IMG/VR virus record: IMGVR_UViG_3300037424_000199 | Coordinates: 1 to 60,175 of that record | DNA length: 60,175 nt | Origin: a virus | Lineage: Duplodnaviria > Caudoviricetes | Reading direction: 5' to 3' (one strand) | Part shown: one piece after another, positions 1 to 60,175 of the stretch | Layout: each line of letters opens with the position of its first letter | Position numbering within the stretch: position 1 is the first letter of the stretch | Made by a program: the position numbers and the translations under genes | The notes under the pieces: model-generated | Told to the model about the DNA's origin: nothing | The model's input: only the letters and a program-made list of their open reading frames with translations | Database searches by the model: none

Positions 1-127
1 GACCGCCAGAGATACCAGCCTTTGCAGCGATATCCTTCTGTTGCCATCCAAGATCAAGCAAACGCTTAAACACCTTGGCTTGCTCCAGTGAAGTAAGCTG
101 CTTACCGCTATTATGAACAATCTGGCT
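1..127. repeat. Terminal direct repeat, copy 1 (identical to 60049-60175); circular-assembly overlap
   Basis: gaccgccagagatacc...gaacaatctggct occurs at both ends and cuts through a continuous ORF. Confidence 0.95.
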
Positions 128-448
128 GAAAATACGATCAGCTTCATTAGCGTGCCGGTCCTCAACCATCACTGGTACGGTTTTGATTTCAACACCAGCT
201 TCAATCAAATGCCGCACAGCCTGAAGTCGGCAATGACCATCAGTCACATAAACAATCTCGTTTTCCATGTAACAAACGAGAGGCTTCTTAACGCCAACTT
301 CTTTAATGGAAGAAGCCAATTCAGCGATATGATTAGCATTTGCCGGATCAGTTGCATCCCGGCTATTCCAGCCTTCCTTGATCTGAATGATAGCCGGGTC
401 AAGTCGGTACAAATCGGAACGTCCAGTTGCCACATCTTTGATTGCCAT
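1..448 (-). CDS. ParB-like protein, 5' part (continues across the circular junction into 60048..59672; 274 aa in total)
   Basis: Manual translation from ATG at 448: MAIKDVATGRSDLYRLDP...LASSIKEVGVKKPL...VTDGHCRLQAV...HNSGKQLTSLEQAKVFKRL; ParB N-terminal motifs (SI...G...P, DGHxR). Joined length 825 nt is in frame. Confidence 0.85.
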   Translation of the reverse strand, partial: MAIKDVATGRSDLYRLDPAIIQIKEGWNSRDATDPANANHIAELASSIKEVGVKKPLVCYMENEIVYVTDGHCRLQAVRHLIEAGVEIKTVPVMVEDRHANEADRIFSQIVHNSGKQLTSLEQAKVFKRLLDLGWQQKDIAAKAGISGG

Positions 449-485
449 TGTGATATTCTCCATTTGGGTTGTTTGCAGTAATGAC

Positions 486-514
486 ACTATGGACGGTTTT
501 GCCCATAGTGTCAA
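486..514 (-). promoter_or_regulatory. sigma70-like promoter of the ParB-like gene, inside an 11-bp inverted repeat
   Basis: TTGACA-17-CATAGT on the minus strand; tgacactatgg (482-492) / ccatagtgtca (503-513). Confidence 0.75.
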
Positions 515-523
515 CTTTAATTG

Positions 524-787
524 TTAATGTGATTTGATATCCTGAAGCTCGCCAGCAATAGTAAGCTTAGCTACCCATTCAATGAAGAAGTACCAAGCAC
601 CAGAGCAGAACCTATCATTAAAAGGGGAACGTTTCCAATGCTGCATCATGGCGGGAGGGCCGATGCGATCAACCTTAACCACCAGAACAGGGGGATAACC
701 AAAAATACCGCTTTCCATCTGCTCACAGGTGATAATGAAACCCAACTTTTCAGCTTGAACCTTAGCAGCTTGATACATCGCGTTCAT
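524..787 (-). CDS. Hypothetical early protein
   Basis: ORF with GGAGGA RBS and its own promoter (815-843). Confidence 0.7.
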   Translation of the reverse strand: MNAMYQAAKVQAEKLGFIITCEQMESGIFGYPPVLVVKVDRIGPPAMMQHWKRSPFNDRFCSGAWYFFIEWVAKLTIAGELQDIKSH

Positions 788-814
788 TTGCTCTGTCCTC
801 CAGTTGATACAATA

Positions 815-843
815 ATCATATAGGGATTGATTTTCTACGTCAA
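815..843 (-). promoter_or_regulatory. sigma70-like early promoter
   Basis: TTGACG-17-TATGAT. Confidence 0.7.
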
Positions 844-856
844 CCCCTATTTTAAA

Positions 857-1066
857 TTATTTTACATTTTTAATTAAATCATGTTCCATAGTCACAATGC
901 CAAACCATTCGCATCCAAGCTTGGTAATATGAGGGCGGTTACATACAGTAATATCACCATTTGACTTGTATTCAGAGCCAAACATAGAGGTTTCAATGAA
1001 CTTAAGCCGGGAGCCGATAGCTTCCTTACAGGCTTTTTTGGAAGGGTAGCGAGCAATCAAGGTCAT
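857..1066 (-). CDS. Hypothetical early protein
   Basis: ORF with GGAG RBS and promoter at 1097-1125. Confidence 0.7.
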   Translation of the reverse strand: MTLIARYPSKKACKEAIGSRLKFIETSMFGSEYKSNGDITVCNRPHITKLGCEWFGIVTMEHDLIKNVK

Positions 1067-1096
1067 AGGCTGTACTCCATTTGTTAAAGTACAGCC

Positions 1097-1125
1097 TATT
1101 TATACGATTGATTTGGGTATGTCAA
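1097..1125 (-). promoter_or_regulatory. sigma70-like early promoter
   Basis: TTGACA-17-TAAATA. Confidence 0.6.
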
Positions 1126-1128
1126 TAG

Positions 1129-1611
1129 CTAAAGTTTACCCTCCAAATAATTAATCAATACATCCTTAGCTTCAATCCAGCTATAGCATACAGCAATAAA
1201 ATAGCCGCTGCTTTCTAAAGCTGCCAACCATTCTATCTGTTCATCTGAGCAGCCACCATTCTTGCGATTACGATACTTTTCATGCTTCATTTCGATAAAT
1301 AAACCATGATATGAAGGCAAGCTTACTAATCCATAAGGATCAGGCAAAAATACATCTGGCACTCCCGATCTAGTACCAGTAGCTACCATCTTAGTTGCTT
1401 CAGCAATATGCCGACTGCCACCATTAGGAATAGCAAACAGCCATGCCAATTGCGGGTATGTGCCCACATTATCAGCAGCCCATGCAAACAACGCCGCTTG
1501 ATGCCCGTCCTCAGTACCAGACTTCGCCAAAGCTTCAGGGGTAATCTTCTTACCCCTTGGCTGTGGTGCTGGTACAAATTTAGGTGGATTGCCCCAAGTC
1601 ATCGCATACAC
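1129..1611 (-). CDS. VRR-NUC domain nuclease (Holliday-junction-resolvase-like)
   Basis: LFAIPNGG, GVPDVFL, GLFIEMK and SDEQIEWL..L...GY motifs. Confidence 0.85.
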   Translation of the reverse strand: MYAMTWGNPPKFVPAPQPRGKKITPEALAKSGTEDGHQAALFAWAADNVGTYPQLAWLFAIPNGGSRHIAEATKMVATGTRSGVPDVFLPDPYGLVSLPSYHGLFIEMKHEKYRNRKNGGCSDEQIEWLAALESSGYFIAVCYSWIEAKDVLINYLEGKL

Positions 1612-1797
1612 TCAGCATGAGCTATAACCATTATTACAGGTCCCATGATCGCCATTGTCGCGCCTAGTGCAAACCATATATGGCACGTCATCTTACAAAA
1701 TCCACAATAGGCTTAGCAATCTGATACCAAATTAGCAAGCCCCCACCTATCATTGCAATCCATAATACAATACTAATCCAGTCTGGTTTCCATTCTG

Positions 1798-2046
1798 TCA
1801 TTCTCTATCCTTTGGCTCAATAGCACCATCTTTTGTTAAACGATTAATGATATGCAGCTTTAAGATTTCAAGACTGCTAATAATAGCATACGCAGTACCG
1901 GGAGCCATTGCAATCTGTAATTCAGGTTCCCCATCTTTATTAAGCATTACAAATACTAGTGACTTAATTTCTCCATCTGCATTAGCCAATACTAATTGTT
2001 TAACGGCATCTTCTACTGATGGGTCACTCATTGATGATAGCATCAA
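1798..2046 (-). CDS. Hypothetical protein
   Basis: ORF in a tightly packed minus-strand run. Confidence 0.6.
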   Translation of the reverse strand: MMLSSMSDPSVEDAVKQLVLANADGEIKSLVFVMLNKDGEPELQIAMAPGTAYAIISSLEILKLHIINRLTKDGAIEPKDRE

Positions 2047-2233
2047 TCATAGCAATAAAAATCGAAGAAGGGCTATCTTCAACAAAGCATTGTTCTAGTC
2101 CAGCTTCTAACATATTTCCAGTAGGCTCTCGCATAGCTTTAATACAAGCTAAAGCAATTCCTTTATCATCACAATCTGCTTCAATAGCTAATCTTACAGC
2201 ATTAGTACAACGTTCAATCATCTCATTATCCAT
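2024..2233 (-). CDS. Hypothetical protein (AIKAMREPT..ML.AG-type small phage protein)
   Basis: AAGGA RBS; similar motif (LREP...YIDA) in 15128..15394. Confidence 0.65.
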   Translation of the reverse strand: MDNEMIERCTNAVRLAIEADCDDKGIALACIKAMREPTGNMLEAGLEQCFVEDSPSSIFIAMIDAIINE

Positions 2234-2254
2234 TAGTAATTCCTTTTGTTAGTC

Positions 2255-2395
2255 GCGTTAGTCATTATCCTTATGCCTGCCCCGCAATGAGAAAGGTGTA
2301 TCATGGCAAGCTAGACACTATTAGCCCCAGCAGGATAACTATTTTGCTTCGCGCATATGACCCTAACGCTAGCCATTCAGGAGGATGATACACCT
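2255..2395 (-). ncRNA. Candidate structured intergenic RNA with crossing helices
   Basis: Complementary pairs 2294-2304/2385-2395 (11 bp), 2255-2261/2363-2369 and 2265-2271/2332-2338. Confidence 0.45.
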
Positions 2396-4153
2396 AGCTC
2401 TTAGATTTCATATTCATTATATTCATATAAGCTTCATATTCTTTACTACTCATCACAATAGGCTGCTTATTAGCGATCTCTAGCTTATCAGCAATACGCT
2501 TCAAGCTGATAGCAATGGAAACAATAGCGGTAGCTTTTAAGCTCTCCATATCATTAGCACTCATAGGAAAAGCTAACATAGGTTCAAACTTATCTATAGT
2601 CTCATTAAATTCTTTCTCATTATCGTATCCTACTTCTGTCATTCTACATTCCTCCAATCTACCCGATATACCATGACAGATATAACACAGCAACGCAACA
2701 GAAAATAAACTCAACAAACAGTACGATATCAATTTTAGTTATTTTAAAATTTTTCATTTCCCATCCTCTGCTGCCATACGTTCAAAAATATCCTGCACCG
2801 TTTGATTGTCAGAGTAAAGCTCTATTGCTAAAGCTTGCCTAACTTCAACATACAATGATTGATGGGTAAGCCTAAAGATATCAGTAGCAGGGATCGCTAA
2901 CAGTCCGAGATAAAAATCTGCTAGAAGATGTTTATGATTATTCATTCTTCCTTCTCCACCTTAACGTAACCTTCCATGATAGTAAGCTTAGCTTTAGGAT
3001 ATTCAAACTTCAGCTTATCATGTAATCGGTTAACATCATCGCTAAAGATACCGAGTATCTTACCAGTTGCTAGCACATATTCAACGCTATGGAGCATCAT
3101 TTTTGATTTGCCTTGCTCCTCATGATGCATTTTCATTTAACACCTGTCTTAACAATACGATATCCTTTAACATGTAAAGCTATAATAAGCCAATCGTTAA
3201 AAGGCTTTGACTTATCCGATTTAAGCCACAAATTTAAAATTTCTTCAATCAATGGCCTAAGTATTATTATTTCTTCTGGTTTATAAGTTTTATTTATATA
3301 GCTCATTTCAGCCTCACATGAATACGATAGATAACACAACTAGTCATGAATGGGGCATCATAACAAAAGCCTTGCCACTGCTTTAATCCATTAGAATACA
3401 CATTTATCCAACATTCTTTCATTCCACACCTTCCCCGCACTTCACACAATAAGGAACATATCCCTTATCGGTAAATCTGATCTTCCATCCCTTATCGCTA
3501 GCACAATTATTTAATGCTGCAAAGCTTTTTGTTTGAGGGTCTAGGATTGCTCCACAAGCGCATTCATAATAAATGTGGGCATCAGGATTAGCGTAAGGGT
3601 CGTGAGTTGGCTTTAAATTTTGATAATTTTTTTCTATAAGTTGTAAACTTTTAAATTCAGCTTGTCTAAAATCAGCTTCACTAATTTCCTCATATTTTCC
3701 GTTTTTAAATAAAGCATAAGCTGTAGTATCAGCTACTTCGTGATCTACAGTTATTATCACTTCTGGCTTAACTGATGTAGGCCAATCACTTCCCCAGCCC
3801 ATTGCCAATCTCCTATGGAGCATATTTAAAAACTAAACTTATCAAAGCTATTCCAATGCATACAATAGATGGTATTGGATTAGGCCATAATGTGCCTAAA
3901 AAGAATGCTAATATTATTGCAATTATTGCTATTGTAATCATTAATTCCATCCCCATGTACCAATACATCCAGCAATCAAGAGCCCGTATATTGCGACGCC
4001 TGAAGCGATCAGATCGGCCTTCCGATCGTCACTCATGGCCGATATTTTTCGGTTTAACGCATTGGCTGTCTCGACCTGATCCAGCCACACGCCGCAAGCG
4101 ATTATGACCGCAACAGCGAGAATGATTGTGATAAGGTCGGTGAGGTGTTTCAT
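2394..4153 (-). other. Run of small hypothetical early genes (2394-2732, 2754-2945, 2942-3136, 3133-3339, 3419-3823 with Cys pairs, 3941-4153 membrane protein)
   Basis: Abutting or overlapping minus-strand ORFs; no recognisable family. Confidence 0.6.
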
Positions 4154-4323
4154 GGATTTGAGCCGTCTTGTATGTTCGCCAGTGCGTCGTAGACTTCCTC
4201 AGTATCAATCCCGAGCCGGTCTGCCGTAATTTGAACGAGAAATTCGGTGCTCTTATCGTCTCCGAATTCGTCCCACGCCATCATGAAGCACCGATTAATG
4301 GTTTCTGTTATGCTCTCGCTCAT
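4150..4323 (-). CDS. Hypothetical protein, 57 aa (MSESITETINRCF...), not in the ORF track
   Basis: ATGA overlaps with both neighbours; GGAGG RBS; GC-richer patch. Confidence 0.6.
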   Translation of the reverse strand: MSESITETINRCFMMAWDEFGDDKSTEFLVQITADRLGIDTEEVYDALANIQDGSNP

Positions 4324-4487
4324 ATCCCCTCCCTCCGGTCATTCAGCTTCCGCCATTCCACCTCAAGCGCGCTGCTCATGGCGACGAACGCCAGTAGACG
4401 TTCCTCCAGCGTATCGCCGGGGATTTCTGACAGGATGCCCATTGCGGCCGCAATTTGTGAATTGGCATCATCTGCTGAATACTTCAT
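4320..4487 (-). CDS. Hypothetical protein, 55 aa (MKYSADDANSQ...), not in the ORF track
   Basis: ATGA overlaps with both neighbours. Confidence 0.55.
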   Translation of the reverse strand: MKYSADDANSQIAAAMGILSEIPGDTLEERLLAFVAMSSALEVEWRKLNDRREGI

Positions 4488-5509
4488 AGCATCTTCTCAA
4501 CTTCAGCCACACTTTCCGTGACAAAGAAGTAATGCTTATCTTGCATATTAATATGTGTATCTCTGCCTTCTTTGGATTTCTTAATAGATAGAATGAAAGC
4601 AGTATTTAGCATTACAGGTTCGGTATGACCATTAGTGTAATGCTCAGTTAGCTTAATAAATTTAGCAGTCATGATGCTTTCTTCTCCATTCGTTCCACAC
4701 CAATCATTGTATATTTTCCCCAAAGTACACTTCTAACACCATAACCTTTATGTTCTAGTGCTACTCTTACTATATTATTAGGCCAATTAATACTATTAAT
4801 TGTAACACTATTAACCTTCTCACCACTGCCCACAATATCACCTATTTGAAGGTGCTGAGCTTGGACGCGGGTTTTCATTTGTACCTCACAATTTTATCAG
4901 CAGTAAGATTAGTATAACCATATCTATTAAGCTCAGCAATAGCTAATGCTACAGCATCTGCTCTAGTATCATCATAGCTAAATACAGTTATAGCTGGCTT
5001 AGCTGGTTTACCAGCAGCAGTTAGACCATTACATTTAACATCATATTGTACACCATGCTTGAACCAACCTAACTGTCTATAAGCGCGCATTGCGTAGCTC
5101 CCTGCTAGCCTTAGCAAGTGCAACATCAACCGCGTCCATGTTGCTATTCTTGGTGTACAAATGCCATCGCCACGCTTTCATATGCTCGTTATGCTGCACA
5201 TTAAAAAATGCCTCCAGCATGGCTTCAAAGCCATTGGAGGTATTAGCAAAACTTATATTTGATATTTGCATTTCAGACGCTCCGTTCGTTGCCGCAAATC
5301 AGACTTTAGACGTTTAAGTTAGATTGTCAATCATCAAAATTATAAGTACTGGCAAGCTTCATTTCAGCTCTATGAGCATTGCGAGCAACTTCTACTAAAG
5401 CTTCACCATTTTCTTCAGTATCGAGAGCAGCTTTAATGCGGTCAATCAGCGCAACTAATGCTACCACTTCCTTAGCCATTGATATAGCTGCCGTTAAACT
5501 TTTATCCAT
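4484..5509 (-). other. Small hypothetical early genes (4484-4723, 4669-4878, 4875-5129, 5077-5271, 5327-5509)
   Basis: Contiguous ORFs; promoters at 5303-5330 (TTGACA-16-TAAAGT) and 5541-5568 (TTGACT-16-TATGGT). Confidence 0.6.
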
Positions 5510-5720
5510 CTGCTTTGCTCCATTCGTTCGGTACAGTCAAACCATAGAAGTTTAGAAATTAAAGTCAACAGCTATTATATGCTATAAGGAAAATCATTAT
5601 CATTATCAGCTTTTGGTGTACCAACATAAACACCAACATAAAAAACCCTATAGCCTCTAAATATAGCAGGACTATAGCTGCCCATTGTCATGAATACAGC
5701 TATAGTCCAGTTGTCAAACA

Positions 5721-6062
5721 TTAGTTCGTGTTTCTACCGGCAGTATCAAGAATATCTCCAAGCGTAGCACCTTCTTTAAGAAGCTTGCTAACCCAATGCT
5801 TTTCAACAGCATCCTTAGCTTCTTTCAGGAAAGCTCCAGTCATATTGCGATAGCACTTGATAGCTTCAATCTTCTGTGTGCCCTGAGTCATCAGAAACAA
5901 GAGCCGATCAACATCCTCAGCACTGGCCATACCTGACTTAGGCTCAGGAATATTAATGTCAGTCAAGCTATCAAGTTGCTCAACTTCCCATTCACCAGCG
6001 CTCATTCCATTAGACACACAATGAGCGACCAGCTTAGCAAACTTAATCTTATCAAGCTTCAT
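5721..6062 (-). CDS. Protein with ribosomal protein bL12 (L7/L12) C-terminal-like domain
   Basis: KIEAIKCYRNMTGAFLKEAKDAVE matches the K(I/V).(A/V)IK..R..TG.GLKEAK..VE signature. Confidence 0.75.
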   Translation of the reverse strand: MKLDKIKFAKLVAHCVSNGMSAGEWEVEQLDSLTDINIPEPKSGMASAEDVDRLLFLMTQGTQKIEAIKCYRNMTGAFLKEAKDAVEKHWVSKLLKEGATLGDILDTAGRNTN

Positions 6063-6225
6063 TTGTTATGTTCCTTTCTAATTCTGTTATGAAAATCTTT
6101 AGTTGTCTCACCATATTTAGCTTGCCAAAGCTTACCGTATTTCTTTGACAGCACCCCTATAGATTGAACGCAAGCCTTACAATGACAACGCAACGAACGC
6201 TGATTTGTAAGCTTACGTTCAAGCT

Positions 6226-6652
6226 TCATGTGTCATTCTCCATTTTGTTGATAGCGATAATATATCTTAAAATCTCTTTACGCTTTTGTCTAGGAATAGC
6301 TAGAAAGTCAGACTTATGCTTCATCGCGTGCCTGAGATAATCCTTAGGCTTAGTGGGGAAGTGCAAAACCATTCCCCACCCAAGCCATAGCTTAATATCT
6401 CTTACTTCATCATCCGATAGCATCAATCTGCTTCCAATTCATCCCAAGCAGCCCATGAGCCTCACGATAGAACCGGCAATCATCAGCAGCCTTTCCCCAA
6501 GCTAGCTCATTCTTTCCTTCCTGCCCAAAAATGGTGCAGCAATCCACTTCAGAGCCCTTCATCTTGGTATTCCAAGCCTTGCGCTCGATTTGCTCCAGAA
6601 CCTTCAATGCTTGATGCTTGCTCATTTTGCTCTCCGTTTCCAATACATACAC
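6226..6652 (-). other. Two hypothetical early genes (6226-6426, 6410-6652)
   Basis: ORFs downstream of promoter TTGACT-16-TATAAG (6652-6679). Confidence 0.6.
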
Positions 6653-6710
6653 TTATAAACGTATCAATTGATAAGTCAACAGATATTTTAAACTATTTTA
6701 AAATTTAAAG

Positions 6711-6847
6711 TGCTAGCGTCTGCCTGACTTCTGAGCCCTTGTGTCTCAAATTCTATGCGAGTTGGCAGCTACCGTCGATACAGATAACTTTAGTCCGCTA
6801 GCATCATTAGCACAGCATATGACCTTTGCCGGAAATGCTACGCTAAT
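6711..6847 (-). ncRNA. Candidate structured intergenic RNA
   Basis: tgctagcg 6711-6718 / cgctagca 6796-6803 closes nested stems; second hairpin at 6806-6847. Confidence 0.4.
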
Positions 6848-7011
6848 TCCTTACGCTTGTAAATCCTAACAGGCTTCTTAGCCGCCACAGCAGGCTTATC
6901 ACCAGCCCTGAGACGCATGTAGAACGTCATATAAGGCACGCCAGCAGCTTCAGCCGCCAATCGGATAGACTTAAAAGACTTCTTCTTAGTACCAAGGGAT
7001 ACGAGTTTCAT
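6838..7011 (-). CDS. Small basic HTH-like DNA-binding protein, 57 aa, not in the ORF track
   Basis: MKLVSLGTKKKSFKSIRLAAEAAGVPYMTFYMRLRAG...; GGAG RBS. Confidence 0.6.
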   Translation of the reverse strand: MKLVSLGTKKKSFKSIRLAAEAAGVPYMTFYMRLRAGDKPAVAAKKPVRIYKRKELA

Positions 7012-7216
7012 TTTACATTACTCCAATAAATTCACCAAAATTATCAAAAGCCACAATGTACCAATGATTATCAGAAGCTTGCTTAACTTCAAAAGTCCAA
7101 TCGCTTTTACCAATAGCATTAATTTCATCTTGAACCATTTTAGCCTTAGCTTTATCAGCTTCATTCTTATTCATATATCGGTTGTTCATTTTCTCATTCC
7201 TCCATTTGATTTGTCC

Positions 7217-7245
7217 ACTATGGACGGATTAGTTTAGATTGTCAA
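7217..7245 (-). promoter_or_regulatory. sigma70-like early promoter
   Basis: TTGACA-17-CATAGT; shares CCGTCCATAGTG with the promoter at 486-514. Confidence 0.7.
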
Positions 7246-7372
7246 CCTTCAGCAAACAAATATTGATCAGCAGCGTATTCAGTAAAGCCATAGCGGCCAA
7301 GCATCATAATAGCTTGTTCATAGCTAATTGTGCTTTCATAGCGATATGCAAACCTAATTTGTTCCTTTGTCA

Positions 7373-9034
7373 TTAAATATTCTCCACCCTATGAGAAGTG
7401 ATTGCCTTAGTCCAAGCCTGCTTGCTTTCAACCCAACGTACAGAATGAACGCGCTGGCCATCGAAAGCGTCTTTACATTCAACAACCTTAAATTTAAATA
7501 TTTTACCGTCTACAGTGTAATCATATTCATCACCGGGTTTGTAAGACTTCATTTCTATATCCCCCGTTTGCCTATGATTAGAATATATACGGTTGATTTG
7601 GATAGTCAACTATTATTTTAAATTATTTTCTACCGCACTGCACCATCATACGATCTAATCAATATAAACTTTTGCTTCCATTCCTCAATCGAATAGCTCT
7701 CCTCTATATTAATCCTTTCCACCTGATCCCATAGCTTCTTACATTCTTCGTCTGATGGATAATAGATTTGTTTGCCATCTTTAAGAAACAGAGCTTTGAT
7801 TGTACGTGTCACTTCAAATATCCCTTTGTCGTCGCGTCAAGCCTATCTTTAATATATCTATCAATATCATCCCAATACTTATACTTTTCCAAGCCTTCTT
7901 TAATTATTTGTACAATACCTCTATCTAATTGCCATTCCTCTAAACCAATTCTATTAGCTGCTTTAATTATTATGTCTTTATCAGTCATTTTAAACGCTCC
8001 TCTAGCCAAAGCTTCAACAAATGAGCTTGATTGCGATCTAAGATCAAATCACATTCGCTTTCTGGGTTAGATATTTCAAATATTATTTTATTATTTTCAG
8101 TCTTAGCTTTTAATCTCACGTATTCATTATCCAATACTAATTCTTTCATACTCATTTCTTCAACTCCCTTATCCTAGCCGCTGCTTTACATTCTAATACT
8201 TTATCACATTCCTTAGCTGCTTTATCCAGAGCAGCATTCCAGACTTCTCTAGCATATCTATGCTGTGGTTTAACAACCATTTTTTCAATATCTTCACTAG
8301 TCATTTTGTACCGCCGTACAGGTTTAAGTTAAGTTATCATCTTTAACAGTAGCGCATCCTACTATTAAAACAACAAATATCATAAGGCTCATTACCGATA
8401 TCATACTAACAAATAATATAAAACCTATTATGAACGCTGTCATGTCATCATCATAGATTTGCAGCTACCGTCACAATGAAAGTGAATGTGCTTATGTTTA
8501 CCCATTAATGCAGCATGCCAGTATCCCTCGCAATATGGACATTTAGCTTTAGCTCTTAGTAATCCTTTGGCTTCCATATTCTTTTTCATGATTGATGCTT
8601 TCTTAGGTATTTCACTAAATATCTTATCATAATCAAAATCTTTCATCATCACTCCTTAGGGAATTCAGTTAAAAATTTTATCAACCCTTCTAACTGTTCT
8701 TTATTTAGCACAGCATCATTCCAATTTAAATTTTTATCCGATACGCATATTTTAGCTTCTGGCTTTCCTAATGTAACATATACAGCTATCACTCCAACAT
8801 CAGTTTGAGCAGTATAGCATTTCTGTTTCATATGCCCACACTCACTTTCTTTAGTTTCCTTATTTCTGTTGCTGGCCCAAATTGGTATCCAGCTTGATCG
8901 TATCTAGTATCTTTGTCTACACACTTAGCAGCCGCCTCAATCGCAGCATTCCATATCTTATTATGCTCTATCTCATTCATCTTTTGAACAACAGTTTTCT
9001 TTGGCTGAGTGTCGTCTAGATTATCATCAGTCAT
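7373..9034 (-). other. Run of small hypothetical genes (7373-7553, 7630-7812, 7809-8009, 8440-8652 Zn-ribbon-like, 8649-8831, 8828-9034)
   Basis: Contiguous minus-strand ORFs. Confidence 0.55.
7582..7609 (-). promoter_or_regulatory. sigma70-like early promoter
   Basis: TTGACT-16-TATATT; the gene probably starts at ATG 7553 (MKSYKPGD). Confidence 0.65.
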
Positions 9035-9219
9035 TTTCGTTATTCCATCTTTTCAAAATATTGTTTTAATTCATCCAACTGACTATCAGTCAAAATTATT
9101 ATATTCCAGTGATCTACATTCCAAATCTCAATTGTATTACAATCTTCGTTTTCAACATCAACATTTAACTTTGCGCTATCTGTAATTATAGTTAGTGTCA
9201 TTTTATTCAGTCCTTTCCA

Positions 9220-9450
9220 TACTGTTATACTAGTTTAATGGGGCAAATGAGGCTAAGTGCTTGAAATCTCTAAAAGTATAATAAATATAATATATATAAT
9301 AGATAAATAAATAGGTATATATAGGGGGCTAGGAGGGGGTGCTTCTAACCATTATACTTTATAATCCATTATATTTTGGGTAACTCTTTGAAAGTATTCA
9401 GCTTTTAGCGTTATAATGGCCATTATACTCGCCTTTTTCCATTATACTTT
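9220..9450. promoter_or_regulatory. Putative replication origin
   Basis: Non-coding and very AT-rich; CCATTATA(C/T)T repeats at 9349, 9366, 9420 and 9439, inverted AAAGTATAAT at 9273; directly downstream of the primase gene. Confidence 0.6.
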
Positions 9451-9451
9451 C

Positions 9452-11761
9452 CTATTCCAGTATGCTCAAATCACTAACAACAAAGCACCGTTGAGTTGTC
9501 CCGTATTTTTCTTGAGCCCAAATTCTACCAAGCTCTTTAATACGATCGGCATCAACTAAGTTTTGAATTGCACGCTTAATAGCAAATGTAGCTTGAGCTT
9601 TATCATTACGAAATGCAGCAGCAGCAACCAAACGACGCTGAATATAGACATAAGGAATAACCTTATCTATATGTAAATTTTGAAACTTAGAATATTTATC
9701 AGCCTTACTATCACTATATGATTTAGTAATATAATCTTTAATAACTCTAATAATCTCATGAGCTTGTTTAACCTCAAACGAATTGCTACCAATCTCACCA
9801 GCCTCAAACCGCTCAGTCAAAGCAGCAATATCAGCTTGAACTAATTGAGCACTCCAATTCATATGCTCAGCATTAATTGTGGGCTCAATCATATTTTCCC
9901 CCACAGCAAGCAATGCTGATAACTTCAAAACCTTAATGTGCGCTCTATTCCAAAGTTGTCTAATAACTTCCTTGTTTGAATTATTAATACGACTGTCAGC
10001 ATACTTATCAAAATCATACAAAAGTTTAGCAGCGTCAGGAGTAGCTTGCACATTGATAACACGACGCGGATTAGAATGATTGACTGTCTCACACTGCGCG
10101 GCTAATGCCGCTAATCTTTCAATAAGATGAAATGAAGGTTCAACTTCAGTATGTCTTTCATTGAGTGGCGGACGATTGCCTTTGTATTCAACTAAAAGAA
10201 AACGAGGCAACAAACCCTCGCTAATCATATCCTCATTTAATGCGCCGTAAAAACGCTCAGGAGTACTTTCGCCCAAAATAGAGAAACTAGGACTTGGTAC
10301 AGCAGAAGTATTATTGGCTTTGTCTGAATATACGCTTGCGTGTAATATCTCTGAATAACCGGACTTATTATATAGATCAAGAAACATACGACGCAAACTA
10401 ACTTCGCTACCATTGGCATTAGGGCTGCTCATTTGTTGTAACCTCAATCCAAATTCACCTAATAGGCTGATGAATGATTGAGATTGATTGCCAAGATATT
10501 TAAATAGTGCTGATCCTGATGATATTTCTGATGGCCCAATAAAGCCAGAAGATGTAGGCACCTGAAACTTAATCTTACCCATCAGCTTATTAATACCTGA
10601 TGCGGCCGCTTCCTTACCTGCACCAGTCATAGCCAATAGCAATACATATTGGTTTAGTCCTGTACCAGATATGTTGTAAGCTCTGCCGCATATCCCAGCC
10701 ATTAATGCAATAGCAGCAGACAATGCTACCTCAGGCACAGGACGCGGCGCAGCTTGATAGATGAATGATGCAATATCACCTAATAGGCCCGGTGGGGTGG
10801 TAGGAGTGGCAGGATTTGAACCTACATCTAAGCCGTTATGAGCGACTGGCTCTAACCGTTGAGCTACACTCCCGTTTAACTTAACTTCAGCTAATTTAAT
10901 CTCAATACCGTTCTTTAATCCATCAAAATCCAATGGAGGAAGCATACGGTCAAAGGACCGTGAAATCATTCCATTTACATAATCTTTACGTTTAGCTTTA
11001 TCTCTCCTGCCAAGTTGTGAGCTAATAAATATTCTTGCAATTTGAGTTTTGTTTTGCGTGTAGAAGCTGATAATATCAATAATGGCAAAGTCTGCTTCGG
11101 ATTGTGATGAATAGCTATCTTGCCAGCTACCACTATAAAGGAGCTTAAATCTATCTCCGTTGACTGCTTCAGTTGCTCTTTTAATAATTTCTTCATCTGT
11201 ATCTTTCTCCTTATCAGTTCCATTGTACATTGACTGAGCAACAGGACCACTACCCATCTGTTCCCATAGCTGAGTTAACTGTGATTGACAATCAATAATA
11301 GCATTTCTACCCTGATATACGTTACCAGTCATGGTAGCATATCTATCGTGTGGGTAAATCTCTATCTTGCTCCTACGCCTTCCAGCAGGAACCTTACCCT
11401 TACAAATTAAGTGTAAGCCTTTACCAGAAGGGCTAACTTCAGCATAGGTTTCAAATTCATGATATACTTTTAAATGACGCTGTAATGTTGCATCATCGCC
11501 TTCAGCATCATCTAAATCTATAAATGAATAAGGATCACTGTTGCTAAACACAAACCCAATGCCAGAATAGCTATTAGCAAACTTGTGTACATCATCAAAC
11601 GTAGACCAAGTGGCAGGTTCTGTAACATTAGCTAATTTTCCATTAGGTTGATATGGAACCTTAGTAGGCTTAGCGGCTCCAATATCTTCATATTTCCATA
11701 GTACCCATTGTTTCAATAGGCGCAATTCGGCTGGGATATTCTGATAGAGTGATGCTGGCAT
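9452..11761 (-). CDS. Primase-polymerase (NrS-1-like AEP + helix bundle) fused to a DUF3987-like helicase/ATPase domain
   Basis: WVLW...KVPY, GIGFVF, FIDLDD, EVSPSGKGLH, IEIY...RYATMTG, SQSEADFA; C-terminal P-loop AMTGAGKE. Confidence 0.85.
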   Translation of the reverse strand: MPASLYQNIPAELRLLKQWVLWKYEDIGAAKPTKVPYQPNGKLANVTEPATWSTFDDVHKFANSYSGIGFVFSNSDPYSFIDLDDAEGDDATLQRHLKVYHEFETYAEVSPSGKGLHLICKGKVPAGRRRSKIEIYPHDRYATMTGNVYQGRNAIIDCQSQLTQLWEQMGSGPVAQSMYNGTDKEKDTDEEIIKRATEAVNGDRFKLLYSGSWQDSYSSQSEADFAIIDIISFYTQNKTQIARIFISSQLGRRDKAKRKDYVNGMISRSFDRMLPPLDFDGLKNGIEIKLAEVKLNGSVAQRLEPVAHNGLDVGSNPATPTTPPGLLGDIASFIYQAAPRPVPEVALSAAIALMAGICGRAYNISGTGLNQYVLLLAMTGAGKEAAASGINKLMGKIKFQVPTSSGFIGPSEISSGSALFKYLGNQSQSFISLLGEFGLRLQQMSSPNANGSEVSLRRMFLDLYNKSGYSEILHASVYSDKANNTSAVPSPSFSILGESTPERFYGALNEDMISEGLLPRFLLVEYKGNRPPLNERHTEVEPSFHLIERLAALAAQCETVNHSNPRRVINVQATPDAAKLLYDFDKYADSRINNSNKEVIRQLWNRAHIKVLKLSALLAVGENMIEPTINAEHMNWSAQLVQADIAALTERFEAGEIGSNSFEVKQAHEIIRVIKDYITKSYSDSKADKYSKFQNLHIDKVIPYVYIQRRLVAAAAFRNDKAQATFAIKRAIQNLVDADRIKELGRIWAQEKYGTTQRCFVVSDLSILE
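10798..10873 (-). tRNA. tRNA with CAU anticodon (probably tRNA-Ile2), embedded in the primase ORF
   Basis: GGGAGTG TA GCTC AACGGTTA GAGC C AGTCG CTCATAA CGGCT TAGAT GTAGG TTCAAAT CCTGC CACTCCT A CCA: 76-nt cloverleaf with encoded CCA. Confidence 0.88.
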
Positions 11762-11767
11762 GTGATA

Positions 11768-11953
11768 TTAATTATTTTCTAATTCAGCTTCGAGTTTAGC
11801 CAGAGCTAAACAAACCACATCAGTTAACGAAACATTTACAGGCTTATTTTTAGCCCTAAGAATGCTATGGAGCTTATGTAATAATATAGCTCCATCACCT
11901 GTTAAGCTGATGTTTGAACGGCGATCTTTAGAATTTTGTGGAAATTGTGTCAT
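11768..11953 (-). CDS. Small putative transcription regulator (ribbon-helix-helix-like)
   Basis: 61 aa, beta-alpha-alpha pattern; first gene of the leftward unit at the divergent promoter. Confidence 0.5.
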   Translation of the reverse strand: MTQFPQNSKDRRSNISLTGDGAILLHKLHSILRAKNKPVNVSLTDVVCLALAKLEAELENN

Positions 11954-11961
11954 GGGTCACA

Positions 11962-12035
11962 GAGCTAGCCCTGATTTGAAGTTCCGTCAAGTCCCGTCAA
12001 AAAACATTTGACAGGATTTCTGCGCCGTGTATGGT
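11962..12035. promoter_or_regulatory. Divergent promoters of the replication region
   Basis: Leftward TTGACG-17-TAGCTC (preceded by GC) with tandem CCGTCAA repeats 10 bp apart (11984-12000); rightward TTGACA(12008)-16-TATGGT. Confidence 0.6.
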
Positions 12036-12234
12036 CTGGCCACTCGAAATACCCAGCCGGGGGCTTCCGGCAAGCCAAATGGAGGCGTCATGAGCCGCCT
12101 AGCTAAAACCTAGCGCCGTGAGGCGAGGCTAAAAGGTATACACATATGCTCGCATGGGAGCGAGTTGCATTAGAGAAGCAGCGTTTGCCAGTATCGCTTG
12201 AATAACTGGCGTAATGTTGAATGGAGAATAATTA

Positions 12235-12579
12235 ATGGCGGATATTCGCGAAATTCTTAATGCTCTATCCCCTGATGATAGAGCCATGTATACCCAGCAC
12301 CGCAACGAAATGCGGCGTAGCTATCTACTTGCCCACACTGAAACTATTGGGATGGACAAGTGGGGTAATGAGGACGATAGATTGCTGGACTATATTGATA
12401 TCAGTCTAGCATTGCTCTATGACCGCGCTGGAAGGCTTGTCGCCAGTAAAGAAATTATTGGTGATGATAAGGCAAACATTGAAATGGCAATTGATACTGC
12501 CGATGCTAATCTGAAGAAGATTGACAATGCCACTAAATTGATTAATCCGGGTTGGCCTAGCAACGGGGCATTTAAATGA
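12235..12579 (+). CDS. Hypothetical protein
   Basis: GGAG RBS; first gene of the rightward operon. Confidence 0.7.
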   Translation: MADIREILNALSPDDRAMYTQHRNEMRRSYLLAHTETIGMDKWGNEDDRLLDYIDISLALLYDRAGRLVASKEIIGDDKANIEMAIDTADANLKKIDNATKLINPGWPSNGAFK

Positions 12580-13085
12580 ATTGGGTCAATCCTAATCTAG
12601 CTGGAGCATCATGGCCAGCCCCTACTAATCCTCTAGATAGCATGACTGAGGATCAACTTCTCATGCTTTGGCAGGATAAAAAAGCTGCCATTGAGAAAGC
12701 TAAAGAAGAAGAAATGGATTTGCGCAAGTATATCGTTAAGCGCGAATTTCCTAAGCCTCATGAAGGCACCAATACGAAGGAATTGGGTCAAGGCTATCAG
12801 CTTAAGGCAGGTATCAAATACAATTATAATCTTGCCGACAATGACACGGTAGAGGACTGCCTTAATAAAATTTCTAAACTAGGAAATGAAGGCTCTTTCA
12901 TTGCTGATAGGCTTGTGAGTTGGAAGCCTTCATTCCTTTTGACTGAATACCGTGCGCTTCAGGAGAGTAAGGACAAAGGTGAAAAGTTTGCTAGCGAAGT
13001 GCTAGATGTAGTAAACGAGATGTTGACTATTACTGAAGGTGCTCCTACTTTGGAAATTAAGGAACCGAAAGCGAAGAAAAAATAA
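12576..13085 (+). CDS. Conserved phage protein of Sak4/SSB recombination modules
   Basis: EGTNTKELGQGYQLK...WKP...GAPTLEI; gene context. Confidence 0.6.
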   Translation: MNWVNPNLAGASWPAPTNPLDSMTEDQLLMLWQDKKAAIEKAKEEEMDLRKYIVKREFPKPHEGTNTKELGQGYQLKAGIKYNYNLADNDTVEDCLNKISKLGNEGSFIADRLVSWKPSFLLTEYRALQESKDKGEKFASEVLDVVNEMLTITEGAPTLEIKEPKAKKK

Positions 13086-13798
13086 TGGATATACGTGATC
13101 TAAAAGCCGCTGGTGATCATGCTGTAAACTTTGGCTGCAAATGCATTATATATGGCCCCGCTGGTGGAGGAAAAACGCCGCTAATTAATACAGCCCCTAG
13201 ACCATTGCTATTATCTATTGAGCCGGGTTTGCTATCAATGCGCGGCTCAACTGTGCCAACATTCGAGGCTCATACCGCGCAACGTATCGACGAATTTTTT
13301 AAATGGTTTTTCAATTCAGCAGAGACTAAAAACTTTGATACTTTAGCTGTTGACAGTGGTAGCTATATGGCTGATGTTTATTTGCAAGCTGCTTTAAAAG
13401 GTACTAGCAAAGCTGGAAATAAAAAGCACGGTATGGCTGCATATGGTGATATGGCTACCGATACGATGGAGCATTTAAGGACGCTATTCTACACCAAAGA
13501 AAAGCACATCTATTTAATTTGCAAAGAAGAAATAGCTGATGTAGAATATCAGTCGCTTCGCAGACCATACTTTCCCGGTAAAGTTTTAAATATTGATGTA
13601 CCATTCCTTTATGACTTTATTTTAAGACTTTCCAAAACGAATGTACCGGGAATGGTAGGCGAGCAATTAGCATTTCAGTGTGTGGGTAATATAAATATTC
13701 TTGCTCGCAATAGAACTGGAAACTTGAATGAGTTTGAGCCTCCAAACTTTTCAACGCTTGTACAGAAGGCAATGTCAACACCACCAATAGGATATTAA
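13085..13798 (+). CDS. Sak4-like AAA_24 ATPase (single-strand annealing protein)
   Basis: IIYGPAGGGKT Walker A, EPGLLS, LAVDS Walker B; upstream of SSB. Confidence 0.8.
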   Translation: MDIRDLKAAGDHAVNFGCKCIIYGPAGGGKTPLINTAPRPLLLSIEPGLLSMRGSTVPTFEAHTAQRIDEFFKWFFNSAETKNFDTLAVDSGSYMADVYLQAALKGTSKAGNKKHGMAAYGDMATDTMEHLRTLFYTKEKHIYLICKEEIADVEYQSLRRPYFPGKVLNIDVPFLYDFILRLSKTNVPGMVGEQLAFQCVGNINILARNRTGNLNEFEPPNFSTLVQKAMSTPPIGY

Positions 13799-13800
13799 TT

Positions 13801-13995
13801 ATGACTGAGAAAACTAAAGCCTGTAATTTGACTGTAGATGAAATTGAGACTTTGCTTAAGCATTACGGCCTTTATATCATGACTGACAACTCTATTGAAC
13901 GTATTAATTACCTAAACAAGCGTCTTAAAACTTTCAATGAAACTGAAGTTGTATTAACTGAAGCAACAAAAGGATGGGGTAATCCTAATGGCTAA
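13801..13995 (+). CDS. Hypothetical protein
   Basis: ORF in operon. Confidence 0.55.
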   Translation: MTEKTKACNLTVDEIETLLKHYGLYIMTDNSIERINYLNKRLKTFNETEVVLTEATKGWGNPNG

Positions 13996-14143
13996 GAAAG
14001 CAGTTGGTTGGGGAATTAGAAAGAAACGTGGCCGTAAGGCTGGCGTTAAAGTAGGCCCATATAAAATGAGCCTAAGTCAGATGATGGCTGAGATTAAAGA
14101 ACTTCGTGCCAAGGTGGCAAAACTAGAGAAGGTATTAAATTAA
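13988..14143 (+). CDS. Small basic protein, 51 aa (MAKKAVGWGIRKKRGRK...), not in the ORF track
   Basis: Overlaps both neighbours (TAATG); basic N-terminus plus short coiled coil. Confidence 0.55.
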   Translation: MAKKAVGWGIRKKRGRKAGVKVGPYKMSLSQMMAEIKELRAKVAKLEKVLN

Positions 14144-14358
14144 TGCATCCATCTACATTTGAATATTTGAAACCAACTGATGAACAAATTAAGCAAATGA
14201 ATGAAGTAAGGGAGGCGGCTAAAGAGTATTGCGAAGCTCTTGAAAAGTGGCTTCCTGATGGTCCTGACAAGACTTTTATCATTCGTGCCCATCGTTCCAA
14301 CGCTATGTGGGCAAATGTAGCTATCACTCGTTTGCCTGATGGTACCCCCCGTACATAA
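14143..14358 (+). CDS. Acb2/Tad1-like helical hairpin protein (candidate cyclic-nucleotide sponge)
   Basis: F.Y..PT..Q...M..VR...LP.G.DK......MWAN.AI pattern. Confidence 0.5.
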   Translation: MHPSTFEYLKPTDEQIKQMNEVREAAKEYCEALEKWLPDGPDKTFIIRAHRSNAMWANVAITRLPDGTPRT

Positions 14359-14375
14359 GAAAGGTTACAACTACA

Positions 14376-15029
14376 ATGCAAGTTCCTCAGTTTCAATTCA
14401 ATGCTAACCAGTATGAGCCTAATCAGGGAATGGGTAGCCATCCTCCTGCACAGAAAATCCAGTTTACTATTACTGGGACGGAAATTAAAGAAACTAAAAA
14501 CAGCACTCCTAACAATGTACAAGCTTACCTGTCTATTGATTTCACTAGTCCTCTTGGAATGATTACCTATCGTTACAATATTAAAAATGACAATCCTAAG
14601 ACTGTTGAAATCGCCTATGGGCAGCTTTCGGCACTTTGCCGCGCTGTTGGCATCTATCAGATTGATGGTAACAACGAATGTGCTGCTTTGCGTGGCGGTA
14701 AGGGTCTGATGGATGTGGGGTATCAGAAAGGTGAAGAGCCCGATCCTGCATTTCCTGATCGTAAGGGATACACTGAGCTTAAACGGGTTTATGATCTTGC
14801 TGGCAATGATCCTAGCAAACCTGCTGTGGCTCAACAGCCTCAGCCTCAGCCTCAGGGTCAGCAGGGAGCCCCTATGACGCAGCAGCCGGGGGGAAGCTGG
14901 GGTAATCAGCCCCAGCAAGCGCAACCCGCTCAGCAGCAACCGCAGGCTCAGCAAGCAGCCCCTCAGGGGCAGGCATGGCAACCCGGTGGAGCCGGTCAGC
15001 AGACAACCCCGCCTTGGGGTCAAAGGTAA
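14376..15029 (+). CDS. DUF669-like single-stranded DNA-binding protein
   Basis: YNI.N.NPKTVEIAYGQLSALCRAVG; Q/P/G-rich tail ending PPWGQR. Confidence 0.75.
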   Translation: MQVPQFQFNANQYEPNQGMGSHPPAQKIQFTITGTEIKETKNSTPNNVQAYLSIDFTSPLGMITYRYNIKNDNPKTVEIAYGQLSALCRAVGIYQIDGNNECAALRGGKGLMDVGYQKGEEPDPAFPDRKGYTELKRVYDLAGNDPSKPAVAQQPQPQPQGQQGAPMTQQPGGSWGNQPQQAQPAQQQPQAQQAAPQGQAWQPGGAGQQTTPPWGQR

Positions 15030-15074
15030 TCACGCTAGAACGCGACAGTAAAGAAGCCATAGCGTGTAAACTTA

Positions 15075-15115
15075 GGGCTGTTAGATATCTCTGCCCCTTC
15101 TAACAGCCCCTTTTT
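15075..15115 (+). terminator. Rho-independent terminator
   Basis: gggctgttaga / tctaacagccc stem followed by a T-run. Confidence 0.7.
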
Positions 15116-15127
15116 ATAGGAATTTAA

Positions 15128-15394
15128 ATGCCCACCCATATAGAATTAGCTGCAAAAGCAGCTTATGAAAAATTTAATGAAAATTTAATTGGTTGTTGCG
15201 AACCTACTTGGGAAGAAACTGATGAAAGTTTTAAATTAAGAATGGTAGAAAGTTTAGTCGCTGCATTATTATTTTTAAGGGAACCTGTTGAAATTCAATA
15301 TGACGCTTTATGCGCTACAGAAAAACTTTGGAGAGAGCAAAATAGCTACGGGGTTTGGACTACTTACATTGACGCATTGGTGAAAAATGCTTGA
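15128..15394 (+). CDS. Hypothetical protein
   Basis: AGGA RBS. Confidence 0.6.
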   Translation: MPTHIELAAKAAYEKFNENLIGCCEPTWEETDESFKLRMVESLVAALLFLREPVEIQYDALCATEKLWREQNSYGVWTTYIDALVKNA

Positions 15395-16247
15395 CCTATC
15401 CAAACAATCCGACCGTGAAAAGCTAGAAGAATTAATTAGCAATGATGTAAATACATTCTGTGAAATCTATTACGAACAAGGTCATAGAAATCATTTAGGA
15501 GCATCAGGCTTAGGCGAGGCTTGCTGGCGTAAGCTTTGGTATTCATTCAGATGGGTTAAAGAAGAAAAATTTGACGGTCGAATGATGCGTCTGTTTAATG
15601 TAGGCCATTCAGCAGAGCCTAGATTTGTTACCTATTTAAGAGGCATTGGCTTTGAAGTTAAAGAATTTGATGAAGATGGTAAGCAATTCCGCATTTCGGG
15701 GGCTATGGGGCACTATGGCGGCTCATTGGATGGAATGTGTAAAGCTCCAGCAAAATATCAATTGTCTGAAAATATTATACTATCGCTCAGCTTTAAAACT
15801 AATAACACTGGATCAGGATATGATAAAGTAAGCAAAGAAAGTTTGTCTAAATCCAAACCTATGCATTGGGCGCAAGAGTGCCAGTATGGTTATAAAACTG
15901 GAATTCGCTATTGCATTTATATGATTGAGAATAAAAACGACAGCGACATTACTTTTAAAATTATTGAACTAGATTGGAATTATGGAGCGCAATTAGAAAA
16001 GAAAGCTAATGAAATAATCTTTTCTAAAGAACCTCCACCGCGCATATCTGAGAACCCTGCGTTGTATGATTGTAAATACTGCCACTTGACCGATATATGC
16101 CACAAGGGGGCTACCCCGGAAAAGAATTGCAGGAGTTGTAGAAATGCTAGTCCTGTAGAGAATGCAGAATGGTTTTGTTCTGCCCACAATTCTAACATAC
16201 CTACTGAATTTATTAGAAAAGGATGCGATCAATGGTTTCCCGTTTAA
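15387..16247 (+). CDS. Cas4-like / PD-(D/E)XK exonuclease
   Basis: RNHLGAS..G..CWRKLWY.FRW, GGSLDG, C-terminal CKYC...C...NCRSC Fe-S cysteines. Confidence 0.8.
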   Translation: MLDLSKQSDREKLEELISNDVNTFCEIYYEQGHRNHLGASGLGEACWRKLWYSFRWVKEEKFDGRMMRLFNVGHSAEPRFVTYLRGIGFEVKEFDEDGKQFRISGAMGHYGGSLDGMCKAPAKYQLSENIILSLSFKTNNTGSGYDKVSKESLSKSKPMHWAQECQYGYKTGIRYCIYMIENKNDSDITFKIIELDWNYGAQLEKKANEIIFSKEPPPRISENPALYDCKYCHLTDICHKGATPEKNCRSCRNASPVENAEWFCSAHNSNIPTEFIRKGCDQWFPV

Positions 16248-16564
16248 CTTTCGATGTTCTTAGGTACGCTAATGTTAATCGTAAGTCTGAGAAAGTATTT
16301 CCTTCTCACAATTGGTCATTAGCACAATGGGGCTGTGCTATGGCTGGTGAAGCAGGAGAAGCTTGTAATATAATTAAGAAAATGTTTCGTGGTGATTTTG
16401 ATATGCGCGAAAAAGACGCTAAACAAGCATTAGCTGATGAACTTGCTGACGTTATAATTTATGCAGACTTGCTTGCTCATGCTGCTGGTATTGATTTAGG
16501 AAATGCAATCATTGATAAATTTAATGAAGTGTCAAATAAGAAAGGTGCTCAAACTAAATTATGA
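16223..16564 (+). CDS. MazG-like nucleotide pyrophosphohydrolase
   Basis: MAGEAGEACNIIKK...LADELADVIIY...KFNEV. Confidence 0.85.
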   Translation: MRSMVSRLTFDVLRYANVNRKSEKVFPSHNWSLAQWGCAMAGEAGEACNIIKKMFRGDFDMREKDAKQALADELADVIIYADLLAHAAGIDLGNAIIDKFNEVSNKKGAQTKL

Positions 16565-18150
16565 TCCAACTTCGCTACTACCAACAAGAGGCACTAGACG
16601 CGCTCTATAATTTTTTCCTTACTCACCAGACTGGAAACCCATTAATTGGGCTTCCAACTGGTACAGGTAAGAGCGTGCTTCCTGCTGCGTTCATTCAAGG
16701 TGTAATGCGCCAGTGGCCTAACCAACGCTTTCTAATGACCACTCACGTTAAAGAATTAGTAGCCCAAAATGCTGATGAACTTCTAGGTTTATGGCCTGAA
16801 GCACCACTTGGCATCTACTCAGCAGGCTTAAAACAAAAGGACACTGCGCATCCTATTATTTTTGGCTCCATTCAAAGTATGATTAAACACCCCGATTGGT
16901 TCGGGCATCGTGATATCGCGTTTGTAGATGAAGCACATTTAGTCTCTGCTGAAGAGAGTAGCCAGTACCAAACTTTCTTTGCGTTTATGAAACTGATTAA
17001 TCCAAATTTAAAAATTATCGGCATGTCGGCTACCCTATATAGAATGGGGATGGGCATGATCACAGAGAATGGTTTATTTACAGATGTAGTTTACGATAAA
17101 ACAAATTTGGCAGGCTTTAATGAGCTTTTAGCGCAAGGCTACATGGCTCCTCTAATCCCGCTTAGAACCAAGACAGAGCTAGATGTTTCTGATGTTAGCG
17201 TGGTGAAAGGAGAATTTGTTTCCACTCAATTACAGGGAGCGGTAGACAAAGCAGAAATAACTTTTAATGCATTAAAGGAAATGTGCCATGCCGGGCAAAA
17301 TAGAAAATCTTGGCTTATCTTCGCTTCAGGTATTGAGCACGCTGAGCATATTGCGGACCAACTCGGCGCGTTTGGAGTTGATTGTGCACCAGTGCACAGC
17401 AAACGACCAAGCGAATATAATGACGCAGCAATTAGAGCTTTTAAATCAGGCCAACTTAGAGCTATCGTTAACTATGGAAAACTTACAACTGGATTTAATC
17501 ACCCTGAAATCGACCTTATTGGAATGCTCAGGCCAACCTTAAGCGTACCGCTATGGGTACAAATGCTTGGACGTGGCACTAGGCCAGCTAAAAAGGATTG
17601 CTTGGTTTTAGACTTCGCTCGCAATACTCCACGACTAGGCCCAATTAATGACCCTCGCATTCCAAATAAAAAAGGTTCAAATGGAGGCGAGTTACCTGTT
17701 AAAATTTGCGAAGCTTGCGGCTGTTACAATCATCCTCGCGTAAGAAACTGCATTCAATGTGGGGAAGAATTTAGCTTCGCAGTTAAAATTGTTTCTAAAG
17801 CTGGAACTGATGAACTCATTAAAGCAGCAGCTATAGAAGCTATACCAATTATTGAAACCATGAATGTAATGGGGGCACATTATGAAAAGCATCCCGGCAA
17901 ACTTGGTAAACCTCCTACATTAAAAGTGACTTATTATACTACAGGACTTCCATTTAAAGAATGGATTTGTCTTGAACATAACGGGATGGCTGGTAAGATG
18001 GCTAGGGATTGGTGGAGGAGACGGCATAAGGATGAACCTCCAGCTACAATTGACGAAGCTTTGAAATATACTAGTAACTTAAAATGTCCGCGATTTATTA
18101 GAGTTCATGTAAATAAATTACATCCTGAGATATTGGGGGCAGAGTTCTAA
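16561..18150 (+). CDS. Superfamily 2 (DEAH) DNA helicase with C-terminal Zn ribbon
   Basis: LRYYQ, PTGTGKS, DEAH, GMSAT, LTTGFN, QMLGRGTR, two CxxC pairs. Confidence 0.92.
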   Translation: MIQLRYYQQEALDALYNFFLTHQTGNPLIGLPTGTGKSVLPAAFIQGVMRQWPNQRFLMTTHVKELVAQNADELLGLWPEAPLGIYSAGLKQKDTAHPIIFGSIQSMIKHPDWFGHRDIAFVDEAHLVSAEESSQYQTFFAFMKLINPNLKIIGMSATLYRMGMGMITENGLFTDVVYDKTNLAGFNELLAQGYMAPLIPLRTKTELDVSDVSVVKGEFVSTQLQGAVDKAEITFNALKEMCHAGQNRKSWLIFASGIEHAEHIADQLGAFGVDCAPVHSKRPSEYNDAAIRAFKSGQLRAIVNYGKLTTGFNHPEIDLIGMLRPTLSVPLWVQMLGRGTRPAKKDCLVLDFARNTPRLGPINDPRIPNKKGSNGGELPVKICEACGCYNHPRVRNCIQCGEEFSFAVKIVSKAGTDELIKAAAIEAIPIIETMNVMGAHYEKHPGKLGKPPTLKVTYYTTGLPFKEWICLEHNGMAGKMARDWWRRRHKDEPPATIDEALKYTSNLKCPRFIRVHVNKLHPEILGAEF

Positions 18151-19009
18151 TGAGCAAACCTGTAGATTGGTATGGAGCTAATAAAACTTTAAAAGCTCCT
18201 AAAGGAACAACTGAAGAACAAGTTCAAGATTTACCAATTTTTTCTAATGGAGTTGTTTGCGTATCACGTTGGCAATTATCAAATGAGGCATTAACAGAAA
18301 TAATAGAAAGTGGATGTATTTTTGTTAGTTGCTATAGTGGTGATACCCAACCTCCTATTTTTGTTGGAAGCCATGACGAAACTAGGGAAGTAGCTGTAGA
18401 TTATGGCCCCGTGTGGAAACTAAAACCTAATGTATAAACAACCCAAACCAATAATGAGACAAAGCAGCTATGCAGACTTTTATCAAGCTGTGCAAGTTGC
18501 TGTAGATCGCGTAATTAAACAACCCCAAACTGTGCCGTATCAAAATTGTTTAAACTGCGAACATTGGAAGTATAAAGAAGATTTATGCGGAAAATTTAAC
18601 GCTAAGCCTCCTACTGAAATCCTTATTTATAGTTGCCCTGAATATAAGGATAACAATGACATCCCTTTTTAATTACTGAGTTAGAAAATAAATGGAGAAT
18701 GGAAAAATGAAATTAAAATGTATTGGTGGAATAGCTGATGGTCAACTAGTAGATGTTGATGAATATTTAAAAACTGGTGATTTAATTAGAGTTTCAGCTA
18801 AAGTTACATTTACTATATCTAATTTTGAACAAGATTTAGAAGATTTTAGATATGGGAAATCACCAGAAAGCATGACAGTTCCATACTATATGTATAGAAT
18901 TTGTTATATAGCAGGATCATTTAGAGATGGACGTAAGCAAAAATTAGAATATCTTTGCCCTGAAAATTGGCATGAATGGGAAGCTATATTACATCAATTT
19001 GGAAAATAA
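18150..19009 (+). other. Three hypothetical genes (18150-18437, 18430-18672 Cys-rich ending DDIPF-like, 18692-19009)
   Basis: Contiguous ORFs. Confidence 0.65.
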
Positions 19010-20020
19010 ATGGCACGTAAACCCGGATCAACTAAAGTAGAACCTGTTAAATCAGGATTACTAGCTGCATTAGAATTTGTATCTTGTGTATCTGATAAGC
19101 TAGGGGCTCCTCATGAAACCCATGTTGGTTTGCGCAATAAGTGGGCTATTGCTTTCAATGGTATTGTTGCTGCTGGTAGCCCTATTCCTGAAGATATTTA
19201 CGCCTTCCCACATACTTTGCTATTACTTGAAGCATTGTCCAAATGCGATGAAAGCTATTCCCTCACACAACTTGACAACCAAAGGTTATCCATCAAAGCA
19301 GGAAAATTCAAAGCGACAGTTCCGTGCCTTGATCCATTACTAATGCCAGAAGCTTTTCCTGACCCTCAAATTGTGGGTATTACGAACAAGTTTAAAGAGG
19401 CTGTAGAAGCAGTTGGAGTGCTAGCTAGTGAGAATGCTCAGCACGTTTTAACAGCCTCAGTGCTCATGAATGGGGCTTCTGTGATATCTACAAATCGAGT
19501 GATGCTACTGGAATACTGGCATGGGTTAGACCTTCCTCCTAATGTTCCATTGCCTAAGGAATTTGTTAAAGCTCTCACTAAACAGAAAAAGAATTTAACA
19601 GGATTTGGTTTTAGCAAAAGCTCAGCTACATTCTATTTTGAAGATGGATGCTGGCTTAGGACGCAACTATATGCTGATGAATGGCCTAATGTTAGTAGCA
19701 TTTTAAATCGTGACGCCAACCTGTGGTCTATTGATATCAACTTTTTTAAAGCCTTAGATGCTATCGCGTCATTCTCAGAAGATGGTAATGTTTATTCTAA
19801 ATTAAATCTGCTTTGTAGTCACGCTGATGAAGGTGTAGGGGCGAGCTATGAATGTAATGGCATTCCTGCTGGCTTTATTTACCCGATTAAGCAGTTAATG
19901 ATCATGAAGCCTTATGTTACTAAAATTGATTACATGGCTAACGGAATTGCAGACAGCACTTATTGTTTGTATTTTTCTGGTGATGAAATGCGAGGGGTTA
20001 TAAGTGGCAGGCAGCGTTAA
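19010..20020 (+). CDS. DNA polymerase processivity factor / beta-clamp-like protein
   Basis: 336 aa; LSIKAGKFKATVPCL, STN..L.E, RTQL...WP patterns; directly upstream of the polymerase. Confidence 0.6.
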   Translation: MARKPGSTKVEPVKSGLLAALEFVSCVSDKLGAPHETHVGLRNKWAIAFNGIVAAGSPIPEDIYAFPHTLLLLEALSKCDESYSLTQLDNQRLSIKAGKFKATVPCLDPLLMPEAFPDPQIVGITNKFKEAVEAVGVLASENAQHVLTASVLMNGASVISTNRVMLLEYWHGLDLPPNVPLPKEFVKALTKQKKNLTGFGFSKSSATFYFEDGCWLRTQLYADEWPNVSSILNRDANLWSIDINFFKALDAIASFSEDGNVYSKLNLLCSHADEGVGASYECNGIPAGFIYPIKQLMIMKPYVTKIDYMANGIADSTYCLYFSGDEMRGVISGRQR

Positions 20021-21947
20021 CAATGAAGGTCTAATAACCTTAGAACGTAAAGCCATTCTCAAACCCCACCAGCCTCGCGCTTTCGTTGAGCGAGAATTTT
20101 TAACTGATGCTGAAATACTAGCTAACGTAGGAGGAACACTTTTCCTTAACGTTGAAAGCTACCCAAATTATTTTCTCATAACATTTAAATTGCATAACGG
20201 AAAATTTCTACAGCTAGAGTGTGGGGAAGGCCGTTCTTTAAATCCACAATTTCTATCATGGCTAATGTTCAATTATCGTACCGTTGGTTTCAATTCGATT
20301 AGCTATGACTTGCTTGTTTTATGGCTGGCTTATCATCGTCAAGACGCTTCACTTTTAAAGGAAGCTACCGAGCAAATTATTATTGGCGGTATGCGAGAAT
20401 GGGAACTAAAGAAAACCTTTAAGTTTCAAACTTTTAATACTAACCATATAGATTTGATTGAAGTAGCTCCACTCAAAGGAAGCCTCAAGCTATATGGCGC
20501 TAGGCTTCATACCGAAAGCATTCAAGAGCAGCCATTTGATATCAATGAAAACTTGAATGAATTTCAAATCAGTGAACTTAAAAAATTCAATTGTACTCAG
20601 CTAAATATTACTGAGCAGCTTTTTGATTTTATGAAAGAACGTCTAGACCTACGCGAAAGTTTAGGTAATGAGTATCATGAAAACTTAATTAGTAAATCAG
20701 ATGCTCAAATTGCTGAAGTAATTCTAGTTAAGGAAATTACCAAACTTAACGGAAAAAAGCCTTCTAGACAGGATGTAGAAACTGGATCAGTTTTTAGATA
20801 TTCTGTACCTAATTATATAAATTATCAAACACTAGAACTTAAGAAGCTATTAGAGAGAGTTAGAACTTCCAAGTTTACAGTCATGCCATCTGGTAAGATG
20901 GATATTCCAGAGGAAGTAAAAGCTCATGTTAAAATTAACAATGGTATATATAGATTGGGTATTGGCGGCTTGCATAGTTCTGAAGAGACTGTATTTTATA
21001 AAACCACTGAAAAAGTGTCTATTGTTGATAGGGATGTTGCAAGCTATTACCCTCGCCTCATTACTACTCTTGGCTTATATCCTATATCTTGTGGTCCCAA
21101 TTTCTTAGTTGCTTATAACCATATTATTGATGTTCGCTTAGACGCCAAAGCTAGAAAGATATTTTCCAGAGACAAAGGTTTAAAGATTGTTATCAATGGA
21201 ACATCAGGAAAGCTAAGTGACGTATGGTCTACTTTCTATTCTCCTGACAATACAATTCAAATGACAGTTAGCGGGCAACTTGCTCTATTGATGTTTGTTG
21301 AGTTGTTAGAATTAGAAGGCATAAAAGTAGTATCAGCTAATACAGATGGCATTGTTATGCTTGTGCCCACAAATAAGGAAGCTACTTATGAGCAAATCTA
21401 CAAGTATTGGGAAAGTATTAGCGGATTTACCACTGAGGAAACACGCTATAAGAGTTATTATGCTAGGGATGTTAACGCTTATTTTGCTGTCAAACTGGAT
21501 GGCAAAGTAAAGAAGAAAGGCAACCCCTATGCTGAAGTAGGTTCGCAGTCTGGAACTCAATTAGATGTTAATCCTACTGTACAGATATGTTCTGATGCTG
21601 TAGAAGCTTTATTGGCTAAAGGTGTTCCGATTGAGCAGACTATTCGAGAATGCCGTAACTTCACCCGTTTTGTAAATGTCAGGCAGTCTAAGGCACCGGG
21701 GGCGCATAAGGATGGTGAATATTTAGGGAAAGTGTTGCGTTGGTACTATGCCAAAGGAGAATTAGGATGCATACAAACAGTAGCAGCTAATAATAAGGTT
21801 GCAGATAGTGACGGAGCTAAACCAGCTATGGACTTACCTAAAGAGTTTCCAACTGATATTAATTATGAGTGGTATATTAATCACACTAAAGGTATATTAG
21901 AGGATATTGGGTATTTGGCTAGGCCAAAGCAGATCAGCTTTTTCTAG
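20004..21947 (+). CDS. Family-B-like phage DNA polymerase with degenerate 3'-5' exonuclease motifs
   Basis: DRDVASYYP (motif A), KIVINGTSGK (B), SANTDGIV (C), KKKG; C-terminal QISFF clamp-binding-like motif. Confidence 0.88.
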   Translation: MAGSVNNEGLITLERKAILKPHQPRAFVEREFLTDAEILANVGGTLFLNVESYPNYFLITFKLHNGKFLQLECGEGRSLNPQFLSWLMFNYRTVGFNSISYDLLVLWLAYHRQDASLLKEATEQIIIGGMREWELKKTFKFQTFNTNHIDLIEVAPLKGSLKLYGARLHTESIQEQPFDINENLNEFQISELKKFNCTQLNITEQLFDFMKERLDLRESLGNEYHENLISKSDAQIAEVILVKEITKLNGKKPSRQDVETGSVFRYSVPNYINYQTLELKKLLERVRTSKFTVMPSGKMDIPEEVKAHVKINNGIYRLGIGGLHSSEETVFYKTTEKVSIVDRDVASYYPRLITTLGLYPISCGPNFLVAYNHIIDVRLDAKARKIFSRDKGLKIVINGTSGKLSDVWSTFYSPDNTIQMTVSGQLALLMFVELLELEGIKVVSANTDGIVMLVPTNKEATYEQIYKYWESISGFTTEETRYKSYYARDVNAYFAVKLDGKVKKKGNPYAEVGSQSGTQLDVNPTVQICSDAVEALLAKGVPIEQTIRECRNFTRFVNVRQSKAPGAHKDGEYLGKVLRWYYAKGELGCIQTVAANNKVADSDGAKPAMDLPKEFPTDINYEWYINHTKGILEDIGYLARPKQISFF

Positions 21948-21985
21948 CAATCATTCAAACAGACCGAAACATTGGCGAGGAACCC

Positions 21986-22198
21986 ATGAACACCGCTCTA
22001 TATCCGAACGTCGTCCGCCGCTGGTTCGCGCTAAGGCTCTCACAACAGAGAACTATAGCCGCATCTCTGGGACTGCCGCCGCAAGGCACGTCCGGCCAAT
22101 TCGACTGGGGCAAATTAGTTCTGCTCACAGCCAAGGAAAAGGGCGAGTTGCCCCGCGTGGCTGCAGAGCTGGAAGCTTACGAAAAGGACGAGGGCTAG
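21986..22198 (+). CDS. Small protein resembling a GTPase-associated adaptor domain (GAAD)
   Basis: GAGG RBS; RRWFALRLSQQRTIAASLGL...LLTAKEKGELPRV; GC-rich patch. Confidence 0.45.
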   Translation: MNTALYPNVVRRWFALRLSQQRTIAASLGLPPQGTSGQFDWGKLVLLTAKEKGELPRVAAELEAYEKDEG

Positions 22199-22264
22199 AG
22201 CCCGGAGTGGCCGGCTATCCGAAACAGTGAAGGAGAATGTGATGCCAAAATGGAGATATGGCCG

Positions 22265-22365
22265 ACCACAGCGCACAGCGCATAACAGCGCATTTCTCTA
22301 TATGAGTACCTTTGGTGAACAGGCATCTATTGGAAAGTGCGAAGTGGTGCGCTGTGCGCTGTGGT
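22265..22365. repeat. 18-bp perfect inverted repeat built from ACAGCGC units
   Basis: accacagcgcacagcgca (22265-22282) / tgcgctgtgcgctgtggt (22348-22365). Confidence 0.85.
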
Positions 22366-22389
22366 GTAATCAGACGTTGGGAGCATAAC

Positions 22390-22674
22390 ATGAGCGGAGA
22401 CGACAGAATATGCGCGACATGCCACGCTGTTTTGGCCGACGGCCCTCAACCGGCGGCGACCTATGAATCACTCCAGCATCGGGATCGTAGCATGATCAGC
22501 ATGAGGGATTCTGAACTGAACTACCTTGACGAGGTGATAAGACGCTCAAAAGAGCGAAGAACTGGATTCTTTGGGGAAAGAAAAACAACCAAAGCCGAAG
22601 CGGCCGAATCCGTTTTGGTAGCCTTTGCACCAGCATTGTTGGCAGAGATAAGGGCGCTACGCACACATCAGTAA
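22390..22674 (+). CDS. Hypothetical protein (probable start MSGDDRIC)
   Basis: GGGAG RBS before ATG at 22390; GC-rich patch. Confidence 0.55.
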   Translation: MSGDDRICATCHAVLADGPQPAATYESLQHRDRSMISMRDSELNYLDEVIRRSKERRTGFFGERKTTKAEAAESVLVAFAPALLAEIRALRTHQ

Positions 22675-22878
22675 CCCGGACTGGCAAGGTGACCGAAAGA
22701 GCCGTTTATTTTTAAGGGCTCCTGAGCTACCCCCTGACGATTTTAACTCACCCAGCCTTCTTATTTTCAATCTGGCGATGGGTCATAGCGTTGTGTATCT
22801 GACACAATCTGATCACGCCTATAGGTAAAGTAATACCCATAGTAACTATTTCTAATATTTTAATAATATCATCTAAAT

Positions 22879-23247
22879 TCATTTTCTATGGATCATACTA
22901 TATAAAAAAGTAAATAGCCCACGATAAGGATATAAAAACTTAAATGGATATGAGCGCCGTCCTTTATTATTTGGGGGAGCCCTCATACCTAATGCTACCG
23001 CATTAATAGCTAAAAGTACCCCGCTAGCACTCACTAGAATTAAACAAGTTAACTTCCAATCAATTGATGAAATCGAGTATAATAAAGTAAGTGCTGCGAT
23101 AGTGAATGCTAATCGACGTAACCATTGCAAAGTAGGATGATCGATCTTACTAGTACGATCAGTTTCAGCTTGTTGCATTACAAATACTAGCAGCCCTGAT
23201 ACTATAAGAGCTACAAGTGTATACGCAAAATCAACCCAATCAGTCAT
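22879..23247 (-). CDS. Membrane protein (lysis-cassette associated)
   Basis: Three hydrophobic segments, basic C-terminus. Confidence 0.6.
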   Translation of the reverse strand: MTDWVDFAYTLVALIVSGLLVFVMQQAETDRTSKIDHPTLQWLRRLAFTIAALTLLYSISSIDWKLTCLILVSASGVLLAINAVALGMRAPPNNKGRRSYPFKFLYPYRGLFTFLYSMIHRK

Positions 23248-23536
23248 TTTTTAGCTTTCTGAGGATGTTCCATGACCCAGCAGATTCAACAATGCCTTGA
23301 CAAATGGCCATCCCAGCTAAACCGATAATGAATGCAGAAGTTCCGTCTGATGTTCCTAAGATTTTTCCGACCGTGGAACCAAGATAATTTGCAGCAAGGC
23401 CCCCGACGACGATGGAACCTATAATCGCCCAAGGCTTGGACTTTTTAAAGACGAAAGCATTGGCCACGCCACCCGCAAATCCAGCTACTAAATCTTGCAG
23501 ATGAATGCCAACTAACGACAGGAAATCATTAGACAT
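23240..23536 (-). CDS. Putative holin
   Basis: 98 aa, 2-3 TM segments, AGFAGG motif, basic C-terminus; in lysis cluster. Confidence 0.6.
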   Translation of the reverse strand: MSNDFLSLVGIHLQDLVAGFAGGVANAFVFKKSKPWAIIGSIVVGGLAANYLGSTVGKILGTSDGTSAFIIGLAGMAICQGIVESAGSWNILRKLKND

Positions 23537-23995
23537 TTACCCCGCCTCTGCTCGCGTGCTGATCAATAAAAGTAGATCGCGCGGAGTGACGCGGCTAAAT
23601 TTTACTGCCATTTCTTTAGGCAATATACCACATTCCGCTAATGCCGTTCCTAATAATTCACTGCAATACCATGCACCAAAAGATTGCCAATCACGACTTG
23701 GATAAAAATAAGCTAATATTGCCCACAAATCGTATGGCTTACCAATCTGGCTTTCAATGAAGGCGTAAAAGATTTCCTCTTGTTCTATTGTTGTTTTTAC
23801 ATCAATAAACATCTCCTGACTAAACTTCCCTACATCATATCTTAAGGATCGCGCTTTTACTCCATCATCCATCGCTCCAAGCAAAGTTCCATCTGGCATT
23901 ACTACTTCGCAATGAGTACTCCAAAACCCATATTGGGCAATACGACATGCCCAATTAAACATCCCCGGATGCGATACAAAGCGAAGCGTTATCAT
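23537..23995 (-). CDS. Permuted papain-like (YiiX/YebB, C92) amidase
   Basis: STHCE...QIGKPYD...WYCSEL...VTPRDL. Confidence 0.75.
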   Translation of the reverse strand: MITLRFVSHPGMFNWACRIAQYGFWSTHCEVVMPDGTLLGAMDDGVKARSLRYDVGKFSQEMFIDVKTTIEQEEIFYAFIESQIGKPYDLWAILAYFYPSRDWQSFGAWYCSELLGTALAECGILPKEMAVKFSRVTPRDLLLLISTRAEAG

Positions 23996-24210
23996 ATCGG
24001 AGGAAGCGGCGCGTTAAATTCGTCTAAATCACGGTCTAACTGCGCTCTAACATCATCGATCTGTGTCTGTGTAACAGTTCCAGCAGCAGCATCTTCAGCT
24101 AGCTTCTGAATTTTCTTAATACGATCATAAACGTTTACCCCTGCTTCAATGAGGGAAGGAAGCGCAGCCATCGCCGCAGCAATTAGCTTTAGAATTAGTT
24201 CTGTGTTCAT
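23992..24210 (-). CDS. Hypothetical protein (lysis cluster)
   Basis: Overlapping ORF with hydrophobic N-terminus. Confidence 0.6.
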   Translation of the reverse strand: MNTELILKLIAAAMAALPSLIEAGVNVYDRIKKIQKLAEDAAAGTVTQTQIDDVRAQLDRDLDEFNAPLPPI

Positions 24211-24614
24211 GGTAGGCTCCCAACGTTCATTCCTACTTCTGCGGCGGACCTTTTGAGGTTGCCGTAAAGCGCGACCAACTGATTATAGGCTACTGTAGCG
24301 TTGACCTGATCATTGTTATCAACAAACGATCTAAGCTGCGCAATCAATGGTTTTGCTTGTCTAGTATAAGGCTGAATAATTTCTATGTTCTGTCTACAGT
24401 TAACATCAGCAGTACCAGCGATACATGCACGCCGATAGGAAAGAAGTATTTGTAAAGCTGCATCAAATCCTAGTTCAATCTGTGCTTCTTTCTCTTTCGT
24501 GACTGGATTGGCAATAGTTGCGGTAGCAAATTGAGCAATGTTTTGCAGCGTTTGAAGCTGTGCACAACCACTAAGTGTTAGTACAAGAATTAAAGATGCA
24601 ATAATACGGCGCAT
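24207..24614 (-). CDS. Lipoprotein (possible spanin component)
   Basis: MRRIIASLILVLTLSG|C lipobox; two further Cys. Confidence 0.65.
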   Translation of the reverse strand: MRRIIASLILVLTLSGCAQLQTLQNIAQFATATIANPVTKEKEAQIELGFDAALQILLSYRRACIAGTADVNCRQNIEIIQPYTRQAKPLIAQLRSFVDNNDQVNATVAYNQLVALYGNLKRSAAEVGMNVGSLP

Positions 24615-24623
24615 TTATATCTC

Positions 24624-25109
24624 CTATGAAACGCGAGCTATAGCAGCAGGAACAACAGACGGAGACGGAGAAGCTGCTGCTGTTTTAGCATCAGTAACGA
24701 TAGTCTGTACTTCAGGTAATGCAATCGTCGCTGCAATCAAAGTATTCTTAGCCTCAACACTAGCAGGAATGCTAGGGTCTTGAGCAATTGCGCTTGTTGC
24801 CTCTATTAAAACTTTCTGCGCGCTAATCGCTGCTGAGCTAGATGGCCCAATCGCAATTGCTTGAACTTGTGCAATCTGATTAGTTGGGCTAGCACTGCGC
24901 AATGCTTGAATACCACCATAAACTACGCCAATAGCTCCTATTAACTGGATAAGAGCATTAACAGTAGCCCCCATGCTCTCTATGGCTACCTTAACGGCAT
25001 CCATATTTACACCCTTAGCTTGCAATCCAAAAATAGTAATTGCAACTCCTATAGCAGTACCAACATGGCGAGTAGCAGCGTCAACTTCAGATTTAGTTGG
25101 CAATCTCAT
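24624..25109 (-). CDS. Membrane protein, holin/antiholin-like
   Basis: Two TM segments; adjacent to endolysin. Confidence 0.5.
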   Translation of the reverse strand: MRLPTKSEVDAATRHVGTAIGVAITIFGLQAKGVNMDAVKVAIESMGATVNALIQLIGAIGVVYGGIQALRSASPTNQIAQVQAIAIGPSSSAAISAQKVLIEATSAIAQDPSIPASVEAKNTLIAATIALPEVQTIVTDAKTAAASPSPSVVPAAIARVS

Positions 25110-25123
25110 ATTGTAAAATCCTT

Positions 25124-25912
25124 TTAAGCCTCGTTAGTTGAAATTTTTCCGTTACTCGTTACTAAAGGTAATGACTGCAAACCAATATGATTAGGAGCAC
25201 TAACACTGCTAGGCCACCAAAAGCCTTTATTCAAACGACTTACAGGAAACGGTATAATACTGACTTTATCGGATTGATTTCCGCCTAGCCCCATAATATT
25301 CCCATGTTGGTCCTTGCCCACAACTACAATGACGTGTCCCCCGCCATTGCGAAGCATAGGAGCAAACGCGCCCACTGCCGGACCATTTAGCCTAACTGAT
25401 GGCCATTTGCCAGCAAAATCTAGAGCCCAAAGGGTTTCAGTTCCCTTTAGCCCAACTTTAGTTAAAATATGATTGGCGAAAAGCGCGCACCATGGAACGC
25501 TATCGTGAGTATAAGTTTCGCTTATATCCCCGCCTTCCTCTTTAGCCCAATCAATAATAGATTGATTGTCCTTAGAGCCAATGATTTCTTTAGTGCCAAC
25601 TAATTTAATACCAGCTTCCAACCATAAAGGACGATTAATTTCTGAATGCTCAATTGTGGGCAAAGCATTTTCTAATGGAGCAGCGTCGATAGCTTTAGCT
25701 GTCAATGGCCCTATTTCACCATCAGTAATAAGCCAAGCACGACGCTGAAATGCTTCAACAGCAGTATCAGTAGCAGAACCAAAATAGCCAGTACCTTTTA
25801 ATTTGTATCCCCTTTTAGCTAATTCTAACTGAGCTAGCTTAACTAAGTCACCACTCATTCCCATTTTTAAAGTAAGAGAAGGCTTAGAAATTTTATCGGA
25901 TAAAGTTGGCAT
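25124..25912 (-). CDS. Endolysin: peptidoglycan-binding domain + TIGR02594/NlpC-P60-like amidase
   Basis: LKMGMSG..V...Q..L...GY...G.FG..T..AV..FQ...DG.IGP.T; VPWCALF, GGGHV, LGGNQSD. Confidence 0.85.
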   Translation of the reverse strand: MPTLSDKISKPSLTLKMGMSGDLVKLAQLELAKRGYKLKGTGYFGSATDTAVEAFQRRAWLITDGEIGPLTAKAIDAAPLENALPTIEHSEINRPLWLEAGIKLVGTKEIIGSKDNQSIIDWAKEEGGDISETYTHDSVPWCALFANHILTKVGLKGTETLWALDFAGKWPSVRLNGPAVGAFAPMLRNGGGHVIVVVGKDQHGNIMGLGGNQSDKVSIIPFPVSRLNKGFWWPSSVSAPNHIGLQSLPLVTSNGKISTNEA

Positions 25913-25925
25913 TAATATATCTTTC

Positions 25926-28900
25926 TTATGGATTGAACGAAACCCATCCAGCGCTAGGTCTAGCATCTGCTGCACGACTAGCCCCGGCAGGTTGACCATT
26001 TAAAACTAAATTAGTACTACAGCCATTTTTTACAGCGTCATATATAGCAAAATTACCAATACTATTAGTTGCTTGTAATTGCACTAAATTAGTACACCCA
26101 TTTCCACCAGTAGCATGCATAACAGTCGCCGAATGCGTAGCAGTGGTCATGTTGATATTTATACCTGTAGTAATAGCTTCAGTATGAAAACCATCTAATG
26201 TTATTTGACCACCTATCATATTTACAGCATTTCCAGCATAAGTTCCTTCTGATACAGTATCATAAAATTTTAATAAGGTAGTTCCTGCATTTAAAACTAT
26301 GCCATCACTATTAGCAGTAGAAAACATAGTACAAAATAAATTATGTGATGTGAATAAAGCTGCGCCACCGTAGCCTGTATCGTATCTAAAACAACCACGT
26401 TGGCCGCCATAGATAGCTACATTACTAATAGCTCTAAGTTGCTGAGCAGCGTTAGTATATAGCATGTAAGTGCCAGCATTACCAGTAGGCGTAATAGTGG
26501 CCGATAATCCTACATCTGCTATCTGAGCGCCAAAACAAGCTATTTGTGAATTAGGATCGCATAACGTTACAAAATTAGAACCTCCTCCAATACCAGCATC
26601 GCACATATGAAGTTGCGAATTTACTGGTCCTTGTCCTCTAAGCTGAGTACCTCCGTAAATAGTCAATGCGCTACATACCATAGCTACACCCTTAGGAAGC
26701 AACACAGCAGTAGACGCCATTGGTCCTCCATTGGTTGTAAAACCATTTATAGAAGGAAGATAGGCAGCATAATCAAGAGCAGCTTGGATAGCTGCAAAAT
26801 CATTGGTAGCAGAACCATCTACTCCTAGCCAATCAAATACAGCGCCGAATTGTCTAGGATCAATAAAGTTATCAGAAACATACTGCCACTTATTACCCCC
26901 TGCATCAGTAAAGCTAGCTCTAACAGTAGTAACGGTTGCTACTGTAAAAGTAACAGTAGTAGAGCAGCCGGTAATGGTTGCTGATAGAACATCTCCGACA
27001 GCATAACCATATCCACCAGCATTAAACGTTTTAGTAATAGCAGAGACTACATTAGCTGTTACAGTAACGTTAGCCATAAAGCCAGTGCCGACACCGCCAG
27101 AAAAAATAGTTCCTCTATAGGTTCCATTAGTACAACCTGATGTTCCGTTATTTGAAATAGTCCCTGATGCTACGTTTTGATCTAAAAATTCTCCTGCTGC
27201 TTTTCTATAGAAAGTAGCTCCTCCACCGTCTGTAGCGGACGCATATCCTAATGTTTTTATAGCATTAACATTAGTTAAATCTAAAGCTGCCGCTGCGGTT
27301 CTAGTTTGAACAACTAAAGATGTTGGGGTAGTCCAAGTTTGAGTAGTAGGAACTAACTGGCTAATAACTGTAGTACCTGAGCCGGAAGGAACACAGCCAG
27401 ATAATGCACCTGTAAAAATATTACATGATGCTGTAACTTGAGTAGCAGTTACAATTCCTTGATTACCTCCAACACTAACAACACCAGCTTGAGCAGCAAA
27501 TTGAAGCCACACTAAAGGATCAGTGCCAACAGTTGTTACAGTAGCTTGTAATACCCAGCTAGTACCAATATTAGTAGAACCTGATGTGATAAGAGTATAT
27601 GAACCTGCTGTCATCTCAGCAGCTTCATCAAAATAAGTAGCTCTAGTTAAAACCCAAGGTGCAGCACCGCTACCAGCGTCAGTTACCGTATAGATGCCAT
27701 TTTGAAAAGACGATGCTTGGTCTTTAACAAGCACAACAGTGCTTAATGGCGCTGCTGTTCCGTCTACAGTTAAAGTTGTATTAGAACCTGCTGTTAATGT
27801 AGCTCCTACACCTAAAGCTCCATTAGAATATGTAGGAGTATTTGGAAGCACAGCCGCAGTTGCTAAAGCAGATTGAGCTAAAATATTTAATCCAGTAGCA
27901 ACACTATCAACATAAGCTTTAGTAGCAGCATCGGTAGGATTAACAGGAGCGTTAAGATCAGTAATAGAAGTAGCCCCTCCCGATACAACTATACCAGCAC
28001 TAAATGTTTGTTCTGCTGAAAAAGTATTAGCTGTATTTAAAAGTGGGACAGTATTGCCGCTAGTACCAATGTTAGCTGTGCAAGCTGTCCCAGCATCAAT
28101 TAGATTAGAACAACGAGCAATACTCAAATTAACATCAGGAGCTATTTTAACAATATAGTTTATAGTTTTAGATGGCTGAATGATAGAAAATGGAACTGCT
28201 GAATAAATAATATTTAAAGTTCCTGCGGTTCCTCCTCCACCAGTAGTAGAAGCAGGATTAGTAGGAACCACAGAACATTGGCCCGCTGTTACTAATACAG
28301 GATCGGTAATAGCACCAGCTACAATGGTAACGTTAAATTGTGGTTGAGTAGTACAAGTTCCTCCTGATACGGTTAGTAATTGCGTTCCAGCAGTATAGCC
28401 AGAACCGCCAGCAGCTACAGTAGCACTAACAGCAATACCCCCAGTATTAGCAGACACTGCAATAGCTTGCGCTGCATTTGTGGAAGTTCTAGCTGCTAAC
28501 GTAGTGGTTGTGTTTCCAAATTGACCAAACGCGCCACCTGCCGCATTAGATGACACTAAAGCGGTAGTTGCATTTGGTATTTGAGTATCAGTAGTTGTGA
28601 CGCTAATAGAATTGGCGCCAGATGAACTTACATTAGGAAGGCTGGAAGAAATTAAAGTTTTTGATTGGCTACCACCGTTACCAGCTAAAGAATTCGGATC
28701 GGTATAAAAAGATACCGTCAAATTAGCTGAGCTAGAACCTCCCATATTATTTCTACCGGGAAGCACAACACCACGTAAATCGGGAGCATTAAAAGTAGTT
28801 AAACCATTACCATTGCCCCACGGAAAGAAAGTACTAGTAGTAGTAACAGAAACAGTTGCGTTAGAACTAATAGTAACCGTAGTAGAAGTTTTAGAAATAA

Positions 28901-29510
28901 CTGTAGAGCCAGCAGTAATACAAGCTGCTTCTACTGCTGCTCCAACGTTTATTTGAGTAGTGTCACTAACATTAGTTAAAGTAGCATTTCCACTGATACA
29001 AGTAATATTTTGAGTTAAAGTTATAGCACTAAGCAATTGTGAATATGTAGTTCTATCTAGCTCTTGCCCATAAGAAAAAGCATAATTAGCAGGAGCTACA
29101 AAACCAGACCAAGGCAAAACACTACCTACAGCCAACCCATCTCCTACTGTAATACTACCTGAGCCTCCAGCCCCAGCAGATGAAGTATTTTTATCCCATT
29201 GGATATTATTATTACGATCTTTTACAACCTGACGATAAGAACCATTTCCTAAAATCAAAGCTCTACCAGCAGCATCCAATACAACAGGATTGGTATTTAA
29301 AACTGTAGCATCCGCATCTTTCCAAGTTGCTTTGCGAGTGCTGGTGCTCGGAATATAAAAATCTACAGTTCCAGACGTTAAAGGCTTTCCATTTCTATCT
29401 AAAAATGTAGTCATAGCTGGCGGTAAAATCGCCGCGTTCTGAGCATACGCAAAGTGAACTTGCGCAATTATAAGCGCAGAAAGAACGAAAGTTTTAAAAA
29501 TGGAATACAT
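25926..29510 (-). CDS. Tailspike/tail fibre (head-binding domain, tail-collar domain, beta-helix depolymerase-like C-terminus) with N-terminal signal peptide
   Basis: MYSIFKTFVLSALIIAQVHFAYA|Q then FLDRNGKPL...NTNPVVLDAAGRA...GSYRQVVKD; TTFNAPDLRG collar; DAATKAYVD; DPRQFGA...NDFAAIQAALD. Confidence 0.85.
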   Translation of the reverse strand: MYSIFKTFVLSALIIAQVHFAYAQNAAILPPAMTTFLDRNGKPLTSGTVDFYIPSTSTRKATWKDADATVLNTNPVVLDAAGRALILGNGSYRQVVKDRNNNIQWDKNTSSAGAGGSGSITVGDGLAVGSVLPWSGFVAPANYAFSYGQELDRTTYSQLLSAITLTQNITCISGNATLTNVSDTTQINVGAAVEAACITAGSTVISKTSTTVTISSNATVSVTTTSTFFPWGNGNGLTTFNAPDLRGVVLPGRNNMGGSSSANLTVSFYTDPNSLAGNGGSQSKTLISSSLPNVSSSGANSISVTTTDTQIPNATTALVSSNAAGGAFGQFGNTTTTLAARTSTNAAQAIAVSANTGGIAVSATVAAGGSGYTAGTQLLTVSGGTCTTQPQFNVTIVAGAITDPVLVTAGQCSVVPTNPASTTGGGGTAGTLNIIYSAVPFSIIQPSKTINYIVKIAPDVNLSIARCSNLIDAGTACTANIGTSGNTVPLLNTANTFSAEQTFSAGIVVSGGATSITDLNAPVNPTDAATKAYVDSVATGLNILAQSALATAAVLPNTPTYSNGALGVGATLTAGSNTTLTVDGTAAPLSTVVLVKDQASSFQNGIYTVTDAGSGAAPWVLTRATYFDEAAEMTAGSYTLITSGSTNIGTSWVLQATVTTVGTDPLVWLQFAAQAGVVSVGGNQGIVTATQVTASCNIFTGALSGCVPSGSGTTVISQLVPTTQTWTTPTSLVVQTRTAAAALDLTNVNAIKTLGYASATDGGGATFYRKAAGEFLDQNVASGTISNNGTSGCTNGTYRGTIFSGGVGTGFMANVTVTANVVSAITKTFNAGGYGYAVGDVLSATITGCSTTVTFTVATVTTVRASFTDAGGNKWQYVSDNFIDPRQFGAVFDWLGVDGSATNDFAAIQAALDYAAYLPSINGFTTNGGPMASTAVLLPKGVAMVCSALTIYGGTQLRGQGPVNSQLHMCDAGIGGGSNFVTLCDPNSQIACFGAQIADVGLSATITPTGNAGTYMLYTNAAQQLRAISNVAIYGGQRGCFRYDTGYGGAALFTSHNLFCTMFSTANSDGIVLNAGTTLLKFYDTVSEGTYAGNAVNMIGGQITLDGFHTEAITTGININMTTATHSATVMHATGGNGCTNLVQLQATNSIGNFAIYDAVKNGCSTNLVLNGQPAGASRAADARPSAGWVSFNP

Positions 29511-29634
29511 ACCTTTAATCCTATTAGCTCTCTTAATTTTTAAATATCGCAACTATATCTGGATGCCCACATTACTCATTTTAGTTGCTTACGCAAAGTT
29601 TAAATTGTATGATCCTATTTCACTTCAAGTAAAA

Positions 29635-31566
29635 TTATGGCGATACAATTCTAGTAAGAGCATTAGCGCCACGTGTTACCAAAGAAGGCTTAGGCCCCGG
29701 TATCTGAGCTTCAAGCGCCGCGATTAAAGCATCCCGGCTAGGACCTTCAGTTGGTAAGGCATACTGTGCATATCTAGCATTATGTTCACGCGCTAAAGCC
29801 ATTTTAACTTTGTCTTTACCCCATGCCGCTGTTTTAGCTCCAGCTAGTAAGCCAGTAGCAACCCCCGGATATCCACCCATAAAGAAATTAGCTGCTTCTG
29901 ATGCTGCTACAGCAGGGGCGCTTTTCATAACTTCAGTTTTAGCTGGTAATGCAAACTGTTCTTTAGAAGCAGAACGCATAGCAGTCTGGCTACCTTCAAT
30001 AATCTTATTGTGGGTATTAGCTATCTTGCGTTCATCTTGTAAAGTTTTAACAAGTTTGTCAGTTTCTTCCTTACCAAATATAACTTCTAATTTCTTACGA
30101 TTAAAATCAGCTTCAGGAACTTCCATTCCTCTACGCGCAGCAAAGCGAGTATTATGAATGGTAGTATCTAATTGAAGGCGAGCGCCTTCCTTAGCTGCTT
30201 CTTTTTCAGCATCAGACAAACCTTTAAACCATTCTTCAGTAAATTCAGGACGGCCTTCTAACTTTTTAGAATTAGTAAAGATACCGTTATATCCCTCATG
30301 GAAAGCATCATCAATTTCTTTAGCATCACGAAACTTAGATAAAGCTGGTTTGTATTTTCCATCAGCAGACTTATCAATAGCTTTTACCAATTCTTGCCTT
30401 ACCCCCATCAAAGCATTACCCATGCGTCTAGCTTGCCCATCTGCGCTATTTAGCAATTCTTGGGCGGTTTGACGTAATACAGATTGAAATTGATGTAATG
30501 CTTTAGGGTCAGTCCTTTGTTCTTTGGCATTAGCAAGCATGGTTCTGACTTGATTTAACTGCTTATTTATTTCAGTAGAAGGCAACGTACTTTCAGAAGT
30601 AATAATCTTGTTTACCCCCGGCTTTACAATATTATCAATATGCTCAAGTACTGGGTTTATATCTACAGGTCTAGCATTAGCTACAGCAGGTTGAATTTCT
30701 TTTTCCCCAGCATCAGTAGCAGCTTTTTTTAATTCCTGTAATTTAGTTACACCATTAACAGGCAAGCCAGTAGCGCTATCATAAGCTGTTTCTACAGCAG
30801 CTTTTGACCCAGCTAAACGAGCGTCAGATGCTCCTTTAAGATAATTAATTTGAGGACCATCATTAGCAAAAAGATGTTGAGTATCTTGTAAGACTTTAGG
30901 AGATAAATCAGCAGGAGCTAAACGAGGGTTAGCTTTCATTTCCCTTACTACAGCAGGAAGATTTTCACGTCCAATACTTTCAACAAGAGTTGATAAAGCT
31001 TTATTCTTAGGTAATGCTTTAACTACTGCTGATCCACCGGGAACAACAGGAATAGCCGCGCCAGCTACAAAGCCAGCACGACTCCCAATGTCTTTGCTAC
31101 CAGTAATATCAGTTACAGGAGTAGCTACCCCACCTTCAACCAAACCGCTAGCTGGTGAAGTAACAACTTGCAAGGCGCCTAACGCAGCTTTACCCGCTCC
31201 CTTGTAAGGCTTTCCTGCCCCTATATCTTCTATACCGCTGGAAAACATTTCTTTTCCAGATTTAAAAGCACTACTAATGCTTTCTTCTATATTAGTTGTG
31301 GGCAGCAATCTTCTAGTTCTAGGAACATCTTTAAATTCTGACTTATAATTATTAAATTCGTCAGAGCTTTCTTTAGATAATCCAGAAATAGGAGGATGTG
31401 GCTCACCAGTAATAACTACTTTTTTAATATCCTTTGGTAAAGCTTTAGCTTCAGGAACATTAAACTCAGACAATATACTATCAATATCTAAAGCATCTAC
31501 TGCTTTCTTTGCAGTAGAATTTCCTTTAAAGTCTGATAAGATATCGTCTATATTAAATTCAGCCAT
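29635..31566 (-). CDS. Putative DNA ejection (internal virion) protein
   Basis: Large helical A/K/E-rich protein in the P22 gp16 position. Confidence 0.6.
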   Translation of the reverse strand: MAEFNIDDILSDFKGNSTAKKAVDALDIDSILSEFNVPEAKALPKDIKKVVITGEPHPPISGLSKESSDEFNNYKSEFKDVPRTRRLLPTTNIEESISSAFKSGKEMFSSGIEDIGAGKPYKGAGKAALGALQVVTSPASGLVEGGVATPVTDITGSKDIGSRAGFVAGAAIPVVPGGSAVVKALPKNKALSTLVESIGRENLPAVVREMKANPRLAPADLSPKVLQDTQHLFANDGPQINYLKGASDARLAGSKAAVETAYDSATGLPVNGVTKLQELKKAATDAGEKEIQPAVANARPVDINPVLEHIDNIVKPGVNKIITSESTLPSTEINKQLNQVRTMLANAKEQRTDPKALHQFQSVLRQTAQELLNSADGQARRMGNALMGVRQELVKAIDKSADGKYKPALSKFRDAKEIDDAFHEGYNGIFTNSKKLEGRPEFTEEWFKGLSDAEKEAAKEGARLQLDTTIHNTRFAARRGMEVPEADFNRKKLEVIFGKEETDKLVKTLQDERKIANTHNKIIEGSQTAMRSASKEQFALPAKTEVMKSAPAVAASEAANFFMGGYPGVATGLLAGAKTAAWGKDKVKMALAREHNARYAQYALPTEGPSRDALIAALEAQIPGPKPSLVTRGANALTRIVSP

Positions 31567-32916
31567 TTATTCACCAGTATCATAAATTTTAGCATCTTTA
31601 GCTAACTGTAAAGTTTCAAAAAACTTAACAGCTTTCTTCTTAGCTGACGCATCGCCATTCTTATAATCAGACTTCATTTTACTAACTAGCTTATCGCGTT
31701 CTTTTACATCCATTAAATCCAAAGTTAAAGCTTTTTCATCTACAGATTGTGGGAAATTTCCCTCATGCTTAATATAATTTTCGTAATCTCTCCCTTTAAA
31801 TGCATTAGGTTTTAAAATTTGAACGCGATCTAATGCAACAGCATCGCGAGTTAAATTTTGTAATGCTTGTGTTAATTGTACCTTGGGATTAGGACTACCA
31901 GCTTCAGCTAAAGCTTGCTGAGCATCTGATCTTTGACCAATAGGGCTATTGCCCACATACTGAGCTAGCTTCTTATTTAATTCTTGCCTAATGACAGTAG
32001 GATCGTTTTCAGTTTTAGTATCGACTAAACCCCATGCTTTTAAACCTGCCACAGCAGTATTAAATTGCTCGGTCCCCGGTCCTGTAGCTAGTCCCGGCAT
32101 AAGCTTTAGCGCCTGAATAGCTGGCTTAATTGATTGCGCCCTAGCTGACGCATTCAGTTGCGCCTTAGTATAGGCTTCCTTACCCTCATTGAAGAGAGGG
32201 GCAGGAGCCGACCTATAAGCCCCAGCAAAGCGATTGTTAAAATCGGTTGGGGTTTCTGCCGTCCTATCGACAGTAGGCCCTGTCGGCCCGGTTGTAGGCC
32301 GTGCAGCAGGCAAAGCAGATCGAGGGCTAGGAGCCCCGGCAGGAACCACCCCAGCAGGCCCGGATGGAGGAACCAATACTTGCTGGTTTTGCTGATCAAA
32401 TACAGGAGTACCGGGAGGAATTTGAACCGGCAATTTAGTAGCAGATTGGAAACCGCCGCCTCTAGCTGCTGGTGCTCTTACCCCTTGATAAATATTAGAT
32501 TGATCTGATATAGTTTCAGTAGTTCCGTACTGTTGATTAATTCTTTGCTGCGTATCCATACCCCTGCGTAAAGCATTTTCTGAAAAAGCTTTAACACTTG
32601 GAGCGGCGTTAAGTTCATCCATCATATGCTTAGTAGCTTCTGGAGGAAGCTTTAACGTAGTAGCAAATCTATTTAATCTCTCAGCAGCTTGAGGCTTAGT
32701 AATATTAGGATCATCAATCATAGTTGATAATTCTTGGTTCATCAACGTAAATTGAGTATTCATTAAATCTAATTTTTGTTTATCAATAGAGATAGCACCG
32801 CTTTCAATTTGCTGCTTCTGCTGCTGCAATCCTCCAAGCTTCTGCGCAGTATCTAAAGGAGATACAGGCAAAGTCGGTTTGGGATATGAGGAAGTATCAG
32901 CTTCTAAACCAGCCAT
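31567..32916 (-). CDS. Putative DNA ejection protein (gp20-like position)
   Basis: Q-rich helical N-terminus; synteny. Confidence 0.6.
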   Translation of the reverse strand: MAGLEADTSSYPKPTLPVSPLDTAQKLGGLQQQKQQIESGAISIDKQKLDLMNTQFTLMNQELSTMIDDPNITKPQAAERLNRFATTLKLPPEATKHMMDELNAAPSVKAFSENALRRGMDTQQRINQQYGTTETISDQSNIYQGVRAPAARGGGFQSATKLPVQIPPGTPVFDQQNQQVLVPPSGPAGVVPAGAPSPRSALPAARPTTGPTGPTVDRTAETPTDFNNRFAGAYRSAPAPLFNEGKEAYTKAQLNASARAQSIKPAIQALKLMPGLATGPGTEQFNTAVAGLKAWGLVDTKTENDPTVIRQELNKKLAQYVGNSPIGQRSDAQQALAEAGSPNPKVQLTQALQNLTRDAVALDRVQILKPNAFKGRDYENYIKHEGNFPQSVDEKALTLDLMDVKERDKLVSKMKSDYKNGDASAKKKAVKFFETLQLAKDAKIYDTGE

Positions 32917-32928
32917 AATCAATTTACC

Positions 32929-33690
32929 TTATGAAGAAAACGGGGTCGGCCCGCTAGGACCACCTAAAGTAATTGGTCCTGATGATTTACCATATAATCC
33001 ATTATACATAGCATAACCACTAAGATTATTTGATAGATTAGAAATAGAACTTCCAGTAGCATTAGCAGCGGCAGCTTGCGCATTAGCTCCACTAGTTAAA
33101 GCTGTCCCAGTATTATAGGCTGCCTTTTCACCCAATACACCTGTGCCAGTAGCAGCACTAGCACCAGTATCAATTAAACCTTTAAGGCGATTGTAAGAAT
33201 TAGTTCTATTGATATTTTCCATATCAAAAGCAGTCTTATATGTATCTGTAGCCAATCCTTTAGCAAATGCTGCTGCACCTTTTAAAGCTGCACCTGATGA
33301 CGCCAATCCTCTTGCTGCTGCGGAGTTAGTAACAGCTTTTTGACCTTGAGTAGAAGCAAATTTATAATAATCACTTCCTTCTAGGACATTAGGATCAATC
33401 GAAATAGGTGAAGTTAATTGATCGAGACTTTTAGTCATTCTGCCAGTAGCATCAGTACCAATATCACGATAAGGACTTAAATCTGATCTGGTTTGCTGAT
33501 ACTGCTCCTGCTGAATAGCTGCTACGCGGTCAGCATTCTTAGACTGAATATCAGCAGCTTTATTAGCTCCATAAATAGACGCACCAGCCCCAATAACTGC
33601 TGAGCCTATAACTGCTGTTGCTACCCATGCATTACATAAGCAAGGATCAACAAATTCAAAATCTATGTTTACCTTGCTGCTAGTAATCAT
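32929..33690 (-). CDS. DNA transfer/ejection protein (P22 gp7-like)
   Basis: WVATAVIGSAVIGAGASIYG...DLSPYR..G...YKF...QGQKAV.NSAAARG...SGAALK. Confidence 0.75.
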   Translation of the reverse strand: MITSSKVNIDFEFVDPCLCNAWVATAVIGSAVIGAGASIYGANKAADIQSKNADRVAAIQQEQYQQTRSDLSPYRDIGTDATGRMTKSLDQLTSPISIDPNVLEGSDYYKFASTQGQKAVTNSAAARGLASSGAALKGAAAFAKGLATDTYKTAFDMENINRTNSYNRLKGLIDTGASAATGTGVLGEKAAYNTGTALTSGANAQAAAANATGSSISNLSNNLSGYAMYNGLYGKSSGPITLGGPSGPTPFSS

Positions 33691-34106
33691 AATTTAAATT
33701 CCAATTGATTAGCGTTACAAAACTCTAACCATTCATCTTCAGACTTAGCAATAAAGTGATCTTTAATTTTATCTATATCAATATCATCAGTACCGTGAAT
33801 TGTAGTCCATACACAATCAGTTAAAGTGTGGGCCGCACGCTTAGTACCGGGAGGGGAAACAACTGTAAATGGCGCGGAAACTTCCTTAACCCCTTCCTCA
33901 GTCGTCACTATCATAGTTCCGGCAGACAAAATATTTAAATTTTCAAATTTATGAATTTCGCCAGTTAATGTAACCCCTGCTGGTATATGAAGTTCTCTAG
34001 CATAAACACCTTTAGAAAAATGATGTATTACTTTTAATTCTATTTGAGGCATCATTTTTAAATGATCCTCAAGTGCAAATACTTTATCACGTAAAGCTAA
34101 TTGCAT
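33687..34106 (-). CDS. Cupin-fold phage protein
   Basis: HHFSKGVYARELHIPAG..LTG.IHK...SPPGTKR.......WTTIH. Confidence 0.7.
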   Translation of the reverse strand: MQLALRDKVFALEDHLKMMPQIELKVIHHFSKGVYARELHIPAGVTLTGEIHKFENLNILSAGTMIVTTEEGVKEVSAPFTVVSPPGTKRAAHTLTDCVWTTIHGTDDIDIDKIKDHFIAKSEDEWLEFCNANQLEFKL

Positions 34107-34445
34107 TTAAGCTCCCAAAAATTGTACTGTTGGTAAAACAGAATATGTAACTATAACGGTATCCCCAATACGAATAGGAACAATCAATGGAGTAACTATA
34201 GACAATGGGATAGTGTCTAACCCTCTAACCAAATCAATATCTGATATAGTACCACCAGAAATAATTAAACTACCATTAGCATTAGCTGTATAAGAAAACG
34301 GCGAAGCACTAACAGTTATAGCTTGAACAGCAGGAGCCGGTTGAACTAATTGTTGAAAGAAACTATTCCAAGGTGGAAGTAAGTACCCAACGTTATTAGC
34401 AACTCTAACTAAAGCTGCCTGCATATTTAATACAGGTTGCGTCAT
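34107..34445 (-). CDS. Putative tail/needle-associated protein
   Basis: ITVSASPFSYTA beta-rich domain; follows gp10-like gene. Confidence 0.55.
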   Translation of the reverse strand: MTQPVLNMQAALVRVANNVGYLLPPWNSFFQQLVQPAPAVQAITVSASPFSYTANANGSLIISGGTISDIDLVRGLDTIPLSIVTPLIVPIRIGDTVIVTYSVLPTVQFLGA

Positions 34446-35887
34446 GTTGCTGCTTTCACAACTTCAATAAAAGCTCCATTTAAAGCAGTTTTAGCATTAG
34501 CCGAACTACTTAATTTAAATATCCTGTCTCTAGCCATACCCAATCTATTCCAAGATGGCACAGTACGATATTCACCAGTCCTACCCATAGATTGAGTGAC
34601 TGGATTACCATAAGACTTACCCTTATCGTCTGACCAACTTAAAGAAATTAAAGGATCATCCTCTTGATCCTCTATCGTTCCTACTTCAATATCAGCATCA
34701 AAACTTTTAAAAACTAGCTTATCATTATTATCAGTCATATGCGGAAACGTCCTTATCCAAACAATAGGACTTCCATCATCTGTATATGAATTTATATCTA
34801 ATTTTAAAAGTTTTCCGTTTTCCCAATCTCCAACTAAATTAAAACCATTAGCAAACATACAACAATTAGCTCTAGGTCTTAAAAAGTTTCCATTGTCATC
34901 AACCCAATTCCATTCATTCCATTGCTTGGTTTTTAAATCGTATAACCAGCCTTTACTAGCGGTAGGAAAAACCAATGCATAAAAAGCATGATCCTCGATT
35001 TGAAAACAAAAACCTACAGCATCAGATAGAGTGACATAACCTTTCATCATATTTACTGTTCTAGGTGTAGATATTTCAGTTAATTCATATCCTTGACCTT
35101 GAACAATTAGACCATTTCCTTGTTGATCTTGCATAATGAAAAATACAAGTACATCCATAGTAGCTATAGAATATTGAGCCGCGCACCCATGATTGATATA
35201 TGCGCCTTGAACTCTTTGAAAATAAAAATCTGCTGCCCCCGTACCAATCCAAATTTCTGTAGTTCTATTTCCTATTAACCAAAGCTCACCATGAATTGTT
35301 ACGATGCCCACAATAGGATCATTGAAGCCAGACTTAGTAGCAATGTCTAATGGATCAAAAGCTCCAATAGTACTTAGTAAAGTGAAATCAGCATTTGAAA
35401 CAGATATAAACCATTGGTTAGTACCCGGAACATTAAATATATAAAATGTGTCTAACAATGCTACAAAATCAGCGCCATAGAAGTTTGGATCAGTTATTTG
35501 CGAAAACGCATTAGTAGCTATATCTATGACATATCCATTGACACCATCTACTAGGACAATGGTCAAACCATTATCTACCATATAGACTTGGCTTAAGCGG
35601 TCAGCTATATTCCCAATTAGCACTACAGTCTGATCACTTAAAACATAATAAACATTAGGACCAACTACATAGTAAGCTGTTCCTATGCTAGTATTGTAAC
35701 AACCTCTTGCGGTCCTAGCGAAATCAGGATCAACATATAAAATTGTACCGGGGGTAGGGTAATAGGTAACTTTAGCTGGAGCTTGAGGGTCTTTTTCATT
35801 AATCTCAGCATAGAGATTAACGCACTCTTGCCCTGAAGCAATAATGCTTTTTCCATCATAGGCTGAGCTTATAAGTTCAACTCTCAT
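34442..35887 (-). CDS. Packaged-DNA stabilisation / tail hub protein (P22 gp10-like)
   Basis: QECVNLY.E, PTPG, beta-propeller-like repeats, LSWSDD.G..YGN, WNRLGMARDR. Confidence 0.82.
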   Translation of the reverse strand: MRVELISSAYDGKSIIASGQECVNLYAEINEKDPQAPAKVTYYPTPGTILYVDPDFARTARGCYNTSIGTAYYVVGPNVYYVLSDQTVVLIGNIADRLSQVYMVDNGLTIVLVDGVNGYVIDIATNAFSQITDPNFYGADFVALLDTFYIFNVPGTNQWFISVSNADFTLLSTIGAFDPLDIATKSGFNDPIVGIVTIHGELWLIGNRTTEIWIGTGAADFYFQRVQGAYINHGCAAQYSIATMDVLVFFIMQDQQGNGLIVQGQGYELTEISTPRTVNMMKGYVTLSDAVGFCFQIEDHAFYALVFPTASKGWLYDLKTKQWNEWNWVDDNGNFLRPRANCCMFANGFNLVGDWENGKLLKLDINSYTDDGSPIVWIRTFPHMTDNNDKLVFKSFDADIEVGTIEDQEDDPLISLSWSDDKGKSYGNPVTQSMGRTGEYRTVPSWNRLGMARDRIFKLSSSANAKTALNGAFIEVVKAAT

Positions 35888-36873
35888 TAGTAAGCATCAG
35901 CGTTAAAGATATAGAAGCCCGCTCCTCCACCCCGCCTAAAGCGAAGTGAGCTAGGCATTTTTAGTGATGGAATTTGAGCGTTCTGATTTTTAATATCATT
36001 CAATGCAATCTTAGCTAACTTTCCTTGCACTGGATTTGTGGGCAATTGATAATGAGCAACTAATCTTACACACAAATTATAATGAACAGCTTCTTCGTAT
36101 TCATCTGGCATATTAAATTCAGCATCTAAATCTGTAGTAACATTAGTAACAGTATATTCAAAATTTGTACCAGCACCTATAATGCTTGTATCTAATGATA
36201 ATACATCTCCAATTCTATAACCTGTCCCACCATCAGCTAAAGCAACTACTGTTACTAATCCACCAGCGACGGTAACATCAGCAGTACCGCCAGAACCAAA
36301 ACTACTTATGTTAGTAAAAGGAACAGTTAAATAAGCACCGTCATTGTATCCAGTTCCTGCATTTGAAATTTCACCATTCGAAATAACCACAGTAAATCCA
36401 ATCGGACCCTTTATAACTAAATGAACCTCATATAGAGATGAAGGGATCGGCCAAATATAAACATTTCCATATGGGAACTGACCGTCATAAAAGAAATACT
36501 GAGGCCATGTATTTAAATTCTTTAAAGCTATCCTAGAATAATCTTCCCAACTAAAAATAGGAGTTAACGGATAGCTCACTTCATTAGCTACGCTACCTGC
36601 ATTCAATTGCTTAAAATAAGCAGCTTGAATAAGATTAGGTCTAGATGCATTATAATATTGTCCGGGGCCAATAAGATTAGATTTTAAATTATTACCGGGG
36701 GCGGATACTTCATAAAGATTAGGAACAAGCCAACGCTTTTTCTGCCATCTAGAAAGCATTCTAGTTAGCAAAGTAAAGCCATCATTAATATCTTCAGAGA
36801 GCGGGGTTTGGCCTACACCAGTTACCCCGCTTTCACGTAATGCTAATGTTACGAAGTCTCTTGCTGTTGTCAT
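35887..36873 (-). CDS. Head-tail adaptor (P22 gp4-like) with an inserted beta domain
   Basis: TARD.V..ALRESGV.GVGQTP..ED...L..ML; MPDEYEEAVHYNLCVRL; insert with AGTGY/GGTGY repeats. Confidence 0.72.
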   Translation of the reverse strand: MTTARDFVTLALRESGVTGVGQTPLSEDINDGFTLLTRMLSRWQKKRWLVPNLYEVSAPGNNLKSNLIGPGQYYNASRPNLIQAAYFKQLNAGSVANEVSYPLTPIFSWEDYSRIALKNLNTWPQYFFYDGQFPYGNVYIWPIPSSLYEVHLVIKGPIGFTVVISNGEISNAGTGYNDGAYLTVPFTNISSFGSGGTADVTVAGGLVTVVALADGGTGYRIGDVLSLDTSIIGAGTNFEYTVTNVTTDLDAEFNMPDEYEEAVHYNLCVRLVAHYQLPTNPVQGKLAKIALNDIKNQNAQIPSLKMPSSLRFRRGGGAGFYIFNADAY

Positions 36874-37196
36874 TTAGCATTAGGCCATGCTGGAGCTTTA
36901 TCTTTACCTTTAGGCTCTTTCTTAACCTCAAGCTCAGATTTTACAGCATTGCCACTAGTATGCTGAGCTTCTTCCATAGCGCTATTAACGATTTCACGTT
37001 TACCAGTAATATTGCTAGTTATTTTTTTAGGGTAAACGCTATGCCCATATTCATTTAAAATGTTGGGGTCTTTACCATAGCCGGGGTGAGGATTTGAAAC
37101 TGTATAAGGGTTAAGATTTAATGAAGTACCATCACCAATACGATCTTTAAAGGGAACATCTAAATCTTTAGGTTCTGGAAATTGCGCCTGAGCCAT
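36870..37196 (-). CDS. Hypothetical virion-module protein
   Basis: YPK...IVNS..EE motif; follows the capsid gene. Confidence 0.6.
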   Translation of the reverse strand: MAQAQFPEPKDLDVPFKDRIGDGTSLNLNPYTVSNPHPGYGKDPNILNEYGHSVYPKKITSNITGKREIVNSAMEEAQHTSGNAVKSELEVKKEPKGKDKAPAWPNAK

Positions 37197-37230
37197 TTTT
37201 AATTTTTCCTACTTTTATTTAAATTAGGTG

Positions 37231-37258
37231 TTGACTTAAGAAATAGACCGTATATACT
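37231..37258 (+). promoter_or_regulatory. Early-type promoter inside the late region
   Basis: TTGACT-16-TATACT with the CCGTA element shared with early promoters. Confidence 0.7.
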
Positions 37259-37288
37259 CAATTATATCAGCAAACGGGAGCTACACAA

Positions 37289-37507
37289 ATGACCTACTTC
37301 TGCACCACTCACAAATATGAAGATTTGAACGCTTTAGTTGGCGAAAAGCTGGATATGTGCACTTCTCATATGGTTTTTGATAGCTTTTACGATATTGAGC
37401 AGTATATGAAGGCGCCTAGACCTAATTGTGTAGTGTGGGAAATGGAAAAAGATACTACTGCTAAATTTGGCTACCGATTTAAACGTCTTTATGGCATTCC
37501 TGCCTAA
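37289..37507 (+). CDS. Moron-like hypothetical protein, antisense to the structural operon
   Basis: Own promoter, GGGAG RBS, ends at the capsid terminator hairpin. Confidence 0.7.
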   Translation: MTYFCTTHKYEDLNALVGEKLDMCTSHMVFDSFYDIEQYMKAPRPNCVVWEMEKDTTAKFGYRFKRLYGIPA

Positions 37508-37515
37508 AAGATTAA

Positions 37516-37541
37516 AGGGGCTGGCTTTTATACCAGCCCCT
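37516..37541. terminator. Hairpin terminator between the convergent capsid and moron genes
   Basis: aggggctgg / ccagcccct 9-bp stem. Confidence 0.7.
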
Positions 37542-37547
37542 AAACCC

Positions 37548-38792
37548 TTACACCTTATCAGCAACCACGCAAAGCCATTCCGGCCGGATGTATTTAAATC
37601 CGAAAAGAACGTCAACGCGAGTAGCTAACTGATCAGTAAGAGGAAGATAATCAGTCAGAACGCGCATGCTGACGCCATCGTAATTGGTGCGAGCCGCTTC
37701 TTCAACTGCCTTCTTTGGCATAACCAAATCAGCAGTAGCCATCGTAACTGCCTTCTGAGTATAGGCAAGCGACTTACGATAGACAGAAGAAGCAGGAGTA
37801 ACCAGAAGCATAGCTGCACCATTAATAGGCGAAGCATCAACAGTCTGATACTGCTGCTCAGGGCCACCAGCAACGCCAGTAGTAGACGGAATTAAACCGG
37901 GGTAAACTGGAATTAAAGTACCGCCATTGGCAACGTCAGCAGTTACAACAAACTGACGGAGTGTACCCAAGGTTTCCTTGGTAACACGGTTAACAGCGTT
38001 AACATCTTCAAAGGTGATAATATCACCCTGCTTAAGCGTCCCAGTAATAGCAGTAACTAGAATATTACCACCGCTAGTAGAAGTAGTCTGTCCACCACCA
38101 GAAACCGTAGCAGCATTATCATAAGTACCAGTAGTATGCTTAATGACGGTCTGATCACGGAACCAACGCGCATAACCCAAACCAGACTTCATCTTACCAC
38201 TACGAAATTGCGCAGAGATTTCAGGGGTAGGGTTGAGCAATCCAGAGAGTGACGTGGTAGTACGAGCGTCCGTAGTAGGATCATTAACGACGCGGCGATC
38301 CATATCATCCGCGCCCTGATCATCGAGCACAGCATTGGCCTGTAAAAACTGCTCAGCGGTAGGAGAAATAATATTGCCCCCGCCGTCAAGGCTCTGCACC
38401 AGATTACAAACACCACCCTCAGAACCGCGCATAATGGTTGAAGCAACCTTACCACAGAGAGCGTTAACCATAGGAGCCATAACAAGCTCTGAATAACGGT
38501 CAATGCTCATAGTGCGCTCAGCAGTGGTATAGGGGGTAGCAACATTCTTCTGACTAGAAACAGTCAGAGAAGTATACTGCTGCGTATTGTCCTGAAGCTG
38601 CATCGCAGGGCCATCAGTAACAATAAAATCAGACGGCAGACGAATACGAAGCGTATCGCCAATCTTTGCGCCGTCAATAGCAAACTGATCATCATACTGA
38701 GTATCCATGTTCATAATGAACAGGTTACTATTCTTAAATAACATCACTGCTTCAGCAGTGATCATATCAATAGTGAGATAAGTATTGGCCAT
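37548..38792 (-). CDS. Major capsid protein (P22 gp5 coat family)
   Basis: MANTYLTIDMITAEA...YDDQFAIDGAKIGDTLRIRLP...RVDVLFG...IRPEW; GGGAG RBS. Confidence 0.92.
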   Translation of the reverse strand: MANTYLTIDMITAEAVMLFKNSNLFIMNMDTQYDDQFAIDGAKIGDTLRIRLPSDFIVTDGPAMQLQDNTQQYTSLTVSSQKNVATPYTTAERTMSIDRYSELVMAPMVNALCGKVASTIMRGSEGGVCNLVQSLDGGGNIISPTAEQFLQANAVLDDQGADDMDRRVVNDPTTDARTTTSLSGLLNPTPEISAQFRSGKMKSGLGYARWFRDQTVIKHTTGTYDNAATVSGGGQTTSTSGGNILVTAITGTLKQGDIITFEDVNAVNRVTKETLGTLRQFVVTADVANGGTLIPVYPGLIPSTTGVAGGPEQQYQTVDASPINGAAMLLVTPASSVYRKSLAYTQKAVTMATADLVMPKKAVEEAARTNYDGVSMRVLTDYLPLTDQLATRVDVLFGFKYIRPEWLCVVADKV

Positions 38793-39010
38793 GTTAAATA
38801 AGCTCCCGCGCGCAATGGCGCACAAATTGATTGATGTATGTGAATTGCTGGTGCTTGAGGCAGCAAATTTACAAGCAATCAATGGCCTACTTGACCGGAC
38901 CAAGGCGGGATATCTTAAACATGGTTTGTCTAGCGAACCAAGAAACGCTTATGCCCACACTCAATACCAAAGTGTGGGCATCCGTCAAGCGAGATTTTAA
39001 AATTTATTCG
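38793..39010 (-). ncRNA. Candidate structured leader of the capsid gene
   Basis: 218-nt gap with stems 38951-61/38971-81 (11 bp), 38826-33/38876-83, 38845-50/38861-66 and 38890-95/38984-89. Confidence 0.5.
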
Positions 39011-39970
39011 TTAATATCCTCTAGCCTTCTTCTGATCCTCACGCATACGAATACGCTTAGCTACATAGCTATCCATATTCTTAGCATCAGCTTCAGTCAA
39101 TACCGCAGAAGCAGCAGACTTATTGCTACTCTTTACAGGATCAATTCCTTTTACTTTTGAAATTTCTTTCTTTTTAGGCTTCTTAGCTTCTTCAAGCTTT
39201 AACGATATCATAGCTAATTCCTTTGCCATTTTAGCAGGTACGCGAGTTAAATCATAAATACGCTCTGCTTCATCATCATCATTAGCTAGATATGCTAAAA
39301 CTTCTCCACCATTATCTAAGTCACCTAATACGCCAATCATAAATGAAGGAATGGCCCCAAACTGCTCAGCCATATCATTTACTTTATCATCAAAATCTTT
39401 ATCTATCTTTTTGGCGTCTTTAGCTAATACAGCACACGTATCGTCAAACTTCTTTTGTAAGTCAGCAAGTTCTTTATCAGCTAACCTTTGCTTAACAATA
39501 GCTTCAGCTTTAGAGTCTACTTCTTCCTGAGTTAATTTTTTATCAGGATCAGCTTCAAGCTGAGCTTTAAGCCTAGCTACTTCAGCTTCAGCATTACGCC
39601 TAGCAGCGGTCGCTTCATCAATGCGAGCCTGCATCCTATCTTGCTTGCGCTTAGCTTTAGCTGCAATTTTTTCCTGAGCTTCCCGCTCAACTTTCTGTTC
39701 TTCTGTTTCTTCTACTTTTTCTTCATCTTCTTCTTTTTCTTTTCCCTCTTCTTCCTCTTTATCCTCTTCTTCACCTTCAGTATCATCTTCTTCATTGCCA
39801 TCATTAGTTTCAGCTTCAGCCTTAATTTCAACTTCAGATTTAGCTTCTACCTTAGCATTACCTGCAATCTGAGCGCGCAATTTGGCTTTAGCGTCAGCAC
39901 CTTCATCATTATTACCATCTCGCAAAACTAGTGAGATTAAAGAACTACCATTCATTAAATGTTTAAGCAT
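39011..39970 (-). CDS. Scaffolding protein
   Basis: Acidic N-terminus, coiled coil, GGEVLAYLA motif; upstream of capsid. Confidence 0.8.
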   Translation of the reverse strand: MLKHLMNGSSLISLVLRDGNNDEGADAKAKLRAQIAGNAKVEAKSEVEIKAEAETNDGNEEDDTEGEEEDKEEEEGKEKEEDEEKVEETEEQKVEREAQEKIAAKAKRKQDRMQARIDEATAARRNAEAEVARLKAQLEADPDKKLTQEEVDSKAEAIVKQRLADKELADLQKKFDDTCAVLAKDAKKIDKDFDDKVNDMAEQFGAIPSFMIGVLGDLDNGGEVLAYLANDDDEAERIYDLTRVPAKMAKELAMISLKLEEAKKPKKKEISKVKGIDPVKSSNKSAASAVLTEADAKNMDSYVAKRIRMREDQKKARGY

Positions 39971-41484
39971 TTGTATTTACCTTTTCGATTATCACATCAT
40001 AGCGAGTTAAAATTTCATCAATTCTAATTTCATAGAAATCAATAGCTCTAATTATTACATTATCATTTATATCTAAAGTTACGTGATCTACTGTTTTCCC
40101 AACAGGAAGAGCTAACAAATGAAATTTAATTCTATCCCCATGCTTTTTAATAACTTCAGCTAAAGCTTTAAAAGCATCGTCTTGAGTTAAAGTAAACTCA
40201 TATCCAGCAGTAGGACCACAATTTAAAGCAAACATATTTTTATTATTTGCTATAATATTAAACTGCTTAAATAAATGTCCATCATGCTTAGTAATAAATT
40301 CTGAATTAGCTCTTTCAATCATTACTTTGGTTTGCAATAATATAGCTAATTCTTTAGCCGGTTTTAGTATCATTTGTATTTACCTTTTGCCTTCGTTCTA
40401 TTTCTGCCTCTATGGCATCTTTTAATTTTAAAAATTCTACATTCGGAGGAGGAAGTTGAATATTCAATTTAGTAAATCTAGGGTGTTTTTTAGCTTCCTC
40501 TCTTCTTATTTCAGCATTAATTAAAGTTTGATCCACTAGCCCTAAATCCCACAAACTGTAGGCAGAAAGTGGCGTTCCTCTATAATAATACTCAGCCATA
40601 TTAGCAAATCTTTTTTAAAGCAGCAAGCTTATCTTGAGCAAGCTTTTTTACATCGGACATTAATGATTTGTCGCTCTTATGCGCTTCAGCGCGCTCAATG
40701 TCCCTCAATGCATCTTCAGCGCGCCAATTGCGACGTTCTGCTGTGCTTTCCATAGGACTATCACTGACAATCTTGACCGGAACGGCAGCCTTAGCTTTAG
40801 CCGATAATTTTTGAACTGGTAATTTATTCTTAGCCATTATACTAACTCCTCAAAGTAATCAGCAAAATATTGAGCAGCTACTAGCCATTTGTCATCATGG
40901 TTTTTTGGATTGCGAGCAATCATATCTCCATCTTTTGGTGATCCTGCTTCTAAGTCTGGTTTAGAAATACTAACATTAGCAATATCCATACCCGGAACCC
41001 AGCGTGCCATTTCAGCAATTTGTGATCTCTTATATTGTTTAAACATTTAATTTTTCTCTCTCACTGAGTTAAAGCTAAAATCTAATTTAGGTGAATTAAT
41101 AATGATAGGTTTAGGTTTTTCTTGATCTGATTTGTAAAGAATTGTATTTTCATACTCAGGCAATCCAGCAGTCTTACCCATTTCAATTAAAGTAACATCA
41201 TTAACACGTTCCATCAAAGCATTATAAATAACTTCTTTTTGGTCTGGTGGCGTATTCGGATTAGCTAATATTTGATTTAAAGCATGAACAGCAGCAGGAA
41301 TGAATGCTTCTAAACAATCTCTAGCAAACGCCCTAGTAGATTTATATTTTAAAAGATTTATTACTTTACCTTGTAGCTTTACTTTGTCCATACCACTAGA
41401 ACGAGCGGCATCATAAAAGACACCCGCAAATTCACCTGCCGTCTTTTCTATGATAACGTCAGAAGGGTCTTTAAATTTGCTCAT
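39963..41484 (-). other. Five small genes between the large portal-adjacent gene and the scaffold (39963-40373, 40354-40599, 40601-40837, 40837-41046, 41047-41484)
   Basis: Contiguous ORFs; 40601-40837 has WRAEDALR.I.RAE..K.D; 40837-41046 has GDMIARNPKNHDDKWLV. Confidence 0.7.
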
Positions 41485-44033
41485 TTATTATTTCCAAAAT
41501 CAGGTTCATAATCTACAGGAACAAACATATATTTGTTTGAGAATAAAGGAAAGCCTTTTTGAGTAGCAGTATCTTTTAGGGATTGTGGGATATCAATGTA
41601 GTGGACAGACTGATATTCAGATTTAGTAGGGGTTCCGGCAAATGTAGTAGGTATCTTTTCACTCTTAACCTTAACCCCATGTTCCTTACCAAGCTTCTCT
41701 AAAGCTTGTGGGATCATCTTGTCATAGAAGCCTTTCATTCCCTCGCCACCTACTTTAAGGTCTAGACCATTAAGCTCATGCATACCAAACTTATTCTTTT
41801 CTGATTTTAAAAGTTTCTCAGCTAAATCTTTGCCCACAAAGTCAGCAACCTTTTCAGCAGGCACTTTCTTTTGGTCAAACTCCAAACTCTTATTTTTCAT
41901 TCCGCTTAAATTAAAAGTGCCGTCCGAGTTAGGATCAGCGCGGACAGTATCCAGCTTCTTACTCAAATCATACCTAGCTGCCTGAGCTTCACCGGGGGTC
42001 CAAGACAACCTTTCGTAACCCTTTTCAGAAGCTTCGCGAAGCATACGCTTTAAGGCTAGCTCATGCCAAGTCTTTTTAAATGGTGCGTTTGGAATACCAT
42101 CGCGGCTATCGCGCAATAGTTTACCTAGAGCTTCTGCCTTTTTAGTGCCTTCTTTATATTCGGCAGAATTAAAATCAAATTCATTCCTATCTTTTAAAGC
42201 TTGCTTATAATCGTCATCTAATTTTTTATATTCTTTATCGTTTAATTTATACCCCTTCTCCCTCCCCTGCTGATGCCAATCCGATTGGATTTCCTCTAAG
42301 TGTAAGCTTTTCTTACCATCAATAGTTCTATCATTCATTCTAACATGAGCTAGAATGTTTGGTTCATCCCAATGAGAAGATTTGTAATTACCTTCTTTAG
42401 CTTTTAAAAATTTATCAGCATCTTCAGTAGAAGCTAATCCTTTTGGTAAGTCGTACTTTTTCTCAGGCAACGTCAACAGCATTTCCCTATAGTTTTCACC
42501 ACCGGGAAGTTGATAGGAATGATATTTGGTTTTAGGAGCTTCATTTAAATCATGATACGTTTGTTGAAGCTGAGTATATTTATTTACTTCTTCATCGGTC
42601 ATACCTTTAATCTTACGATACATCGCAAGATTTTGAAGCGGATTTAAATCGTATTTATCGCCTAATTCTTTTCCATATGCATCAAAAGCATCCTTAGCTT
42701 TAATGGCTTCTGGATTTGCTACTCCTTTCTGTACTTCCTTCAACTCCACCTTATTACTAGCTAAATGTTCTTCAATCTGAGCCTTGGTAACAGGCTTACC
42801 TTTATTCTCAGCTAAGAAATCAGCCAAGCCAGTCCATTGCATTTCCTCTGGCTTAACCCCCGGCTTATTGCTGAGCGTTCCTAGCCATTGGTCGCCAGTC
42901 ATTTTAACTTGACTAATCTTGCTAACATTATGTTCTAATGCTGAGAAGAATGGATTAGCAGCTTTCATACTCTCAATAGCCATTCCCGGCTTAGAGCTAT
43001 CAGCCATCAAAGTACTAGTTAATGCTCCAAATTTCCCGGCTTGAGGATCAATTAAACCTGTATCAATACCATATTTAAGCGCAGCTTCCCTATCTAGGAA
43101 ATGCCCCTTATCATTAATAAATCCAAAGTTGTAATCTTTTATATCTTCCCCTGACATAGCTTTCTTTTGAAAGTCAGGATACATATTTTCAGGAATAACA
43201 TCTAAATGCTGTTGACCTTCTTTGCCTTTGTATAACTTATCCTTATACTTCAAAGCAGGTCTTAGAAATGGGGTAGCGCCTAGTGTGGCATCTGTGACAC
43301 CACCTAACCCACCACTACCAGCTAACGCAGATATTGCTTGTGCTTTTTCAACCATTTGTGGGGAAGTATGAACGTCCCCCGTCGCAGGGTCAATAGACCA
43401 TGCTGGAGTTTTACCAGTTGCCACATCGCCAGCACCAGTTAATGCTTCTCTTAATACCTTTTCAGGCCAAAGCTGATAGCGTTCTTTATTATCTAGACCA
43501 AATACGTTATTAAATCCTTCTCCCCCTTTGGAGAATGATGTTTCGGCTAATCCTTTAATTATTTTCTCTACTACATTACTTGAAGGTAATTCTGGCAAAG
43601 GCTTGTAAGGTTTAGTGAAATATTCATCTTCAGTATAATTAGGATTGCTATATTGTTTGTCCTGATCCTCATGTAATTTTTGAGCATATGCTGTAGCTTC
43701 TTTAGGGGTTTTAAATTCTCCTAAATGCTTACCAGTCTTACGATATTGACTAATCGCATCTTTCTCACTTAATATTTTACCATCTTCACTAACAGTAGGT
43801 ATTAATACTTCTTTGCCATCAAAGTTAGCAGACATAGAGCGTACTGTACTAATAGTTCCATCTGGATTTTTAACTATAGGTCTATTATTTAAATCTATAT
43901 TACCGGGGGCATAAGAAGGTTCATCATTCTTAGTAATAATAACTCGTTTTAATCCAACAAAAGGATCAGCAACAGGTAACCCTGTTTCAGGCTCAGGCTG
44001 ATAAGCATCAGTTAATTCAAATAGACTAGCCAT
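41481..44033 (-). CDS. Large multidomain (polyvalent-type) protein
   Basis: [25 protein letters not shown] domain; [15 protein letters not shown] domain; GGENYRE...SHW..PNILAH.R...EEIQSDWHQ...APFK..W..LALKR domain. Confidence 0.75.
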
Positions 44034-46380
44034 TAACATTCTCTATTGGCTGTGCTTCCATCCAGCCCTGAGCGCCTTTCACATAGTGCTTCCCGTCCGC
44101 AGCCTGCCGACTACCCGGAACGCCTTCCAAGCTATCCTGAGCCTCCTGATCAACGCCTATGGGCGTTCCACCGTTCTCCCTGCCCCTCAAGCTTTCAATC
44201 TCCTCCTCAGTGTCCGCACCGGGGCCACCAGCCTGTAAAAGTTCCATAATAGTCTGCCGAATGATCGGCGCAAGCTGTTCCTGAGAAATGCCGGGGCCAG
44301 CATTACCAGTAGCAGTTAACCTATCCGTTAAAGCTTTAAAATCTTCACGAATTTGTTCAACACCTGTTTTAGTCCAAGCTAATGCCTGAGCACTTTCCTT
44401 AATAGCAAATTCTCTATCCTTATTTTCCACTTCCAACTGAAGCTTAGCAATAACTGCCAATTGCTGTTCAATCTTCTGACTAGCAGCCTCCATTATCTGT
44501 TCTGTAGCCGGATCAGGAGCATCACCAGTAATATTAGCTGGAATGATTTTCCTCCACCTTTGGGCTAATACCTGAGCCTCAGGGAAGTCAGCAACCTTCC
44601 AAAGAATATCGCCAGCTATCCCCATAAACTCTTCATTCTGGGCTGCAATCTGAGTTAATGCGTTAAACGCTTCCTGACGCCTTGTCGCAAAGCTAGGACC
44701 AACATCCGATTGAACTGCGTATTTGCCCACATTAGGATTGAAAATCAATTCAACAATCTGCTGAGTATTATCAGTAGCAGGCTTTTGCCCCTGCGGGGTT
44801 TCTAGTTTCTGTAAAGCTTGATCTGCTTTAGGATCAATAGTAATGTTTAAAATAGTATTATCCTTAGCTTCAATACGCAGAACACGTTTAGTGTCATAGA
44901 CTTTAGGAATAAGATCAATTAAAATTTTACCAGTAAACCGAATAGCAGTGGCTTGATTATCAATGAAATGATAAGTAGCCCTATCGCCTTGACGCTGGCG
45001 AGCATTAATAGCTACACCAGATTTAGCGTTTTCATTCTCCCCCATCTGAGCCTGATATTGGCCCGAAACCATCATCATTTCATTCTGTGCAATCTCCATC
45101 TGTTGCACATACGCAGGGGAAGCTTGCGGCGCTGGCATTCTAGTAGGAACTGGAACAGGATTACCATCTTCATCAACATGATTGAATGGTATCCAAGCTG
45201 GATTATTAACATTTAAAGTTTTATAATATTCTTCAAAGCCTTCAACAGCCGCTTGAGCAGCTATAATTGGTGCCTTAGTTTGTAATGCCCCAAATTCAAC
45301 ATTAGCAGAACTGTTCACATTATACATACGCTGGGGATCAAGCAAAGCTCTAGTATGACCTTTGCAATCCCAAATACCATCAATAACCGTTTCTGTACCG
45401 GGTAAACGAACAATAGGGATATATTTACCTAGCCAATTTCCTCTAGAAATAATAACGTTACCAGCTATTTTAAACCACTCAATATTTTCTCTTAATTCAG
45501 CTTCTTCCTGATAAGTTCTCTCTTCTTCAGGTAAATTGTTTTCCCTAGCCTTAATTTCTTTAAAAATATCCTTAGCTTCTTTAGGTAATTCACTCCACAA
45601 AACAGGGCCAATTTCTTCACCTGTTGTGGGCATAATAAAATAAACTAATTTATCATCCTCTTGAGACTTTCTAAAGTATTCACAAACCCGAACATGATCC
45701 TTAGAAAACCATCCGGGGTAATCGCCATCAAAAGCAGCATTCCCAGCATTTTTAAATTTTGGGTTACGCGCTTCGTATAAGTCTTTTCTCATATCATCAA
45801 AAACAAAACCAAACCAAGCATCACTACCATCAACTTCATTGATATCAGGATCAAGATAAACGAAACGAGGGTCTTTAATACGTCTAATAAAAATTTCCTT
45901 ATCAAATGTTCCTGTAATTTTTTCTACAGTAACACGCCAATATCCCCATCCGCCATTGACTTGAAAGGTAGCTGCATTATCATATACGTTTTCAGCACCA
46001 GAAATATATTCAATGTGCCTAACTACTTCCTGAAATACTTGAGACGCTTCAAAGCTAGCATCATCGCCAACAGGAGTTATATTAACTCCCGGCTTATTTT
46101 GCTTTCCATCATTAATGATTTGAAGATTATGTTGCTGAGTTTTATTAATTGTTAAGCAAGGTCTACTATTTTGAATACGGTCCCCGACAACCCACTTATC
46201 CCATTGATACATATTGGTGCTGTCAGCATTAGCAAATTTATAATCATACTCAAAATTGAGCCTAGCTTTAGCTTCCCAATCTTCACAAGCTTTAAAACGC
46301 TTCTTAGCCTCAAGAAGGATTTCATTATCTTTTTCTTCCTGAGCAGAAGAAGCAGTTGAATATGAGGTAGTCCAAGCCAT
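44026..46380 (-). CDS. Portal protein (P22-like)
   Basis: [13 protein letters not shown]....[41 protein letters not shown]. Confidence 0.92.
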
Positions 46381-46403
46381 TTTGAATTATCCAAATATTA
46401 AAA

Positions 46404-47792
46404 TTATAGACTACCCATCCACGATCTATTCTGTTGCCCTATCGGCAAATTAGGCCCAGTGAGTTTAGGCTTTTTACTATCAGCTTCAGTTTTTAAAGAT
46501 AATGCAAAAGTCTGAAAAGCGTCTGCCCCATGGCTCCAAGGTGTATCATGATCCGGTTCGCGTGAAAAGCTTCCTGTTTCTTCATTAACTTTATAGGCAT
46601 AGCGGGAAAGACACTGCCAACCATCAGCAGTGTTAGCTTCATCAAAGTTGCAAAGTTCAAAAATTGTTCTAGCTGCATTGATGCCCACAACTTTCTTTGA
46701 GGGCCGGTTAACAACTACAATTTTAGAATTTGGAAAAGCCTTTCTAGTCATGCTAGCAATAGACCTAGCAGCTAATGTTTCATTATCAGCATCATGAGGC
46801 TGATACATAACCGAATAATTATAAGGTTTGCTTCTCAATATTTCATGATAGTGAGGAAGTTTCTTAAGTCTATTTTCATAATAATCAATAAGATTAAATT
46901 CTAAGCCTGAGCGCTGAATAAACCATATAGCAGTCTTATCAGAATGTCCCAAATCCCATGCGAGAAAAACAGGCTTAGTTGGATCATGAGGAATACGCTT
47001 ACGCCTACCATCAAGCAAAGTTTGTCTGATTTCGTCAGCATAGATAGCCCCATCCAAGGTTTGCTTAGTAAAGCCTTCCCAAATTTCTAAATATTTTTGT
47101 TCATTGTGAACTTTATCCAAATTCATTTGCTGGCGTAAATCAGGAGGAAACCAACGATTATCCGAATAATTAATTTTAACTACATAAGCATAACGCTCCA
47201 TTTCTCCTGTAACTTCATTGACTAAGTAATCAGGAGCATTCTTATCTTTATCAATAACGAAACGCTTATAAGTTTCATCGTCATCTAATTCAGGGTTAAA
47301 TGTTATCCAAACTTCAGGACCTTTTTTAAATGGTCCACCCATACCATTAGGATCAGTCTCATGCTTACCACGAATTGTAGGCATTAACTTATCCCATGAT
47401 GTTTTAGAAACGTTATTAGCTTCTTCTACCCAAGCAATGTCAATTTTAGCAAGAGACTTAATAGAATTAATTTTATAGCGGAGTCCTGAAAAAATAAATC
47501 TAGAACCTGTGCGAATACAAGTAATAGACTTATCTTTAATATCAAATTCATTTTCTAAATCATAAAGAGCTATGTAACTTTCAATTGTTTCTTTAACACT
47601 TTCCTCAATAGATTGCTGAATTTCGCGCAAGCATAAAATGCGCAATTTCATCTTAAGAGCTAGAATAATTAAAGCTATGGCATAGCCATCCGTTTTACCG
47701 CCACCGCGACCGCCATACGCAATCTTTAAACGGGCAGGTTCAAATAAAAATTCTAATTTTTCTAAAAATTCTATTTCCAAAAGTATCACCAA
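46404..47792 (-). CDS. Terminase large subunit (PBSX-like)
   Basis: YGGRGGGKT, LREIQ.SI.ESV, WVEEA, FNP, WDLG..D.TAIW, SHGADAF. Confidence 0.93.
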   Translation of the reverse strand: MVILLEIEFLEKLEFLFEPARLKIAYGGRGGGKTDGYAIALIILALKMKLRILCLREIQQSIEESVKETIESYIALYDLENEFDIKDKSITCIRTGSRFIFSGLRYKINSIKSLAKIDIAWVEEANNVSKTSWDKLMPTIRGKHETDPNGMGGPFKKGPEVWITFNPELDDDETYKRFVIDKDKNAPDYLVNEVTGEMERYAYVVKINYSDNRWFPPDLRQQMNLDKVHNEQKYLEIWEGFTKQTLDGAIYADEIRQTLLDGRRKRIPHDPTKPVFLAWDLGHSDKTAIWFIQRSGLEFNLIDYYENRLKKLPHYHEILRSKPYNYSVMYQPHDADNETLAARSIASMTRKAFPNSKIVVVNRPSKKVVGINAARTIFELCNFDEANTADGWQCLSRYAYKVNEETGSFSREPDHDTPWSHGADAFQTFALSLKTEADSKKPKLTGPNLPIGQQNRSWMGSL

Positions 47793-47799
47793 ATTTTAA

Positions 47800-50307
47800 T
47801 TATGGCACCGCGCTCTGATCCGTCTGCATTGTGATCGTGAACGTCGGCGGCGTCGTCATTCCACTGAAGTTGCCTCCAGTCCACGGATTAATGTTTGCCG
47901 GAACCCACACTGCATTTGGCGGATACCCACCAGTCAGAGGAGAGCCCGAGGGGGCCGAGATTGTATCTCCTGAACACCCTCCGGGGGAGCCGTTGCAGGT
48001 CACCCCACCGGGTGTGATGACGCGAGTTCCCGCCTGCTTGAGGTTGATAGTAGGCCAAAATCGAAATTGTGTCCATGTGGATTGATCAACCGTTACTCCG
48101 CCACCACTGGATGAGAATTGCGCAGTCGGATTTAGGATAGATGTTCCGGTACCGACAAATGGCTGCGTGACATCAATTGTGAGACTAACGAATTTGCCAT
48201 AAGCTGGCATCGTCGCTTGCTGTGCGACCGACGATGCCGTGAACGTACGAGTGATGTACTCGGCTAACGGAGCACCCGAAGTAGCACCAGCTTGAACGCT
48301 CATACCAACAGCGTTCGCGTCACCTGTACAATCATCACAAGTAAACGCTGGGGAGCCCAGCACCCTGAATTGGATTGGGTTTGCCGACAGTGCACTAAGG
48401 TCCGGGAAGCCGCCCGAGGCATTGGTTTGCATGTAGGTGTTACTGGTGCCCCATTCCAGCGACTTAGACGACGCAGATAGCGTTGTTGAGGCCGCATCAA
48501 AAACAACCACATTCTGCGCGTCTGTGAACGCAGTGATGAAGGTTTTTAGATTGGTGCCACCACTGCCTGCCCCGGGAACAATGATGACCCTACCAACATC
48601 ACCAGACGCAAAAATTGGCGTGGATACTCCAAGATTTTTAGAACTACTAGAAATGGTGACGTTCGTAGTCGCTGTTTGCCCATCGACCGCTGGCCATCCA
48701 TCACCTGTGACCGTCGATATGTCCCACATTCCAGCTGAGAAGTATCCGGTGGTTTGAAAAAACAGCCGTGTGTTTGGAATAAATGGCCGTTGCCCTTCAG
48801 ACAACGAGTTCGGCATTGTGATCAATCCACTGGCCATACTATAAGGCCATATGGAGTAGATCATCGGATAACCAAACTGCGTATTTATCGTGGTGATGTT
48901 GCAACGAGTGCAACTCGACGCCCCGGCAGTATTGCCGTAGGCAAAGAACCCGGGCCCCCAATTGTTTAGAACGCTGTCACTGATTTCGGTACGTTTTGCT
49001 CCGCCATCTAGCCTGTTGGTGACGGTAGAATTTCGCATGATAAATAAATCGGTGGAAGAGCTTTGAAATATGATCTGCGCAATTGTCACTCCATCCATTA
49101 GCATGGTTCCAACCAGTTTGTCGGTTTCCATGTTCACATTTATAAAAGTAGTATTGATCGCACTCCATGTCTCGTTTTGGCTTGGAATAGCGCTCTGCGC
49201 ATTGCCAAACGTGACATCGCGGAAGGTTACGTTTCGTGCGTTTGCGTAGGTCTGCCCATCTTGGTTTATCGTCAGTCCACGATACTCAACCGTACTATTC
49301 CATGAGTTCTGTGAAGCCCCTCCAACAGCCCAAATTGTCGCGGGTCCGCCCGCGTCAGTCTGATTTGTATTACCAGCATTGTACTGCGCCCAATCACTTT
49401 GGTATGAATTGGTGAGCGACCGATCAAGCGTGATTACACCTGTACCAGCGTCCACTGCGGTGATTTTCCGCCATTCAAAGAAGTTGGAATTTGGGGGATA
49501 TCCGAATGGTGACTGAAAAATCCCTTGAATGTCAAGGCCACCGAGCATCACCCACCGTCCGACAGAAAAGCGGCTGATGTAGCCCGCAGCAAGAGATGTT
49601 GTGGTTAACGTGACTGTGCTAGACCCGGATGACACAGATTGAATACGCGCTGAGCAGCCAGCGACATCAGTAAGTCCTTTGCTGCAAATGCCAAGCCCAC
49701 CAAGTTGGAAGGTTTGTCCGCCCATACTATTTATTGTGGCCCCAGCGCCTTCAACGATTAGGTTGTTGATACCTGCGGCGAACGCGTTAAATACGCTTAT
49801 GTAGTTGAAAGTCCCGTTGCCAAACCAGCAACTTGACCCGTTTGGTATCGTCAAGACAACTTGGTTGGCGGCCCCTTGATTAGCGCGCGCCCAATTGTTG
49901 AAAGTGTCGAAAGCGGCGTTGTCGCTGATCCCGTAGGATATGCTAGTGGACACTACAGAAAGCGTTGTCGTGGCATTAGTGCTCAAGACAACATTTTGAG
50001 CGTCTGTGAATGTGGATATTGTGCCGAAGTAGCGCCCACCACTATTTCCTGCTCCGTTAATGGTGATGTTTTTGCCAACATCGCCACTAGCAAAAGTATC
50101 AACCGTGACGCTAAGGTTCTTCGTTCCAGTGGTTATGCTGGCCGTGCGCGTGACCGTTAGCACATCGCCGTTGCAGGCTGCCCCGCCGTCAGTGACGATG
50201 TTGTAGAATATCTGCGGCGGTCCGGCGTAGGTCTGGAAAATCGCGAACGCCGCAAAAGCTGCGCTAGGGAGTAGACCAACCAGCGCAGCTAGAATAAGCT
50301 TCAGCAT
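47800..50307 (-). CDS. Secreted-type tailspike/beta-helix-like protein with an internal duplicated domain
   Basis: Signal peptide MLKLILAALVGLLPSAAFA|A; 10 Cys; two copies of KNLxV...FASGDVG..I...GAG..G...I..FTDAQNVV. Confidence 0.75.
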   Translation of the reverse strand: MLKLILAALVGLLPSAAFAAFAIFQTYAGPPQIFYNIVTDGGAACNGDVLTVTRTASITTGTKNLSVTVDTFASGDVGKNITINGAGNSGGRYFGTISTFTDAQNVVLSTNATTTLSVVSTSISYGISDNAAFDTFNNWARANQGAANQVVLTIPNGSSCWFGNGTFNYISVFNAFAAGINNLIVEGAGATINSMGGQTFQLGGLGICSKGLTDVAGCSARIQSVSSGSSTVTLTTTSLAAGYISRFSVGRWVMLGGLDIQGIFQSPFGYPPNSNFFEWRKITAVDAGTGVITLDRSLTNSYQSDWAQYNAGNTNQTDAGGPATIWAVGGASQNSWNSTVEYRGLTINQDGQTYANARNVTFRDVTFGNAQSAIPSQNETWSAINTTFINVNMETDKLVGTMLMDGVTIAQIIFQSSSTDLFIMRNSTVTNRLDGGAKRTEISDSVLNNWGPGFFAYGNTAGASSCTRCNITTINTQFGYPMIYSIWPYSMASGLITMPNSLSEGQRPFIPNTRLFFQTTGYFSAGMWDISTVTGDGWPAVDGQTATTNVTISSSSKNLGVSTPIFASGDVGRVIIVPGAGSGGTNLKTFITAFTDAQNVVVFDAASTTLSASSKSLEWGTSNTYMQTNASGGFPDLSALSANPIQFRVLGSPAFTCDDCTGDANAVGMSVQAGATSGAPLAEYITRTFTASSVAQQATMPAYGKFVSLTIDVTQPFVGTGTSILNPTAQFSSSGGGVTVDQSTWTQFRFWPTINLKQAGTRVITPGGVTCNGSPGGCSGDTISAPSGSPLTGGYPPNAVWVPANINPWTGGNFSGMTTPPTFTITMQTDQSAVP

Positions 50308-51263
50308 TATCCACCAATGATCCTGCCACCACCACCGCCAGATGGAATTGTGATAGTGTCTCCGCTATCAAGTGTATTACGTCCCAGATTAAAAGAGTCG
50401 GTTGCGGTCATCGTTCCAGCGCCAGTGGTAGTGATGCCCATGAAGGCTGCCCATGTCGGGGTAGACGTTCCGCTGGATAGGCTTATCGTTGCTGTTCCTG
50501 AGTTTGGAGTGTTGGGCAAAACAAGCATCTGATTAGATGATGTTCCAGTAAGAATTAAACCACCCGATCCTGTGATTGTATTGGTGGCCGATGCCGGGAA
50601 CATTATATAGCTTGATCCATCATCGATAGATATCGATGAAAACGTATTTGCGCTAAAGATGCGAACCCCACCGCGAGAGGTATTCGCGTTGACTGTGAAT
50701 GATCCGAACGTTCTACCACCACCATTGAATTGACGTTCACCTGCGGTGGTTGCGTTGTAGACAATCGGCGCGGTAAAGGTCGAAGCACCATCCAAATTGG
50801 TTACTGTACCGATATCAAATAGAGCACCCGCAGTAGTAGTTGTAAAAGTGAACGTTCCAGAGCCAAGTAGGTATTTCCTAGTCCCACTCCCACTGAGGTT
50901 CATCCCGGTGCCGGACAGGGTGATGCTTGGGTTGTTGACCGAGAAATCTAGAATGCATCCTGTTGTAGATGCAGTGCAAGTACCAGCGGTAATAGATTGA
51001 AACGTTGCACCGTTGATTGTTGCGTCAACAGTAACTGTGCAAGTAGTTCCTCCAACACATGTGTTTGTATTGAAGATTACCGCGTCACCAGACCCCGGCG
51101 CTGTTGCTCCTGTGCACCCGGTATCGGTAGCGCACCACATAGCTGTGGATGTGCTGTCCCAAGTACAGGTCGTGGTGCAAACAGCGAAGCGATTGGCGGC
51201 TTGCGCCTGATCTGGCGCAAAGAACGCGAGCGCAAGAAGGAAAAGACCTAAGAGTTTTTTCAT
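50307..51263 (-). CDS. Secreted-type Thr/Gly-rich beta-solenoid-like protein
   Basis: MKKLLGLFLLALAFFAPDQAQA|A; GAGG RBS; 8 Cys in the N-terminal domain. Confidence 0.75.
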   Translation of the reverse strand: MKKLLGLFLLALAFFAPDQAQAANRFAVCTTTCTWDSTSTAMWCATDTGCTGATAPGSGDAVIFNTNTCVGGTTCTVTVDATINGATFQSITAGTCTASTTGCILDFSVNNPSITLSGTGMNLSGSGTRKYLLGSGTFTFTTTTAGALFDIGTVTNLDGASTFTAPIVYNATTAGERQFNGGGRTFGSFTVNANTSRGGVRIFSANTFSSISIDDGSSYIMFPASATNTITGSGGLILTGTSSNQMLVLPNTPNSGTATISLSSGTSTPTWAAFMGITTTGAGTMTATDSFNLGRNTLDSGDTITIPSGGGGGRIIGG

Positions 51264-51273
51264 GGCGACTGCC

Positions 51274-52326
51274 TCACTTAGAACTGTAGGAAATAGTGAC
51301 ACCAGTCGCGGCTGCTGTATTATCATTATCTGCTAAATTGGCAGTTAAACAAAAACCAATACCGTTAGTGTACGCTTCACCAAACGGACCAATATTGACA
51401 GCTACTCCACCATTGCTAGGTGGAACAGGATAAGTCGCTACAACAGTATCAGAATTGCAAGTTGGAGCAGCGGCAGTATTGTACATCTTAAGATAATATA
51501 GTGTCGCAGTCGTGTTAATTGTGATCATTTTACATAGCGTCCCTACCGAACCTTTAATGCTGGTAGAGTTGGTCGTAGCCGCGCTGAGCGTCTTGGCTGG
51601 AGTGCATCCGCCAGTCGTGCCAGCAGATGGGGTTACTAACCACGGAGTAGTATTAGCTGTGTTACCCGGTTGAACAGTCCAAGTACCACTTTGAGTAACT
51701 GAAGCACTTAAATTTTGCGCATCAAAAGAACCGAAAGACGTACCGTGGCCGGTACCACCAGCAAGGGCGATGACATTTGATGCAGAACTACTTTGATTAA
51801 TACAAGCAGTGTTAACATTAGAACCTACCGTGAAATAGGTGGTTGAACCACCATGTACAATTAACTTACTGGTAGTTGCAGTTGCGGCCCCTGCTGAGAG
51901 CACGCAAGATACATCATCATTTGATGTATTCTGGAATGATACTACTATACCAGCAGGAAGGGCAGTTGACGCGCTAGATGCAGCGGTCGCCGTCAAGGTG
52001 GTAAAGTTGCCGTTAGGTGTAAAATTAGCTACTGGGAGAGGCGACTGGTCCGAAGCGATGACAATCGGAGAAGAGGCCGCCATGGCCGCTTGACCATTAG
52101 CATTACTATTGGCTACATTAACACCAAGATTACCAGAAGCATCCACAACCCAACATCTTGATACAGTAGTATTGTCGCAACCAATAAAGCGGCTATATAG
52201 AACGCCAGCAGCGTCCTTAGCTCCAAATATCAAACCAGCACCTGCCGTAGCACCATAATTATCAGCAGCTAATGCTTGCGATGTTAAACCAGCAAACAAA
52301 GCAAAATAAATAAATAGCTTGCGCAT
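51274..52326 (-). CDS. Secreted-type head-fibre/decoration-like protein
   Basis: MRKLFIYFALFAGLTSQALA|A; NGQAAMAASSPIVIASDQS, TQSGTWTVQPGNTANTTPWLV; C-terminal SAATTNST.IK...YLKMYN domain; 8 Cys. Confidence 0.75.
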   Translation of the reverse strand: MRKLFIYFALFAGLTSQALAADNYGATAGAGLIFGAKDAAGVLYSRFIGCDNTTVSRCWVVDASGNLGVNVANSNANGQAAMAASSPIVIASDQSPLPVANFTPNGNFTTLTATAASSASTALPAGIVVSFQNTSNDDVSCVLSAGAATATTSKLIVHGGSTTYFTVGSNVNTACINQSSSASNVIALAGGTGHGTSFGSFDAQNLSASVTQSGTWTVQPGNTANTTPWLVTPSAGTTGGCTPAKTLSAATTNSTSIKGSVGTLCKMITINTTATLYYLKMYNTAAAPTCNSDTVVATYPVPPSNGGVAVNIGPFGEAYTNGIGFCLTANLADNDNTAAATGVTISYSSK

Positions 52327-52331
52327 TTATG

Positions 52332-52508
52332 TTACCTCAGCATAGGTTGAACGCAACCTGTTGACAAATCAATTGAGCCATCACAGCTACTAGGAGGAGC
52401 GCCACCATTACCATTAGCATCGCCAACATGAAGCAGCATAAAACCACCAGCAGCATAAGCGGCACTTATGCCCACAATAATCAAAAATGCAGCTATAAGA
52501 ATTTTCAT
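52332..52508 (-). CDS. Small secreted peptide, 58 aa, not in the ORF track
   Basis: MKILIAAFLIIVGISAAYA|AGGFMLLHVG...SCDGSIDLSTGCVQPMLR; TAATG overlap with the upstream gene. Confidence 0.7.
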   Translation of the reverse strand: MKILIAAFLIIVGISAAYAAGGFMLLHVGDANGNGGAPPSSCDGSIDLSTGCVQPMLR

Positions 52509-52930
52509 TAGCGATAATGCACGTTGACGATATAAGTTGAAGCAGCGGGGGCAGACGTATCACTATCAGCAATACCAGTGGTAATGCACATGACTATTCC
52601 TACGCCATAAGCATCGCCATTAATATTAGAAACATTAAACCCACCCCCACTAGAGCTAGCTCCAAACGGGATCATATAACGAGCTTGAGGAGTACCAGAA
52701 CCACAAGTAGCTGTTGTAGCATTGTATAGCTTGACGTAAGCTACAGTAGTCCCATTATTGAAAGCATCTACTGAATAGACGTTTCCACCAGTATTTTTAA
52801 TAATAATGGCAGTAGTGTTGTTAGCTGCTATAGTAGACGTGACTTTAATCTTACTATCAGCAGCGAAATTCTGAGCTAATGCTAGATTAGGAAAAGCTAG
52901 CAAAGCTAATAAAATTAAAATCTTTTTCAT
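52508..52930 (-). CDS. Secreted-type beta-sandwich protein, paralogous to the C-terminal domain of 51274..52326
   Basis: MKKILILLALLAFPNLALA|Q; YVKLYN...TC...IP...G.AY..GI..CIT..AD.D. Confidence 0.78.
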   Translation of the reverse strand: MKKILILLALLAFPNLALAQNFAADSKIKVTSTIAANNTTAIIIKNTGGNVYSVDAFNNGTTVAYVKLYNATTATCGSGTPQARYMIPFGASSSGGGFNVSNINGDAYGVGIVMCITTGIADSDTSAPAASTYIVNVHYR

Positions 52931-52979
52931 ATACCACCTAAAAATAGGTATCGGGCCATTTCTGACCCGATAAATAATT

Positions 52980-53381
52980 TTACTTGCTAACCCAATTGGC
53001 TACACCAGCAGCGCTAACGGAATTACATTTATAAATTTTAGTTCCTTGCGCTTGTGAAACTCCAGTAGCTGTAGCAACACTATCAATGGTATCTGTGCCG
53101 TAACCGTAAACCTGTACAGCATCAGCATCAGAATTAACAACCCAAACTTCCAAACCAATAAATCCCTTTGGAAGTCTGACCCCATCTCCAGCCGTAGTTA
53201 CCGTAGAGATAGTATTAACAGCACTATCAAGCTGAGTTGCTCCAGCCTGAGTAGCTACAATACCAGCAACAATACCAGTTCTACCAGAATTTAACTGCTG
53301 AGTAATATTGTTAATATCGCTACCAGCAATTAACTGGCGGCTAGAAGTATACTGAGCGGGAGCGTTTGCAGATAAAGTCAT
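52980..53381 (-). CDS. Putative capsid decoration/head protein (no signal peptide)
   Basis: TQAGATQL...VNTISTVTTAGDGVRLP...VYG..TDTI motif typical of small phage structural proteins. Confidence 0.6.
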   Translation of the reverse strand: MTLSANAPAQYTSSRQLIAGSDINNITQQLNSGRTGIVAGIVATQAGATQLDSAVNTISTVTTAGDGVRLPKGFIGLEVWVVNSDADAVQVYGYGTDTIDSVATATGVSQAQGTKIYKCNSVSAAGVANWVSK

Positions 53382-53425
53382 AAATATAGTTCCTTCTGTT
53401 GGTAAACGTTACTACTTACGATTGA

Positions 53426-53893
53426 TCATTTAAAATTTTTAAGCGCATCAATGATATCTGAATTAGGAGCAAGTATAGCCAATCTGTCATATGCTAGCTT
53501 TGCTTCCTCGTTTTTTCCCAACATAAAACTATATTTTACTTTAGCCTGTAACAAGTCTGTTGCATTAGGATCATATAGTAAACCAATATTTATATAATTT
53601 AATGCTTGCTCACTAGGTGTATCTTTAATTACAAAATAATAAGACGGTCCTAATGCTATACTTCGATTAAGTGAAAACAGCTTAGCTGCTTTTTCAATTT
53701 TAAAAATGTCACGCTGCTGCCAACCTGTTAGATACAATTGGTCTGCTGTTATAGACAAAAGTCCTACTGCCCAAGCTAGACTTAGCCAACTGAGCCGCCA
53801 CGATAGCGACCATAAAGGCAGTAACTGGCATATGTAGCGGGAAGCCAAAGCACGATATGACGATAAAGAATACAAATGCATATTTATAATCAT
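53426..53893 (-). CDS. Membrane-anchored TPR-like protein (start uncertain; overlaps the Wzy_C gene)
   Basis: Hydrophobic segment then ALNYINIGLLYDPN...LGKNEEAKLAYDRLAILAPNS. Confidence 0.6.
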   Translation of the reverse strand: MIINMHLYSLSSYRALASRYICQLLPLWSLSWRLSWLSLAWAVGLLSITADQLYLTGWQQRDIFKIEKAAKLFSLNRSIALGPSYYFVIKDTPSEQALNYINIGLLYDPNATDLLQAKVKYSFMLGKNEEAKLAYDRLAILAPNSDIIDALKNFK

Positions 53894-54746
53894 TATCTGC
53901 TTTCAAGAGCATCAAAATTATCAAAATAAAAGGAGCAACCCCAATTCCTAATTCAAATGTTAATTGTAATAATTCATTGTGGGCATACTCAGCTATATTA
54001 ATACTAGCATCAGAATGCTTGTTATAGTCAGGGAATAAATAAATAAACGACCCTATGCCATGCCCGAATAAAGTTAAACCTGATAGCATATCTAACCAAA
54101 TATACAATCTCTGATATATGCTGCTCATGCTAAAATTAATAAGACTAGCAGCAAATGTTAAACTAACAGCAAGTGATATAGCTGCTAATTTAGATTTTTC
54201 CCAAATCCATAATAAGCCAACTATCAAAAATCCTAAAATAACTGCTCTAGAACTAACCATCAGTCCGGGCAAAGTAACAGGAATAAACCACCAAAGTTTA
54301 TTTATCAATATTAAAATTAAAAGCATTCCTGAAACTTCAGCAAATATATTTGAATTTACAAATAACCCTGAAGGATTGGGGGTATTTTTAAGAACTAAAG
54401 TTTCTAATTGAAAATACTGCAAAACAGCTATTATAGAAGAAACAGCTAACCCTATAGCCAAACCTATAATGATTTTTCTTAAATTTTGTAGCGTATATGC
54501 CCACACAAACACGCTAGCCAATACTAGCAACTGCATCAACTCTAGCGTTCCATGAGGGGACCACAAGAGAGATAAAGCAGCGTAAGATAGAAACACCAAA
54601 CCCAAAATATGAATAATGGTAATTTCTATCTTACACTTTAACAAGAGGACTGGCATTACCAGCCACATGACTGCCCAAGATGTGATTGACGCTAAGCCAA
54701 TCACTCCCGGTACAAAAGCAATCATTATGGCAATGCCTAGCAGCAT
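53709..54746 (-). CDS. O-antigen ligase / O-oligosaccharyltransferase family protein (Wzy_C; WaaL/PglL-like)
   Basis: Many TM helices; GLFVNSN, SSRA, R..IW...FGHGIGSF, AHNELLQLTFELGIG; TAATG coupling to the upstream gene. Confidence 0.85.
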   Translation of the reverse strand: MLLGIAIMIAFVPGVIGLASITSWAVMWLVMPVLLLKCKIEITIIHILGLVFLSYAALSLLWSPHGTLELMQLLVLASVFVWAYTLQNLRKIIIGLAIGLAVSSIIAVLQYFQLETLVLKNTPNPSGLFVNSNIFAEVSGMLLILILINKLWWFIPVTLPGLMVSSRAVILGFLIVGLLWIWEKSKLAAISLAVSLTFAASLINFSMSSIYQRLYIWLDMLSGLTLFGHGIGSFIYLFPDYNKHSDASINIAEYAHNELLQLTFELGIGVAPFILIILMLLKADNDYKYAFVFFIVISCFGFPLHMPVTAFMVAIVAAQLAKSSLGSRTFVYNSRPIVSNRLAAA

Positions 54747-55321
54747 TACTGCACGCGATACCAAGTGGTGTTGGACTGGCGATAAACCCATTCCACACAA
54801 GATGCCCCGCCAGTAGTAACCGGAACAAGCATTGCTGTAGGCTTGTTTAAAACAGTAGTGCCAGAACCAGCAGTAACAGTAAGAGCGGTAACAATCTGCG
54901 TAGTGCAGAGCCCCATCAACTGAGCATCTGTTAGCGCAGTAGACGCCGGGAAAACTACCGTCAAGCCAGCAATGGTAGTGGAAGGCTCCACAATCAAGCG
55001 CCGCTGCACGCCAGTAAGGGTAAGAGTAGCACCAGTAGACGGAGCGTTATACTGATAAGGACCGGCTCCTAGTGACGGGAGCGCTATCAAACCAGTCTGA
55101 GGAGAGGCCCCGCCGCCAATGTTAGTATTGGCAATAATAGTTTCACTGCCAGTCATAGCAGGACCAGCGGCAACGGTATTACTACAATTAGCGTTGGTAA
55201 AGCTAGAGCAATAAGAAGCCCCACCAATGATGGGGAGCCCAAGCTGATTTCCACTAATAGCATTGGCGATAGCAATAGTAGAAACTAAAGCAGCAAATCC
55301 AAGTCCAATTTTCTTTAACAT
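54746..55321 (-). CDS. Secreted-type Ser/Thr-rich protein
   Basis: GAGGAG RBS; MLKKIGLGFAALVSTIAIANA|I; 4 Cys; C-terminal YRQSNTTWYRVQ like phage fibre domains. Confidence 0.78.
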   Translation of the reverse strand: MLKKIGLGFAALVSTIAIANAISGNQLGLPIIGGASYCSSFTNANCSNTVAAGPAMTGSETIIANTNIGGGASPQTGLIALPSLGAGPYQYNAPSTGATLTLTGVQRRLIVEPSTTIAGLTVVFPASTALTDAQLMGLCTTQIVTALTVTAGSGTTVLNKPTAMLVPVTTGGASCVEWVYRQSNTTWYRVQ

Positions 55322-55352
55322 AGTAGCTCCTCTTGTTAAAACACAGTTCAAA

Positions 55353-56024
55353 TTAACGCGAAACTCCACTTACCAGCTTTAAAGTTACTGGTAGTGAATT
55401 ATCATTAGGCATTTCAGATTTAACATTCGGAGCATTATCAACCACAAGAGGCTTTTTAGCATCAGCCTTAACTAATTTAATAGTTAACTCATTGTGGGTA
55501 AAATTCTTTGTAGAGTTATCAATCTCTACCTTACCAGTAAACCCCATAATATCAGAGTAAAGCTTTAGCGCATTGATGCGCTCCTTAGCTTCAATCGTCG
55601 GGATCATTACCCCGTTTCGCTCAATTTTTTCATCAGCCAGTGCGAGCACCTTAGCTGCGAGTTGTTCCCTGTCAAGAGGAGCCGCACTAAATTCTAAAGT
55701 TTTTAAATAAACGTCCCTTGATGCAATAACAATAGGATCGGTTAACCAGTTAAAACTTGCCCATAATGCTTTGTTGGTATCTTCGCCAAAAACCTTACAG
55801 CCCGCTTCGAATGGATTTTTAGACTTCGCTAATTCAATTCCGAAAGCCTTCTTTAAATTTTCATCGGATTGATATTCTGGAATAGCTTTTTGAATTTGTT
55901 GCTCAGCAGCTACACTACCAGCAGTCCAAGGCGATACGATATCGCTCCAGCCGCCAGAAGGCGCAAAAACATCAGTTTTCGGCTTAGGGTCTACTGTAAA
56001 ATGAAAATCGCTTGCCCAACTCAT
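55353..56024 (-). CDS. Terminase small subunit (putative)
   Basis: First late gene; KERINALKLYSDIMGFTGKVEI resembles TerS C-terminal motif. Confidence 0.6.
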   Translation of the reverse strand: MSWASDFHFTVDPKPKTDVFAPSGGWSDIVSPWTAGSVAAEQQIQKAIPEYQSDENLKKAFGIELAKSKNPFEAGCKVFGEDTNKALWASFNWLTDPIVIASRDVYLKTLEFSAAPLDREQLAAKVLALADEKIERNGVMIPTIEAKERINALKLYSDIMGFTGKVEIDNSTKNFTHNELTIKLVKADAKKPLVVDNAPNVKSEMPNDNSLPVTLKLVSGVSR

Positions 56025-56044
56025 AAGTGAGATACATAGCACAG

Positions 56045-56074
56045 AAAAAAGCCTCCCCGTCAAGGGAGGCTTTC
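56045..56074 (-). terminator. Rho-independent terminator at the early/late boundary
   Basis: gcctccc-ttgacg-gggaggc followed by TTTTTT on the minus strand. Confidence 0.75.
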
Positions 56075-56178
56075 AACCCGGTGCTTTACCAATTGGGAGC
56101 CGGACCAATCTATAGCAAGGGTACATCCGCCCTGCTTCTATGAGGCAATACCTAATGCTTAAAATTGTTCCTGTCAAG

Positions 56179-56266
56179 TGGTGCGCTCTGCCGGGATCGA
56201 ACCGGCATAGTCATTACAACCGAGAGATTTTAAGTCTCTTGTGTCTACCAGTTCCACCAAGAGCGC
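56179..56266 (-). tRNA. tRNA-Leu (UAA)
   Basis: GCGCTCT TGGTGGAACTGGTAGACAC AAGAGAC TTAAAA TCTCT, long variable arm, GCCGG TTCGATC CCGGC AGAGCGC ACCA; 88 nt. Confidence 0.92.
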
Positions 56267-56270
56267 AGAA

Positions 56271-56656
56271 TTAGTTAGACTTAGCTTTATTAGCTAAAAT
56301 TTGTTCGATCTGATTTATTGTAGATTGCCCACCATTTATAAAAGATTTAAAATCATTGATGGTCATACTAAATTTATCACTATTAATCAATTCACCATTA
56401 AGCATACAGCGTAAATCAATAAATATTAATTCGTTATTGGATGCAGTTATCGTCATATTTATGTATTTCATTTTTTAACCTCAAACACTTCACCAGTATT
56501 AGAACTGATGCAAAAGAAACCAATACCTTTAGAAGTTTCTGCTATTTTTAACGCAGCAGCTTTACAAGCCAATTCATTGTTCATGGGTATCTGATGCATT
56601 TTAATATCAGCAGTAAATGTACCTGTTATAGCTACAATAAGCAATGTCCAAGTCAT
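56271..56656 (-). other. Two hypothetical genes (56271-56471, 56468-56656)
   Basis: Overlapping ORFs. Confidence 0.55.
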
Positions 56657-56859
56657 TTTTGCACTAGCTCTTTCTTAATCGAATTAAAATACTTTCCTGC
56701 CGACTTAGCAGAAATTAATTCATTATAAATATTCTGATCAACGTCTTTGTAAGTATAAGACTTACCACCAGCAAATACAACTGTCATTTCATGTGTATCT
56801 GTACCATATGATACGCTTTTAAGCATTGTGCTATTTTCAAATTGAAAATTCATATTCAT
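56653..56859 (-). CDS. KTSC domain protein
   Basis: STMLKSVSY......V.F..G..Y.Y.DV...Y..L..A.SAGKYFN..I. Confidence 0.85.
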   Translation of the reverse strand: MNMNFQFENSTMLKSVSYGTDTHEMTVVFAGGKSYTYKDVDQNIYNELISAKSAGKYFNSIKKELVQK

Positions 56860-56983
56860 TCTTCATCCTCCTCTTCTTCATCATATTCTTCATCTTCACC
56901 ATAAGCAGCTTCGTAGCAATCGCCACAATAATCAGCATCTTCATCAAGCTCAGCACCGCATTCAATACATTTAAATGGTTTGT

Positions 56984-57241
56984 TCATTTCCCATTCTCCA
57001 TTTTATATTCAGGCAAAGCATCAGCTTTCGCCATTGTTTCTACACTATGACCATTTTGAACAGCCCAAAACGTAAGCCGCCCCAATCGTTTTCTATCAGC
57101 ATAGTTAGCATAGTCCAATTCAGTCTGAAATACAACTTCATCTTCATGAGCTAGATCAATCATAAATACATATACAGGACAATAATTATTTACTTGATCT
57201 AATCTTTTATTTTCAGCACCAATATAATATTTATTCCATGC
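56984..57241 (-). CDS. Hypothetical protein
   Basis: ORF starting MAWNKYY. Confidence 0.55.
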   Translation of the reverse strand, partial: AWNKYYIGAENKRLDQVNNYCPVYVFMIDLAHEDEVVFQTELDYANYADRKRLGRLTFWAVQNGHSVETMAKADALPEYKMENGK

Positions 57242-57268
57242 CATTTTTATTATTCTTTCATTAATCAT

Positions 57269-57309
57269 TAAAAAAGGGCTAGCTAAACCTTGAGAGAAAA
57301 GCTAGCCCC
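57269..57309 (-). terminator. Rho-independent terminator
   Basis: gggctagct / agctagccc stem followed by a T-run on the minus strand. Confidence 0.7.
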
Positions 57310-57463
57310 TATAATATCATTACGTGATAGAATTTACTCTACAGGAAAACTAAATATCTCTCAGGGAATTAGCAGTCCTTACCCCTGAGCCGTCCCCAGA
57401 ACGTGCCCGCTGGGGCTTTTGAAGGTTCATACACATTGCTGTGAGTGCTGCCCTTTGCTTATA

Positions 57464-58153
57464 TTACACAATCCGCCCAATCAATGCACCATCAGCAGGA
57501 GCAGTCCAACCGCCGTAAGTCTCGCCAGCAATAACAGGACGAATGCTAAACTTACGATTATACTTCTTAATTGGAAGCTGCACAGTCTCAGTAATCTTAT
57601 TGCCAGCTTCGTCAAGCATCGCCTTCTTAGTCTGCTTATCACGCACAGCGCGAGTAACAGTTTTCATTTCTCCAGTAGGCTCAGCGTACTTATCATTCTG
57701 AGCAGAGACAGTGCTGCCCAAAGCCTTTACTGCATCGCCAGTTTTATGTTCGGTATTGGCAGAAAAAAAGCTACCACCGACAACCAAATCAGCAAATGGG
57801 TACTTAGTCGGGGCACCGCTACCAGAAGTATTACCACGCTTCTTAGGAGGGGGCAAAACGGCATTAGAAATAATTTCGTAATTAGACACTTTTTCACCTG
57901 AAGTTTGAGGAGCCGCATGAGCAGAAAGATAATCCTTAGCGGCAGGAGTTGCACGACAAGCAACCTTACTGCCGTCATTCGGATCAGTCAATGTAATATT
58001 AATCTCAATCAACGGCGGACTGTGAGCCAACATCGGCTGACCCTGCACCTGACCAACATACAAAACCGTGTCAGTACCCATGACAGAAACCAACTGCGCA
58101 AGAAACGCCTTGTCAATGCCATCACCCGTTACAACCTTACTCGCCTTAGCCAT
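57464..58153 (-). CDS. Putative DNA-binding protein (KYPF..L.VG.SFF family)
   Basis: PPKKRG...TKYPFADLVVGGSFF...STVSAQN; AAGGA RBS; promoter TTGACG-16-TAAATA near 58211-58238. Confidence 0.65.
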   Translation of the reverse strand: MAKASKVVTGDGIDKAFLAQLVSVMGTDTVLYVGQVQGQPMLAHSPPLIEINITLTDPNDGSKVACRATPAAKDYLSAHAAPQTSGEKVSNYEIISNAVLPPPKKRGNTSGSGAPTKYPFADLVVGGSFFSANTEHKTGDAVKALGSTVSAQNDKYAEPTGEMKTVTRAVRDKQTKKAMLDEAGNKITETVQLPIKKYNRKFSIRPVIAGETYGGWTAPADGALIGRIV

Positions 58154-58209
58154 TTTATCAATTTCCTTTTTTATGATTTTCGGGATCATTCCCTTAATTC
58201 AACAATTCT

Positions 58210-59268
58210 TTATTTATCAGATTGTTTCTTATCGTCAAGTCTATTTTGAATTTTTCTTCGCAAACAGGTTCCGTCTGCTAGCTTTACAAATTCATCTCCG
58301 TGAGGACCTTTTGTTATAGCATATTCGAAAGGTTCACTATTAACTTGACGCCAATCATAAATACCATCAGAGAATTTTCCGGGGCACTCTTCAAGCAATT
58401 CTAGACCTTCTTTGGAACAAATCTTGCAATACGAAATAGCCTGATAGCAGTCCATATAAAAATCTAAAACATGAAGGCGTGTCATTCTTTTGCCTCATAT
58501 GGGTATAGCCCTTTTAGAAAATCAACACTATATACCCATTCAATATCTGTAATTTCATACTTAGCCAATGTGGGAATGGGTTTCCCACTAACAGTCATCG
58601 TATCTGACCATTTCTGAGGCTCAGGACCGCTCATACTTGCTATATAAACAAAATATTTAGACACCGTGTCTAGCCTTCCTATTAGCCTCAAATTCTGCTT
58701 CTGTAAAAGCTTTAAACTCTATTCCATGAGGATAACAAAGGCTTTTACTCATACCAATACATACACCAGCTTCACAACCTGTAATCTCACATCTAGGCCA
58801 TACAATATATTCATTATCATATTCTACTAATTCAAAACCTCTCCTTGGCTCTATAGAGTAGTCAACTTCAGAAAATCCTACCAATTTAGGCATTTTATCC
58901 CCACAATATAGCTAGCACACTATAAATTATAGCCAAGCTACTGAATATTGCAACGCCTTTGATACCCTCTTGAATGTAAATCATTTAAAGCTTTCCTACT
59001 ATCCAAATTATAAGTATACTAACAATAAATAAAGCCATCACTTCATTTCCTTAATATAATCCCTGACATTCTTTCTAATATTCAAGCTAGCTCGCCTATC
59101 GCTAGGAGTAGCTGACATAAACAGCTTTCGTCGCTGGCCATTCAAACATATGATACCAGTAATATTCTTTCCTCGCCGTTGATAGTCGAATGAAGCACCA
59201 TACTTGTGAGCTTCATCAGCAGCAGCTTCTACATGATCAAGACGTTTAACCATTTCTTCATTCTCCAT
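58210..59268 (-). other. Small hypothetical genes (58210-58485, 58482-58691, 58657-58893, 59038-59268)
   Basis: Contiguous ORFs; 59038-59268 has a HicA-like TPSDRRA..N motif. Confidence 0.55.
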
Positions 59269-59284
59269 TAAAAGTTAAAGTGGT

Positions 59285-59405
59285 GGCTATGGCTACCTTA
59301 ATACAGCAATGCTAGCTTACTGCACTAATCCACCCTCTCCTTGATCCGGGTGTTACCGTATCTCACTGTACTGCTTTACGCCCAAGCGCGTTCCTCGCCA
59401 TAGCC
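59285..59405 (-). ncRNA. Candidate structured intergenic RNA
   Basis: ggctatggc 59285-59293 / gccatagcc 59397-59405 encloses caccc/gggtg and other stems. Confidence 0.4.
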
Positions 59406-59594
59406 TCAGTCATGCGGCTGAATTTCTTTAGCCGTAACACCTTCAAAATTAGAAGCTTTATAAGACTTACGAAAAGTAGAAGCGGGGCGGCGATCATCCA
59501 TTTTAAGACGTTCAATCGCGGCATCAGCGTTCTTAGCGCGGTAAGTTGCGAGAAATTGACCGTTAGCATTTCGCAATTCAAACATTTTAAGCAT
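59406..59594 (-). CDS. Hypothetical early protein
   Basis: GGAG RBS; own promoter. Confidence 0.65.
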   Translation of the reverse strand: MLKMFELRNANGQFLATYRAKNADAAIERLKMDDRRPASTFRKSYKASNFEGVTAKEIQPHD

Positions 59595-59619
59595 TTTAGC
59601 TGCTCCAGTTGATATTGAT

Positions 59620-59658
59620 ACAATAGACGGTCAACTTTAACCTGTCAACCGTCTATTG
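59620..59658 (-). promoter_or_regulatory. sigma70-like promoter overlapped by an 11-bp inverted repeat
   Basis: TTGACA-17-TATTGT; caatagacggt (59621-59631) / accgtctattg (59648-59658). Confidence 0.7.
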
Positions 59659-59671
59659 CTATTATTTTTAG

Positions 59672-60175
59672 TCAATAATCAATCTTCTCCATCAATTCAG
59701 CCCAATCAGCTTCGCTAAAGCTAATAGTAACCAAAGCTTCAGTATCGTCAACTTGCTCATTAGCGTAGGCAGTCGCAACGAGTTCCTTCAGGTACGCCTT
59801 CAAGGACTGCCCCTTAGGCGCCCTAGCGGAGCCCTCTGAGCCGCCTTCCGTATCCTTGGGCATCGCACGCTTGCGGCCACTCTCCTGAGCCACCTTGACC
59901 GCGCCATTGAGTTCTAGAATGGTTTCGTCAACGTTCTGCTTATGCTTTTTGTAGAGATTGAGCACCATGCTAGCCGACGCCTTGCCTTCAATGATATACT
60001 TTTGAAGGATAGCAGGCAAGATCAGCAGTTCAAGCAACTGGCTAACACGACCGCCAGAGATACCAGCCTTTGCAGCGATATCCTTCTGTTGCCATCCAAG
60101 ATCAAGCAAACGCTTAAACACCTTGGCTTGCTCCAGTGAAGTAAGCTGCTTACCGCTATTATGAACAATCTGGCT
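59672..60175 (-). CDS. ParB-like protein, 3' part (HTH and C-terminus)
   Basis: LGWQQKDIAAKAGISGGRVSQLLELL HTH; continues from 448..1. Confidence 0.85.
   Translation of the reverse strand, partial: SQIVHNSGKQLTSLEQAKVFKRLLDLGWQQKDIAAKAGISGGRVSQLLELLILPAILQKYIIEGKASASMVLNLYKKHKQNVDETILELNGAVKVAQESGRKRAMPKDTEGGSEGSARAPKGQSLKAYLKELVATAYANEQVDDTEALVTISFSEADWAELMEKIDY
60049..60175. repeat. Terminal direct repeat, copy 2
   Basis: Identical to 1-127. Confidence 0.95.

What the first reader, a model, noticed from the sequence alone, without database searches (positions are those of the whole stretch)
10798..10873. Complete tRNA(CAU) nested on the same strand inside the open primase-helicase reading frame
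Seen: a 76-nt cloverleaf with all four stems intact (acceptor GGGAGTG/CACTCCT, D GCTC/GAGC, anticodon AGTCG/CGGCT with loop CTCATAA, T GTAGG/CCTGC) and encoded CCA. It is read through without stops as GSVAQRLEPVAHNGLDVGSNPATPT, in the linker between the primase/helix-bundle and helicase domains. The anticodon arm resembles tRNA-Ile2, which reads AUA after TilS lysidination and would suit an AT-rich phage. Inference: this is dual-use sequence. RNase P and 3' processing would cut the mRNA between the two domains, coupling tRNA supply to primase level or leaving a non-stop primase-only message. It could instead be a recent capture that kept the frame open.
Basis: partly seen in the sequence, partly recalled or inferred. 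Interest (0 to 1): 0.85.

Follow-up and report, generated by a model that had tools for sequence, protein, structure and literature searches.

The report
tRNA genes inside a phage primase gene
A complete tRNA gene lies in frame inside the flexible linker of a phage's primase-helicase gene, and dozens of related uncultured phages carry one to three tRNAs at the same spot, so one stretch of DNA appears to serve as both protein linker and tRNA gene.

Summary
A 76-nt tRNA(CAU) with encoded CCA lies at 10798..10873 on the minus strand (ARAGORN; Rfam 61.1 bits against a cut-off of 29). It starts at codon 297, in phase, of a 769-aa prim-pol/helicase ORF (9452..11761, minus).

It is not a one-off or a recent capture. 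In 31 related contigs, all uncultured phages, the same linker holds tRNA(CAU), tRNA-Gln(UUG) or both in either order, and once Gln-CAU-Arg(UCU).

- **Phase:** all 44 distinct embedded copies sit in a stop-free phase: 27 of 27 CAU in phase 0, 16 of 16 Gln in phase 2, and the one Arg in phase 0.
- **Spacers:** all 10 distinct spacer lengths between the CAU and Gln tRNAs keep the frame.
- **Cloverleaf:** it covaries strongly (CAU 99.5% of cells paired, 13 of 21 pairs with double changes; Gln 97.6%, 17 of 21).
- **Control:** the same tRNA type outside primases is spanned by open frames of only 26-104 codons.
- **Linker:** AlphaFold gives pLDDT below 50 and coil there.
- **Turnover:** cassettes are swapped between lineages (at least 12 changes on a 35-protein tree).

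Both the tRNA and the read-through protein are therefore under selection. Release of the tRNA from the primase transcript by RNase P is inferred, not shown. The isotype leans to tRNA-Ile2. Six full-text searches found no description of this.

The parts
10798..10873 (-). tRNA(CAU) gene, 76 nt with encoded CCA. Spans codons 297-321 plus the first base of codon 322 of the primase-helicase ORF. Named tRNA-Met by anticodon, more likely tRNA-Ile2.
   Evidence: ARAGORN. Rfam 61.1 bits. Own model R1 101 bits. Covariation across 19 distinct homologous copies.
9452..11761 (-). Primase-helicase ORF, 769 aa (P0001), read through the tRNA.
   Evidence: ORF list and translation. phrog_3022 'DNA primase' E 8e-234, end to end. 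PF22763 25.5 bits, under its cut-off of 27.9. Precomputed PF22763 + PF13148. 51% identity to the phage 73 primase.
10895..11761 (-). N-terminal part (residues 1-289): prim-pol domain and NrS-1-type helix bundle.
   Evidence: AlphaFold block pLDDT mostly 82-93 up to residue 270, with a dip at 171-180.
10790..10894 (-). Inter-domain linker (residues 290-324), low confidence and coil. Holds the tRNA. Variable in length and sequence among homologues.
   Evidence: pLDDT below 50 for 290-320, no secondary structure 294-324. Alignments.
9452..10789 (-). C-terminal helicase part (residues 325-769, PF13148/DUF3987-type) and stop codon. Begins with the conserved PPGLLGxIA directly after the tRNA.
56179..56266 (-). 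Second tRNA of the phage, tRNA-Leu(UAA), in an ordinary intergenic position between small ORFs. Context for the phage's tRNA set.
   Evidence: ARAGORN. Rfam 54.7 bits. ORF list.

Best explanation
The stretch is a working tRNA gene embedded in frame, on the coding strand, in the disordered linker between the prim-pol and helicase domains of the phage's replicative primase-helicase. The same DNA is used twice. Ribosomes read through it and it becomes about 25 residues of flexible linker. Transcripts, or their decay intermediates, that fold into the cloverleaf are cut by host RNase P at the 5' end and trimmed to the encoded CCA, which releases the tRNA and destroys that mRNA copy. The linker tolerates almost any sequence, so it acts as a docking site for tRNA cassettes (CAU, Gln-UUG, Arg-UCU). 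These cassettes are exchanged among related phages by recombination through the conserved flanks, and only in-frame, stop-free arrangements survive. The tRNAs most likely supply decoders for A-ending codons (AUA if the CAU tRNA is Ile2, plus CAA and AGA) that this AT-rich phage uses heavily. SHOWN: the tRNA is real and under selection for its structure. The reading frame through it is under selection. The linker is disordered and variable. The cassettes turn over. INFERRED: maturation by RNase P and 3' trimming, the either/or fate of each transcript, the codon-supply role and the Ile2 identity.
For: (1) Real tRNA.
(2) Selection on the RNA. 19 distinct CAU copies have 99.5% of cells paired, 13 of 21 pairs with changes on both sides and 0 of 500 shuffles as high; slid controls give 30-50% paired. 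10 Gln copies have 97.6% paired, 17 of 21 pairs and 0 of 500. CCA is invariant in 22 of 22 and 10 of 10 rows.
(3) Selection on the frame. In 39 fetched loci (31 contigs) there are 44 distinct embedded copies. 27 of 27 CAU start in codon phase 0, 16 of 16 Gln in phase 2 and 1 of 1 Arg in phase 0. Phase 0 is the only stop-free phase in 19 of 19 CAU copies, and phase 2 is stop-free in 10 of 10 Gln copies. CAU-to-Gln spacers of 1, 4, 7, 19, 25 and 34 nt are all 1 mod 3. Gln-to-CAU spacers of -1, 2, 5 and 29 nt are all 2 mod 3.
(4) Control. A tRNA-anchored scan found 21 viral contigs. In 12 the tRNA lies in a primase homologue, with open frames of 423-855 codons. In 9 it does not, and the open frame through it is 26-104 codons. 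Over all 28 non-embedded tRNA copies the median is 56 and the maximum 197 codons.
(5) No stop before and no usable start after. The conserved PPGLLG motif follows the tRNA directly. The first in-frame ATG/GTG/TTG is GTG at codon 342, inside a conserved motif.
(6) Homologues are single polypeptides with an unalignable linker at this place.
(7) AlphaFold gives pLDDT below 50 and coil at 290-320 between confident domains.
(8) Cassette turnover. The 35-protein tree needs at least 12 changes of architecture. Flanks are conserved around swapped cores. L040/L056 share 93.5% gene identity but 71% tRNA identity, and L014/L040 share 56% gene identity but 93% tRNA identity.
(9) Codon logic. The window has GC3 0.31, ATA at 22% of Ile codons (14.3 per 1000), CAA at 58% of Gln and TTA at 36% of Leu. 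The embedded anticodons CAU, UUG and UCU and the intergenic UAA all fit A-ending codons.
(10) No promoter-like site above chance between the ORF start and the tRNA, so the tRNA is most simply made from the primase transcript.
Against: No RNA or protein data exist. No RNA run holds this phage, so neither the mature tRNA nor the full-length protein has been seen. Covariation could partly reflect repeated import of already functional tRNA alleles by recombination rather than selection in place, though that still needs selection to keep them intact. A complete relative (G003, the genome of L015) has no tRNA at all, and 11 full-length relatives have tRNA-less linkers, so the tRNAs are dispensable. 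One tRNA-bearing locus (L056) has its primase frame broken about 350 nt downstream of the tRNA. Ribosomes closely following the polymerase might keep the cloverleaf from forming, so the yield of tRNA is unknown. The isotype is not settled. The tree was a 'quick' search with SH-aLRT support only.
Confidence: 0.75

Rival explanations
1. The tRNA serves mainly as a processing signal. Its chief role is to make RNase P cut the primase-helicase mRNA between the two domains, which sets the level of the full-length enzyme or yields a primase-only product. The released tRNA is a by-product.
For: Position exactly at the domain boundary. One to three tRNAs there would give graded cutting. No internal promoter.
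Against: A mere cleavage signal would not need an anticodon, yet the anticodon loops and the CAU, UUG and UCU anticodons are kept. 11 full-length relatives and the cultured relatives do without any tRNA there. No stop codon ends the upstream half and no start opens the downstream half, so the cut halves would give a non-stop message and an untranslatable one.
Confidence: 0.1
2. Inert relic. The tRNA was captured into the linker and is kept only as linker peptide. It is not matured or used.
For: The linker accepts unrelated sequence of similar length. The tRNAs are dispensable.
Against: A relic under protein-only constraint in a disordered linker would lose pairing. Instead 99.5% and 97.6% of stem cells pair, with many compensatory double changes. 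tRNA-less linkers show no decayed remnant at E up to 10 with models R1 and R2 or with Rfam at E up to 1.
Confidence: 0.07
3. Recombination or attachment site. The tRNA sequence is an attP-like target for integration into a host tRNA gene, as in elements whose attP lies inside a gene.
For: tRNA genes are common integration targets (general knowledge, recalled). The closest cellular look-alikes are nearly as good matches to model R1 as the phage copies.
Against: No tyrosine or serine recombinase in the complete genome (PF00589 and PF00239: 0 matches). Three different tRNAs in either order occupy the site. The copies are full length, diverged and covarying rather than identical to one host gene. 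No relative was found in bacterial genomes, though with narrow patterns.
Confidence: 0.03
4. Two genes, not one. Primase and helicase are separate genes with intergenic tRNAs, and the open frame is an accident or an assembly error.
For: Gene callers can run through tRNAs. A 25-codon stretch is open by chance fairly often.
Against: 44 of 44 distinct copies are in a permissive phase and all 10 distinct CAU/Gln spacer lengths are in the required class. There is no stop or start signal at the junctions. Homologues are fused. A separate assembly agrees.
Confidence: 0.03

Closest known systems
Ordinary phage-encoded tRNA genes and tRNA clusters (as in T4- and T5-like phages; recalled knowledge). The window's own tRNA-Leu(UAA) and the clusters in L121, L127 and L131 are examples.
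   Same: Complete tRNAs with encoded CCA, carried by an AT-rich phage, with anticodons for A-ending codons. The same CAU tRNA type occurs in such clusters.
   Different: Those lie between genes, where the open frame through them is 26-104 codons. Here the tRNAs are nested in phase inside an essential replication gene and are translated as linker.
Bacterial tRNAs co-transcribed with mRNAs and released by RNase P and RNase E
   Same: One transcript yields both tRNA and mRNA. Processing affects the fate of the mRNA.
   Different: There the tRNA lies outside the coding sequence, so both products can come from one molecule. Here release of the tRNA cuts the coding sequence.
Mitochondrial tRNA punctuation and tRNA genes that overlap protein genes in compact mitochondrial genomes (Doublet et al. 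2015, RNA Biol 12:1159; seen only as a reference-list entry in PMC6122833; the paper itself is not held).
   Same: tRNA and protein-coding sequence share the same bases on the same strand. Alternative processing must decide which product a transcript gives.
   Different: That is an organelle with extreme compaction and reduced tRNAs. Here the genome is a phage's, the cloverleaves are canonical, the nesting is complete and in frame within a linker, and the cassettes turn over.
Inteins and self-splicing introns in phage replication genes (recalled knowledge).
   Same: Foreign elements that sit inside essential replication genes without destroying them, with patchy distribution among relatives.
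   Different: No splicing is involved. Removing 76 nt, or 73 nt, would shift the frame. No intron family matched in Rfam. The inserted sequence is simply translated.
Pseudomonas phage 73 / Septimatrevirus primase-helicase (phrog_3022).
   Same: Same protein family and domain order, 51% identity, variable linker at the same place.
   Different: No tRNA in the linker of phage 73 or PSV3. The tRNA-bearing clade has no cultured member in the phage collection: best 51.4% protein identity and no DNA match.

Membership tests
tRNA (Rfam RF00005) | Score above the family's gathering threshold over the full model | tested here: met
   61.1 bits against 29, model positions 1-71 of 71. ARAGORN also calls it.
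tRNA (Rfam RF00005) | Cloverleaf kept by compensatory change among homologues | tested here: met
   99.5% of cells paired, 13 of 21 pairs with double changes, 0 of 500 shuffles as high.
tRNA (Rfam RF00005) | A mature, aminoacylated RNA is produced | not testable with these tools
   No RNA run listed for this phage.
tRNA-Ile2 (CAU anticodon, lysidine-dependent, reads AUA) | CAU anticodon without initiator features | tested here: met
   Anticodon CAT. Positions 1:72 pair as G-U, G-C or A-U, and the anticodon stem is not three G-C pairs. The initiator features themselves are recalled knowledge.
tRNA-Ile2 (CAU anticodon, lysidine-dependent, reads AUA) | Body closer to known Ile2 than to elongator Met | tested here: inconclusive
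   Model R1 scores the two E. coli genes annotated tRNA-Ile with anticodon CAT at 85.5 and 83.8 bits, against 72.6 for the annotated tRNA-Met genes. The phage copies are on average 81% identical to a 76-nt CAU tRNA of two Alphaproteobacteria. That tRNA is 78-80% identical to E. coli Ile2 and 70% to E. coli Met. Direct identity of the phage copies to E. coli Ile2 against Met is only 72.6-72.9% against 70.6%. No isotype-specific classifier was available.
tRNA-Ile2 (CAU anticodon, lysidine-dependent, reads AUA) | Lysidine at position 34 made by TilS, charging by IleRS | not testable with these tools
   Needs mass spectrometry of the RNA or charging assays.
Prim-pol/helicase of phrog_3022 (PF22763 helix bundle + PF13148 helicase part) | End-to-end match to the family profile and its domain order | tested here: met
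   phrog_3022 E 8e-234, residues 6-760 on profile positions 6-785 of 788. PF22763 25.5 bits, just under its cut-off of 27.9. Precomputed PF22763 + PF13148. 51% identity to the phage 73 primase.
attP / integration module | A recombinase gene in the element | tested here: not met
   PF00589 and PF00239: 0 matches in the complete 60,175-nt genome, and the controls ring in 14 and 12 of 14 genomes.
Self-splicing intron or intein | A splicing RNA or protein fold, and removal that restores the frame | tested here: not met
   No intron family in Rfam. 76 nt is not a multiple of 3. The peptide is 25 residues of coil.

The most novel reading that the evidence does not exclude
The primase linker is a dedicated docking site where each transcript is partitioned between translation and tRNA maturation, forming a feedback loop. 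When decoders for AUA, CAA or AGA are short, ribosomes lag, the cloverleaves fold and RNase P turns primase mRNA into exactly those tRNAs. When the decoders are plentiful, ribosomes cover the site and the message gives primase-helicase. The start of replication would thus be tied to the cell's capacity to translate the AT-rich phage genome. The cassettes would be a mobile, exchangeable module shared within a phage clade through the conserved flanks.
Probability: 0.2. Interest if true: 0.9.

Novelty: new variant of a known kind. Interest (0 to 1): 0.82.

Why it matters
Phage tRNA genes and overlapping genes are each familiar. A canonical tRNA gene that is also translated, in frame, as part of an essential protein is not something my six full-text searches found described, and here it is kept so across dozens of genomes with up to three tRNAs in a row.

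It gives a natural system in which translation and RNase P processing compete for the same RNA. That competition can be tested directly with a cloned gene.

It shows that disordered linkers can act as landing pads for non-coding RNA genes.

It also bears on annotation. Pipelines that mask tRNAs before calling genes will split such proteins, and pipelines that do not will hide the tRNAs. The protein database already holds 16 such primases called straight through the tRNA; the one that carries a source name is called 'hypothetical protein'.

Tried and rejected
RNA evidence: the look-up of sequencing runs listed no RNA holder, so expression could not be examined.

Read laying could use only Logan contigs of one DNA run that may be the source sample. 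That speaks to assembly only.

Decayed tRNA remnants in tRNA-less linkers: I had suspected them from the protein alignment (L026, L022/24/28, L040/46). None were found with models R1 and R2 at E up to 10 or with Rfam at E up to 1. The DNA alignments instead show replacement by unrelated sequence.

Prophage relatives in bacterial genomes: none found. The two patterns used were narrow, so this is weak.

Internal promoter for the tRNA: promoter-like sites were at chance level, 10 found against 9.6 expected.

Close cultured relatives: no DNA match in the phage collection.

tRNA against the phage collection: mostly Staphylococcus phage tRNAs labelled tRNA-Met by their depositors, covering 76% of the query. 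This was not informative for isotype.

A search for other protein families that carry the tRNA-encoded peptide (region 290-329) returned 16 hits, all primases. Only proteins of 422-1346 aa that share exact words were candidates.

Literature: searches gave listings and abstract starts only. Passages read in PMC9671010 and PMC4324244 were irrelevant. Supplements were not consulted.

My first motif-based extraction of linkers missed most loci and was replaced by an alignment.
Full report
**1. The observation**

The window is a complete virus record of 60,175 nt with a 127-nt exact terminal repeat. ARAGORN finds two tRNAs. One, with anticodon CAT, lies at exactly 10798..10873 on the minus strand. 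Rfam's tRNA model scores it 61.1 bits (gathering 29, E 8.3e-11) over its full length. With 30-nt flanks the minimum-energy fold is the cloverleaf.

The tRNA lies inside ORF 9452..11761 (minus strand, 769 aa, P0001). Its first base is the first base of codon 297.

**2. The host gene**

P0001 matches phrog_3022 ('DNA primase') from end to end (E 8e-234). It also matches the NrS-1-type helix bundle PF22763, at 25.5 bits, just under that family's cut-off. The protein database lists PF22763 and PF13148 for it.

In the phage collection 526 records hold a homologue, all below 60% identity. The best are Pseudomonas phage 73-like viruses (Septimatrevirus) at about 51%, and there is no DNA-level match. 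Against the phage 73 primase the alignment is collinear, except for a stretch between the helix bundle and the conserved PPGL[LV]GEIA motif. There the two proteins cannot be aligned. That is where the tRNA lies.

- Phage 73 and PSV3 have no tRNA there.
- An AlphaFold model built on a 27-sequence alignment (mean pLDDT 79.6) has pLDDT below 50 for residues 290-320 and no secondary structure for 294-324. This stretch lies between two confidently folded halves.
- The genome has no tyrosine or serine recombinase.
- The primase sits in a replication module with Sak4, a Cas4-type exonuclease, a helicase, a clamp-like factor and a DNA polymerase.

**3. Relatives**

I scanned IMG/VR and the metagenome contigs with the protein and with a two-sequence alignment. 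ARAGORN was then run on 45 of the fetched loci, those that could cover the linker, and in a script on all of them.

| Linker content | Loci |
|---|---|
| tRNA(CAU) alone | window, L009, L011, L022, L024, L028, L038-L041, L046, L053, L056 |
| CAU then Gln(UUG) | L004, L017, L043, L051 |
| Gln then CAU | L014, L029-L032, L042 |
| no tRNA | L012, L013, L015, L026, L027, L033-L035, L037, L045, L060 |

A second search was anchored on the tRNA and not on the protein. It found 21 viral contigs:
- In 12 the tRNA lies in a primase homologue. Seven of these are new contigs.
- One of the new contigs (L126) has Gln, CAU and Arg(UCU) in a row inside an 850-aa ORF. All three pass Rfam's threshold.
- In the other 9 the same tRNA type lies in ordinary contexts, often tRNA clusters.

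**4. Both readings are under selection**

*RNA.* The 22 CAU copies (19 distinct) pair in 99.5% of stem cells. 13 of 21 pairs show changes on both sides, no shuffle of 500 reaches these values, and slid controls give 30-50% pairing. The 10 Gln copies give 97.6%, 17 of 21 pairs and 0 of 500. The CCA end is invariant.

*Frame.* Counting copies as distinct by the tRNA plus 60-nt flanks gives 44 embedded copies in 39 fetched loci. That is 31 contigs once the same contig fetched twice is removed.
- 27 of 27 CAU copies start in codon phase 0, 16 of 16 Gln copies in phase 2, and the one Arg copy in phase 0.
- Phase 0 is the only stop-free phase of all 19 distinct CAU sequences examined. Phase 2 is stop-free in all 10 Gln sequences.
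- Spacers from CAU to Gln are 1, 4, 7, 19, 25 and 34 nt, all 1 mod 3. Spacers from Gln to CAU are -1, 2, 5 and 29 nt, all 2 mod 3. These are exactly the classes the frame needs.
- As a control, the 28 distinct tRNA copies in the fetched loci that are not in a primase are spanned by open frames with a median of 56 codons and a maximum of 197. Five have no open phase.
- No stop codon precedes the tRNA. The conserved PPGLLG motif follows it at once. The first in-frame ATG/GTG/TTG downstream is a GTG at codon 342, inside a conserved motif. So the helicase half cannot be made on its own.
- One exception to a fully intact gene is L056. Its frame breaks about 350 nt downstream of the tRNA.

**5. Turnover**

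I built a tree of 35 primases with the linker columns removed (quick IQ-TREE, SH-aLRT support only). The four architectures on this tree (the Gln-CAU-Arg locus L126 was not on it) need at least 12 changes, and presence or absence needs at least 8.
- Sister pairs differ cleanly. L009 (CAU) and L026 (none) share their flanks, but the core is replaced by unrelated sequence of similar length.
- L031 (Gln-CAU) and L053 differ in that the Gln cassette is replaced by about 310 nt of unrelated sequence.
- tRNA identity and gene identity disagree. L040 and L056 share 93.5% of the gene but 71% of the tRNA. L014 and L040 share 56% of the gene but 93% of the tRNA.
- No decayed remnants are detectable in tRNA-less linkers.
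- Complete relatives carry further tRNAs elsewhere in the genome. One complete relative without a linker tRNA has none at all.

The linker therefore behaves as an exchange site for cassettes. The flanking conserved coding sequence probably serves as the homology arms. That last point is inference.

**6. Which tRNA, and what for**

ARAGORN names the tRNA by its anticodon only.
- A covariance model of the phage copies (R1) scores the two E. coli genes that RefSeq annotates as tRNA-Ile and that have anticodon CAT at 85.5 and 83.8 bits. The annotated elongator tRNA-Met genes score 72.6 (alignment).
- The core pattern of the tRNA occurs in at least 120 bacterial genome contigs. Of the 80 listed, 69 are named as Alphaproteobacteria or members of that class by my reading of the titles.
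- In a Methylobacterium and a Bradyrhizobium genome two 76-nt CAU tRNAs score 96-99 bits, as high as the phage copies, and the next hit scores 72.
- In the Methylobacterium this type has the same 5' acceptor strand as the genome's tRNA-Ile(GAU). It is 78-80% identical to E. coli Ile2 and 70% to E. coli Met.
- Direct identity of the phage copies to E. coli Ile2 against Met differs by only about 2 points.

I therefore favour Ile2 at roughly 70%, unproven.

The window's coding sequence has GC3 0.31. ATA makes up 22% of Ile codons, CAA 58% of Gln and TTA 36% of Leu. The embedded anticodons (CAU if Ile2, UUG, UCU) and the intergenic UAA all decode A-ending codons. From general knowledge these are scarce in GC-rich bacteria such as those that hold the nearest tRNA look-alikes. 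The host itself is not known.

**7. Mechanism**

*Shown.* It is a real tRNA that is structurally constrained. The reading frame through it is constrained too. The linker is disordered and variable, and cassettes are exchanged.

*Inferred.* No promoter-like site above chance lies between the ORF start and the tRNA, so the tRNA is most simply made from the primase transcript. RNase P would then cut at 10873, and 3' trimming would stop at the encoded CCA at 10798. Each transcript would give either protein or tRNA.

The cut would leave an upstream half without a stop codon and a downstream half without a start. That judgement rests on general knowledge. Whether the arrangement regulates anything, or is only a tolerated parking place, cannot be told from sequence.

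**8. Comparison and novelty**

The nearest known things are listed here:
- ordinary intergenic phage tRNAs
- bacterial tRNA-mRNA co-transcripts
- tRNA genes that overlap protein genes in compact mitochondrial genomes (Doublet et al. 2015, seen only as a reference entry)
- inteins and introns in phage replication genes

None combines complete in-frame nesting of canonical tRNAs in a protein linker with conservation across a clade. Six full-text searches found no description. This does not prove that none exists, and supplements were closed. I rate it a new variant of a known kind and of high interest.

Noticed in passing
L126:10250-10479 (ORF 9321..11873): Three tRNAs in a row, Gln(UUG), CAU and Arg(UCU), with 2-nt spacers, all inside one open 850-aa primase ORF. 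This is the largest cassette array seen.
   Followed up: partly
L042:1623-1771: tRNA-Gln and tRNA(CAU) overlap by one base. The last A of the Gln CCA is base 1 of the next tRNA. The frame is still kept.
   Followed up: no
L053:about 2400-2715: In place of the tRNA-Gln cassette of its close relatives, the linker holds about 310 nt of unrelated sequence (over 100 extra residues, low complexity). No Rfam family matches it at E up to 1.
   Followed up: partly
window 56179..56266 (-): The phage's second tRNA, Leu(UAA), lies in an ordinary gap between two small minus-strand ORFs (56073..56177 and 56271..56471).
   Followed up: partly
window 1..127 and 60049..60175: Exact 127-nt direct terminal repeat, as expected for a circular or circularly permuted genome closed by the assembler.
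   Followed up: yes
L045:2979-3022: A relative with a tRNA-less linker has the 5' part of a tRNA (33.6 bits with R1, cut by the contig end) about 560 nt downstream of its primase gene. So tRNAs also occur just outside the gene.
   Followed up: no
L123:2532-2919: ARAGORN calls a permuted tmRNA (tag peptide ANDNSPIEMRLAA) on a viral contig that also holds the same CAU tRNA type and a tRNA-Arg(UCU).
   Followed up: no
window 10798..10873; alignment A4 columns 1 and 72: The first acceptor pair is G-U in 10 of 19 distinct copies, including the window's. Position 72 is a third codon position of a Pro codon, so the protein reading does not choose between T and C there.
   Followed up: no
L013 and L056: In these two relatives the primase frame is broken, with open frames of 449 codons each although the protein match goes on. 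These may be frameshifts, assembly errors or decaying genes.
   Followed up: no

What the first reader, a model, noticed from the sequence alone, without database searches (positions are those of the whole stretch)
25926..29510. The main tailspike itself has a signal peptide and 18 paired cysteines
Seen: MYSIFKTFVLSALIIAQVHFAYA|Q directly precedes a typical podophage virion-attachment domain (FLDRNGKPL...NTNPVVLDAAGRA), which normally starts near residue 1. The 18 Cys fall in nine local pairs. The gene lies 18 kb from the secreted cluster, so export looks like a genome-wide strategy. Inference: the receptor-binding protein may be added only after inner-membrane breakdown, which would keep particles non-adsorbing until lysis. 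P22 tailspikes are known to attach to heads spontaneously in vitro, which makes this feasible.
Basis: partly seen in the sequence, partly recalled or inferred. Interest (0 to 1): 0.8.

Follow-up and report, generated by a model that had tools for sequence, protein, structure and literature searches.

The report
Phage tailspike carrying a secretion signal
A P22-like phage from sediment makes its host-recognition spike with a conserved bacterial export signal and paired cysteines, so the spike probably matures outside the cytoplasm where the rest of the virus particle is built, a route not described for tailed phages.

Summary
The minus-strand gene 25926-29510 encodes a 1194-aa tailspike. It has a 23-aa Sec-type signal (MYSIFK / TFVLSALIIAQVHF / AYA|Q), a head-binding domain like those of Pam1, Pan3 and P22, a tail-fibre module like that of phage LME-1, and a C-terminal beta-helix of depolymerase type.

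The signal is not a start-codon artefact. All 120 listed long homologs keep it: position -1 is A/G/S/C in 120 of 120, and none has a Tat motif. The downstream Met33 is Met in only 6 of 120.

The same head-binding domain sits in the same gene slot without a signal in 6 of 6 cultured phages inspected and in a Rhizobium prophage. There the protein starts where the predicted cleaved protein would start.

The cysteine pattern indicates disulfides. The mature part has an even Cys count in 116 of 120 homologs, but only 71 of 120 are even if Cys upstream of the ILP anchor (signal and gene-call extensions) are counted. Pairs appear and disappear together. No-signal relatives show mixed parity.

Best reading (0.55): Sec export, signal cleavage, oxidative folding in the periplasm, then docking onto cytoplasmic spike-less particles once the holin opens the inner membrane. 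Export itself is untested, and I could not run SignalP. Four full-text searches found no described precedent. Interest is high.

The parts
25926..29510 (-). Tailspike gene (1194 codons plus stop)
   Evidence: ORF list and translation. It sits last in the tail module, before the lysis genes.
29442..29510 (-). Predicted Sec/SPase I signal peptide, aa 1-23: n-region MYSIFK, h-region TFVLSALIIAQVHF, c-region AYA, cleavage before Q24
   Evidence: Kept in 120 of 120 listed homologs (one gene call starts inside the h-region). Position -1 is A91/G12/S11/C6. Position -3 is A in 95 of 120. Position +1 is Q in 105 of 120. A K/R precedes the uncharged run in 119 of 120. No Tat motif in 0 of 120. AF2 predicts a helix at 2-20 followed by a low-confidence linker at 20-30.
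29512..29523 (-). Ribosome-binding region (TAGGA ... AAAGG) before ATG 29510
   Evidence: Read directly from the sequence. Nothing comparable precedes Met33.
29536..29570 (-). Conserved upstream DNA element (TGTGGGCATCCA..TTGCGA.ATTTAAAAAT); possible promoter or regulatory site
   Evidence: Aligned in the window, L081, L084 and L087, and partly in L082 and L086. Single copy in the window. Function unknown.
29175..29441 (-). Head-binding (virion-attachment) domain, aa 24 to about 112
   Evidence: Profile hit to 7eeq_A 'Tailspike head-binding domain', E 2.6e-4. 7EEQ is the Pam1 tail entry. AF2 pLDDT is 83-94 here. Foldseek hits: Pan3 9vyg (E 4e-6), Pam1 7eeq, P22 1lkt/2vky/8eb7 and Sf6 7sg7.
29022..29126 (-). 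Phage tail collar domain (PF07484), aa 129-163
   Evidence: Pfam 35.4 bits against a cut-off of 24.
28806..29045 (-). Second beta domain, aa 156-235, holding the invariant pair C171/C197
   Evidence: AF2 pLDDT 82-93. Both Cys are present in 120 of 120 homologs.
27426..27971 (-). Tail-fibre shaft module, aa 514-695
   Evidence: PDB 9efk_AE, E 1.5e-35. 9EFK is the Legionella phage LME-1 portal-tail complex, and this chain is its tail fibre. PHROG 2647. tblastn hits to annotated tail fibres of cyanophages and other phages.
25929..27233 (-). C-terminal right-handed beta-helix domain, aa 760-1194, with 10 Cys
   Evidence: AF2 mean pLDDT 85.4, pTM 0.85. Foldseek hits: CBA120 TSP2 6w4q (E 3.5e-7), Klebsiella K2-2 TSP 8iq9, Sf6 tailspike 2vbe, Acinetobacter Fri1 gp49, and alginate epimerase/lyases. 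Cys pairs covary in 15 homologs.
25124..25912 (-). Endolysin (PG_binding_1 + CHAP-like) with no signal or TM segment
   Evidence: Pfam. No TM-like 18-mer. This implies a hole-forming holin is needed for its release.
24207..24614 (-). Lipoprotein (lipobox LSGC), o-spanin-like, which marks a diderm host
   Evidence: Sequence. Assigned by position in the lysis cassette; no family hit.
47800..55321 (-). 'Secreted cluster': five signal-bearing ORFs (47800-50307, 50307-51263, 51274-52326, 52508-52930, 54746-55321), plus a multi-TM protein and p133
   Evidence: Own signal screen. Sequences, with even Cys counts of 10, 8, 8, 2 and 4. T+S is 19-30% and K+R+D+E is 6-9%, like the tailspike.

Best explanation
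This is the virion tailspike of a P22-like podophage that has acquired a classical Sec signal peptide.

Shown in silico:
- The protein has a tailspike architecture: head-binding domain, collar, fibre module, and a beta-helix of depolymerase type.
- It sits in the tailspike gene slot.
- It carries a conserved n/h/c signal, and the predicted cleavage site lies where signal-less homologs begin.
- Its cysteines evolve as pairs.

Inferred, step by step:
1. The precursor is translocated by SecYEG late in infection.
2. Signal peptidase I cuts after A23, leaving Gln24 at the N-terminus.
3. The chains fold and trimerise in the periplasm. The host Dsb system oxidises nine consecutive Cys pairs, a pattern DsbA can make without an isomerase.
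4. DNA-filled particles with portal, adaptor, hub and needle assemble in the cytoplasm without spikes.
5. When the holin permeabilises the inner membrane (the endolysin is cytoplasmic, so a hole-forming holin is needed), the two pools mix inside the still-intact outer membrane. Spikes dock through their freed N-terminal domain.
6. Endolysin and spanin then release complete virions.

Likely pay-offs are a disulfide-stabilised spike for life outside the cell, and possibly cleavage of nascent surface polysaccharide from the periplasmic side.
For: Architecture and slot. Head-binding domain by profile and by fold. LME-1 tail-fibre module. Beta-helix. Synteny Ad3-Hc3-needle-ejection proteins-tailspike in both signal-bearing and signal-less relatives. 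P22 coat and portal families in the same genome.

Signal.
- 120 of 120 listed homologs keep it.
- Position -1 is a small residue in 120 of 120.
- A K/R precedes the uncharged run (median 17 aa) in 119 of 120.
- 0 of 120 are Tat-like.
- Quite different signal sequences keep the same layout.
- Met33 is Met in only 6 of 120.
- There is an SD-like site before ATG 29510.

Cleavage point. Signal-less homologs start M-x(1-3)-LLP, at the predicted mature end. This holds for 12 loci with a clear start, 50 short homologs and 6 of 6 cultured phages.

Disulfides.
- Mature-part Cys count is even in 116 of 120 (binomial p 1.3e-29), against 71 of 120 when residues upstream of the ILP anchor (signal and gene-call extensions) are counted.
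- 47 of 49 representatives of the variable-part clusters are even.
- Among short homologs with at least one Cys, signal-bearing forms are 51 even / 6 odd and signal-less forms 17 even / 20 odd (counts; Fisher p 9e-6).
- Pairs are gained and lost together.
- In this genome all 7 signal- or lipobox-bearing proteins have even Cys counts at 1.74% Cys. The 29 other proteins have 0.82% Cys with mixed parity.
- DsbA couples consecutive cysteines (PMC2689190, passages read).

Lysis logic. The endolysin has no signal or TM segment. A lipoprotein of spanin type indicates a diderm host.

Feasibility. In vitro joining of P22 heads and tail parts is recalled. Israel et al. 1967 was seen only as a title in a reference list.
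Against: - No experiment, transcript or proteome bears on export, cleavage or disulfides.
- No dedicated signal-peptide predictor could be run.
- The Cys-pair geometry could not be measured, because no model coordinates are returned.
- Parity counts are not phylogenetically independent, although 49 variable-part clusters were used.
- 4 of 120 long homologs and 6 of 64 short signal-bearing homologs have odd counts. 7 of 64 short signal-bearing forms have no Cys after the anchor; some may be fragments. So disulfides cannot be the only reason for export.
- Signal-less forms are even in 30 of 50, 13 of those with zero Cys.
- Docking after membrane breakdown has to beat dilution, which is a kinetic worry I cannot evaluate.
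- No phage-encoded Dsb, thioredoxin or signal peptidase was found in the ORFs scanned.
- The host is unknown.
Confidence: 0.55

Rival explanations
1. The protein is exported and cleaved, but it acts mainly as a free periplasmic or released depolymerase. It would strip receptor from the infected cell, exclude superinfection, or loosen matrix. Few or none of the exported molecules end up on virions, and adsorption relies on another device such as the needle or short-fibre protein.
For: The beta-helix is of depolymerase type. A bacterial tailspike-fold enzyme, WceF, is exported to act on exopolysaccharide (PMC7949094, passages read). The genome has a 139-aa PHROG 'short tail fiber / adhesin' protein at 33687-34106. 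A cluster of other secreted proteins suggests envelope-directed functions.
Against: The head-binding domain is strongly conserved in all signal-bearing forms, with more than 20 invariant positions within aa 29-106. That makes sense only if it still binds the tail hub. The gene occupies the single tailspike slot, and no second head-binding-domain gene was seen. The N-terminus is conserved while the C-terminus is hypervariable, in 49 variable-part clusters. That is the signature of a virion receptor-binding protein.
Confidence: 0.17
2. The hydrophobic N-terminus is not a cleaved export signal. It stays on the protein as a membrane anchor or assembly helix, or the protein stays in the cytoplasm and the cysteines oxidise only after release.
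For: There is no experimental evidence for cleavage. AF2 models residues 2-20 as a helix.
Against: Small residues at -1 in 120 of 120, and mostly A at -3, are signal-peptidase constraints that an anchor would not need. Even parity appears only after Cys upstream of the ILP anchor (signal and gene-call extensions) are removed, 116 against 71 of 120. Signal-less homologs begin exactly at the predicted mature end. An uncleaved type II anchor would still put the spike in the periplasm.
Confidence: 0.08
3. This is an annotation artefact. Translation starts at Met33, and the upstream 32 codons are non-coding sequence that happens to look hydrophobic.
For: An ATG exists at codon 33. AT-rich leaders often translate into hydrophobic residues.
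Against: Met33 is K in 98 and M in only 6 of 120 homologs. The frame stays open with preserved n/h/c layout in all 120. The conserved ILP motif of the domain (L29 in 119 of 120, P30 in 120 of 120) lies upstream of Met33. The SD-like site precedes ATG 29510, not Met33.
Confidence: 0.02

Closest known systems
Tailspikes of P22, Sf6 and the cyanopodophages Pam1 and Pan3 (solved in situ on the tail)
   Same: N-terminal head-binding fold (9vyg, 7eeq, 1lkt, 2vky, 8eb7, 7sg7). Last gene of a P22-like tail module. C-terminal beta-helix.
   Different: Pam1's head-binding chain aligns from its residue 16 to query residue about 40, so it starts where this protein's mature part starts, with no signal. From recall, not tested here, native P22 tailspike has only reduced cysteines. 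Here there are 18 Cys in covarying pairs.
Signal-less homologs in cultured phages: Rhodoferax P26218, Xanthomonas PBR31 'tail spike protein', Shewanella X14 'tailspike protein', Vibrio FGH, Ralstonia P4282, Pseudomonas PAE2; also a Rhizobium puerariae prophage (L001)
   Same: Same N-terminal domain at 37-54% identity. L001 has the same syntenic tail module (Hc3 53%, Ad3 49%).
   Different: 6 of 6 cultured forms start M-x(1-3) at the domain with no signal. Signal-less relatives have mixed Cys parity.
Sec-exported and SAR endolysins (fOg44 Lys44, P1 Lyz)
   Same: These are proteins of tailed phages that are sent through Sec and pre-positioned outside the cytoplasm before lysis. P1 Lyz also uses disulfide chemistry (PMC6116005, passages read).
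   Different: They are lysis enzymes, not virion parts. In this phage the endolysin lacks any signal while the spike has one.
Filamentous-phage coat proteins (pIII, pVIII)
   Same: Virion proteins made with Sec signals and assembled from the periplasmic side. This was seen only in the search listing and abstracts; the rest is recalled.
   Different: That is a different virus class with extrusion assembly at the membrane, no cytoplasmic capsid and no lysis.
Pantoea stewartii WceF
   Same: A trimeric beta-helix protein of tailspike fold carrying an N-terminal export signal that is removed (PMC7949094, passages read). It is also a weak fold hit, 6tgf_F.
   Different: It is a bacterial enzyme with a Tat signal (folded export) and no head-binding function. 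Here the signal is Sec-type, with 0 of 120 RR motifs.

Membership tests
Sec-type (SPase I) signal peptide | Positively charged n-region | tested here: met
   K6 in the window. A K/R precedes the uncharged run in 119 of 120 homologs.
Sec-type (SPase I) signal peptide | Uncharged hydrophobic h-region of about 10-20 residues | tested here: met
   TFVLSALIIAQVHF. The best 10-residue Kyte-Doolittle window scores 2.57. Uncharged run in homologs: median 17, range 10-23.
Sec-type (SPase I) signal peptide | Small residues at -1 and -3 (A-x-A) | tested here: met
   Position -1 is A91 G12 S11 C6, which is 120 of 120. Position -3 is A95 S6 I3 V3 L3 T1, with about 9 others, likely alignment shifts.
Sec-type (SPase I) signal peptide | Score from a trained predictor (SignalP, DeepSig) | not testable with these tools
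   No such predictor is available. Only my own heuristic was used.
Sec-type (SPase I) signal peptide | Actual translocation and cleavage | not testable with these tools
   This needs fractionation, reporter fusions or N-terminal mass spectrometry.
Tat signal peptide | Twin-arginine motif (S/T-R-R-x-F-L-K) | tested here: not met
   0 of 120 homologs.
Lipoprotein (SPase II) signal | Lipobox L-[AS]-[GA]-C | tested here: not met
   No Cys at +1. The 6 homologs with Cys at -1 have Y or F before it. Judged by eye against a recalled motif.
P22-type podophage tailspike | N-terminal head-binding domain | tested here: met
   Profile hit to 7eeq_A. Foldseek hits to Pan3, Pam1, P22 and Sf6 head-binding domains.
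P22-type podophage tailspike | Gene at the end of the tail and ejection-protein module of a P22-like virion gene set | tested here: met
   PHROG and Pfam annotation. Synteny in 18 loci.
P22-type podophage tailspike | Right-handed beta-helix receptor-binding or depolymerase domain | tested here: met
   AF2 pLDDT 85.4. Foldseek hits to tailspikes 6w4q, 8iq9, 2vbe and 6c72. Catalytic residues were not identified.
P22-type podophage tailspike | Homotrimer present on the virion | not tested
   No multimer prediction was run, and there is no virion proteome.
Disulfide-bonded periplasmic protein (Dsb substrate) | Even number of Cys in the mature chain, evolving as pairs | tested here: met
   116 of 120 even. 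47 of 49 cluster representatives even. Co-occurring pairs 254/261 (25/25), 386/412 (26/26), 696/706 (6/6), 890/907 and 808/836.
Disulfide-bonded periplasmic protein (Dsb substrate) | Cys pairs within bonding distance, and bonds present | not testable with these tools
   Model coordinates are not returned. This needs non-reducing gels, alkylation shift or a structure.
Pfam PF07484 Phage tail collar | Score above the gathering threshold | tested here: met
   35.4 bits against 24.

The most novel reading that the evidence does not exclude
A widespread, so far uncultured set of podophages finishes virion assembly across two cell compartments. The whole receptor-binding apparatus (the tailspike plus accessory secreted proteins) is Sec-exported, oxidatively folded and stockpiled in the periplasm. 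DNA-filled, spike-less particles wait in the cytoplasm. The two meet only in the interval between holin triggering and outer-membrane rupture, so the lysis clock doubles as the last assembly step. The periplasmic depolymerase may also cut nascent receptor polysaccharide from inside.
Probability: 0.45. Interest if true: 0.9.

Novelty: new variant of a known kind. Interest (0 to 1): 0.8.

Why it matters
From recall, tailed-phage virions are taken to assemble wholly in the cytoplasm. Export signals on phage proteins are discussed for endolysins, spanins and morons, and the one review I read treats them only for endolysins.

A conserved Sec signal on the one protein that must end up on the tail would mean three things:
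- Assembly is split between compartments.
- Lysis timing gates infectivity.
- The spikes can use disulfide bonds that the cytoplasm does not allow.

The trait is not a one-off. It is in all 120 listed long homologs. It is in 64 of the 114 classifiable short homologs (120 listed, 6 unclassified). It also occurs in distant, high-GC lineages. Yet it is absent from 6 of 6 cultured phages checked. That would explain why it has not been studied.

There is a practical side too. Such spikes may need periplasmic or oxidising expression to fold, and intracellular phage counts (for example after chloroform lysis) could mislead.

Tried and rejected
- Downstream start at Met33: rejected.
- Tat or lipoprotein signal: rejected.
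- Periplasmic O-glycosylation idea. The multi-TM ORF 53709-54800 has a sub-threshold Wzy_C hit (E 0.002, 18.4 bits against a 31.7 cut-off), and PglL-type enzymes are Wzy_C proteins (recalled). A homolog was found in only 1 of 5 relatives' records and in neither of the 2 complete ones. NCBIfam gave nothing. So this is not a general explanation.
- Phage-encoded Dsb, thioredoxin or signal peptidase: none in 54 ORF products scanned with Pfam.
- Close prophage or host. The first genome-contig scan found nothing. The profile scan found only distant relatives. The DNA polymerase is at most about 43% identical to cultured phages. The host remains unknown.
- Earlier findings of this scan: none for this genome or sequence.
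- Cluster names: none for 9 NCBI-sourced homologs.
- Sequencing runs: one probable source run (sediment metagenome) and one small-share run.
- The full-length AF2 job was interrupted and failed. It was replaced by separate N-terminal and C-terminal models.
- The C-terminal domain has no PDB sequence hit.
- ESM Atlas gave only leads.
- Promoter and terminator scan of the gene region: no more than chance.
- Literature. Searches (listings), plus passages in PMC6116005 and PMC13452462, found no Sec-signal tailspike of a tailed phage. The nearest was one viral NosD-like beta-helix protein noted with a SignalP signal.
- PMC335502 (Israel 1967) is not held.
- Complex prediction was not used, because no open binding claim justified it.


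Full report
WHAT IS THERE

The window is a complete 60,175-bp virus record with 40.4% G+C. PHROG and Pfam scans identify a P22-like podophage:
- P22 portal (PF16510, E 1e-133) and P22 coat protein (PF11651).
- Large terminase and scaffold.
- Adaptor Ad3 (gp4-like) and head-closure Hc3 (gp10-like).
- A short needle or fibre protein and an ejection protein.
- A replication module with primase, helicase and DNA polymerase.

The finding's gene lies on the minus strand, with ATG at 29510 and the stop at 25926-25928. It encodes 1194 aa. It is the last gene of the tail module. Directly after it come an endolysin (25124-25912), a membrane protein, and a lipoprotein with lipobox LSGC. An SD-like TAGGA lies 8 nt before the ATG.

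CHECK OF THE OBSERVATION

The N-terminus is MYSIFK / TFVLSALIIAQVHF / AYA|Q, as quoted. Spacings inside consecutive pairs are 8-56 residues.

The protein has very few charged residues (K+R+D+E 7.8%) and is rich in Thr and Ser (23%).

Five more ORFs with n/h/c signals lie at 47800-55321. That is 18.3 kb away, between the small and large terminase genes.

IS IT REALLY THE TAILSPIKE?

Four domains support this:
- A profile of 32 homologs hits PDB 7eeq_A, 'Tailspike head-binding domain' (E 2.6e-4). Chain residues 16-59 align to profile positions 43-86. 7EEQ is the cyanophage Pam1 tail entry (PMC13730344, passages read).
- An AF2 model of residues 1-330 gives a helix at 2-20, a low-confidence linker at 20-30 and a confident beta domain at about 31-112. 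Foldseek matches that domain to the head-binding domains of Pan3 (E 4e-6), Pam1, P22 (1lkt, 2vky, in situ 8eb7) and Sf6.
- Residues 514-695 match the tail fibre chain of the Legionella phage LME-1 portal-tail complex (9efk, E 1.5e-35; PMC12407071, passages read).
- Residues 760-1194 fold confidently (pLDDT 85.4, pTM 0.85) as a right-handed beta-helix. The best matches are CBA120 TSP2, Klebsiella K2-2 TSP, Sf6 and Acinetobacter tailspikes, and alginate epimerase/lyases.

The gene order Ad3-Hc3-gp112-needle-ejection proteins-tailspike is kept in close and distant relatives.

IS THE SIGNAL REAL?

A search with residues 1-330 gave 227 hits, of which 120 were listed. All 120 carry the hydrophobic N-terminus in front of the invariant (T/N)A(S/A)ILP motif. 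One gene call (P0032) starts inside the h-region.

Column statistics:
- Position -1 is A91, G12, S11, C6.
- Position -3 is A in 95.
- Position +1 is Q105, D13.
- The Met33 column is K98, Y7, M6.

A K/R precedes an uncharged run of median 17 residues in 119 of 120, and none has a twin-arginine motif. Some homologs have quite different signals with the same layout, for example ones beginning MKFSIKVF... or MRHFMRFI.... The feature is therefore selected as a signal, and the Met33 start is untenable.

THE KEY COMPARISON

The same head-binding domain exists with and without a signal.

Among 34 loci whose match reaches the domain start:
- 17 have an n/h/c signal.
- 12 start cleanly M-x(0-5) at the LLP motif.
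- 5 are unclear.

Among the 120 listed shorter homologs, out of 129 hits, my regex classed 64 as signal-bearing, 50 as signal-less and 6 as unclear.

All 6 cultured-phage homologs inspected are signal-less. They are PAE2, P4282, P26218, FGH, PBR31 'tail spike protein' and X14 'tailspike protein'.

A Rhizobium puerariae prophage (L001) has the same tail module at 45-53% identity and a spike starting MATILPTGETTF.

So the predicted cleavage would regenerate the N-terminus that the signal-less spikes are born with.

CYSTEINES

C171 and C197 are invariant in 120 of 120. Extra pairs occur in identical sequence sets:
- 254/261 in 25 homologs.
- 386/412 in 26.
- 696/706 in 6 of 19.
- 890/907 in 3.
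- 808/836 in 2.
- 793/849 are jointly present or jointly absent.

Parity results:
- The Cys count of the mature part is even in 116 of 120. It is even in only 71 of 120 if residues upstream of the ILP anchor (the signal and any gene-call extension) are included, because 60 homologs have Cys there.
- After collapsing the hypervariable parts into 49 clusters, 47 of 49 representatives are even (p 4e-12).
- Among short homologs with at least one Cys, signal-bearing forms are 51 even / 6 odd and signal-less forms 17 even / 20 odd (Fisher p 9e-6).
- Inside this genome, all seven signal- or lipobox-bearing proteins have even counts (2, 18, 10, 8, 8, 2, 4) at 1.74% Cys. The 29 other proteins have 0.82% Cys and mixed parity.
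- In the complete relative G001 (58,913 bp), all six signal-bearing ORFs are even too. They include the spike and two ORFs that follow it.

Consecutive local pairs are what DsbA makes on its own (PMC2689190, passages read).

HOW IT MOST LIKELY WORKS

The steps are Sec export, cleavage after A23, oxidative folding and trimerisation in the periplasm, and docking onto cytoplasmic spike-less particles once the holin opens the inner membrane. All of these are inferred.

Three points support the last step:
- The endolysin has no signal or TM segment, so a hole-forming holin is expected. The small multi-TM ORFs at 22879-23536 are candidates.
- The lipoprotein suggests a spanin, and hence a diderm host.
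- Spike addition is the final, separable step in P22. This is recalled; Israel et al. 1967 was seen only as a title.

Weak points:
- Nothing experimental bears on any step.
- No SignalP run and no model coordinates were available.
- The parity counts are not independent.
- A few homologs have odd counts, and some signal-bearing fragments have no Cys.
- Docking after membrane breakdown raises a dilution problem.

RIVALS

- A mainly free periplasmic depolymerase (0.17).
- An uncleaved anchor or a cytoplasmic protein (0.08).
- A mis-called start (0.02).

Disulfide stabilisation and periplasmic receptor trimming are better candidates. A periplasmic glycosylation idea built on a weak Wzy_C hit did not hold, because the gene is in 1 of 5 relatives.

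COMPARISON AND NOVELTY

By fold and gene slot this is a P22-type tailspike. The new part is the Sec signal and the disulfide design.

Known analogues each share only part of this:
- Exported endolysins.
- Filamentous-phage coat proteins (listing, plus recall).
- The Tat-exported bacterial tailspike-fold enzyme WceF.

Four full-text searches and two papers' passages gave no description of a signal-bearing tailspike in a tailed phage. Subscription-journal literature is not covered.

Verdict: a real, conserved and widespread feature. It is a new variant of a known kind, with high interest (0.8).

Noticed in passing
window 47800-55321 (minus strand): A cluster sits between the small (55353-56063) and large (46404-47792) terminase genes. 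It holds five signal-bearing ORFs rich in T/S/A/G/N and low in charge, with even Cys counts and no family hits. With them are a 133-aa ORF (79% identical in relative G001) and a multi-TM ORF with a sub-threshold Wzy_C hit. The 835-aa protein has a weak PHROG 'pectin lyase' hit and, by eye, an internal repeat (ASGDVG...TDAQNVV). These may be accessory parts of an exported receptor-binding apparatus or envelope-modifying morons.
   Followed up: partly
window 53426-53893 and 53709-54800 (minus strand): A 155-aa ORF that looks TPR-like by eye overlaps the 3' end of the Wzy_C-like ORF by 185 nt in another frame. This could be a frameshift or a split gene. The homolog in relative G002 (L161) is an open frame of 319 aa.
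   Followed up: no
window 29536-29570 (minus strand); L081, L084, L087, partly L082 and L086: A conserved DNA element (TGTGGGCATCCA..TTGCGA.ATTTAAAAAT) lies 20-55 nt upstream of the tailspike start codon in several relatives. It is single copy in this genome. It may be a promoter or operator for late expression of the spike.
   Followed up: partly
relative G001 (L162-L165): 34363-36099, 36102-36602, 36602-37519: In a complete relative the spike is only 578 aa. Two further signal-bearing ORFs (166 and 305 aa, even Cys) follow it before the endolysin. This looks like a receptor-binding apparatus split into several exported proteins. A 569-aa signal-bearing ORF also sits at 26407-28116.
   Followed up: partly
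window 5721-6062 (minus strand): A 113-aa ORF in the early region carries a ribosomal protein L7/L12 C-terminal domain (PF00542, E 1.4e-7, above the cut-off).
   Followed up: no
window 10798-10873 and 56179-56266 (minus strand): ARAGORN calls a tRNA-Met inside the primase ORF (9452-11761), which may be a false call. It also calls a tRNA-Leu(UAA) just upstream of the small terminase gene.
   Followed up: no
window 27426-27971 (tailspike aa 514-695): The fibre module is strongly similar (E 1.5e-35) to the tail fibre of Legionella phage LME-1. It also matches annotated tail fibres of cyanophages and of Pelagibacter and Methylophilales phages, so it is a widely exchanged module. With 40% G+C this is at most a faint hint about the host.
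   Followed up: partly
window 25912-25999: The mechanical ORF for the endolysin starts at 25999 and overlaps the spike's 3' end by 74 nt. The likely true start is the ATG at 25912 (MPTLSDK...), 13 nt after the spike's stop codon.
   Followed up: partly

Follow-up and report, generated by a model that had tools for sequence, protein, structure and literature searches.

Signal-bearing genes between the terminase genes

The window analysed here, by which we mean the whole stretch of 60,175 bp, is a complete virus record with direct terminal repeats, from a phage of freshwater type. Between its small and large terminase genes lies a cassette of minus-strand genes (Table 1), whose open reading frames (ORFs) were confirmed at the coordinates given in an initial annotation of this DNA; by these coordinates, stop and start share one base at 52508 and at 50307. 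Sec/SPI signal peptides were called with a home-made heuristic based on n-region charge, an uncharged h-region and small residues at positions -3 and -1. Genome-wide it flags 9 of 104 greedy ORFs: 6 of the 10 genes in the region 47800-55321, versus 3 of 94 elsewhere, namely the tail fibre, the lipoprotein and a small membrane protein (3941-4153). The six flagged cassette genes are precisely those for which Sec signal peptides had been proposed, with the same N-termini.

Table 1. Coordinates and properties of the cassette, its borders, and the tailspike and lysis genes.
Feature	Coordinates	Strand	Properties
Small terminase subunit	55353..56063	-	PHROG 5334, E 4.8e-12; upstream border of cassette
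g191	54746..55321	-	signal ..IANA|I; conserved ~60-aa N-terminal region; C1q-like jelly-roll tip; 4 Cys
Wzy_C-like polytopic membrane protein	53709..54746	-	345 aa; ~10 hydrophobic segments; Pfam Wzy_C
Small ORF	53426..53893	-	TPR-like at best; overlaps 3' end of Wzy_C gene; true start uncertain
g133	52980..53381	-	conserved cassette protein without signal peptide; 1 Cys
g140	52508..52930	-	signal ..LALA|Q; one jelly-roll domain; one Cys pair
g58	52332..52508	-	signal ..AAYA|A; 39-aa mature peptide; one Cys pair
g350	51274..52326	-	signal ..QALA|A; cupin/CBM-like middle domain, C-terminal jelly roll; 8 Cys, four co-varying pairs
g318	50307..51263	-	signal ..QAQA|A; right-handed beta-helix; 8 Cys
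g835	47800..50307	-	signal ..AAFA|A; large beta-helix-type protein; 10 Cys; PHROG 32881 'pectin lyase activity', E 2e-8
Large terminase subunit	46404..47792	-	PHROG 3717, E 5e-47; PHROG 2, E 5e-41; downstream border of cassette
Tailspike/tail fibre	25926..29510	-	1194 aa from ATG at 29510; signal ..FAYA|Q; 18 Cys; Pfam Collar domain
Endolysin	25124-25999	-	PG_binding_1 and CHAP domains; no signal or SAR segment
Holin-like 2-TM protein	24624-25109	-	from translation
Lipoprotein, candidate spanin	24207-24614	-	lipobox ..LSGC

The mature parts of these proteins had been likened to phage fibre and tailspike domains, and fold matches to fibre-tip and jelly-roll domains bear this out. The model of g191 (pLDDT 66 overall, 80-90 at residues 86-191) matches BFVD entries over 103-108 columns with an rmsd of 1.4-1.6 Å and ~30% identity: a phage protein with a C1q domain, and part of a putative EPS depolymerase (793 aa) from a Klebsiella phage. 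For g350 (pLDDT 75; domains 84-96), the C-terminal domain, to which g140 is 38% identical over 100 aa, finds XepA (Foldseek E 1e-4), Ena1B (Z 8.0), the KHP40 cement protein (Z 7.8) and YomS (Z 6.2), all of them jelly rolls of a generic kind with Z no higher than 8, a range the tool calls common. These proteins of prophage lytic cassettes (XepA of PBSX, YomS of SPbeta), endospore appendages (Ena) and cement thus resemble the phage domains in fold, but there is no sequence similarity and the whole-chain TM is ~0.2, such that function is not transferable. The ESM Atlas model of g318 (pTM 0.82) has beta-helix proteins of Verrucomicrobiota and Lentisphaerota (G8, PATR) as structural neighbours and viral clusters as feature neighbours. 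The signal-less g133 has no match in Pfam, PHROG or PDB sequences, and in the ESM Atlas it neighbours hypothetical clusters of viral origin, in one of which 13% of the members bear Phage_depo_C.

Conservation of the signals and cysteine pairs

Our survey of relatives covers 31 related phage loci. Small terminase homologues occur in 13 of these and g133 homologues in 17; g140 and g58 both have homologues in L028 and L030, the latter in unchanged position, and g318 has none among the 31. In each of the 13 loci that hold both terminase genes, the gap between them (1,575-9,317 nt) contains 2-8 signal-bearing ORFs. Beyond these loci, 745 homologues of g350 and 206 of g835 were found, and the heuristic detects a signal in 99 of 120 g350 homologues, in 98 of the best 120 g835 homologues and in 93 of the best 120 tailspike hits; among the other 27 tailspike hits, inspection by eye finds the same segment mostly present behind a longer called start. 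The periplasmic routing put forward in the initial annotation is accordingly strengthened by predicted signal peptides that are conserved in hundreds of homologues and present on the phage's own tailspike.

The tailspike lies outside the interval originally singled out, yet it presents the same phenomenon. An AGGA stands 9 nt upstream of its ATG, and its Collar domain scores 35.3 bits, above the cut-off. Together with the tailspikes of cultured podophages such as Shewanella phage X14 and Xanthomonas phage PBR31, it has a homologous N-terminal particle-binding domain (37-47% identity over ~70-80 aa), the Collar domain, a variable C-terminus and its place in the gene order, which runs from internal proteins through the tailspike to the lysis genes. 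The cultured-phage proteins, however, begin with Met directly at this N-domain (4 of 4 examined), whereas a Sec-type signal of 23-26 residues stands before it in the present phage and in the best 120 database hits; the predicted mature start falls within a few residues of that Met in all four (PAE2, X14, P26218 and PBR31). The signal segment is conserved in all three complete relatives, which are without an internal Met. As judged from these sequences, the tailspike signal peptide is the strongest point in support of periplasmic routing.

A recount of cysteines returned the 4, 2, 2, 8, 8 and 10 Cys originally listed for the six signal-bearing proteins and the single Cys of their signal-less neighbour; the figure of three for the coat did not hold, as the longest coat ORF (37548-38903, true start uncertain) has five. 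Among the relatives' cassettes, the Cys count is even in 41 of the 45 signal-bearing proteins with any Cys, compared to 44 of 95 signal-less ORFs (Fisher p 1.3e-7, indicative only, as the sequences are related), and it is even in 90 of the 98 flagged g835 homologues. The pairing of disulfide type that had been suggested is evident in g350, where four Cys pairs are jointly present or jointly absent across 85 aligned sequences (for the pair 290/326, both in 67, one only in 3 and neither in 14) and where signal-less relatives have Val or Ala at the paired columns. In g835 all 10 Cys are invariant or near-invariant; two CxxC motifs are among its features, and these could bind metal as an alternative to forming disulfides. 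Furthermore, signal-less tailspikes of cultured phages contain 10, 3, 6 and 12 Cys, and therefore Cys content alone is no proof of oxidative folding.

The Wzy_C-like gene and the question of glycosylation

The initial annotation had envisaged O-glycosylation of the exported proteins by a Wzy_C enzyme encoded in the same run. In an HMM search the window's copy itself falls short (E 1.1e-3; 19.3 bits against Pfam's cut-off of 31.7 bits), and it has no match in NCBIfam or PDB sequences; at the family level the assignment stands, as 5 of 5 phage family members match Wzy_C (best E 3.4e-10) and the family has invariant Arg167 and Arg213 and a His256-Asn257 motif. The polytopic membrane topology, the Wzy_C match, and the conserved Arg residues and His-Asn motif within the matched region are shared with WaaL O-antigen ligases, PglL/PilO O-oligosaccharyltransferases and some Wzy polymerases, from which the phage copy differs in being highly diverged, short and paired with a small overlapping ORF. 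That ORF had been described as a TPR protein, for which the match is weak (TPR_2 E 0.065, below cut-off). It is kept together with the Wzy_C gene in L003, L006, L007 and L019, and its frame is conserved from an '..ADQLYL..' segment on, in contrast to the variable Wzy tail read in the other frame; expression from a separate start or as a frameshift fusion is possible.

A plausible reading, to which we give somewhat less than even credence, is that the Wzy_C gene encodes an O-antigen polymerase or ligase for serotype conversion, one that changes the LPS of the host and has no link to the exported proteins. It would then resemble the O-polymerases that converting phages, D3 and epsilon15 among them, encode. 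Membership of the Wzy_C superfamily fits this reading, as does the absence of the gene from all three complete relatives that keep the signal-bearing cassette and the fibre; nor was any glycosyltransferase gene seen among the window proteins scanned (20 with Pfam, 30 with PHROG). Against it, the proposed translational coupling to g191 is real (the g191 stop and the Wzy_C ATG overlap as TAATG), the gene stands directly behind a g191 homologue in 4 of the 5 other loci that have it, and lysogenic conversion is not evident, with no integrase seen among the proteins scanned. As for glycosylation, the gene family is genuine, but of the 31 related loci no more than 5 have the gene, the signal-bearing proteins persist in those three relatives without it, and the case for O-glycosylation of exported proteins is weak. 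As acceptor, protein, lipid A-core or a growing O-chain are all candidates on sequence grounds.

Proposed periplasmic routing of outer virion proteins and its alternatives

We consider it slightly on the probable side that the outer, host-contacting virion proteins of this lineage, i.e. the single tailspike and a variable accessory set of proteins of fibre-tip, jelly-roll or beta-helix type whose genes lie between terS and terL, are routed through Sec and finish the particles at lysis. Each outer protein would be synthesized with a cleavable signal peptide, translocated unfolded, cut by signal peptidase I and folded in the oxidizing periplasm, where structural disulfides would form; heads and tail machines, being without signal peptides, would be assembled in the cytoplasm. 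Since the endolysin lacks an export signal and the phage has a holin-like gene, lysis is expected to involve opening of the inner membrane. Once the holin has opened that membrane, cytoplasm and periplasm would mix, and the tailspike, probably together with some of the cassette proteins, could attach by way of the conserved N-termini of the mature chains, which would finish the particles. In some members the Wzy_C-like enzyme may be an accessory that transfers host undecaprenyl-linked glycan to these Ser/Thr-rich proteins or to the envelope. Fibre-like architecture, with conserved N-termini of the mature chains ahead of variable C-termini, is found in the g191 family, the 'QTSRNPCY' family and the tailspike. 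Export and oxidative folding are well supported by the predicted signals and the Cys pattern; from the same material we infer cleavage, disulfides and the joining of virions at lysis. In vitro, P22 heads acquire tails when free tailspike is supplied, a reaction which resembles the docking proposed here. Admittedly, finishing every particle only at lysis looks inefficient.

It is also conceivable, if rather unlikely in our estimation, that the cassette proteins are exported effectors and not virion parts: lectin-like, glycan-cutting or glycan-modifying proteins that, with the Wzy_C enzyme where present, remodel or strip surface polysaccharide from the periplasm or from outside. Such activity could serve to block superinfection, to destroy receptors on debris or to free progeny from capsule or EPS, and only the tailspike would have to reach the virion. 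A homologue of g835 (58% identical over 517 aa, signal retained) lies among GT2 and GT4 genes on a Bradyrhizobium MAG contig, and the position of this closest bacterial relative, in a polysaccharide-synthesis cluster, is as compatible with a free envelope enzyme as with a virion spike. Likewise, g318 resembles secreted bacterial beta-helix proteins, and the best PDB Foldseek match of g350 (weak, TM ~0.2), XepA, was deposited under the name 'PBSX exported protein' and is reported to be a lytic-cassette protein with cytotoxic activity. The Wzy_C gene is within the same operon, and cassette content differs greatly among relatives, as that of accessory genes does. However, three families keep a conserved mature N-terminus before variable C-termini, the pattern of virion-docking fibres; in the g191 family (n=19 in relatives) the variable C-termini extend to as much as 1286 aa, and in g191 itself the conserved region contains a Cys-x7-Cys loop. 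Signal-less homologues in other phages, of up to 2392 aa, resemble long fibre proteins, two signal-bearing proteins and g133 form a core retained in nearly all relatives, and the cassette is part of the late packaging/structural operon. Last, the tailspike has the same type of signal, so that in any case one or more exported proteins must reach the virion in this lineage.

That the hydrophobic N-termini are instead uncleaved membrane tethers or timing devices, on the cytoplasmic face or without engaging Sec, with assembly wholly cytoplasmic, is very improbable: in its favour, relatives show unusually little sequence variation in the tailspike segment and large trimeric beta-helix proteins make difficult cargo for Sec, but all seven signals (six in the cassette and that of the tailspike) have Ala at -3 and -1, an uncharged core of 10-15 residues and a basic n-region, their sequences vary freely among families with the Sec pattern retained, the Cys pairs are specific to signal-bearing forms, a leader of twin-arginine type, hence a second export route, is found on at least one cassette ORF among the relatives, and predicted cleavage leaves mature g350-type proteins starting Ala-Asp-Asn, which reproduces the Met-Ala-Asp-Asn start of signal-less homologues and is counted against a tether.

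Routing of outer virion proteins through Sec can be set beside several known systems. In filamentous phages, g3p and g8p are made with Sec signals, g3p depends on disulfide formation in the periplasm, and virions are extruded at the membrane without lysis. The likeness is that of virion proteins with Sec signals, here predicted; the present phage, however, is tailed and has an HK97-type head, a portal and a terminase, for which cytoplasmic assembly and holin/endolysin release would apply. Lambda Lom and Bor and T5 Llp are phage-encoded, signal-bearing envelope proteins, some with genes among structural genes, but they are single small accessory proteins, unlike the 2-8 fibre-module proteins and the signal-bearing tailspike described here. 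Mycobacteriophage virions are glycosylated by cytoplasmic phage glycosyltransferases acting on capsid and tail-tube proteins; the idea of O-linked glycans on phage surface proteins is common to both, although the only candidate here is a periplasm-facing enzyme of Wzy_C type. Our search of the literature found no precedent for periplasm-folded outer virion proteins in tailed phages. If the proposed routing is correct, outer parts of the virion would fold in the host periplasm, a route that is undescribed for tailed phages.

Genomic setting of the cassette

The 60,175-bp record carries direct terminal repeats, and by gene content the phage is a podovirus of the P22/F116 type. Its head genes comprise the terminase, a 784-aa portal, a scaffold and an HK97-type coat, and these are accompanied by a P22 gp4-like adaptor, a head-closure protein, three genes of ejection-protein size and a 1208-codon fibre ORF, after which come an endolysin, a holin-like gene and a lipoprotein. 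The order of internal proteins, tail spike, holin and lysozyme is the same as in Podophage PBR31. A megablast search of the window against 50,697 phage records gave no match and no close cultured relative, and the best identity of TerL to named phages is 34-41%. The genes considered here lie between TerS and TerL, and their products are named by length (g191 has 191 residues, and so forth).

Positions of the cassette genes and of the two terminase genes that border them
Feature	Position	Strand	Remark
TerS	55353-56063	-	cassette border
g191	54746-55321	-	
Wzy_C-like membrane protein	53709-54746	-	
Small overlapping ORF	53426-53893	-	
g133	52980-53381	-	
g140	52508-52930	-	
g58	52332-52508	-	
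g350	51274-52326	-	
g318	50307-51263	-	
g835	47800-50307	-	
TerL	46404-47792	-	cassette border

The stop of g191 and the start of the Wzy_C-like gene overlap as TAATG, and by ORF coordinates a stop and a start have one base in common at 52508 and again at 50307. The G+C content rises to 49-50% between 48000 and 52000, against about 36-45% in the remaining genome, and this rise coincides with the Ser/Thr/Gly/Ala-rich g835, g318 and g350; protein composition and foreign origin are both possible causes.

A scan of IMG/VR with TerL returned 31 related loci, many of them short fragments, in which g133 was found 17 times, TerS 13 times, g191 11 times, the Wzy_C-like gene five times and the small ORF that overlaps it four times. 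Homologues of g140 and of g58 occurred in two loci each and parts of g350 in three, and neither g318 nor g835 had a homologue in any of the 31. In all 13 loci with both terminase genes the gap between them measures 1,575-9,317 nt and holds from 2 to 8 ORFs that pass our signal-peptide heuristic. The common core of the cassette has three parts, namely a protein of the g191 type, a g133-type protein lacking a signal, and a third, signal-bearing protein, which is either of the g140 type or of a family that the window lacks. In that latter family an invariant 'QTSRNPCY...NC' loop forms the mature end, and a variable C-terminus comes after it. In these loci we count 19 proteins of the g191 family, the longest of 1286 aa; all have the signal and, after it, some 60 common residues that include an invariant Cys-x7-Cys loop, and from there on they diverge.

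The portal match falls into two pieces about 960 nt apart in loci L006 (7004-10339) and L007 (6781-10116), where an insertion is likely (intron, intein or homing-endonuclease gene). In locus L026 (8825-11290) the TerL ORF is a single open frame of 821 aa in which TerL residues 4-49 match 8825-8965 and residues 34-459 match from 10001 onwards; about 345 aa seem to have been inserted in frame, perhaps as an intein.

Predicted signal peptides and the tailspike

Signal peptides were called with a simple Sec/SPI heuristic of our own, the criterion being a basic n-region, an uncharged hydrophobic core of about 8-16 residues and small residues at -3 and -1, within about 15-35 residues. The six N-termini that the initial annotation had quoted are present; each is basic at its start, has a core free of charged residues and carries Ala at both -3 and -1, and the heuristic places them near the top of its ranking over the six reading frames. 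At the gene level 9 of 104 ORFs are flagged: the six cassette genes, the tail fibre, the lipoprotein and one small membrane protein. The tail fibre leader also has Ala at both positions, and a lipoprotein signal is ruled out for these seven proteins, as none has Cys at +1. For the g350 type and the tailspike, the predicted mature ends coincide with the N-termini of homologues that have no signal. Two cassette ORFs in related loci bear leaders of the twin-arginine type and not of the Sec type (L013 8792-9955, '..KRRDFIK..'; L011 2451-3971, '..SRRNLIR..'), and these would add another export pathway at this position of the genome.

It is the signal of the tailspike, a gene outside the region covered by the initial annotation, that shifted our reading. 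The fibre ORF (25926-29552) matches the Tail Collar domain with 35.3 bits against a Pfam cut-off of 24 and contains 18 Cys; taken from the ATG at 29510, which has AGGA nine bases upstream, its product begins with a predicted signal peptide ending in ..FAYA, the cut falling before Q. The Collar domain, a tailspike N-domain and the position of the gene identify 25926-29510 (minus strand) as a phage tail fibre or tailspike. The hydrophobic leader is kept in all three complete relatives. An internal start that would remove it was rejected: the window has a Met at that point, but the three complete relatives have Lys or other residues, and no purine-rich stretch lies ahead of that Met.

A database search with tailspike residues 1-200 gave 224 matches, of which the best 120 are 716-1640 aa long and end in varied C-termini, including Peptidase_S74 and pectate-lyase domains. 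Among these best 120, 93 pass the signal heuristic, and the signal-passing proteins have an even number of Cys in 86 cases, a median of 12 Cys, and in no case zero; the other 27, judged by eye, are mostly either truncated inside this segment or carry it downstream of a start that was called further out. For the domain that directly follows the predicted cut there are 34 matching records from cultured or named phages, annotated tailspikes among them, and in the four that we opened (the tailspikes of PAE2, X14, P26218 and PBR31) the Met stands directly at that domain, with no leader. Because these cytoplasmic relatives start at the Met of the N-domain, a cleaved tailspike would acquire the same N-terminus as they have.

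Fibre-type families and their cysteine pairs

The g350 family offers the closest comparison of signal-bearing and signal-less forms. It has 745 database homologues, all unnamed, and among the best 120 of these the heuristic flags a signal in 99; with Cys counted behind the predicted cut, 114 have an even total, and about 18 have no signal, start with Met-Ala-Asp-Asn or similar and contain 0-3 Cys. By alignment, the mature chain of the signal-bearing forms starts with Ala-Asp-Asn, exactly where the signal-less forms start. Both contain a 'QSGTWTVQPGNTANTTPWL' motif and, at the C-terminus, a domain of some 110 aa where two columns hold Cys in the signal-bearing forms as against Val and Ala in the signal-less ones; g140 consists of a signal and this C-terminal domain alone. 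A second IMG/VR scan, made with the signal-less forms, gave 293 loci, and in the best 80 of these (four 5'-truncated rows being left out of the ORF count) there are 26 signal-bearing ORFs, with a mean of 4.8 Cys and an even count in 20, and 59 complete signal-less ORFs, with a mean of 1.8 Cys and none at all in 20; the latter reach 2392 aa, some of them on contigs longer than 200 kb. On three unrelated viral contigs (L053 8001-9340, L068 3900-6196, L089 1965-2998) the g350-type protein is split into a signal-less ORF of 142-163 aa with the Met-Ala-Asp-Asn start and a directly following signal-bearing ORF with the C-terminal part, an arrangement that would send the halves of a single fibre-type protein to different compartments.

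For g350 the AlphaFold model gives a mean pLDDT of 75, with two domains at 84-96. In this model the middle domain resembles a cupin or CBM and the C-terminal domain is a jelly roll, for which the best PDB matches are the Ena1B endospore-appendage subunits (Z 8.0), the cement protein of phage KHP40 (Z 7.8) and nucleoplasmin cores; because Z values of this size lie in a range that the tool calls common, we read the g350 domains only as predicted 'viral-type jelly rolls'. Foldseek ranks XepA, an exported protein of PBSX, first in the PDB (E 1e-4, TM about 0.2), and matches in BFVD are uncharacterised phage proteins. Cultured phages with the C-terminal domain are limited to the Caulobacter phages S2B, KSC and Cr30, where it occurs in unnamed proteins; two of these, S2B gp004c (L116 5524-6357) and KSC gp046 (L117 5575-6360), have no signal, are encoded near large terminase or lysis genes, and could be tractable models for the jelly roll.

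Among the cassette proteins, g191, g133, g140, g58 and g350 gave nothing useful in Pfam, PHROG or NCBIfam, and no significant match came from PDB sequence-profile searches with our alignments A1 (g133), A2 and A5. In the g191 model the C-terminal domain (residues about 86-191) is confident and superposes on BFVD entries with an rmsd of 1.4-1.6 A across 103-108 columns, the identity being about 30%. These entries include a 'C1q domain containing protein' of a phage and, in part, a 793-aa protein described as a putative EPS depolymerase of a Klebsiella phage, with fibre proteins carrying collagen repeats in lower rows; this compact jelly roll is predicted to be a fibre-tip domain of the C1q/TNF type. 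A domain common to g133 and g191 is not supported (hhalign of the families, probability 1%). The ESM Atlas model of g318 is a right-handed beta-helix (pTM 0.82). In g835, for which Pfam gave no match, a short stretch of 65 residues matches the PHROG 'pectin lyase activity' (E 2e-8). This protein has 206 database homologues; among the best 120, 98 pass the signal heuristic, 90 of them with an even number of Cys, and across 27 aligned sequences the ten Cys of g835, two CxxC motifs included, vary little or not at all. Both g318 and g835 may be beta-helix polysaccharide lyases or hydrolases, as in depolymerases of the tailspike type.

The Cys counts of 4, 2, 2, 8, 8 and 10 reported earlier for the six signal-bearing cassette proteins, and of 1 for g133, were reproduced; the coat, for which three had been given, has five in its longest ORF. 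When the relatives' ORFs upstream of TerL were pooled, near-duplicates removed and proteins with any Cys retained, the count was even in 41 of 45 signal-bearing and 44 of 95 signal-less proteins (Fisher p 1.3e-7, a value that is indicative and no strict probability, since the sequences are related). Cys content alone proves nothing, because cultured signal-less tailspikes also carry Cys (10, 3, 6 and 12 in the four examined), and as a discriminator from such tailspikes, with their 3-12, the counts fail. Covariation of Cys inside one family is the stronger argument. In an 85-sequence alignment of g350, the pair 290/326 is present in full in 67 sequences, by its first member only in 2, by its second only in 1 and not at all in 14; in the same order the counts are 25, 2, 4 and 49 for 241/265, 21, 3, 1 and 24 for 141/175, and 7, 0, 0 and 8 for 50/58. 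Co-occurrence is strong: the eight Cys sort into four pairs, candidates for periplasmic disulfide bonds, whose members come and go together.

The Wzy_C-like gene and a possible periplasmic branch of assembly

The initial annotation had also placed a Wzy_C membrane enzyme and a TPR protein in the cassette. For the enzyme, all five phage homologues match Wzy_C (best E 3.4e-10), but the window copy itself falls below the Pfam cut-off (PF04932, 19.3 bits, E 1.1e-3; cut-off 31.7 bits), and the protein gave no match in NCBIfam or PDB sequence searches. Two Arg residues and a His-Asn motif are conserved in its alignment; we take them to be catalytic-loop residues of the Wzy_C family. The TPR assignment did not hold up (TPR_2 at E 0.065 and 13.8 bits against a cut-off of 27, and no NCBIfam match). 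The small ORF concerned overlaps the Wzy_C-like gene by 185 nt (53709-53893) in a different frame, an overlap kept in L003, L006, L007 and L019; its frame is conserved from mid-ORF on and the tail of the Wzy_C-like gene in the other frame varies. The ORF may have a separate internal start, or a programmed frameshift may fuse a periplasmic domain to the enzyme.

Co-occurrence of signal peptides with the Wzy_C gene, which had been proposed as a check, was examined in the complete relatives: a profile search that recovered the window gene as a control at E 1e-173 found no such gene in any of the three, and all three keep the signal-bearing cassette and the tailspike. The enzyme is therefore accessory, and export is independent of it. 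The sequence does not separate oligosaccharyltransferase, ligase and polymerase, and it is the gene neighbourhood only, through the coupling to g191, that points to a protein O-oligosaccharyltransferase of the PglL/PilO type. Glycosylation of the exported proteins is possible, and its one support is gene adjacency.

Export of the seven proteins to the periplasm is well supported by sequence, and we hold it to be very probable, because the signals are canonical and conserved, a second (Tat) signal type occurs at the same site, the mature ends match signal-less kin, and Cys pairs are gained together with the signal. As for what the exported proteins do, the tailspike presumably joins particles, since we found no other tailspike-type gene in the tail module. 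The two would meet by mixing at holin action, which is the simplest route because an endolysin without an export signal and a holin-like gene are present. The fibre-like build of the cassette proteins speaks for their attachment to the virion. A free role acting on the envelope is an open alternative for them, suggested by the variable content of the cassette and by a g835 homologue among bacterial genes: a profile search of genome contigs with the g835 alignment found one locus only, a Bradyrhizobium MAG contig (L118 9872-12163; 61% G+C), whose 763-aa homologue is 58% identical over 517 aa, keeps the signal peptide, and lies amid one GT2 and several GT4 glycosyltransferase genes. This locus suggests that phage cassettes and bacterial polysaccharide loci exchange genes.

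With virion attachment as the preferred reading, we tentatively propose an obligatory periplasmic branch of assembly, a model to which we give slightly less than an even chance. In it, the tailspike and a changeable set of accessory fibres would be exported by Sec (some by Tat), folded with disulfides and, in some members, maybe glycosylated by the Wzy_C-like enzyme, and infectious particles would be completed only in the short time after the holin merges the compartments. Assembly of tailed phages is, in the textbook view, wholly cytoplasmic, and it is routine to take signal-bearing phage ORFs for morons or lysis genes and to leave them out of searches for receptor-binding proteins. In the open-access and bioRxiv literature, subscription journals being outside this scope, we found no report of tail fibres or tailspikes of tailed phages routed through Sec, of tailed-phage virion proteins dependent on DsbA, or of a phage O-oligosaccharyltransferase acting on virion proteins.

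The families concerned are large (745 database matches for g350, 206 for g835 and 224 for the tailspike) and have almost no Pfam or PHROG assignment beyond the tailspike Collar domain and one short PHROG match; the question of periplasmic export is therefore directly testable on many sequences. It is also a matter of annotation, in that signal-bearing ORFs of fibre type may be missed as receptor-binding proteins. If the model is true, the last step of assembly would take place across, or after breach of, the inner membrane, and host Sec, signal peptidase and Dsb functions would be dependency factors of the phage. Disulfides, and perhaps host glycans, could then stabilise receptor-binding proteins outside the cell, and because fibre modules that have gained a signal and Cys pairs recur in hundreds of environmental phage proteins, the periplasmic route would be a widespread and overlooked way to build environmentally tough receptor-binding proteins.
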